From Elusimicrobiota bacterium (GTDB lineage: Bacteria > Elusimicrobiota > Elusimicrobia > O2-12-FULL-59-9): a stretch of DNA of 17,075 nt. Location of the stretch: positions 1 to 17,075 of the forward strand of contig JACQRQ010000269.1 in assembly GCA_016206405.1 (NCBI GenBank). The letters run 5' to 3'. A model generated the notes under the pieces. The model saw nothing but the letters and a program-made list of their open reading frames with translations, made no database searches and was not told the DNA's origin. This document shows positions 1-17,075 of this stretch, one piece after another (position 1 is the stretch's first letter; each line of letters opens with the position of its first letter). The position numbers were made by a program, and so were the translations under genes.

Positions 1-52
1 ATGCCAACCCCGTCACGGATTCGCAAACGCTGATCCAAGGCGTTTGTCAACT

Positions 53-96
53 TTGTCAAACCAGGTACGGATTCTTGTCAAACCAGGTACGGATTC
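53..96. repeat. Perfect 22-bp direct tandem repeat, two copies (TTGTCAAACCAGGTACGGATTC), with partial copies upstream
   Basis: Read directly: 53-74 and 75-96 are identical. The half-motif TTGTCAA recurs at 44-50 and ACGGATTC at 15-22. It lies in non-coding sequence; the only ORF across it (44-244) opens at TTG and has no protein-like features. Confidence 0.9.
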
Positions 97-317
97 ACAT
101 TCTGAATTTTCTCAACCGCCGGATGCGCCGGACAAAGATTTAAACATTTCAAGCCTAATATCTGCCAAGCCTTATAAGTATATCAGACAACCGTTAAATT
201 TCAATTATAAAGATGCGGCCGAGAAGGGCACGGTTCGCCTATGAATAGAAAAATTCCAAAGACACGTAGTAGGCGGAGATTTATCAGATGATCGGGACGT
301 TCACCTTAAATTCTCAA

Positions 318-531
318 GGGGGATGCCGGCGGGTTTTGTTTATTAGGAGAAAAACTTAAAAGATGCGGCGGGTGGCACGGGGATGCCTGGAGAAAATCCT
401 CCCGGAAGACCGCTCCGACATGCAGCGAGTCTGAGGGAGGGAGGGGCGCTCTCGGAGGGCGCAGGGTGTCCGGTGGACACCCGCCTTGCGCGCCCGCGAC
501 TGCGGGCAGGCCCCGAAGGGGCCCCGTTTTT
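318..531 (+). ncRNA. Candidate structured small RNA or 3' UTR element; 5' boundary uncertain, family not recognised
   Basis: GC-rich segment where all six frames give only Arg/Pro/Gly-rich overlapping ORFs. Perfect 8-bp hairpin at 464-482 (GGGTGTCC-GGT-GGACACCC), extended by GGGCGCA 457-463 pairing with TGCGC(G)CCC 487-495. The segment ends in a plus-strand intrinsic terminator at 503-531. No plus-strand CDS follows. Confidence 0.3.
503..531 (+). terminator. Rho-independent terminator (plus strand)
   Basis: CGG[gca]GGCCCC-GAA-GGGGCCCCG followed directly by TTTTT (527-531). The T-run sits only on the plus-strand side, so the hairpin is directional. Confidence 0.6.
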
Positions 532-668
532 CGGAACATGCACCTCCGGTGCGCCCAGTGCCGGGAGCTCTGCGACTGGCCGGAAGGCGCCCCGGGACAG
601 GCCCTGACGCTTTAAGAAATTGGAGATACCTTAAACCCGGCGGCGTCACCCGTATGAAGGAAGTCAGG

Positions 669-3317
669 TCAACGTCGGAAGAGGCGTTTGAGGGACTTTA
701 ACCAGGGGCGCAGTTGGGAGACGGCCCACACGGCGGCGAGGGCGGCGAGGAGGCCGGGCAGGCCGGAGCGCATCGCGGTGACTTCCAGGAAATTGGAGGC
801 GAAATGCGCGACGGCGGGCAGAAGCATCGCGCTGCCGGCGAAATAATAAAGCCCGGCGAAGAACACACCCATGGCCGTTCTTCCGATCAAGGAGCTCCAA
901 GTGAAGGAATAGCCCTCGAGCACTTTCCCGAAATAGGGCAGGTCGATGTCGAAATTATGCACCACCGCGAAAACCACCGAGGAGAGGACCAGCGCCCAAA
1001 AGAGGGGCCTTTGCCAGAACTTGCCTTTAGGATCGAAGGCGGCGCGCGCCAAAATTTTCTTGAGGATTTGCAGGCCCGCGAAAGCGCCGCCGAACACCGC
1101 CAGCGCGGCCGGGTAACTTGCGGGGTTATTGATGAAGGTCAGGCCGTAAAGCAGCGCCGTCGTGCCGAGGATGGTGGGGATGCCCTTCTTGGGGTTGTCC
1201 AGAATGCTTTTGAAAAAGCCTTTGCGGAAGATGAACTCCTCGAGGGAGGCCGCCAGAAAAAGAACCGGGACCAGAAGGCCGGAGGGGGCCGCCAGCAGCT
1301 TTAAGAGCGATTGGGGCATCGTTTCCGCGCGCCCCTCAAAGAAATTCGGTATTTGGTAGGTGGCGATGCCGGCGAAGAAGGCGACGGCCCCGAAGAAAAG
1401 CCCGGCGGCGAGCAGAGGCAAAAGCCTTTTGGGGGTTTTGGAAGGCTTGTTCCACCACTTTCCCACCGCCTTCAAATGCCGGATCTGCCCTTGGAGCGCT
1501 TTTTTCCCGGCGGCGAAGATTTTCTGAAATATGTTTTGGCGAGGCGCCATCGAGGTTTCCCCGCCGCCGCCGACGAGGCGGCTGATCAGCTTTCCGGCGC
1601 CGTAAAGTCCGGCCCAGGCCGCCAGACCTATCCAGGCGTGGCCGGGGATGAAATCCTTAAGCGGGACCAACATGGAGGGATCGGCGGCATTGAGAACCGC
1701 CAGAAGCCATACCGAATAAAGCTGGTAGATTTGGAAAGCGCCGTCGAGAAGAAGGGGCGCCTGAAGGCTGCGGGTGCGGGCATAAAGGTAGATCAGGACC
1801 GCTTGAGTCGCCAGAAGCGACAGTGTGGCGAAAGGAGAGGCCCCGGGGCTCAGGAGCCAGTAGTTGAAGCCCATGGACGCGACCGCCGCCAGCCACGGCG
1901 CCGCCCGCGAACCGGGTTTTAGACGGTTGACGAGAACCTGCGTTCCCTGGAAGACGACCGCCAGAGACAGGAAATTTTGGACCAGGGACTGGGCGAGGCT
2001 GGGAAAGAAAAAGGTTCGCCAGGGAGAGTTCAGCAGATTGTCGATGACCGGGGAAGCGATGAAATCAGCCGCCGCCGCCGTCGCCGCCGCGGCCGAGGCC
2101 GCCGGGGAGAAGATGTGGGAAAATGAAAAGGACTGGAAAGGCACGGAAAGAAGGCTTCCCGCCAACAGGGAGGCCAGGAGGATGGGGGACCAAACCACGG
2201 CGGTGCGCAGCGCGCTGCGGAGCATGTTTTGAAAAGCGGTCCAATTTCCGTTTCCGGCGCGGGCCTCAAATCCCATGTGCTCTTGGAGCGTCCGCACGGC
2301 ATTTTGTCCGGTTGCGTAAACCAAGGGCGCGAGCTTCTCCACCCATTTCAAAAATCGGCCCGGCGTCTTGTTTGCGGGCGGCGGTTGCGCCAGGTTGCGC
2401 GGGTTTTTTAAGAACTGGTTCGCGGCGAATAAAACGATTCCCGCGATGAGGAGCCCCGGCACCAGGGAGTCCACGGCGGCAGGCAGCGTATGACCGATAG
2501 CCGGCAGCAATTTGGCCGCGGCCGGCAGGCTGGCGATCCCGAAGGCCGCGGTGCCGGCGACGCCGGCCCAAACGGAGATTTTATGGCTCCGGCTGGCGGC
2601 GGCCGGTTGTGAAATTTCAGGGACGCTCGGCTCGGCGCCACCCTGCGCAGAGCTGCGGGTGCCTTGAAGCGCCAGAGGCGCGGCGGAATTCTTCTGGGGA
2701 TGGATTGACGCGGCCGGGACCTGCTTTAATCCGTCGGCCGGACCCGCCGCGACCGCGAAGTCTTCGGCGCCGGCTTTTTGCCGCATTTGGGACAAAAGGG
2801 CTTTGGCGATTTCTTCGGCCAGTTTCGGAGATTTCCCGGAGGTTGGCGAAAAAGAGGGGTCGTGGCGGCGGACGATATCGGCCAGAATCCCGGAGGCGTG
2901 CCGGCGCGTGGCGGCGTTCTTGCTCTTTAACGCCTGAAGAACCGCCTCGATATCCTCCACGGCTCCGCTGCGGCCGAGCACGGTGAGGGCGCCCATTTGC
3001 GCGGCTCGCCACTCGGCCGCGCTCAGGCGCGCGTCCCGGGCGCGCGCGAGGAGAATTTCCCGGGTCCACTCCAGCAACGAGCCGTTTTTGAGGATGCGCG
3101 GTATTTGGATGGAGGCCGGGTCTTGCCGGACGGAGGCCAACTGCCTCAAGAAGGAGCGGCGGACGCGGGCGGAGGCGCGGGAGGGGGAATTGGAGGCGCC
3201 GCGTAAATGGCCTCGAGAACCGAGGGCGCCGGCCCAGGCTTGATAAAAGGCCGGCGCGGGGGCGTTGAGCCACAGGCTCAAAGACAGAACAAGTCCAACG
3301 CCGCGCTTTAGCTGCAT
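669..3317 (-). CDS. Large polytopic membrane protein: signal peptide, HEAT-like repeat exodomain, many TM segments and a C-terminal CPBP (CAAX/Abi-type) intramembrane glutamic protease domain
   Basis: All three CPBP motifs are intact in the last ~190 aa: LEEFIFRKG (EExxxR, about 1231-1252), FAVVHNF (FxxxH) and HFASNF (HxxxN). Start trimmed from 3491 to the ATG at 3315-3317, giving MQLKRGVGLVLSLSLWLNAPAPA, a typical signal peptide. The 58-aa upstream extension runs antisense into dus. HEAT/PBS-like repeat: GALTVLGRSGAVEDIEAVLQALKSKNAATRRHASGILADI. Confidence 0.85.
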   Translation of the reverse strand: MQLKRGVGLVLSLSLWLNAPAPAFYQAWAGALGSRGHLRGASNSPSRASARVRRSFLRQLASVRQDPASIQIPRILKNGSLLEWTREILLARARDARLSAAEWRAAQMGALTVLGRSGAVEDIEAVLQALKSKNAATRRHASGILADIVRRHDPSFSPTSGKSPKLAEEIAKALLSQMRQKAGAEDFAVAAGPADGLKQVPAASIHPQKNSAAPLALQGTRSSAQGGAEPSVPEISQPAAASRSHKISVWAGVAGTAAFGIASLPAAAKLLPAIGHTLPAAVDSLVPGLLIAGIVLFAANQFLKNPRNLAQPPPANKTPGRFLKWVEKLAPLVYATGQNAVRTLQEHMGFEARAGNGNWTAFQNMLRSALRTAVVWSPILLASLLAGSLLSVPFQSFSFSHIFSPAASAAAATAAAADFIASPVIDNLLNSPWRTFFFPSLAQSLVQNFLSLAVVFQGTQVLVNRLKPGSRAAPWLAAVASMGFNYWLLSPGASPFATLSLLATQAVLIYLYARTRSLQAPLLLDGAFQIYQLYSVWLLAVLNAADPSMLVPLKDFIPGHAWIGLAAWAGLYGAGKLISRLVGGGGETSMAPRQNIFQKIFAAGKKALQGQIRHLKAVGKWWNKPSKTPKRLLPLLAAGLFFGAVAFFAGIATYQIPNFFEGRAETMPQSLLKLLAAPSGLLVPVLFLAASLEEFIFRKGFFKSILDNPKKGIPTILGTTALLYGLTFINNPASYPAALAVFGGAFAGLQILKKILARAAFDPKGKFWQRPLFWALVLSSVVFAVVHNFDIDLPYFGKVLEGYSFTWSSLIGRTAMGVFFAGLYYFAGSAMLLPAVAHFASNFLEVTAMRSGLPGLLAALAAVWAVSQLRPWLKSLKRLFRR

Positions 3318-3323
3318 TGACTC

Positions 3324-3352
3324 ATTATAGCTGGAGGTCCTAAGGCTGTCTT
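3324..3352 (-). promoter_or_regulatory. Candidate sigma70-type promoter for the CPBP gene, positioned for a leaderless or near-leaderless transcript
   Basis: Minus-strand reading: AAGACA (3352-3347), 17-nt spacer, TATAAT (3329-3324), GAGTCA, then ATG (3317). No Shine-Dalgarno between the -10 box and the ATG. Confidence 0.35.
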
Positions 3353-3447
3353 GGGCCTTACGGCCTACGGAAGGACGGGTAAAGGACCTATCCGGTATTA
3401 GGCCCGGCGACCTACTTAAAAGCGATATAATGTAAAGGTAAATTAAT

Positions 3448-4422
3448 ATGCCTCTGCGCCTCGGCAATCTGGTCTTAAACGACTTGGTCATTCAATCCCC
3501 TCTGGCGGGTTTCTCGGACCTCGCTTTTCGGCTGATAGGCCGGGAAAAGGGCATGGAGTTCGCCTTTTTGGAGATGGTCTCCGCCAATGCGCTGGTGTTG
3601 AAAAACAAAAGAACGCTGGATTACCTCAAGACGGTCCCGGAGGACCGCCCGCTGGGAGCTCAATTGGTCGGCTGCGAGCCTGAAATCATGGGCGAAGCGG
3701 CGGCCGCCATCGAAGACATGCGCTTTGACTTGCTGGATTTAAATCTGGGCTGCCCCGTGAGAAAAGTGACGGCTCTGGGGGCCGGCGCCGCTTTGCTGAC
3801 CGAGCCCGCGAAGGCCGAGGCCGTTTTTAAAAGCGTGATGAAATCCGTCAAAAATATTCCGGTCACCGTCAAAATGCGCAAGGGCTATGCCGACGAGTCG
3901 GGCGACGAGGCGGTCGAGATGGCCAAGATCGCCGAAGCTTGCGGCATATCGGCCGTGGCCATTCACGGCCGCACGCGCGCCGCCGGCTACGGCTCAAGGT
4001 CGGACCCCGGAGTCATCGCCCGGGCCAAAGCGGCGGTCAAAATCCCGGTCATCGGAAACGGCGACGTGATGTCGGGGCAGGACGCTGTGCGTTTGCGGGA
4101 GCAGACCGGCTGCGACGCGGTGATGCTGGGCCGCGCGGGCATGGGAAATCCGTGGATATACGAAGAAGTGGCCCGAGCGTTGAGGGGAGAAAACGGCCGG
4201 AGCGCCCCCCCCGGCGCGGACGAAATCCGCGAAACCCTATTGAGGCATTTCGATCTCAAGCTCCGGCATCAGGCGGAACGCGTCGCCGTGCTGGAGATGC
4301 GCCAAATCGCGGGCCAGTACTCGAAAGGGCTTCCCGACGCGGCCGGTTTCCGCAGCCGGATGCACGGCGTCAACGGCGTCGCGGAAGCGCGCCGGGTCAT
4401 CCAAGAGTTTTTCCGGAGCTGA
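3448..4422 (+). CDS. dusB: tRNA-dihydrouridine synthase (Dus family, DusB/NifR3-like)
   Basis: 324 aa. N-terminus LVIQSPLAGFSDLAFRLI, catalytic-Cys loop DLNLGCPVRKV and HGRTRAAGY are the classic TIM-barrel Dus signatures. ATG at 3448 is preceded by AAAGG at 3434-3438. Confidence 0.9.
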   Translation: MPLRLGNLVLNDLVIQSPLAGFSDLAFRLIGREKGMEFAFLEMVSANALVLKNKRTLDYLKTVPEDRPLGAQLVGCEPEIMGEAAAAIEDMRFDLLDLNLGCPVRKVTALGAGAALLTEPAKAEAVFKSVMKSVKNIPVTVKMRKGYADESGDEAVEMAKIAEACGISAVAIHGRTRAAGYGSRSDPGVIARAKAAVKIPVIGNGDVMSGQDAVRLREQTGCDAVMLGRAGMGNPWIYEEVARALRGENGRSAPPGADEIRETLLRHFDLKLRHQAERVAVLEMRQIAGQYSKGLPDAAGFRSRMHGVNGVAEARRVIQEFFRS

Positions 4423-4469
4423 GAAGCGCCGGATTTACAAGCCTGGGGGCTTTTGATAGACTTGCCGAC

Positions 4470-6608
4470 ATGAAGCTTGCCCACCGTTTCTTCCTCATTA
4501 TCGTCGCCGCTTCGCTGCTTCCCTTGGGCCTGACCAGCCTATGGCTGTTTCAGTTCCAAAAAATGGCTCAGCGCAATTCGCTCGAGCTTCACCTCGGGGT
4601 GGCCCAGTTCAGCTCGGAGGCGATCACCAAGTACATCCAGGGACTCAACCGGCGCGTCGGCTTCATGCTGGACCTCGAGCGGGCTCGGGCCATCGGCCGC
4701 AACCAGCAGATGCTGGTTATTCAGCAGGCCATGGCCACCAACGCCGATTTCGCTTTTCTCTCCGTTGTTGATTCCCAGGGTCGGGAGATCGTCAAGGAGT
4801 ACAACGCCGACATCTACAAACAGGCGCAGGACTATCAGGCCCGGTCCGGGGAGGAGGTTTTCAAGAAAGCCCAAAAGGACCGGCGCGTTTCTTTGGGAGA
4901 GATCGTCATGCTCGAGGGCCGGCCGATGATGCCGCTGGTTTATCCGTTCCACTACGGCGGCTACGGTTATTTGATGGTGGACCTCCATTCCGTATTCCAA
5001 AACTTGACCGGCAGAACCCTGGGCACGACCGGGCACGTCATCGTCATCAACAAGTCGGGCCGCCCCTTGGCGCCTTTCGCCGACACGGTGAGCCGCTTGC
5101 CGGTGGACTCTCTCAAGGAGCTCATCGCGCAGGACGATGTGGGCATCTCGGACTATATCCCTTCCGAGGAGGGGGTTATGGTGGGCGCTTTCCAGCGCGT
5201 GACGGACATGCCCTGGGCGGTGTTGACCCTGCAATCGCGGGAAGACGCCTTTCTGGCCGCCGAGCAATTGACGTGGACCATCATCGGCTGGATAGGCCTG
5301 GTCGCTTTGGTGGCTTTTGGGGTCGCTTACGTGACGGCGCTGCGCGTGGCCGGACCCATCGAGCGCTTGAACGCCGGCGCCCTGCGCGTCGCCCAAAAGG
5401 ACCTCAGTAAGCCGGTTCCGGAAGTTGGCTGGGGGGAGCTCAAAGCTCTGGCGCGAAGCTTCAATCAAATGATGCAGGAGCTGCAGGCTTTCCACGACCT
5501 TCAAGTCGGGAAGATCGTGGAGGAAAAGACGCGGGTGGAGACTTTGGTCTACAGCATCCCCGATGGGATCGTCATGGCCGATTTTTCGGGACAGGTGCTC
5601 TACGTCAATAAGCCCGCGCTCAGCATGCTGGGCTACCAGGCTCCGGCGGCCGAGCCCGGATCGCTGGATATCTACAATGTCGTTCAGGAGGCCCGCATCC
5701 GCCCCATGCTGCAAAGGGTCATGCGGCGCGCGGCCCGCAAGGATCAGATGGAGATATCCATCAACGACAAGGCTTCCGGCCGGACCCGCCATTTCGCCGC
5801 CGCGGTGTCCACCGTCGCCGCCGCCGGCAAGGCCGATTTGGGCATTTTGCTGCTGATGCGCGACGTGAGCGTCGAGCGCGAGTTGGAGGAGATGAAGGAG
5901 CAGTTCTTCCATTCCTTGGCGCACGATCTGCGCGCGCCCATCACGGCCGTGCAAGGCTACGTGCGTCTGCTGGAAAAAAGCCTTCCGGCCGGGGAGAGGG
6001 AAAAGCGCTACTTTAGGTCCGTCTACGCGGGCACGCGCCAAGTTCTTGCTTTGGTCAGCGACATCCTGGATTCGGCCAAGATGAAGGAGGGCAAGCTGCC
6101 TTTGGAATTGAGCCGCATCGAGGTTGTGCCCATGCTGCGCAAAATCCAGGAGCTTTTCACGCCCGTCGCCTCCCAGAAAGGGATCCGCCTGGCGCTGGAA
6201 GGCGTCGAGAAAATTCCGGGCGTTTTGGAGGGCGACGCGCGCCTTATCGAAAGGGTGGTCACCAACCTGGTCAGCAACGCCCTAAAATTCTGCGGCTCCG
6301 GAGCGCGCGTCGCCTTGGAGTTCGAATCCATCCACCCTCAGCGCGTAGAATTGGCGGTGGCCGACACCGGCCCGGGAATTCCCCCGGACAAGCTCCAGGC
6401 CGTTTTTGAGCGATTCAAGCAGTTGGAATCCGGAGAGAAGCGCTCCGGCTTCGGCCTGGGGCTTTCCATCTGCAAGATGGTGGTTGAAATGCACGGGGGG
6501 AAGATATGGGTCGAATCGGTCCTGGGAAAGGGCAGCCGGTTCCGCATCCTTTTACCCCGAAAAGTGCCGGCCAAAACCGGCGAAACCGCTATTCCCCCTG
6601 CCGGATGA
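4470..6608 (+). CDS. Sensor histidine kinase (TM, ~240-aa extracytoplasmic sensor, TM, HAMP, PAS, HisKA, HATPase_c); no cognate response regulator in the window
   Basis: Start trimmed from 3939 to the ATG at 4470 (MKLAHRFFLIIVAASLLPLGL, TM1). The upstream 177 codons overlap dus out of frame and are Arg/Pro-rich. HAMP: PIERLNAGALRVAQKDLS...ELKALARSFNQMMQEL. PAS: VYSIPDGIVMADFSGQVLYVNKPALSMLGY. H-box: FFHSLAHDLRAPIT. N-box: VVTNLVSNALKF. G-boxes: DTGPGIP and GFGLGLSI. No obvious SD before 4470. Confidence 0.88.
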   Translation: MKLAHRFFLIIVAASLLPLGLTSLWLFQFQKMAQRNSLELHLGVAQFSSEAITKYIQGLNRRVGFMLDLERARAIGRNQQMLVIQQAMATNADFAFLSVVDSQGREIVKEYNADIYKQAQDYQARSGEEVFKKAQKDRRVSLGEIVMLEGRPMMPLVYPFHYGGYGYLMVDLHSVFQNLTGRTLGTTGHVIVINKSGRPLAPFADTVSRLPVDSLKELIAQDDVGISDYIPSEEGVMVGAFQRVTDMPWAVLTLQSREDAFLAAEQLTWTIIGWIGLVALVAFGVAYVTALRVAGPIERLNAGALRVAQKDLSKPVPEVGWGELKALARSFNQMMQELQAFHDLQVGKIVEEKTRVETLVYSIPDGIVMADFSGQVLYVNKPALSMLGYQAPAAEPGSLDIYNVVQEARIRPMLQRVMRRAARKDQMEISINDKASGRTRHFAAAVSTVAAAGKADLGILLLMRDVSVERELEEMKEQFFHSLAHDLRAPITAVQGYVRLLEKSLPAGEREKRYFRSVYAGTRQVLALVSDILDSAKMKEGKLPLELSRIEVVPMLRKIQELFTPVASQKGIRLALEGVEKIPGVLEGDARLIERVVTNLVSNALKFCGSGARVALEFESIHPQRVELAVADTGPGIPPDKLQAVFERFKQLESGEKRSGFGLGLSICKMVVEMHGGKIWVESVLGKGSRFRILLPRKVPAKTGETAIPPAG

Positions 6609-7221
6609 TGTTGACTTCGATCCGCCGGTTGGCGGCTCGATTCTCCTCGGTGTCGTTGGGCGCGCGCGGCTGATATTCCCCGTAGCCGATGGCGGCCAAG
6701 CGCTGGGGCGGCACTCCTTCCTGGATCAAGAGCTTTGTGACGCTGAAAGCGCGCGCGGCGGAGAGTTCCCAATTTGTCTTGTAAGGCGAGTTCGGCCCCA
6801 TCGGCTGGGCGTCGGTGTGGCCCTCCACCTGGATTTGATTGGGCAGCTCCTTGAGGGAGGCGGCCAGAGCCTGCAAGTGGGGCAGGGAGGCGGTCTTGAG
6901 ATCCGCGCTTCCGGAGTTGAACAGAACGGGCGCTGAAAAGGTGATGCGAAGACGGTTTCGATTGATATCCACCCGGGCGATCTGCTGAATTCCGTATTTG
7001 GAAAAAATCTCCTTCATCTTGTCGGATTTGCTTCCGAAGGCTTCCTCGAGAGCTTGGGCGCTCAGTTGATGCGTCATGTCCTTGTTGGTGGAGTTGAACA
7101 CGAACATGATGAGAAAGAAGATCATCAGGTAGCTCATCATGTCGCCGTAGGTGATGGCCCACAGGGCTCCGCGGTTGAGCTGATTTTCCAACTCGTCTTC
7201 CCGTTCCTGAAATATCGCCAT
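6589..7221 (-). CDS. motB: MotB-type stator subunit (single TM with conserved Asp plus OmpA-like peptidoglycan-binding domain)
   Basis: 210 aa. LWAITYGDMMSYLMIFFLIMFVF carries the channel Asp (D27, codon 7141-7143). OmpA-like C-terminus: GHTDAQP...NWELSAARA...NRRIEV. ATG at 7221 lies 8 nt after the motA stop, with AAGGA overlapping that stop. Confidence 0.88.
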   Translation of the reverse strand: MAIFQEREDELENQLNRGALWAITYGDMMSYLMIFFLIMFVFNSTNKDMTHQLSAQALEEAFGSKSDKMKEIFSKYGIQQIARVDINRNRLRITFSAPVLFNSGSADLKTASLPHLQALAASLKELPNQIQVEGHTDAQPMGPNSPYKTNWELSAARAFSVTKLLIQEGVPPQRLAAIGYGEYQPRAPNDTEENRAANRRIEVNIIRQGE

Positions 7222-7229
7222 AATCGTCC

Positions 7230-8030
7230 TTAAGTCTGCTCCATCGCCGGGACTTCCATCGTCGGGCGAGCTTCCGGCAGGGTCTTTTTCTCCGCGTAGG
7301 CCAGAAGGTGCATTTCAATGAGATAGGGGGGCTTGGATTCCATGATGTCGAGCACCCCCTCCACCAGGATTTCCAGCACCAAAGTTTCCTGAATCGCCCG
7401 GGTCCGGATTTTTCCGGCCACGGGGACGAACAGCAGATTGGCGAGAGAGATGCCGTAGAAAGCCGTGCTGATGGCCAAGGCCATGGCCGCGCCCACCTTG
7501 CTGGGGTCGGAAATCGTCCGCAGAACTTGGATGATTCCGAGCAAAGTCCCCAGCAGCCCGAACATCGGCGCCAAAATACCCATCGTCCTGAAAAGGTTGG
7601 CGTCCTCCATCTGGTTGAAGCGCTTCTGGCGGATGTCCTCGCCCAGGATGCGCTTGGCCTCCTTGACCTCCCCCGAGGTGATGGCGATGGTGATGGCGCG
7701 GTTGAGTTGGCCTTCGGCGAATTCGCGCCCCTCATCCTGGAGCTCGATGAGCCCGCCCCCCGAGCGCGCCTTGGTCGCCAGCCGCACCACCTCCGCGATG
7801 GTCTCCGGGACGGAGGGAAAGCGCGTCGCCACGAACAAGGACATGAGGTTCTTGAAGGCTTTGACCAAATCGTGAACGGAGCTGTTGATGAAAGTCGCGG
7901 CCAGAGTGCCGCCGAAAACGATGATGATGCCGTGGGTGTTTAAAAACGTGGTTCCGGCGCCGGCTTGGATGACGCCCCAAACAAGGACGCCGATGCCTCC
8001 GGCAAAACCGATAAGCGTCGCGAAGTCCAT
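7230..8030 (-). CDS. motA: MotA/PomA-type stator proton-channel subunit (4 TM)
   Basis: The track start at 8036 is TTG; the ATG at 8028-8030 (MDFATLIGFAGG) lies 2 nt after the upstream TGA (8033-8035). Two N-terminal TMs, a cytoplasmic loop (LATKARSGGGLIELQDEGREF), then TM3 with GILAPMFGLLGT and TM4 with LANLLFVPVAGK, both prolines in the expected places. Confidence 0.88.
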   Translation of the reverse strand: MDFATLIGFAGGIGVLVWGVIQAGAGTTFLNTHGIIIVFGGTLAATFINSSVHDLVKAFKNLMSLFVATRFPSVPETIAEVVRLATKARSGGGLIELQDEGREFAEGQLNRAITIAITSGEVKEAKRILGEDIRQKRFNQMEDANLFRTMGILAPMFGLLGTLLGIIQVLRTISDPSKVGAAMALAISTAFYGISLANLLFVPVAGKIRTRAIQETLVLEILVEGVLDIMESKPPYLIEMHLLAYAEKKTLPEARPTMEVPAMEQT

Positions 8031-8032
8031 GC

Positions 8033-9538
8033 TCAAGCTCCCAAGGTGATTCTGCCGGACTGCTCCATGCCGCGCACGACCTGCATGAAGCGCTTGCGCT
8101 CCGCTTCCTGCTGCGCGGCCGAGCTCTGCCGGTTGAGCTCATCGGCCAACACGCGGTGCAAGGCTTCCGGCAAGGCCGCCATGGCCGTCGTCTGAAGGTC
8201 CTTGGTCAGCCCCTTGAAAACGGTTCCGAGAGCCACGCGCTGGCGATAGGCTTCCCATAAAACGCTCTGCAGGGTGTTCTTGTCGAGGCCGATAATTTTT
8301 TCCACCGTCAGCATCCGGCGCTGAATGTCTTCGACCAGCTCGGGGTGCTCGATGCGCATTTCTTCCATCATGGCCCCTTGTTTTTCGGCCGCCTGGGTGT
8401 CCATGATCAACAGGATCTGGTCCACGCCGCCGACGATGGATTTCACCTGGTTTTCCAGCTGCCGGCTCAGGTCCACGACGGCCTCCGGCGAGATGGTCCT
8501 GGGGGAGGAGAGCAAAATGAAGACCTCCCGCTGCATTTCCGGGCTCAGGGAATCGAGAAGCTTGGAGGAGATATTGGCCGGCAGATAGGCGGCGACCGTG
8601 GCCAGGATTTGGGCGTCCGCTTCCGCCAGCACCAAGGACAGCTTGGAAATATTGTCGGCGTTGACGAAGGCGAAGGGCGAGGCGGCGCCGTCTTTTTGCT
8701 CCAAGAGCCCCGCCGCGCCGCCGCCCAGCGTCGGGCCGCCGCCGGCGCCCGCTTGCGGAAGCTGGCGCATCTCGTTGAAGCCCTGCTGAATTTGAAGAGG
8801 GGGGAGATTTCCGCCGATGCGGCCTTCCACGCTGAAGTTTTCCGCCGATTGAGCGAAGCGGTTGAGAAAGGTCCTGACCGGGCCGAACAAAAAGGCGGTC
8901 AGCATCAAAAGGCCGAAGACCCAGAACACGAACGGATTTAAATTATTCTTCCAGTACAAGAATTGCTCCCAGGAATCCCGGCGGAAAGCGATTCTTTCGA
9001 TGGCCAGCCCATCGCCCCGGGCGGCCTCCAGGCCGATCAACATCGGCAGGACTTTTTTCAAGTCCTCGATTTTCTCATCGGTGACGGCTTTGGGGACGAT
9101 GATGCGCACGCTCATGCTTTTGACGTAGTCGGAGGGGATCTTGACGGTCTGGGCGATCTGCTGCGTGAGCGGTTGAACGCCGGCCTTGACCCCGCCGGCT
9201 TCTTGGCGGAACTCCTGGGGCAGGAAGGTTTGGGTGATTCCCGGCATGGCTTGATCGGCGCCCGGGTTCTTCTCGTCCGTTTTTCCGGTTTTGCCCTCGA
9301 GCGGCTCCACGACGCTCCTGGTCTCCTGGGTCATGTTGAAATCCACGGTGATCTTCACCCAAATCAGAAAATCCTCGTTGCCCAAAAGCTTCTGCGTCAC
9401 CCCGCGAACTTTCTCCGTCAAGGCGTTTTCCAAAAGAATGCGCTCCTCGACGCCCAGCGTGGCCCCCAGCTCCCGGCACAGCGCCGGAAGAAGCGACAGC
9501 CCGGCCAGAAAAAGCATCCGCCTCGTTTTTGCTTTCAT
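8033..9538 (-). CDS. Chimeric FliF-like / FliG-like membrane protein: N-terminal signal/anchor, reduced FliF-type periplasmic region, one TM, Gly/Gln-rich linker, then FliG middle and C-terminal domains
   Basis: FliG_C-like: ELVEDIQRRMLTVEKIIGLDKNTLQSVLWEAYRQRVALGTVFKGLTKDLQ...LPEALHRVLADELNRQ...AERKRFMQVVRGMEQSGRITL, which matches the remembered FliG pattern (MFxFEDL..LDDRxIQxxLRE..LAxALKG..EL....A..xLxEDL....ee.Q..Il......L...GeI). FliG_M-like: YLPANISSKLLDSLSPEMQREVFILLSSPRTISPEAVVDL. FliF C-terminal-like: MSVRIIVPK...IEDLKKVLPMLIGLEAARGDGLAIERIAF (RGD codons 9011-9019), followed by a TM (PFVFWVFGLLMLTAFLFGPV, about 8876-8938). The track start at 9556 is TTG; the ATG at 9538 (MKAKTRRMLFLAGL) is preceded by GGGAG. 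Confidence 0.75.
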   Translation of the reverse strand: MKAKTRRMLFLAGLSLLPALCRELGATLGVEERILLENALTEKVRGVTQKLLGNEDFLIWVKITVDFNMTQETRSVVEPLEGKTGKTDEKNPGADQAMPGITQTFLPQEFRQEAGGVKAGVQPLTQQIAQTVKIPSDYVKSMSVRIIVPKAVTDEKIEDLKKVLPMLIGLEAARGDGLAIERIAFRRDSWEQFLYWKNNLNPFVFWVFGLLMLTAFLFGPVRTFLNRFAQSAENFSVEGRIGGNLPPLQIQQGFNEMRQLPQAGAGGGPTLGGGAAGLLEQKDGAASPFAFVNADNISKLSLVLAEADAQILATVAAYLPANISSKLLDSLSPEMQREVFILLSSPRTISPEAVVDLSRQLENQVKSIVGGVDQILLIMDTQAAEKQGAMMEEMRIEHPELVEDIQRRMLTVEKIIGLDKNTLQSVLWEAYRQRVALGTVFKGLTKDLQTTAMAALPEALHRVLADELNRQSSAAQQEAERKRFMQVVRGMEQSGRITLGA

Positions 9539-9609
9539 GGGATTATGCGCTCCCAACGGAATTCTTCAACGGCTTTGAGGGCCGTCGCAGGAGCTCGGCG
9601 CACACTATA

Positions 9610-9638
9610 AGGTTAAGCGGATTGTGCGAAATTGTCAA
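9610..9638 (-). promoter_or_regulatory. Candidate sigma70 promoter for the fliF/G-like, motA, motB operon
   Basis: Minus-strand reading: TTGACA (9638-9633), 17-nt spacer, TAACCT (9615-9610), with TATAGT immediately downstream. About 70 nt upstream of the ATG at 9538. Confidence 0.35.
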
Positions 9639-9720
9639 TACCAAGGGGAAAAGTGGAGTCCGCAAGCGTTTTTTGGGTAGAATGTGGGCGGCTTTGAAAG
9701 CCCCCGGCAGGAGACACCCG

Positions 9721-11085
9721 ATGAGCGGAAAAATTTCTCTAAAAGAGCTTGCGGCGCAAATCCGCAAAGACGAAATCGACACCGTGCTGGCCGTTTTCCC
9801 GGACATGCAGGGGCGCTGGATGGGCAAGCGGGTCACGGGGAGATATTTTTTGGACAACGTCATGGAGAGCGGGCTGCATGCCTGCGCCTATCTCTTGGCG
9901 ACCGACGTGGACATGGAGCCCCTTCCGGGCTTTGAGTTCGCGAGCTGGCAGACGGGCTACCAGGATTTCCACATGCTCCCGGATTGGGGAACCTTGAGGA
10001 TGATTCCATGGCTGGAAAAGACGGCGCTGGTGGTCTGCGACGCGGCCGCGGAAAACGGCGCGCCCGTTTCCATAGCGCCGCGCAGCATCTTAAAGCGGCA
10101 AATCGAGCGCGCGGCGCAAAAGGGGCTGCGGCTTAAAGTGGCCTCCGAGCTTGAATTTTTCTTGTTTAAAGAGACGTATGAAACCGCCCAACAGAAAAAT
10201 TACCACGGCTTGGAGCCCTTCGGCCATTACATCGAGGACTATCACGTCCTGCAGGGCAGCAAAGAGGAATTCCTGATGCGGGCCATCCGCACGCAGATGG
10301 AGGCGGCCGGGGTTCCGGTGGAGTTTTCCAAGGGCGAATGGGGAAAGGGCCAGCATGAGATCAACCTCCGCTGCGCCGATCCCCTGGAGATGGCCGACCG
10401 TCATTCGATCTACAAGACGGGCGTCAAAGAAATCGCGATGTCCAAAGGGCTCGCCGTGACCTTCATGGCCAAATACGACGGCCGGCAAGCCGGCTCCAGT
10501 TTTCATCTGCACGCGAGCCTGTGGGACGCTTCCGGGAAAAAGGCCCTTTTCTGGAATGCGGCCAAAAAATCCCCTTCGCCCTTGTTTTCGCATTTTCTGG
10601 CCGGGCAGATGGCTTTGGCGAGGGAGTTTTCCTATTTCTTCGCGCCCCACGTCAACTCCTACAAACGCTACCAAAGCGGCTCCTTTGCGCCCACGCGCAT
10701 CGCCTGGGGGCGGGACAACCGCACTTGCGGCTTTCGCATCGTCGGGGAGGAAGAAAACTATCGGATTGAAAACAGGATTCCGGGGGCGGACGCCAATCCG
10801 TATTTAGCCTTCGCCGCCGCCATCGCGGCGGGCCTCTACGGCCTGGAACGTAAGCTGCCCTTGGCAGGGGAAACGCGCGGCAACGCCTACCTGGCCGAAG
10901 GGGTTGCCGACGTGCCGAAATCGCTGGCGGAGGCGGTGGAGCTGCTGCGCCAAAGCTCGCGGGCGCGCGAGGCCTTCGGCCCGGAGGTCGTCGAGCATTA
11001 CCTGCGCTCCGCCGGCTTGGAGCAGGCCTCTTTCGACGCCGCCGTCACCTGCTGGGAGCGGGAGAAGTTCTTTGAAAGGATATAG
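9721..11085 (+). CDS. Glutamine synthetase family ligase, GlnA-like / gamma-glutamyl-amine synthetase type (PuuA/GlnA3-like)
   Basis: Start trimmed from 9529 to the ATG at 9721, with GGAGA 6 nt upstream. GS catalytic-domain signatures: KGEWGKGQHEINLRCADPLEMAD, GSSFHLHASLW, NSYKRY...FAP..IAWGRDNRTCGFRI and ENRIPGADANPYLAFAAAIAAGLYG. Confidence 0.85.
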   Translation: MSGKISLKELAAQIRKDEIDTVLAVFPDMQGRWMGKRVTGRYFLDNVMESGLHACAYLLATDVDMEPLPGFEFASWQTGYQDFHMLPDWGTLRMIPWLEKTALVVCDAAAENGAPVSIAPRSILKRQIERAAQKGLRLKVASELEFFLFKETYETAQQKNYHGLEPFGHYIEDYHVLQGSKEEFLMRAIRTQMEAAGVPVEFSKGEWGKGQHEINLRCADPLEMADRHSIYKTGVKEIAMSKGLAVTFMAKYDGRQAGSSFHLHASLWDASGKKALFWNAAKKSPSPLFSHFLAGQMALAREFSYFFAPHVNSYKRYQSGSFAPTRIAWGRDNRTCGFRIVGEEENYRIENRIPGADANPYLAFAAAIAAGLYGLERKLPLAGETRGNAYLAEGVADVPKSLAEAVELLRQSSRAREAFGPEVVEHYLRSAGLEQASFDAAVTCWEREKFFERI

Positions 11086-11088
11086 ACT

Positions 11089-11856
11089 ATGCGCTTAAAA
11101 AACAAGGTTTGCCTGATCACGGGGGTCGCCAGCGGCATGGGGCGCGCGGCGGCCCGAAGGTTCGCCCAAGAGGGGGCCAAGGTCGTTGGAACGGACGTCC
11201 AGGCGCCGGCGGGCGAGGCGGCGATGCAAGAAGTGAAAGCGCAGGGCGGCGACGGCATTTTTATCGCGGGAGACATCTCCCGGCCCGAAGACGCCCGGGA
11301 GATGGTCCGGCGCGGCGTCGAGCGCTACGGGCGATTGGACGTCCTCTACAATAACGCCGGCATTTTTCCGTCCGACGACTGCTCGGTGATTAACACGGAA
11401 CCGGAAGTCTGGGACCTCGTCTACCGCGTGAACTTGAAGGGGATGTACCTGATGTGCCGCTACGGCATACCCGAAATCATTCGCGGCGGCGGAGGCTCGG
11501 TCATCAACATCGCCTCTTTCGTGGCGTTGGTGGGCTGCTCGGTGCCGCAGGACGCCTACACGTCGTCTAAAGGCGCGGTCATCGCGCTGAGCAAATCCCT
11601 GGCGGTCCAGTTCGGCCCCAAGGGCGTGCGCTGCAACGCCGTCTGCCCCGGGCCGGTGGAAACGCCGCTTCTGATGCAGTGGCTTTTGAGCAACCCCGCC
11701 GAGAAGGCCAAGCGCATCAACCGCATCCCGATGGGGCGCTTGGGCAAGCCCGAGGAGATCGTCGCCTTGGCCGTTTATCTGGCCTCGGATGAATCCGCCT
11801 GGACCAACGGCGCGGCCATCGTGGTTGACGGCGGCATCACCGCCAATTATTTTTAA
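11089..11856 (+). CDS. Short-chain dehydrogenase/reductase (classical SDR)
   Basis: Contains TGVASGMGRA (TGxxxGxG), NNAG, YTSSKGAV (YxxxK) and PGPVETP. The ATG lies 3 nt after the upstream TAG, with AAAGGA at 11075-11080. Confidence 0.9.
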   Translation: MRLKNKVCLITGVASGMGRAAARRFAQEGAKVVGTDVQAPAGEAAMQEVKAQGGDGIFIAGDISRPEDAREMVRRGVERYGRLDVLYNNAGIFPSDDCSVINTEPEVWDLVYRVNLKGMYLMCRYGIPEIIRGGGGSVINIASFVALVGCSVPQDAYTSSKGAVIALSKSLAVQFGPKGVRCNAVCPGPVETPLLMQWLLSNPAEKAKRINRIPMGRLGKPEEIVALAVYLASDESAWTNGAAIVVDGGITANYF

Positions 11857-11924
11857 GCGGCGGCCTGGCGCCGTTTTGCATAGGGTCCGCCAGTTATTGT
11901 TTGCCAGGCCCTTATTGTGATAGC

Positions 11925-13433
11925 ATGAAACGCGTCATGTCCCCCCAAGCTTCGAAAAAAATCAAGCGCGCCCCCGCCTCAGCTCCGGTCAAATCCCTTT
12001 GGCATTTATGGATCGGGGGAAAGGCCGTCTCGAGCCTGGCGGGCAAGCGCTTCGTCGTGCATAATCCGGCCAACGGGCAAAAGTTGACCGAGGTCGCGCA
12101 GGGCGACGCGGCGGACGTCGACGCGGCCGTGTCGGCCGCCCGCCGAGCTTTCGACGGCCCTTGGGCCAAGTTTGGTCCCAGAGACAGGGCGCGGGCGTTG
12201 TTTAAATTCGCGCAGGCCGTGCGGGATCACCGCGAAGAGCTGGCGCTGCTTGAAACCTACAACACCGGCAAGCCCATCGGCGATTCGCGGGGCGAGGTCG
12301 CCGTCGCGGCCGACTGCTTTGAATATTACGCCGGGGCCGTGACCAAATATTTCGGCAGCACCATACCCGTTTCGGCCACCGGCCTGGATTTTACTCTGCG
12401 CCAGCCCATGGGGGTTTGCGGACTGGTCGTGCCTTGGAATTTTCCCATCATGATCACGGCCTGGAAACTGGCCCCGGCCCTGGCCTGCGGCAACACGGCC
12501 GTGATAAAGCCGGCCAGCTATACCCCGCTGACGGCGCTCCGGCTCGCGCAGCTCTGCGAGGAGGCCGGAATCCCGGAAGGGGTCGTCAACGTCGTGCCGG
12601 GTCCGGGCGACGTGGCCGGGCAGGCTCTCGCCGCGCATCCCGGGGTCGCCAAGATTTCTTTTACCGGGGAGACCGCCACCGGGGAGCGCGTCCTGCGCGC
12701 CGCGGCCGCGACGATTAAGCGGGTTTCCCTGGAGCTGGGCGGGAAATCCCCCAACATCGTCTTCGCCGACTGCGATTTGGAGCGCTGCGTCGAGAAATCC
12801 GTTTTTTCGGTGTTCGGCAACGCGGGGCAGGACTGCTGCGCGCGCAGCCGCGCCCTGGTTGAAAAAAGCGCGGTGGAGGAGTTTGTCGGCCGTTTCGCGG
12901 AGCGCACCCGTAAAATCGTGGTGGGCGATCCGTTGGACGAGGCCACGCAAGTGGGCCCCATGATTTCGCGCCAGCAGCGCGAGCGCGTGCAGGGATACGT
13001 CGCGTTGGGGCAGAAGGAGGGCGCCCGGCTGGTGTGCGGAGGCGGCCTGCCTGAAGACGTCCGGTGGAAGGCGGGACACTTTCTGATGCCCGCCGTTTTG
13101 AGCGAAGCCCGGCCCGGGATGCGCGTGGCGCAAGAGGAGATTTTCGGCCCGGTGCTCTGCGTCCTGGCTTTTGACGGCGAAGAGGAGGCCGTCCGCCTGG
13201 CCAACGACACGCCCTACGGACTTTCCGGCTCCATCTGGACCCGCGACTTATCCAAGGCTCTGCGCGTCGCGCGCCGGGTTGAAAGCGGAAACTTAAGCGT
13301 CAACTCGGCCACCAGCGTTTATTTGGAAGCGCCTTTCGGGGGATTTAAGCGCAGCGGCGTGGGCCGCGAGCTCGGCATGGGAGCCATGGACCTCTACAGC
13401 GAAGTGAAGAACGTTTTCGTGGAGCACGGTTGA
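11925..13433 (+). CDS. NAD(P)-dependent aldehyde dehydrogenase
   Basis: Contains VVPWNFP, FTGETATGE, the catalytic Glu in LELGGKSP, the catalytic Cys in GQDCCARSR, EEIFGPV, and PFGGFKRSGVGRE at the C-terminus. The track start at 11901 is TTG. In-frame ATGs are at 11925 and 11937, neither with a clear SD, so the start is uncertain by about 12 codons. Confidence 0.88.
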   Translation: MKRVMSPQASKKIKRAPASAPVKSLWHLWIGGKAVSSLAGKRFVVHNPANGQKLTEVAQGDAADVDAAVSAARRAFDGPWAKFGPRDRARALFKFAQAVRDHREELALLETYNTGKPIGDSRGEVAVAADCFEYYAGAVTKYFGSTIPVSATGLDFTLRQPMGVCGLVVPWNFPIMITAWKLAPALACGNTAVIKPASYTPLTALRLAQLCEEAGIPEGVVNVVPGPGDVAGQALAAHPGVAKISFTGETATGERVLRAAAATIKRVSLELGGKSPNIVFADCDLERCVEKSVFSVFGNAGQDCCARSRALVEKSAVEEFVGRFAERTRKIVVGDPLDEATQVGPMISRQQRERVQGYVALGQKEGARLVCGGGLPEDVRWKAGHFLMPAVLSEARPGMRVAQEEIFGPVLCVLAFDGEEEAVRLANDTPYGLSGSIWTRDLSKALRVARRVESGNLSVNSATSVYLEAPFGGFKRSGVGRELGMGAMDLYSEVKNVFVEHG

Positions 13434-13447
13434 GGCGAGGAGCCTAA

Positions 13448-14728
13448 ATGACCATACATGAACTGATCAGCTTGGCCGGGACCTTCATCCTGATCGGCAT
13501 CGGCTACGCGCTCTGCGCAAACAAGGCCCGCATTCGTTGGAAGACCATAGCGTGGGGCTGCGCGCTGCAGTTTATCTTCGCCGTTCTGGTGCTCAAAACC
13601 CCGCCGGGCCAATGGTTTTTTTCGCTCATGAACGACGTCATCACCCGGCTGCTGTCGTTCCAGGAAGAGGGCGGCAAGTTCGTGTTCAACGCTTTGGCCA
13701 TACCGCCCGGCGCGGAAGGCTCCATGGGTTTTTTCTTCGCCTTCCAGGTTCTGACCACCATCATCTTTTTCTCCTCCCTGATGTCGGTGCTTTACTACCT
13801 GGGCGTCATGCAGTGGATCGTGCTGTTTTTCGCCAAAATCATGCGCCGGTTTATGGGGACTTCCGGCGCGGAAACCTTATCCGCCTCGGCCAATATTTTC
13901 GTCGGGCAGACCGAGGCGCCTCTGCTCATCAAGCCCTACGTGGCCGAGATGACCGAATCGGAGCTGATGTGCGTCATGGTGGGGGGCATGGCGACCGTGG
14001 CCGGCGGAGTGATGGCGGCCTACGTCGGCATGCTCAAGACTTACTTTCCGGACATTGCCGGGCATTTATTGGCGGCCAGCGTCATGAGCGCGCCCGCGGC
14101 CTTGGTGATGGCCAAAATCATTATCCCGGAAACCGGCCATCCCAAAACCATGGGGACGGTCAAGCTTGAATATAAAGACCCATCCATCAACGTCATCGAG
14201 GCCGCGGCCAACGGCGCCGCCACCGGCCTTCAACTGGCTTTAAACGTCGGCACGATGCTCATCGCCTTCATGTCGCTTCTGGCCCTGGCGAATTTCATGA
14301 TCAGCTCGGCTCTGGGACATTTGGGATTTGCGGGCATGACTCTGGAAAAGCTTTTGGGCTACGCCTTCATGCCCCTGGCGTGGATCATGGGCACTCCCTG
14401 GAAGGACTGCATGATCGTGGGTCAATTCATGGGCGAAAAAACCGTCTTAAACGAATTCGTGGCCTACCTCCACATGGCTCAATACGCGGCCGCCCATCCG
14501 GGGGAACTATCTCACCGGGCTTTCGTCATTTCCACCTACGCGCTTTGCGGATTTTCCAACTTCCTTTCCATCGGCATCCAGATCGGCGGCATCGGGGCAT
14601 TAGGACGGGACGACGAAGAGCGGCAGAGACTGCGGCAAAGCCTGGCCCGTCTAGGAATTAAAGCCCTCATCGGCGGCAGCCTGGCCTCCTTCATGACTGC
14701 CACCATCGCCGGCATTCTCGTGCCGTAG
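13448..14728 (+). CDS. nupC: NupC-family concentrative nucleoside (CNT) transporter
   Basis: 426-aa polytopic protein. N-terminus IRWKTIAWGCALQFIFAVLVLKT, central NIFVGQTEAPLLIKPY, and C-terminus YALCGFSNFLSIGIQIGGIGAL are characteristic CNT/NupC blocks. The ATG lies 14 nt after the ALDH stop, with GAGGAG upstream. Confidence 0.85.
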   Translation: MTIHELISLAGTFILIGIGYALCANKARIRWKTIAWGCALQFIFAVLVLKTPPGQWFFSLMNDVITRLLSFQEEGGKFVFNALAIPPGAEGSMGFFFAFQVLTTIIFFSSLMSVLYYLGVMQWIVLFFAKIMRRFMGTSGAETLSASANIFVGQTEAPLLIKPYVAEMTESELMCVMVGGMATVAGGVMAAYVGMLKTYFPDIAGHLLAASVMSAPAALVMAKIIIPETGHPKTMGTVKLEYKDPSINVIEAAANGAATGLQLALNVGTMLIAFMSLLALANFMISSALGHLGFAGMTLEKLLGYAFMPLAWIMGTPWKDCMIVGQFMGEKTVLNEFVAYLHMAQYAAAHPGELSHRAFVISTYALCGFSNFLSIGIQIGGIGALGRDDEERQRLRQSLARLGIKALIGGSLASFMTATIAGILVP

Positions 14729-14763
14729 TCCAACCATTTAAATATTCTGGAAGGGGAGCGGGT

Positions 14764-14979
14764 TCAGCGGCGCCTTACGAGAGCCCATAGCAAACTTAAG
14801 ACGACGCTAACGAGCAGGCAGCTCGCCAGCGGGAAGTGGAGGGTTAAATGGCCGCGGCGGAGGTGAAAGTCGCCGGGCAGGCGTCCTAGAAACGGGATTT
14901 TGTCCGCGGCCAGAAGGATGGCCCCTGCGGCCGCCAGGCAGACGCCAAGCAGGATTAGGGATTTGCCCACGGGGATCAC
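14764..14979 (-). CDS. DUF2905-family small membrane protein
   Basis: 71 aa with two TMs flanking the family hallmark FLGRLPGDFHLRRGHLTLHFPL. The GTG start forms a GTGA overlap with the cupin stop (14976-14979). Confidence 0.8.
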   Translation of the reverse strand: MIPVGKSLILLGVCLAAAGAILLAADKIPFLGRLPGDFHLRRGHLTLHFPLASCLLVSVVLSLLWALVRRR

Positions 14980-15272
14980 CGGTCGCGCTCCTTGTAGCCG
15001 TAGAGCCAGCGGGACGCGGTGCTCCCCGCGTTGCGCACCGTGTGGACGGTCTTGGCCGGAATCAGGATCTCTTCGCCGGCCTTCGGCCGCAGCTTCCGCC
15101 CCCGCATCTCCAACTCCACGACGCCTTCAAGAATCATGAAGAGCTCATCCGTCGGGTGGACATAGCCCTCCCAAACCTGCCCCGGCGGATCGGTCCAAAG
15201 CTCGCACGAAAACCCCCGCCCCCGCCAGTCCTTCGCCACCGCCGCCCGATCGACGCCGGTTGGTTCCCTCAT
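14976..15272 (-). CDS. Small cupin-domain protein
   Basis: 98 aa. Cupin motif-2-like AGEEILIPAKTVHTVRN and motif-1 region GYVHPTDELFMILEG. ATG at 15272. Confidence 0.75.
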   Translation of the reverse strand: MREPTGVDRAAVAKDWRGRGFSCELWTDPPGQVWEGYVHPTDELFMILEGVVELEMRGRKLRPKAGEEILIPAKTVHTVRNAGSTASRWLYGYKERDR

Positions 15273-15310
15273 TTTCCAAAGTAGGTCATGACGATGCTTA
15301 TGTGCATGGC

Positions 15311-15339
15311 TTGATATTAACTTATAGACTAAAAGTCAA
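15311..15339 (-). promoter_or_regulatory. Candidate sigma70 promoter for the cupin/DUF2905 operon
   Basis: Minus-strand reading: TTGACT (15339-15334), 17-nt spacer, TATCAA (15316-15311). It sits in an AT-rich intergenic stretch about 40 nt upstream of the ATG at 15272. Confidence 0.3.
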
Positions 15340-15554
15340 TAGTATGGTGATGATTTATGCGGATAAAGCGTTGAAAACGTGCCGTCCAAATCAAGAATGC
15401 CAAAATCTCGATTGTGCAAGACCCCAGCCGCGTTTCCCATGACCCCGCCGATCCCAAGATCCAAAAATGGTTCGCCAGCCAAACGAAGTAACCCCCGCCC
15501 ACCCGCGACTTCATCATTGAAAGTGCGTGTCGGCCGTGAAAAAGGCATGATCAT
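15336..15554 (-). CDS. Doubtful 72-aa ORF translationally coupled to the nucleotidyltransferase gene; may be a gene remnant
   Basis: Its ATG (15554-15552) overlaps the upstream TGA (15553-15551) as ATGA. I recognise no family. G+C falls sharply through its 3' half, and it ends inside the cupin promoter candidate. Confidence 0.2.
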   Translation of the reverse strand: MIMPFSRPTRTFNDEVAGGRGLLRLAGEPFLDLGIGGVMGNAAGVLHNRDFGILDLDGTFSTLYPHKSSPYY

Positions 15555-16396
15555 CCCAACTCTTTCAAAAGGTCTCGGAATGCCTTGAAGGCCTCGCCGC
15601 GGATTTCAGCGGGGACCCGGTCGGGATACTGAAGGGATATCCAGGTCGGGCCAGTGGAGCCCTCTGTGGCGAAGGCGCTATCGAGTTGCTGTTTGAAGGT
15701 CCGATACCAACCGGCCGGGTGTTTCGCCGCGAGCGGCGGGAGCCCCTCAATGACGGCCTTGCGCCATTCTGGGCGCTTCAGAGTTTCGAGAATGTAGGCG
15801 AGATCCTTGCCCCGCTTGTCGTTACCCGAGCGGCGCTCGAAGATCAATCCCTTTGCAAAGGCGAACGCCGGCAAAGTCGGAATTTTGAACTTAAACCGGT
15901 CCCTCTTGCCGGCTAGCGTCTCTCCAATGAGGGATACCGTTTCCGTGTGAGTTAGAACGATGTCCGTGTATCTGAGCGCGGGAACGACAAGCCCGCCTTG
16001 GATCACGACGGAGGTGTCCTCGCCTCTGCCGAACAGCGGCGTTATGAACTCTATGGGAACCTGCACCTTGCCTTTGCGATAGTAGAACTGCGTGACCTGG
16101 AGCTTCTTGCGCCCGAAAGCGGCGAGACCAAAGCCCGAGTCGGCGATCTCCTTATTGAAGCCAGCCTCCTCCATCAGTTCCGCTATTCCCTTGTTGCCTC
16201 GAAGAGGGAGTTGTTGAGCGACCGCCGCGTCCACATCAAATGAGCGCACGGGGATTTCCGGCGTTTCTTCTTTCCAAGCGTAGATCTGCGGCACCCAGCC
16301 GCCGACGATCACGATATCCGAAAGGTAATCGCGAAGCGCATCGAGCGCCGAGAAAAGGACTTGCTTGACGATGGCGGGAGATGCCTTTTCAGGCAC
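15551..16396 (-). CDS. Nucleotidyltransferase-fold protein, AbiEii/DUF1814-like (type IV toxin / abortive infection family)
   Basis: 281 aa. Minimal NTase pattern VIVGGW...(about 20 aa)...SFDVDAAV. Later AFAKGLIFERRSGNDKRGKDLAYILETL resembles the K..A...R....K.RDlyD motif of AbiEii-type proteins. The GTG start forms an 8-nt overlap (GTGCCTGA, 16389-16396) with the upstream wHTH gene. Confidence 0.6.
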   Translation of the reverse strand: MPEKASPAIVKQVLFSALDALRDYLSDIVIVGGWVPQIYAWKEETPEIPVRSFDVDAAVAQQLPLRGNKGIAELMEEAGFNKEIADSGFGLAAFGRKKLQVTQFYYRKGKVQVPIEFITPLFGRGEDTSVVIQGGLVVPALRYTDIVLTHTETVSLIGETLAGKRDRFKFKIPTLPAFAFAKGLIFERRSGNDKRGKDLAYILETLKRPEWRKAVIEGLPPLAAKHPAGWYRTFKQQLDSAFATEGSTGPTWISLQYPDRVPAEIRGEAFKAFRDLLKELG

Positions 16397-17075
16397 GTTT
16401 CCACCTCGGCATGATGACCTGGGATAGGATATGCTCCGCCTGCTCGCGGCCGCGCACAGGGTAACGATAGCAATCCAGGTAAAGCTGCACGTCAGACACT
16501 ACGGGGAGCTTGCGCACCTCCCTGACTCCGAAGGAGCCAGAGTCCGCGTAGTAGGGTTGAACCAAATGAATGGGCCCGACCTCATTGGGGACTAGGCGCA
16601 GGACATTCTGCCACGATCGCCTGAGTTCATCCGCGTTCGGCAGATGGACATGGACCTCATTGAAGACGGCAAATGGAGCGACAAGGGAGGCGCCGGCCAT
16701 GGAGGTCAATGCCCATCGTCCTGGAAGCTCGGCGCGCGCATTGGAGAGCAGCTTGAGGATTTTTTCCGCGTCGGTCTTTTTGGCCGGTGAGTAGCGATAG
16801 TCCTTAAGCGCTTTGATGGCATACCAAGCCGCCCAGTCTCGCAGGAGTTGAGCCGGTTCAAGAATCCGGGCCTCCGCCGTGCTCTCCCGCGAGGCATAGC
16901 CAATGCGTTCAAGCCTTCGCAAGGCCAAGATCGCGAGCGCTGGGCTCGCTCCCGCCATCCTCGCCAGCTCTCGAATCCCCCAGGGCTTCGTCGGATTGGA
17001 TAGGGCGACGCGCAGCAGCATTGAAGCGCTGTCGGCGAACGGGTTGCGTTCTTGGAGGAGCTGCTGTTTAGGCAT
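16389..17075 (-). CDS. Winged-HTH protein, AbiEi-like antitoxin/transcriptional regulator; start at or beyond the window edge
   Basis: N-terminal wHTH: PWGIRELARMAGASPALAILALRRLERIGYASRE. The C-terminal domain ends DVQLYLDCYRYPVRGREQAEHIL, as in AbiEi-type partners. An ATG occupies the last three window bases (17073-17075), so the true start cannot be confirmed. Confidence 0.55.
   Translation of the reverse strand: MPKQQLLQERNPFADSASMLLRVALSNPTKPWGIRELARMAGASPALAILALRRLERIGYASRESTAEARILEPAQLLRDWAAWYAIKALKDYRYSPAKKTDAEKILKLLSNARAELPGRWALTSMAGASLVAPFAVFNEVHVHLPNADELRRSWQNVLRLVPNEVGPIHLVQPYYADSGSFGVREVRKLPVVSDVQLYLDCYRYPVRGREQAEHILSQVIMPRWKRA

What the first reader, a model, noticed from the sequence alone, without database searches (positions are those of the whole stretch)
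6589..9638. Orphan three-gene rotor-stator module: FliF/FliG chimera, MotA and MotB, with no other flagellar genes nearby
The three minus-strand genes are packed as one translational unit. There are 2 nt between the chimera stop and the motA ATG, and 8 nt between the motA stop and the motB ATG. The first protein carries the FliG middle and C-terminal domains, the only known partner surface for MotA in flagellar motors, attached covalently to a membrane anchor. Canonical loci run fliF-fliG-fliH-fliI and usually keep motAB elsewhere. Here the flanks are a histidine kinase and an amine-catabolism operon. No C-ring (FliM/N), export gate, rod, hook or filament gene is visible. This suggests a self-contained ion-driven rotary or force-transducing device, comparable in concept to the other MotAB-family motors (ExbBD, TolQR, GldLM, AglRQS, ZorAB) but using a FliG-type rotor. 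I know of no described system with this architecture.
Basis: partly seen in the sequence, partly recalled or inferred. Interest (0 to 1): 0.9.

Follow-up and report, generated by a model that had tools for sequence, protein, structure and literature searches.

The report
Orphan flagellar rotor-stator module, kinase-linked
An uncultured groundwater bacterium (Elusimicrobia) carries the torque-making core of a flagellar motor, with its rotor proteins FliF and FliG fused into one gene next to the MotA/MotB stator and a sensor kinase but no other flagellar gene in view, and this little-noticed gene family may show what "half a motor" is used for.

Summary
Three tightly packed minus-strand genes encode a 501-aa FliF/FliG fusion, a PomA/MotA-type stator A subunit and a MotB with plug and OmpA domains. 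The fusion runs signal/TM, FliF RBM3-collar domain, TM, flexible linker, FliG middle and C domains. No other flagellar gene lies in the 17 kb window.

The fusion is not a one-off. A profile search found 730 cluster representatives at E<1e-10. The members I could name are mostly Elusimicrobiota. In 12 of 13 distinct contexts the gene sits beside or near motAB.

- The "flanking" dCache-HAMP-PAS histidine kinase belongs to the system. It travels with the module across about 25% rotor identity, and in one subfamily a kinase core is covalently fused to the rotor protein.
- One family member (Margulisiibacteriota) heads a genuine flagellar operon. The architecture alone therefore does not prove a flagellum-free device.

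A preprint notes that most free-living Elusimicrobiota have motAB/flbD/fliG but no flagellar structural genes and calls their role "enigmatic". The same organism also holds a second, TPR-type rotor-stator cluster beside a giant surface protein.

Best reading (0.55): a flagellum-derived, stand-alone, kinase-coupled rotor-stator device with unknown output. I could not check the whole genome for flagellar genes.

The parts
8033..9538 (-). Rotor gene: natural FliF(RBM3/collar/TM2)-FliG(M+C) fusion, 501 aa
   Evidence: Pfam hits PF08345, PF14841 and PF01706. The family profile hits Salmonella FliF residues 239-513 at E 8.5e-13 and T. maritima FliG-MC at 1.8e-74. AF2 model pLDDT 83. Foldseek matches FliG and FliF RBM3 rings.
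9458..9538 (-). N-terminal signal peptide or TM1 (aa 1-27)
   Evidence: A positive n-region followed by a hydrophobic stretch. Family members mostly carry signal-peptide-like N-termini. I did not test whether it is cleaved.
8984..9457 (-). Periplasmic RBM3-like ring-building domain (aa 28-185) with a low-confidence insertion (aa 66-138) in the position of the FliF beta-collar; carries the family-conserved LPG (99-100) and RGD (174-176) motifs
   Evidence: The AF2 topology is alpha-beta-[insert]-beta-alpha-beta. Foldseek matches FliF RBM3/collar rings 8z5v, 6sd1, 8ftf and 7cg7 with TMt 0.50-0.56. Conservation.
8876..8932 (-). Transmembrane helix TM2 (aa 203-221) with the family motif FLFGP
   Evidence: Hydropathy, AF2 helix 202-237, conservation.
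8690..8827 (-). Gly-rich disordered cytoplasmic tether (aa 238-283); takes the place of the FliF C-terminus and FliG_N
   Evidence: pLDDT below 50. No FliG_N hit.
8432..8638 (-). FliG middle (ARM_M) domain (aa 301-369); the EHPQ FliM-binding motif reads EADA
   Evidence: PF14841 at E 7.4e-10. Alignment to 1lkv. Motif table.
8042..8362 (-). FliG C-terminal torque domain (aa 393-499) with ridge residues K442, R462, D466 and E467
   Evidence: PF01706 at E 3e-12. These residues are invariant in the six-member close-clade alignment. Alignment to FliG.
7230..8030 (-). motA: PomA/MotA-type stator A subunit, 266 aa (R89 = E. coli R90; Q98-D99-E100 at the E98 site; both pore prolines kept)
   Evidence: Full-length PDB matches to 9lu9 (3e-35) and PomA 8brd (2.5e-32). 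NCBIfam PomA at 2.9e-45, below the equivalog cut-off. Alignment.
6589..7221 (-). motB: stator B subunit, 210 aa (channel Asp D27, plug, OmpA-like peptidoglycan anchor)
   Evidence: PF13677 and PF00691. PDB matches to MotB/PomB 6ysf and 8bri. Residue numbering.
4470..6608 (+). Sensor histidine kinase (dCache-HAMP-PAS-HisKA-HATPase, 712 aa); converges on motB with a 20-nt overlap; proposed fourth component
   Evidence: Domains from Pfam. Orthologues lie next to the module in L002, L008 (39% identity) and L018 (30% over the full length, co-directional). A HAMP kinase follows the module in L012. Kinase-rotor fusion proteins P0111, P0127 and P0156.

Best explanation
**What it is.** The locus encodes a flagellum-derived rotor-stator unit that most likely works without a flagellum, together with the adjacent sensor kinase.

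**Shown**
- The first protein is a natural fusion. It joins the ring-building C-terminal part of the MS-ring protein FliF (RBM3/collar domain plus TM2) to the middle and C-terminal (torque) domains of FliG through a flexible tether.
- MotA and MotB are flagellar-type stator subunits. They keep the channel Asp (MotB D27), the plug, the peptidoglycan anchor, the pore prolines and the FliG-facing Arg (MotA R89).

**Inferred mechanism**
1. The fusion oligomerises through RBM3 into a periplasmic/membrane ring. This places a ring of FliG_MC domains under the membrane.
2. Peptidoglycan-anchored MotA5B2 units conduct H+ or Na+. Their rotating MotA pentamers push on the FliG_C charged ridge (K442, R462, D466, E467) and turn the ring.
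3. There is no export gate, rod or hook, so the ring has no axle.
4. Its state is coupled to two-component signalling. The dCache kinase either controls the device or reads it.

The mechanical output is not identified.
For: **Architecture**
- Pfam and NCBIfam domains.
- The family profile hits FliF residues 239-513 (E 8.5e-13) and FliG-MC (1.8e-74) in the PDB.
- The AF2 model has pLDDT 83 with an RBM fold.
- Foldseek matches FliF RBM3 rings and FliG.

**Stator type**
- MotA aligns over its full length to PomA/MotA structures. MotB does the same against MotB/PomB.
- TolQ and ExbB score only marginally (E 3.6e-4 and 0.029).

**Rotor-stator interface**
- MotA R89 and FliG D466/E467 are conserved. 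They correspond to the E. coli R90-D289 pair cited in the abstract of PMC7564593.
- The E98-R281 pair is displaced in both partners. MotA has Q98 with D99 beside it and an invariant E100. FliG has A/T at the R281 position with an invariant R three residues on.

**Under selection, not decaying**
- ORFs are intact and the operon is tight at 42-51% identity in L001-L003 and L008, and at 23-25% in L012, L017 and L018.
- There are 730 cluster representatives at E<1e-10, falling into at least 9 subfamilies.

**Kinase link**
- Orthologous dCache kinases sit next to the module in the window, L002, L008 and L018. The window and L018 kinases are 30% identical over their full length, while their rotors are only 25% identical.
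- A HAMP kinase follows the module in L012.
- Three diverged proteins fuse TM-HisKA-HATPase to the rotor. They are 40-44% identical to one another.

**No flagellum**
- No flagellar gene lies in the window or in the close-clade loci: L001-L003 by the precomputed Pfam annotation of their called genes, L008 for the ten proteins around the module that were scanned.
- Uzun et al. report that most free-living Elusimicrobiota lack flagellar structural genes yet have motAB, flbD and fliG.
- The same organism has a second paralogous rotor-stator cluster.
Against: - The rest of the genome could not be scanned. The MAG GCA_001800185.1 is about 78% complete.
- A family member (P0049) heads a true flagellar operon, motA-motB-fliK-flgD-flgE-fliM-fliN-fliO-fliPQR-flhBA, in a Margulisiibacteriota MAG. 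The fused architecture is therefore compatible with a working flagellum.
- Ring formation and rotation are inferred from homology only. I modelled a monomer, and the collar-like insertion is low-confidence.
- In the window the kinase converges on motB, so it is not co-transcribed with the module. No response regulator is in the window.
- There is no experimental datum for any family member.
Confidence: 0.55

Rival explanations
1. It is the real MS-ring/FliG of an ordinary, if streamlined, flagellum. The other genes would lie elsewhere in the genome, and the fusion simply replaces separate fliF and fliG.
For: - Family member P0049 sits at the head of a bona fide flagellar operon in Margulisiibacteriota. 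FliP scores above its equivalog cut-off, and FlgD, FlgE/G, FliM, FliN, FliO and FlhB/A are present.
- Engineered FliF-FliG fusions form rings (PDB 8z4d; papers).
- A few Elusimicrobiota genomes do have full flagellar gene sets.
- The stator is of the flagellar type, with a plug.
Against: - No flagellar gene lies within 17 kb here. None lies in the loci of five relatives (L001-L003, L008, L018), on the evidence of precomputed annotation or of scans of the genes around the module only.
- Most free-living Elusimicrobiota with motAB/fliG lack structural flagellar genes.
- One genome carries two divergent rotor paralogues in non-flagellar contexts.
- The P0049 subfamily is distinct from the window clade.
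- RBM1-2, which house the export gate, are absent.
Confidence: 0.15
2. It is a motor, or an alternative rotor-stator set, for a cell-surface machine encoded elsewhere. The candidate is the giant-protein/TPR/FlbD-MotAB cluster of the same organism. The motor would drive gliding-like movement or handling of a giant adhesin, and the kinase would only regulate it.
For: - The same organism has L015: a giant protein with an FlgD_ig/T9SS-like C-terminal tail, a CheY-like regulator, a TPR protein, a FliG/TPR rotor fusion, a 1196-aa unknown protein, FlbD, MotA and MotB.
- Similar clusters with 11,000-17,000-aa proteins occur in L004-L006 and L011.
- TPR genes also neighbour the small modules in L014 and L018.
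Against: - The window clade never has these partners adjacent.
- No contact between the two systems has been tested.
- What the giant proteins do is itself unknown.
Confidence: 0.15
3. It is a non-rotating device. A membrane-tethered FliG_MC merely docks and opens MotAB channels, so ion flux or envelope anchoring is regulated without any rotor ring.
For: - The FliM-binding motif is absent and there is no axle.
- In flagella, stator activation requires contact with FliG (established knowledge).
- The collar-like insert is variable and low-complexity.
Against: - The RBM3 ring-building fold and its RGD and LPG motifs are conserved family-wide.
- Both ARM_M and ARM_C, which mediate FliG ring stacking, and the Gly-Gly hinge are retained.
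Confidence: 0.07
4. It is a decaying relic of a lost flagellum with no present function.
For: Flagellar remnants are known in other lineages (discussion in PMC12199754).
Against: - ORFs are intact with coupled starts and stops.
- Functional residues are invariant across 42-51% identity.
- The arrangement is conserved down to 23% identity.
- The family has hundreds of cluster representatives, with paralogous expansion and new fusions to TPR and HK domains.
Confidence: 0.03

Closest known systems
Flagellar MS-ring/C-ring top (FliF + FliG) with MotAB/PomAB stators
   Same: - A homologous RBM3/collar/TM2 region (profile E 8.5e-13 to FliF).
- Homologous FliG_M and FliG_C domains, with the Gly-Gly hinge and an acidic ridge pair.
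- A PomA-like four-helix torque interface in MotA.
- A MotB with Asp, plug and OmpA domain.
   Different: - One polypeptide instead of two.
- No RBM1-2, no FliF C-terminal helices and no FliG_N.
- No EHPQ FliM-binding site.
- No FliM/N, export apparatus, rod, hook or filament nearby.
- Linked to a sensor kinase.
Engineered FliF-FliG fusion proteins of Salmonella and Vibrio (e.g. PDB 8z4d; PMC11481574)
   Same: FliF and FliG are covalently linked, and the fusions still assemble MS/S-rings.
   Different: The engineered fusions keep full-length FliF and FliG (945 aa) and work inside a flagellum. The natural protein here is a trimmed 501-aa version.
Other MotAB-family 5:2 motors (ExbBD-TonB, TolQR-TolA, GldLM, AglRQS, ZorAB)
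   Same: The concept is the same: an ion-driven 5:2 motor in the inner membrane used for a non-flagellar task.
   Different: Those systems use no FliG-type rotor. Here the A subunit is clearly MotA/PomA-like: TolQ scores E 3.6e-4, ExbB 0.029, and there is no ZorA hit. The partner is a FliG ring.
SpoIIIAG and SctJ/PrgK ring-building-motif rings
   Same: An RBM fold with an insertion between beta1 and beta2. The profile hits SpoIIIAG at E 3.5e-5.
   Different: Those rings are static parts of secretion or feeding channels and have no FliG domain or stator.
motAB/flbD/fliG homologues noted in non-flagellated Elusimicrobiota (Uzun et al., bioRxiv 10.1101/2022.07.08.499144)
   Same: Very probably the same genes, seen at the level of KEGG annotation. 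The authors call their role "enigmatic".
   Different: That paper describes no domain architecture, no fusion to FliF, no kinase link, no gene-cluster types and no mechanism.

Membership tests
FliG (flagellar motor switch protein, TIGR00207) | N-terminal FliF-binding domain (FliG_N) | tested here: not met
   There is no PF14842 hit. TIGR00207 aligns only model positions 109-328, scoring 75.3 bits against a cut-off of 226.7.
FliG (flagellar motor switch protein, TIGR00207) | Middle and C-terminal ARM domains joined by helix_MC and a Gly-Gly hinge | tested here: met
   PF14841 and PF01706 score above gathering. The protein aligns to 1lkv residues 3-222. The GG at 370-371 is nearly invariant in the family. 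pLDDT exceeds 94 over most of residues 290-490.
FliG (flagellar motor switch protein, TIGR00207) | EHPQ(R) motif that binds FliM | tested here: not met
   The motif reads EADA here and E-x-P-x in most of the family. None of the 134 members has EHPQ.
FliG (flagellar motor switch protein, TIGR00207) | Charged ridge facing MotA (E. coli K264, R281, D288, D289, R297) | tested here: inconclusive
   K442, D466 and E467 align with K264, D288 and D289 and are invariant in the clade. The R281 and R297 positions are A or T, with an invariant R462 three residues after the R281 position.
FliF (MS-ring protein, TIGR00206) | RBM1 and RBM2 (PF01514, YscJ_FliF) | tested here: not met
   There is no PF01514 hit. 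TIGR00206 scores 15.8 bits against a cut-off of 129.75.
FliF (MS-ring protein, TIGR00206) | RBM3/beta-collar domain followed by TM2 | tested here: met
   PF08345 hits residues 50-185, covering the whole model, above gathering. The family profile matches FliF 239-513 at E 8.5e-13. Foldseek matches RBM3 rings.
FliF (MS-ring protein, TIGR00206) | Assembly into a ring of about 33-34 subunits | not testable with these tools
   Only a monomer could be modelled. No multimer prediction or experiment was available.
Flagellar stator MotA/PomA (FIT class of PMC12505986) | Four TM helices, an enlarged cytoplasmic torque interface, R90/E98-type charges and the pore prolines | tested here: met
   MotA aligns over its full length to PomA/MotA structures at E 3e-35 to 2.5e-32. 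R89 and both prolines are conserved. The E98 position is Q, with D99 and E100 beside it. NCBIfam equivalog cut-offs are not reached (154.6 against 341), so it is a divergent member.
Flagellar stator MotB/PomB | Channel Asp in the TM helix, plug helix, OmpA-like peptidoglycan-binding domain | tested here: met
   D27 lies in the sequence YGDMMSYLM. PF13677 (1.4e-11) and PF00691 (8.4e-21) both hit.
Bacterial flagellum (whole system) | T3SS export gate, rod, hook, filament and FliM/N encoded with or alongside the rotor | tested here: not met
   None lies in the 17-kb window or in the close-clade loci L001-L003 (precomputed annotation of called genes) and L008 (ten proteins around the module scanned). 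The rest of the genome could not be tested. A distant family member does sit in such an operon.
Zorya anti-phage system (ZorAB + ZorC/D/E) | ZorA with a long cytoplasmic tail, plus ZorC/D or ZorE | tested here: not met
   In PADLOC only MotB resembles ZorB (3e-29). MotA has no ZorA hit, and there are no ZorC/D/E hits.
ExbBD / TolQR | The A subunit matches ExbB/TolQ models; a TonB/TolA partner is present | tested here: not met
   TolQ scores E 3.6e-4 and ExbB 0.029, against PomA at 2.9e-45. No TonB- or TolA-like gene is adjacent.

The most novel reading that the evidence does not exclude
The rotor-stator unit is the input module of a two-component system. It would be an ion-driven rotary (or torque-bearing) ring whose speed, load or stator occupancy reports ion-motive force or envelope mechanics, and this state is read by a histidine kinase. 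In this locus the kinase is a separate neighbouring gene. In the P0111/P0127/P0156 subfamily a sensor-less kinase core is fused directly to the rotor protein. That would make it the first dedicated "rotary sensor" derived from flagellar parts.
Probability: 0.2. Interest if true: 0.92.

Novelty: new variant of a known kind. Interest (0 to 1): 0.8.

Why it matters
FliG is known only as the flagellar rotor surface for MotA. A widespread, conserved family would change that picture. In it a trimmed FliF ring domain and FliG's torque domains form one protein. That protein is paired with flagellar-type stators and a sensor kinase, in organisms reported to lack flagella.

- **A new use for the motor core.** The torque-generating core would be shown to work as a free-standing module.
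[quoted passage not shown] This family makes it testable.
- **A minimal experimental system.** Three or four genes would suffice to study stator-rotor coupling without the roughly 40 other flagellar genes.
- **A bearing on flagellar origins.** The module may be a stripped-down descendant, since one family member sits in a real flagellar operon. It may instead be a window on a pre-T3SS stage.
- **Leads to new machines.** The links to a kinase, to CheY-like and PilZ proteins and to giant surface proteins point to undescribed motility or sensing machines in Elusimicrobiota.

Tried and rejected
- **Wide alignments for locus searches.** Only the close clade (A4) could be scanned. It gave 2 genome loci and 3 metagenome loci.
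- **Word-index homologue search.** The search for homologous proteins with the 50-sequence alignment returned only 4 proteins. The exhaustive representative search was what revealed the family.
- **Look-ups that failed.** P0001 itself is not on record for the look-up of encoding contigs.
- **First structure model.** The AF2 model built from 4 sequences was poor (pLDDT 53.6), and I replaced it.
- **Per-genome flagellar tables.** Table S12 (Motility) of Uzun et al. is truncated in the held copy. The supplements of Méheust et al. hold no flagellar data. The whole-genome test therefore could not be done.
- **EHPQ as a discriminator.** The motif is useless for telling flagellar from non-flagellar members, because no family member has it, including the one in a flagellar operon.
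- **RNA and promoter features.** Rfam found no RNA element in the window. The promoter scan gave nothing above chance: 1 site against 0.7 expected.
- **Zorya defence.** Rejected.
- **Lipoprotein anchor.** Rejected. The Cys at position 21 is not conserved and the lipobox is non-canonical.

Full report
**1. The observation**

The window comes from an Elusimicrobia MAG. The fusion protein is identical to NCBI HY611_09860. It is 98% identical to a protein of Elusimicrobia bacterium RIFCSPLOWO2_12_FULL_59_9 (L007).

Three minus-strand genes are packed as described:
- the fusion, 8033..9538 (ATG start, 501 aa);
- motA, 7230..8030 (266 aa);
- motB, 6589..7221 (210 aa).

The gaps are 2 nt and 8 nt, and Shine-Dalgarno-like sequences precede both downstream starts. 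The stated end, 9638, overshoots the start codon by about 100 nt.

Pfam gives YscJ_FliF_C (residues 50-185), FliG_M (301-369) and FliG_C (393-499) for the fusion. It gives MotA_ExbB for MotA, and MotB_plug plus OmpA for MotB. All hits are above gathering thresholds.

The other sizeable ORFs of the window are:
- a 940-aa membrane protein with an Rce1-like domain;
- Dus;
- a dCache-HAMP-PAS histidine kinase;
- a GlnA-like / SDR / aldehyde dehydrogenase / nucleoside-transporter operon;
- an AbiEi/AbiEii-like pair.

None of these is flagellar. Rfam finds nothing.

**2. Anatomy of the fusion**

With a 134-sequence family alignment the AlphaFold2 model reaches pLDDT 83. It shows these parts in order:
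- an N-terminal hydrophobic helix;
- a periplasmic alpha-beta-[insertion 66-138]-beta-alpha-beta domain, which is the ring-building-motif fold;
- a transmembrane helix (202-237);
- a disordered Gly-rich tether (238-283);
- a FliG_MC unit with very high confidence.

Foldseek first finds FliG structures (1lkv, 1e-8). It then finds a long series of FliF RBM3/collar ring structures (8z5v, 6sd1, 8ftf, 7cg7), with TM-score to target of 0.50-0.56 over about 180 columns.

At the sequence level the family profile hits several PDB proteins:
- Salmonella FliF residues 239-513 at E 8.5e-13;
- Vibrio FliF at 6.5e-12;
- SpoIIIAG at 3.5e-5;
- T. maritima FliG-MC at 1.8e-74.

The protein is therefore FliF minus RBM1-2 and minus its C-terminal FliG-binding helices, joined to FliG minus its N domain. 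The two parts that normally hold FliF and FliG together are exactly the parts replaced by a covalent tether.

The EHPQ FliM-binding motif reads EADA. The Gly-Gly hinge is kept.

On the torque ridge, K442, D466 and E467 align with E. coli K264, D288 and D289. They are invariant in the clade. The R281 position is A or T, with an invariant Arg three residues later.

**3. The stator**

MotA aligns end to end with solved PomA/MotA structures at 3e-35 to 2.5e-32. It scores far better against PomA/MotA models than against TolQ or ExbB. It has the short, PomA-like cytoplasmic interface, which corresponds to the TGI4 class of PMC12505986.

R89 aligns with E. coli R90, and both pore prolines are kept. 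The E98 position is Q, with D99 beside it and an invariant E100.

So the R90-D289 pair is conserved on both partners, and the E98-R281 pair is shifted on both. The pairings are those cited in the abstract of PMC7564593. This pattern fits a co-adapted interface, but that reading is an inference.

MotB has the channel Asp (D27), the plug and an OmpA-type anchor. PADLOC shows only the expected MotB-ZorB resemblance and no ZorA hit.

**4. The family**

An exhaustive profile search of 1.84 billion cluster representatives gave 2,790 hits at E<1e-3, 730 at E<1e-10 and 87 at E<1e-30. Most of the top 150 align over the full length of the profile.

Members share the following features:
- a signal peptide or TM;
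- a periplasmic domain of about 170 aa with LPG and RGD motifs;
- a TM helix with the FLFGP motif;
- FliG_MC.

BLAST clustering resolves at least nine subfamilies.

The members that carry names are Elusimicrobiota, Elusimicrobiales, Endomicrobiales and Margulisiibacteriota MAGs. One is labelled Thermoprotei, which is probably a binning error.

Among GTDB species representatives, only two genomes carry a close relative of the window protein.

**5. Gene contexts**

| Locus or loci | Context |
|---|---|
| L001, L003 (close clade, 42-51% identity) | fusion-MotA, then the contig ends |
| L002, L008 (close clade) | fusion-MotA-MotB with a convergent dCache kinase, as in the window |
| L018 (25% identity) | TPR/LysM - fusion - MotA - MotB - dCache kinase, all co-directional |
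| L012 | fusion - MotA - MotB - MotB2 - HAMP kinase |
| L017 | fusion - MotA - MotB - MscS/cNMP channel |
| L014 | fusion - MotA - MotB - MotB2 - TPR, between very large proteins |
| L011, L004-L006 | an 11,000-17,000-aa protein with an FlgD_ig/T9SS-like tail, a TPR/outer-membrane-barrel protein, the fusion (often with C-terminal TPRs), a 750-824-aa unknown protein (between fusion and FlbD in L005/L006; after MotB in L011), (FlbD)-MotA-MotB, and PilZ nearby in L011 |
| L009, L010 | the fusion alone |
| L013 (Margulisiibacteriota) | fusion - MotA - MotB(LysM) - FliK - FlgD - FlgE/G - FliM - FliN - FliO - FliP - FliQ - FliR - FlhB - FlhA; a real flagellar operon with the fusion where fliF/fliG would be |

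**6. The kinase is part of the system**

The window kinase is 39% identical to the L008 kinase. It is 30% identical over its full length (E 1.6e-91) to the L018 kinase, although the corresponding rotor proteins are only 25% identical. The kinase has therefore stayed next to the module across deep divergence and despite changes of orientation.

Kinases neighbour the module in at least three subfamilies. In a further subfamily, three representatives (P0111, P0127, P0156) read TM - coiled coil - HisKA - HATPase - TM - RBM3 - TM - FliG_MC as one ORF. They are 836-847 aa long and 40-44% identical to one another.

In P0111 the junction has no Trp or Gly that could mask a recoded stop codon. The topology is also self-consistent. 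These fused kinases have no sensor domain of their own.

**7. The same organism has a second system**

P0057 comes from RIFCSPLOWO2_12_FULL_59_9 and has a 641-aa counterpart in another Elusimicrobia MAG. It lies in L015, which reads as follows:
- the tail of a large secreted protein with a T9SS-like C-terminal domain;
- a CheY-like regulator;
- a TPR protein;
- a FliG/TPR rotor fusion;
- a 1196-aa unknown protein;
- FlbD, MotA and MotB;
- a 261-aa unknown protein.

**8. Literature**

I found no paper in the searchable library that describes this architecture.

- Uzun et al. state that most free-living Elusimicrobiota lack flagellar structural genes but carry motAB, flbD and fliG homologues. 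They add that only a few genomes have a complete flagellar set and that the role is "enigmatic".
- The ISME J 2025 survey reports rotor proteins without filament genes in 11% of non-motile species. It raises the possibility of an alternative function.
- Engineered FliF-FliG fusions assemble rings.

**9. Interpretation**

*Shown.* The domain architecture, the flagellar type of the stator, conservation of the module, the link to the kinase, the size of the family, and the existence of both flagellar and non-flagellar contexts.

*Inferred.* Ring formation, rotation, and absence of a flagellum in this organism.

I favour a stand-alone, flagellum-derived rotor-stator device coupled to two-component signalling (0.55). 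The rivals are:
- a true flagellar rotor whose partner genes lie elsewhere (0.15);
- a motor serving the giant-protein surface machine (0.15);
- a non-rotating stator-docking protein (0.07);
- a relic (0.03).

The relic idea is contradicted by intact, tightly coupled ORFs, invariant functional residues and diversification of the family.

The most novel reading that the evidence does not exclude is that the ring is a rotary sensor feeding the kinase. The sensor-less kinase-rotor fusions suggest it.

**10. Limits**

- I had no access to the rest of the MAG, which is about 78% complete.
- Only a monomer was modelled.
- Contexts were sampled for 13 distinct loci, not for the whole family.
- There are no experimental data for any member.

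Noticed in passing
L013:3096-14538 (Margulisiibacteriota MAG GCA_041650635.1): A family member (P0049, 480 aa) heads a genuine flagellar operon: motA, motB(LysM), fliK, flgD, flgE/G-like, fliM, fliN, fliO, fliP, fliQ, fliR, flhB, flhA. No separate fliF or fliG is in view. This may be a natural flagellum whose MS-ring and FliG are one trimmed protein.
   Followed up: partly
Proteins P0111, P0127, P0156 (836-847 aa; metagenomic): Single ORFs fuse a histidine-kinase core with no sensor domain (TM-HisKA-HATPase) to the RBM3-TM-FliG_MC rotor protein. The three are 40-44% identical to one another.
   Followed up: partly
L015:1-14005 (same organism as the window, GCA_001800185.1, contig MGUX01000020.1): A second rotor-stator cluster. 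It holds the tail of a giant secreted protein with an FlgD_ig/T9SS-like C-terminal domain, a CheY-like regulator, a TPR protein, a 641-aa FliG/TPR rotor fusion, a 1196-aa unknown protein, FlbD, MotA, MotB and a 261-aa unknown protein.
   Followed up: partly
L004:1-7811, L006:1-7753, L011:1-8090: Proteins of 11,782 to 16,931 aa lie immediately upstream of TPR/outer-membrane-barrel (UPF0164/FadL-like) genes and FliG-fusion/MotAB genes. Where scanned (L006, L011), the giant proteins end in an FlgD_ig-like domain. L011 also has a PilZ protein nearby.
   Followed up: partly
window 6589-6608: The histidine-kinase gene (plus strand, stop at 6606-6608) and motB (minus strand, stop at 6589-6591) converge and overlap by 20 nt.
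   Followed up: yes
window 15551-17075 (-): An AbiEii-like nucleotidyltransferase (NTP_transf_8, weak hit) and an AbiEi_2 antitoxin-like gene form a probable type IV toxin-antitoxin/abortive-infection pair at the window edge. The second gene runs off the window.
   Followed up: no
window 669-3491 (-): A 940-aa protein whose only recognisable domain is a C-terminal Rce1-like (CPBP) intramembrane protease domain. The first ~800 residues match no Pfam family.
   Followed up: no
window 9721-14728 (+): An operon divergent from the rotor gene: a GlnA-like (gamma-glutamyl-amine synthetase type) enzyme, a short-chain dehydrogenase, an aldehyde dehydrogenase and a Na+/nucleoside (CNT) transporter. A nucleoside transporter also lies near the module in L002.
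   Followed up: no
L008:1894-4485 (-): Upstream of, and divergent from, the rotor gene in the 42%-identity relative lie an OmpR-type response regulator, a CsgG/FlgO-like lipoprotein and a receiver-GGDEF protein. These are possible regulatory partners that the window lacks.
   Followed up: no
L017:3283-4962: In one subfamily an MscS-type mechanosensitive channel with a cyclic-nucleotide-binding domain directly follows motB. A fn3/LamG surface protein of more than 1,359 aa comes next.
   Followed up: no
Protein P0190 (cluster of P0026): A 705-aa family member with C-terminal TPRs is labelled "Thermoprotei archaeon" in NCBI. It sits on a 4.9-kb contig, so this is probably a binning error rather than an archaeal occurrence.
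   Followed up: no
L012:13010-13699 and L014:13091-13852: A second, more divergent MotB-like gene (weak plug hit plus OmpA) follows motB in two subfamilies.
   Followed up: no

Follow-up and report, generated by a model that had tools for sequence, protein, structure and literature searches.

A FliF–FliG fusion encoded with MotA and MotB in Elusimicrobiota: a candidate rotor–stator module outside the flagellum

What is left for a flagellar rotor to do when the genes for the rest of the flagellum are not found around it? The question is raised by one gene in a 17,075-nt stretch of DNA (hereafter, the window) from the Elusimicrobiota, a poorly known and mostly uncultured phylum. The accessible part of a preprint on this phylum reports complete flagellar gene sets in a few Elusimicrobiota. 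Most free-living members have no structural flagellar proteins according to its section 13, yet they hold numerous motAB, flbD, and fliG homologues, whose role is described as unclear or enigmatic and for which gliding or twitching has been suggested (10.1101/2022.07.08.499144). The genes described below come from the same phylum and are very probably the same genes. The preprint treats them as KEGG “fliG” matches and, in the part available, does not report a fusion to FliF RBM3, membrane anchoring, a conserved operon, or accessory genes. A Pfam search of the window returned no other flagellar structural gene, and the Pfam-annotated flanks of related loci (~170 kb) contained no genes for FliE/H/I/J/M/N, FlhA/B, FliPQR, rod, hook, or flagellin.

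The gene occupies positions 8033..9538 of the minus strand. Its reading frame runs from an ATG at 9538 to a TGA stop at 8033-8035 (an alternative TTG start lies at 9556) and encodes 501 amino acids; the NCBI entry for the identical protein is hypothetical protein HY611_09860. Pfam, NCBIfam, profile searches against the PDB, an AlphaFold2 model, and Foldseek jointly support the following order: a signal-like N-terminus, one FliF RBM3/S-ring domain, a transmembrane helix, a disordered linker, and FliG_M plus FliG_C. By Pfam and the model, the protein has no FliG_N, no FliF C-tail, and no RBM1 or RBM2. The AlphaFold2 monomer model, built with 145 family sequences, has a mean pLDDT of 82.4 and superseded one made with three close sequences only (pLDDT 45.6). 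Used as a Foldseek query, it retrieved FliG_MC (E 7e-9, prob 1.0) and FliF S-ring/RBM3-collar entries (target-normalised TM-score 0.55-0.59, prob 1.0). An earlier note, made from the letters alone, had read the gene as a natural FliF–FliG fusion that lacks FliG_N and most of the periplasmic ring of FliF. This is borne out by Pfam, the 1lkv profile, AlphaFold2, Foldseek, and an N-domain profile, and the ring-building and FliG folds, whose absence the note had named as grounds for dropping its reading, are both predicted (AlphaFold2, Foldseek). The landmarks that the note had placed on the gene (RGD, transmembrane segment, and MLTVEK) also agree with codon arithmetic on the translation.

All segments of the protein are given here on the minus strand. 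Residues 1-26 (9461..9538) form a basic N-terminus and a short hydrophobic helix (AlphaFold2 helices 3-15 and 17-26). They could be a Sec-type signal peptide or, alternatively, correspond to FliF TM1; cleavage was inferred by eye, and no predictor was used. In many homologues, the N-terminal hydrophobic segments end in AxA-like sites, according to hydropathy and inspection of the sequences. The first half of RBM3 (residues 30-65, 9344..9451) consists of a helix (30-52) and a strand (58-65), assigned from AlphaFold2, Foldseek, and profile evidence. Residues 66-138 (9125..9343) form a short β-hairpin (71-75 and 128-132) with a disordered loop of ~50 amino acids, and residues 139-183 (8990..9124) provide the second half, with a strand (139-149), a helix (154-168), and a further strand (177-183); both assignments rest on AlphaFold2 and profile alignment. 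In the alignment of the family profile to FliF, the hairpin loop sits at the β-collar position, and the collar loop is shortened. Loop residues 84-121 have pLDDT values below 50, and P99-G100, part of the family motif LPGxP, is nearly invariant (141/145 and 137/145 sequences, respectively). The RGD motif (residues 174-176, 9011-9019) aligns with KRGDTL/GRGDLL of FliF; 134 of 145 family sequences keep D176, and 120 keep R174.

Pfam matched this region to YscJ_FliF_C (PF08345, the RBM3/β-collar region) with 25.8 bits against a cutoff of 23.8, and the same model matched 19 of 22 family N-domains. No Pfam match was obtained to YscJ_FliF (PF01514), which covers RBM1-RBM2 and the SctJ-homology region. 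A profile of the 22 N-domains, searched against solved structures, found Vibrio FliF (E 1e-13) and Salmonella FliF (E 3e-12, FliF residues 242-461), and the best match was the chain of an engineered Vibrio FliF–FliG fusion (E 1e-13). SpoIIIAG of the sporulation channel (E 5e-4) and, as a weak Foldseek match, a needle-complex model containing the injectisome protein PrgK (SctJ) were also retrieved. These proteins share the αββαβ ring-building fold, and the SpoIIIAG insertion lies at the same position; the similarity is, however, much weaker than to FliF RBM3, and both lack a stator partner and a cytoplasmic FliG domain. Where the earlier note had seen two RBM-like stretches around a low-complexity insert, the order of secondary structures in the model is that of one RBM3 split at the FliF β-collar point. 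Two separate RBMs were rejected; in the model, the ~175 periplasmic residues make up only one such domain.

A transmembrane helix corresponding to FliF TM2 follows (residues 201-234, 8837..8938), and after it comes the family motif FLFGP. Its extent depends on the method: hydropathy gives residues 203-221, the AlphaFold2 helix spans 202-234, the FliF alignment continues into TM2, and the segment placed by the earlier note covers 8876-8938 (residues ~201-221). With respect to the FliF-type pair of membrane helices, the C-terminal one is clear in the fusion, and the N-terminal hydrophobic segment is short and, in many homologues, signal-peptide-like. Residues 236-290 (8669..8833) form a Gly/Gln/Pro-rich cytoplasmic linker of ~55 amino acids, predicted to be disordered (pLDDT below 50). 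In the model, this linker occupies the place of the FliF C-tail and FliG_N and joins the membrane side directly to FliG_M; the median distance from the end of the transmembrane segment to the start of FliG is 65 amino acids in the family. Pfam found no FliG_N (PF14842) match in the fusion protein of the window. Weak FliG_N matches in some relatives map onto the FliG_M region.

The cytoplasmic part contains FliG_M (PF14841, Pfam stretch residues 301-369, 8432..8638; E 7.6e-10, 39.3 bits against a cutoff of 25) and the FliG_C torque domain (PF01706, residues 393-499, 8042..8362; E 3e-12, 47.2 bits against a cutoff of 23.3). The latter match covers profile positions 2-108 of 108. A profile search of the solved structures found T. 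maritima FliG_MC (1lkv) with E 2.5e-24. Directly after FliG_M, the Gly-Gly linker G370-G371 (8426-8431) is kept in 138-139 of 145 sequences. The position of the FliM-binding EHPQ motif reads ADAQ in the 1lkv alignment; in the wider family, E is found in 105/145 and P in 90/145 sequences, and the motif is lost in the clade of the window. The MFxF hinge is also lost in this clade and reads MLTV (MLTVEK, residues 409-414, 8297-8314).

The torque-helix region lies at ~8129-8173. The conserved charged residues of the E. coli FliG torque helix are K264, R281, D288, D289, and R297, with numbering drawn in part from PMC12505986. The earlier note had left the conservation of these charges to be decided by alignment, and the outcome is mixed. 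The equivalents of K264, D288, and D289 are kept (K442, D466, and E467). The R281 equivalent is A459 in the fusion and Gly in 100/145 family members, and the R297 equivalent is not conserved (Q476 is an approximate placement).

Could the join be an artefact? The contig is metagenome-assembled and the linker is low-complexity sequence, as would suit an assembly chimera, a frameshift join, or a pseudogene decaying after loss of the flagellum. Against this, the identical join, with the same domain order, is found in independent assemblies at 98%, 51%, 50%, and 42-43% identity. Among the best 150 cluster representatives at 50% identity, 146 have a transmembrane segment within 160 amino acids upstream of FliG_MC, and at least 120 amino acids precede that segment in 138 of these 146. 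The 98%-identical copy belongs to another MAG (RIFCSPLOWO2_12_FULL_59_9, contig MGUX01000091). Compared with it, pN/pS is 0.11, and none of the nine substitutions falls in FliG_MC; as far as substitution patterns can tell, the fusion gene is under purifying selection. Key motifs remain nearly invariant at about 20% identity, and the frame is uninterrupted and coupled to motA. A chimera or frameshift join, which the earlier note had regarded as what would undo its reading, and likewise a pseudogene, are effectively refuted by this recurrence and the low pN/pS, and we regard an artefact or relic as scarcely conceivable. A full HMMER scan puts the family at several hundred members, and every one with an informative organism name comes from Elusimicrobiota. 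The genome scan for related loci, in comparison, run with a 7-sequence alignment, covers no more of the family than its “WEAYR / FLFGPxR” part.

The earlier note left out the genomic context, namely the fusion-motA-motB order, the large Elusimicrobiota family, and the absence of flagellar genes around it. Two nucleotides after the fusion stop, a motA/pomA-like gene for a stator A subunit of 266 amino acids begins (7230..8030, minus strand, ATG at 8030; MotA_ExbB in Pfam, E 1.5e-19). Eight nucleotides separate its stop from the ATG of a motB-like gene for a B subunit of 210 amino acids (6589..7221, minus strand; Pfam MotB_plug E 1.4e-11, OmpA E 8.4e-21). Shine-Dalgarno sequences precede both downstream genes (GGGAG before motA, AAGGA before motB). 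Judging from gene spacing, fusion-motA-motB is a tight operon headed by the fusion (9538 to 6589, minus strand). The presumed promoter region is the divergent intergenic region at 9539..9720, between the fusion and a glutamine-synthetase-like gene that starts at ~9721 on the plus strand. A promoter is not established there: a scan of 9539-9720 for sigma-70-like promoters gave one weak match (9569-9542), not above shuffled sequences. Two long minus-strand open reading frames (6338..7735 and 4539..6041) were rejected as genes; they have no family matches and overlap motA/motB and the kinase gene described below in other frames.

The MotA protein matches MotA (E 3e-35) and PomA (E 2.5e-32) in the PDB, with TolQ far weaker (E 3.6e-4), and its residues 3-249 align end to end with the PomA and MotA structures. 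Besides the MotA_ExbB channel domain, it has the large cytoplasmic loop that generates torque in such stators. Scores against the NCBIfam PomA/MotA models range from 120 to 155 bits and are all under the equivalog cutoffs (best 154.5, cutoff 341). MotB combines a plug helix, a transmembrane segment with Asp27, and a peptidoglycan-binding domain of OmpA type. In MotA, the site corresponding to PomA R88 (E. coli R90) is R or K in 13 of 13 aligned operons. The position equivalent to PomA E96 (E. coli E98) is Gln in the clade of the window and Glu in a deeper clade. Of 17 distinct related loci, 12 have MotA immediately after the fusion, and 3 more have it within three genes. A Zorya anti-phage system was also considered and rejected: neither MotA nor the fusion had a PADLOC match, no ZorA model matched, and PADLOC gave only a generic MotB/ZorB similarity for the module.

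The three genes thus resemble the canonical FliF, FliG, and MotA/MotB (PomA/PomB) set in the RBM3/S-ring fold, RGD motif, collar-position loop, and TM2 equivalent; in FliG_M plus FliG_C with the Gly-Gly linker and the acidic torque-helix pair; and in a MotA/PomA-type A subunit with a B subunit carrying plug, Asp, and OmpA domain. They differ in that one polypeptide replaces two, without RBM1, RBM2, the FliF C-tail, and FliG_N. The window protein also lacks equivalents of R281 and R297, its clade lacks EHPQ and MFxF, every equivalog cutoff is missed, and no FliM/N, export apparatus, rod, hook, or filament genes are nearby. It might still be asked whether the fusion serves as FliF and FliG of a genuine, streamlined flagellum whose remaining genes lie elsewhere in the genome. 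The nearest relatives of all three proteins are flagellar components, one related locus (L003) has the order flbD-motA-motB that is typical of spirochaete and Firmicute flagellar operons, and the few complete flagellar sets in the phylum would permit it, as far as the accessible part of the preprint goes. FlbD was found only in this locus. However, RBM1 and RBM2, which surround the export gate in FliF, are missing from the fusion, and FliM-binding EHPQ is lost in the window protein. fliF and fliG normally lie within fliE-fliJ clusters, and the ~170 kb flanks hold no flagellar gene. NCBIfam scores fall far under the equivalog cutoffs for fliF (TIGR00206, 15.8 bits against 129.75) and fliG (TIGR00207, 75.2 bits against 226.7). 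Most free-living Elusimicrobiota reportedly keep these homologues without structural flagellar genes, within the limits of the preprint section cited above. We consider a streamlined flagellum very improbable.

We instead think it probable, though far from certain, that the three genes form a rotor–stator module independent of the flagellum. Ring formation, rotation, and contact between MotA and FliG are inferred, and the output is not established. The RBM3 domains would assemble into a membrane ring, as SpoIIIAG and the FliF S-ring, with its ~33/34 subunits, do; only the monomer was predicted. The covalent link would place one FliG_MC beneath every ring subunit. By inference, such a link dispenses with the joint between the FliF tail and FliG_N and fixes FliF:FliG stoichiometry at 1:1, although there are no stoichiometry data. 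Peptidoglycan-anchored MotA5B2 units would use ion flow to push the FliG_C torque helix, with the MotA Arg at the PomA R88 position facing the acidic pair D466-E467, and would thereby turn the ring or put it under load. The module would work without a FliM/FliN switch, in keeping with the loss of the FliM-binding motif in this clade. Several observations count against this reading: the missing R281 and R297 equivalents, the loss of EHPQ and of the MFxF hinge in the clade of the window, Gln at the MotA E96 position, and the lack of a candidate output component in the operon of the window, where none was found. Full flagellar sets in a few Elusimicrobiota, together with the unsurveyed flagellar gene content of the source MAG, are also counted against it.

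Covalent FliF–FliG links are known from two other settings. Engineered fusions include Salmonella deletion-fusion mutants and a Vibrio FliF–FliG protein (PDB 8z4d/8z4g; PMC10941966). They show that such a link is compatible with ring formation; they are, however, laboratory-made and combine full-length FliF, with three RBMs, and FliG, with FliG_N, in a complete flagellar system. A natural fusion of ~330 amino acids is described in Chlamydiaceae, with an SctJ-like RBM2, one further RBM-like stretch, and only a short cytoplasmic FliG_M-like region (Bergeron 2016, PMC4768692). That study lists three flagellar genes only in Chlamydia (FliF, FliL, and FlhA), with no stator gene and without mention of a torque domain, and proposes that the FliF–FliG protein works with the injectisome. 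Both natural proteins join a shortened FliF to FliG-like sequence, and the chlamydial host is not thought to be flagellated (PMC4768692). In contrast, the window protein has RBM3 only, full FliG_M and FliG_C, and a dedicated MotAB; no direct sequence comparison was made. A literature search for a non-flagellar FliG-like protein paired with MotA found nothing specific.

The surroundings of the module bear on its output. In the window, a gene for a dCache-HAMP-PAS histidine kinase (4470..6608, plus strand; Pfam) converges with motB, with a 20-bp overlap at the 3' ends. The kinase may regulate the module or act with it, and its membership of the system is uncertain. Recurrent adjoining or fused histidine kinases are as compatible with signalling as with a motor, and a signalling or regulatory device has to be weighed: a membrane array of FliG_MC would dock and unplug MotAB, and engagement, ion flow, or load would be reported to two-component systems, for example in sensing of surface, load, or ion-motive force. 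Such a device is suggested by a convergent kinase of the same type after motB in the locus with 42-43% identity (L005) as in the window, kinases adjacent or fused in L018 and L019 (in L019, a HAMP kinase directly after motB2), and four cluster representatives in which HisKA and HATPase_c are fused to the N-terminus of the same polypeptide. OmpR-type response regulators upstream in L005 and L008, a CHASE2-cyclase nearby in L018, and an RR-GGDEF protein in L005 point the same way. Nevertheless, a conserved ring-building domain, Gly-Gly linker, and acidic torque-helix pair are hard to explain for a passive dock; kinases commonly adjoin many operons, and that of the window is on the opposite strand. 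We hold this reading to be unlikely, and it does not exclude the rotor–stator module, as the kinase could merely regulate a motor.

Histidine kinases, giant surface proteins, and FadL/PorV-like outer-membrane barrels that carry fused TPR repeats adjoin the module in related loci, which encode Por_Secre_tail proteins as well. Such neighbours suggest mechanical work or signalling across the envelope rather than swimming. One tentative idea, which we would not favour at present but which remains possible, is that the trio is a self-sufficient rotary motor without an export apparatus for a non-flagellar envelope machine. Its periplasmic ring would be coupled to the PorV/FadL-like barrel-TPR protein and the giant T9SS-type surface proteins of the fuller loci, as a gliding, adhesin-transport, or secretion motor with a flagellar rotor where Bacteroidota use GldLM. 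In concept, it would resemble GldLM/PorLM (T9SS, gliding), AglRQS, ExbBD, TolQR, and ZorAB, in which a 5:2 MotAB-type ion motor energises a non-flagellar envelope process, and the barrels, Por_Secre_tail proteins, and giant surface proteins of the related loci add to the likeness. We know of none of these systems that uses a rotor of FliG/FliF type. Moreover, the stator in the window is of flagellar type by NCBIfam, not of TolQ/ExbB type, and it matches no ZorA model. The trio could also represent, or mimic, a state in which the rotor–stator core existed without the type III export apparatus.

These observations indicate that the flagellar torque core (an S-ring domain, FliG_MC, and MotAB) can persist under selection as a three-gene unit that dispenses with the FliM/FliN switch, the export gate, and the rod, hook, and filament. 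How the flagellar motor arose from modules and was put to other uses becomes directly testable: does an RBM3-FliG_MC ring assemble and turn alone, and what does it turn? A much simpler rotor, made of one polypeptide with an inferred fixed 1:1 stoichiometry, is on offer for structural work and synthetic biology. For the Elusimicrobiota, the fusion gives a concrete molecular identity to the unexplained fliG and motAB genes of the phylum and points to an undescribed ion-driven envelope machine linked to outer-membrane barrels, giant surface proteins, and histidine kinases.

The gene at 8033-9538 (minus strand) is part of a conserved fusion-motA-motB operon that belongs to a large family and sits in a non-flagellar setting. 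It lies on a high-GC contig from an Elusimicrobia MAG, and its product is a 100% match to NCBI 'hypothetical protein HY611_09860 [Elusimicrobia bacterium]'. The ORF runs from an ATG at 9538 (alternative TTG at 9556) to a TGA at 8033-8035 and encodes 501 aa. An earlier note had read it as a natural FliF-FliG fusion without FliG_N and most of the FliF ring, and Pfam, profile searches, AlphaFold, and Foldseek bear this reading out. The landmarks on which it relied are base-exact: the RGD (residues 174-176, 9011-9019), the TM (approximately residues 201-221, 8876-8938), and MLTVEK (residues 409-414, 8297-8314). Pfam recognized YscJ_FliF_C (25.8 bits, cutoff 23.8), FliG_M (E 7.6e-10), and FliG_C (E 3e-12), and returned no match to FliG_N or to YscJ_FliF, the RBM1/2 family. 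Scores for the NCBIfam equivalogs fell far under the cutoffs for both fliG (75.2 vs 226.7) and fliF (15.8 vs 129.75). T. maritima FliG_MC (1lkv) was matched at E 2.5e-24 by a three-sequence family profile. When the N-terminal region was searched alone with a 22-sequence profile, Vibrio FliF (E 1e-13), Salmonella FliF residues 242-461 (E 3e-12), and SpoIIIAG (E 5e-4) were matched; the FliF motif KRGDTL/GRGDLL aligns with the RGD of the fusion, and the match runs on into FliF TM2. The protein lacks RBM1, RBM2, the FliF C-tail, and FliG_N, and it fails several defining membership tests of FliF, and likewise of FliG, as such.

AlphaFold gave a poor model from three input sequences (pLDDT 45.6); with 145 family sequences the mean pLDDT of the fusion was 82.4. 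The latter model contains an N-terminal helix (residues 3-26), a helix (30-52) and then a strand (58-65), a hairpin (71-75 and 128-132) enclosing a disordered loop of about 50 residues, a strand (139-149), a helix (154-168), and a strand (177-183). An amphipathic helix leads to the TM helix (202-234), and a disordered linker (236-290) precedes the helical FliG_M and FliG_C domains (297-493). Foldseek searches against the PDB matched FliG_MC structures (E 7e-9 and below) as well as the FliF S-ring/RBM3-collar entries 8z4g, 8z5v, 7cg7, 6scn, and 6sd1, the latter with target-normalized TM-scores of 0.55-0.59 and a probability of 1.0. From the element order and these Foldseek and profile matches, it follows that the periplasmic part is a single RBM3. 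The two RBM-like stretches proposed previously are thus one domain, split at the FliF β-collar point and with the collar shortened. Together, these data establish the domain architecture; the topology is inferred. Many homologues have N-termini that, judged by eye, resemble Sec signal peptides ending at AxA-like sites, and therefore the mature fusion may be a single-pass membrane protein.

An artefact is very unlikely. A 98%-identical copy is present in the independent MAG RIFCSPLOWO2_12_FULL_59_9, and homologues with the same domain order, which the earlier note had proposed to look for, were found at 51%, 50%, and 42-43% identity. Between the 98% copy and the window gene there are 26 synonymous and 9 non-synonymous differences, a pN/pS of 0.11, and FliG_MC is free of substitutions. 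When all 1.84 billion representatives were scanned exhaustively with HMMER, 524 matched at E ≤ 1e-10. A TM segment lies no more than 160 aa upstream of FliG_MC (median spacing 65 aa) in 146 of the best 150, and 138 of these 146 have at least 120 residues ahead of it; an N-domain HMM for which just three sequences were used recognizes 117 representatives (best 150 taken). At approximately 20% sequence identity, P99-G100 (the LPGxP family motif in the collar-position loop), R174-G175-D176, and G370-G371 (the FliG Gly-Gly linker) are nearly invariant across the family, and FLFGP after the TM is a majority motif (87-107 of 145 sequences). The fusion gene has been conserved under purifying selection. 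Seven family members (P0023, P0028, P0062, P0083, P0086, P0125, and P0154) are longer, at 600-750 aa, and have a cytoplasmic C-terminal TPR extension after FliG_C, and conserved proteins of 426-830 aa without a Pfam match are encoded near such long members.

The operon is tight and the fusion gene comes first. The motA gene (7230-8030, minus) starts with an ATG at 8030, 2 nt past the fusion stop and preceded by GGGAG; motB (6589-7221, minus) starts with an ATG at 7221, 8 nt past the motA stop and preceded by AAGGA. Structures of flagellar MotA (E 3e-35) and PomA (E 2.5e-32) align with the 266-aa MotA from end to end, and PomA/MotA models score far above TolQ. The 210-aa MotB combines a plug helix, Asp27 within its TM, and an OmpA domain. 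ZorA (Zorya) models matched nothing in the operon. These results demonstrate the operon structure and a stator of the flagellar type. The window MotA also carries Thr in 'LLGTLLG' and 'ISTAFYG', aligned to the PomA TM3/TM4 Thr residues implicated in Na+ coupling; this hints, at the level of sequence, that sodium rather than protons may be used.

The rotor-stator interface can be compared residue by residue. Torque-helix positions (E. coli numbering) were aligned through T. maritima FliG and counted over the 145 sequences. The charge conservation that the earlier note had asked about holds for K264 (window K442; K or R in 102/145), D288 (D466; E, Q, or D in the family), and D289 (E467; E in 103/145). 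It does not hold for R281 (A459; G in 100/145) or R297 (Q476, placement approximate), the latter conserved neither in the window nor in the family. All 13 operons that were aligned have R or K in MotA at the position of the PomA R88/E. coli R90 Arg; at that of PomA E96/E. coli E98, the window clade has Gln and the deeper clade Glu. Classically, two charge pairs link rotor and stator, and R90 with D288/D289 is one of them (PMC12505986). Since the Arg is kept in MotA and the acidic residues in FliG, this pair appears from the alignments to be retained, and the second is without both partners in the window clade; this pattern hints at co-variation without proving it. Two further motifs are gone from the window clade, the FliM-binding EHPQ (now ADAQ) and the MFxF hinge (now MLTV), which fits a motor without the FliM/FliN switch. 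In most of the family, E-x-P and F-x-F-E-D persist.

Synteny was compared over 17 distinct related loci. The motA gene lies directly 3' of the fusion in 12 of the 17 and within three genes in 3 more (L003, L018, and L020, the last convergent); at L004, L006/7, and L008 it was not in the available flank. The deeper clade (L013, L014, L017, L019, L020) has a second MotB paralogue (plug and OmpA) after the first, and the window clade a single MotB. No flagellar structural or export genes occur in the window or in approximately 170 kb of Pfam-annotated flanks of related loci, which demonstrates the lack of flagellar neighbours; FlbD, encoded directly ahead of motA at L003, is the only other flagellum-associated family around them. 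A reduced but true flagellum is accordingly improbable in our estimation.

Other neighbours recur in the wider family. Immediately upstream of the fusion in deeper clades (L013-L017, L003, L004, L008, L020) is a gene for a protein of about 510-540 aa, with an N-half like FadL/PorV/UPF0164 outer-membrane barrels and a C-half of TPR repeats. This gene, absent from the window, encodes a candidate periplasmic or outer-membrane partner. Several deeper-clade loci encode giant surface proteins of 2,300 to 11,800 aa. Upstream of the barrel-TPR and fusion genes are a giant protein of 11,782 aa (L003 1-7753, no Pfam hit recorded) and large surface-type proteins of >2,885 aa (L018 1-7672), 2,329 aa (L020 1341-8330), and 809 aa (L004 1-2432), the last three with FlgD_ig, BNR, or Por_Secre_tail-type domains. 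Several related loci have Por_Secre_tail, FlgD_ig, or PorV genes, and the arrangement of the large proteins recalls T9SS cargo or gliding adhesins. The barrel-TPR and giant surface proteins that adjoin the module suggest that in the wider family its task spans the envelope, for example in secretion or the movement of adhesins.

Histidine kinases recur around related loci in four forms, a point in favor of a primarily signalling or scaffold role, which we regard as possible but unlikely. In the window, a 712-aa dCache-HAMP-PAS-HisKA-HATPase kinase (4470-6608, plus) is convergent with motB, with a 20-bp overlap of the 3' ends. At L005 (the 42-43%-identity locus) motB is followed by this same convergent kinase, a kinase lies directly downstream at L019, and one is fused to the N-terminus of the fusion at L018 and in four cluster representatives (P0104, P0119, P0135, P0147). 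OmpR-type regulators are upstream at L005 and L008. The recurring kinases suggest regulation by signalling, or a signalling output.

The remaining genes of the window are of other kinds. A co-directional block (9721-14728, plus), divergent from the motor operon, encodes a glutamine-synthetase-like enzyme, a short-chain dehydrogenase, an aldehyde dehydrogenase, and a NupC-type nucleoside transporter, and may be a γ-glutamylation-type catabolic cluster. An AbiE-type toxin-antitoxin pair (15551-17075, minus), comprising an AbiEii-like nucleotidyltransferase (15551-16396) and an AbiEi-like antitoxin (16389-17075), continues beyond the window end; L005 likewise has an AbiEii/AbiEi pair near the module. 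In a 940-aa ORF (669-3491, minus) the only recognizable domain is a C-terminal Rce1-like CAAX protease (residues ~825-902), with no family match elsewhere. ORFs 6338-7735 (465 aa) and 4539-6041 (500 aa), both minus, were rejected as high-GC artefacts: neither matches any family, and both lie across the true motA/motB and kinase genes in different frames. Such ORFs could mislead gene calling.

All family members with an organism name are Elusimicrobiota, the single exception being a 4.9-kb contig binned as an archaeon, probably by mis-binning, and 9/9 loci found in GTDB species-representative genomes are Elusimicrobia/Elusimicrobiota MAGs. To date, the family is recorded in this phylum alone. 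Members are labelled 'flagellar motor switch protein FliG', 'FliG C-terminal domain-containing protein', or hypothetical. One preprint devoted to magnetotactic members of the phylum (10.1101/2022.07.08.499144, section 13) reports a full flagellar gene set in only a few Elusimicrobiota genomes, and numerous motAB, flbD, and fliG homologues of unclear role, without structural flagellar proteins, in most free-living Elusimicrobiota. Our literature search found no description of this FliF-RBM3 fusion or of its operon. The nearest precedent is the Chlamydiaceae FliF-FliG fusion, a protein of ~330 aa in which an SctJ-like RBM2 and another RBM are followed by a tail that resembles FliG_M alone; a torque domain is not mentioned, the proposed partner is the injectisome, and the few flagellar genes listed for Chlamydia include no stator gene (PMC4768692). 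Engineered FliF-FliG fusions in Salmonella and Vibrio demonstrate that covalent linkage does not preclude ring formation.

We consider a flagellum-independent rotor-stator module the probable explanation, and a small remainder of probability goes to none of the readings named here. The RBM3 domains would form a ring of the kind seen in the FliF S-ring and SpoIIIAG, and the covalent link would supply one FliG_MC per ring subunit in place of the FliF-tail:FliG_N joint. Powered by ion flow, MotA5B2 units anchored to peptidoglycan would push on FliG_C, and the ring would turn or bear load. Lacking both export apparatus and switch, such a minimal rotor-stator unit bears directly on the modular build of the flagellar motor, and the module points to an unstudied envelope machine.
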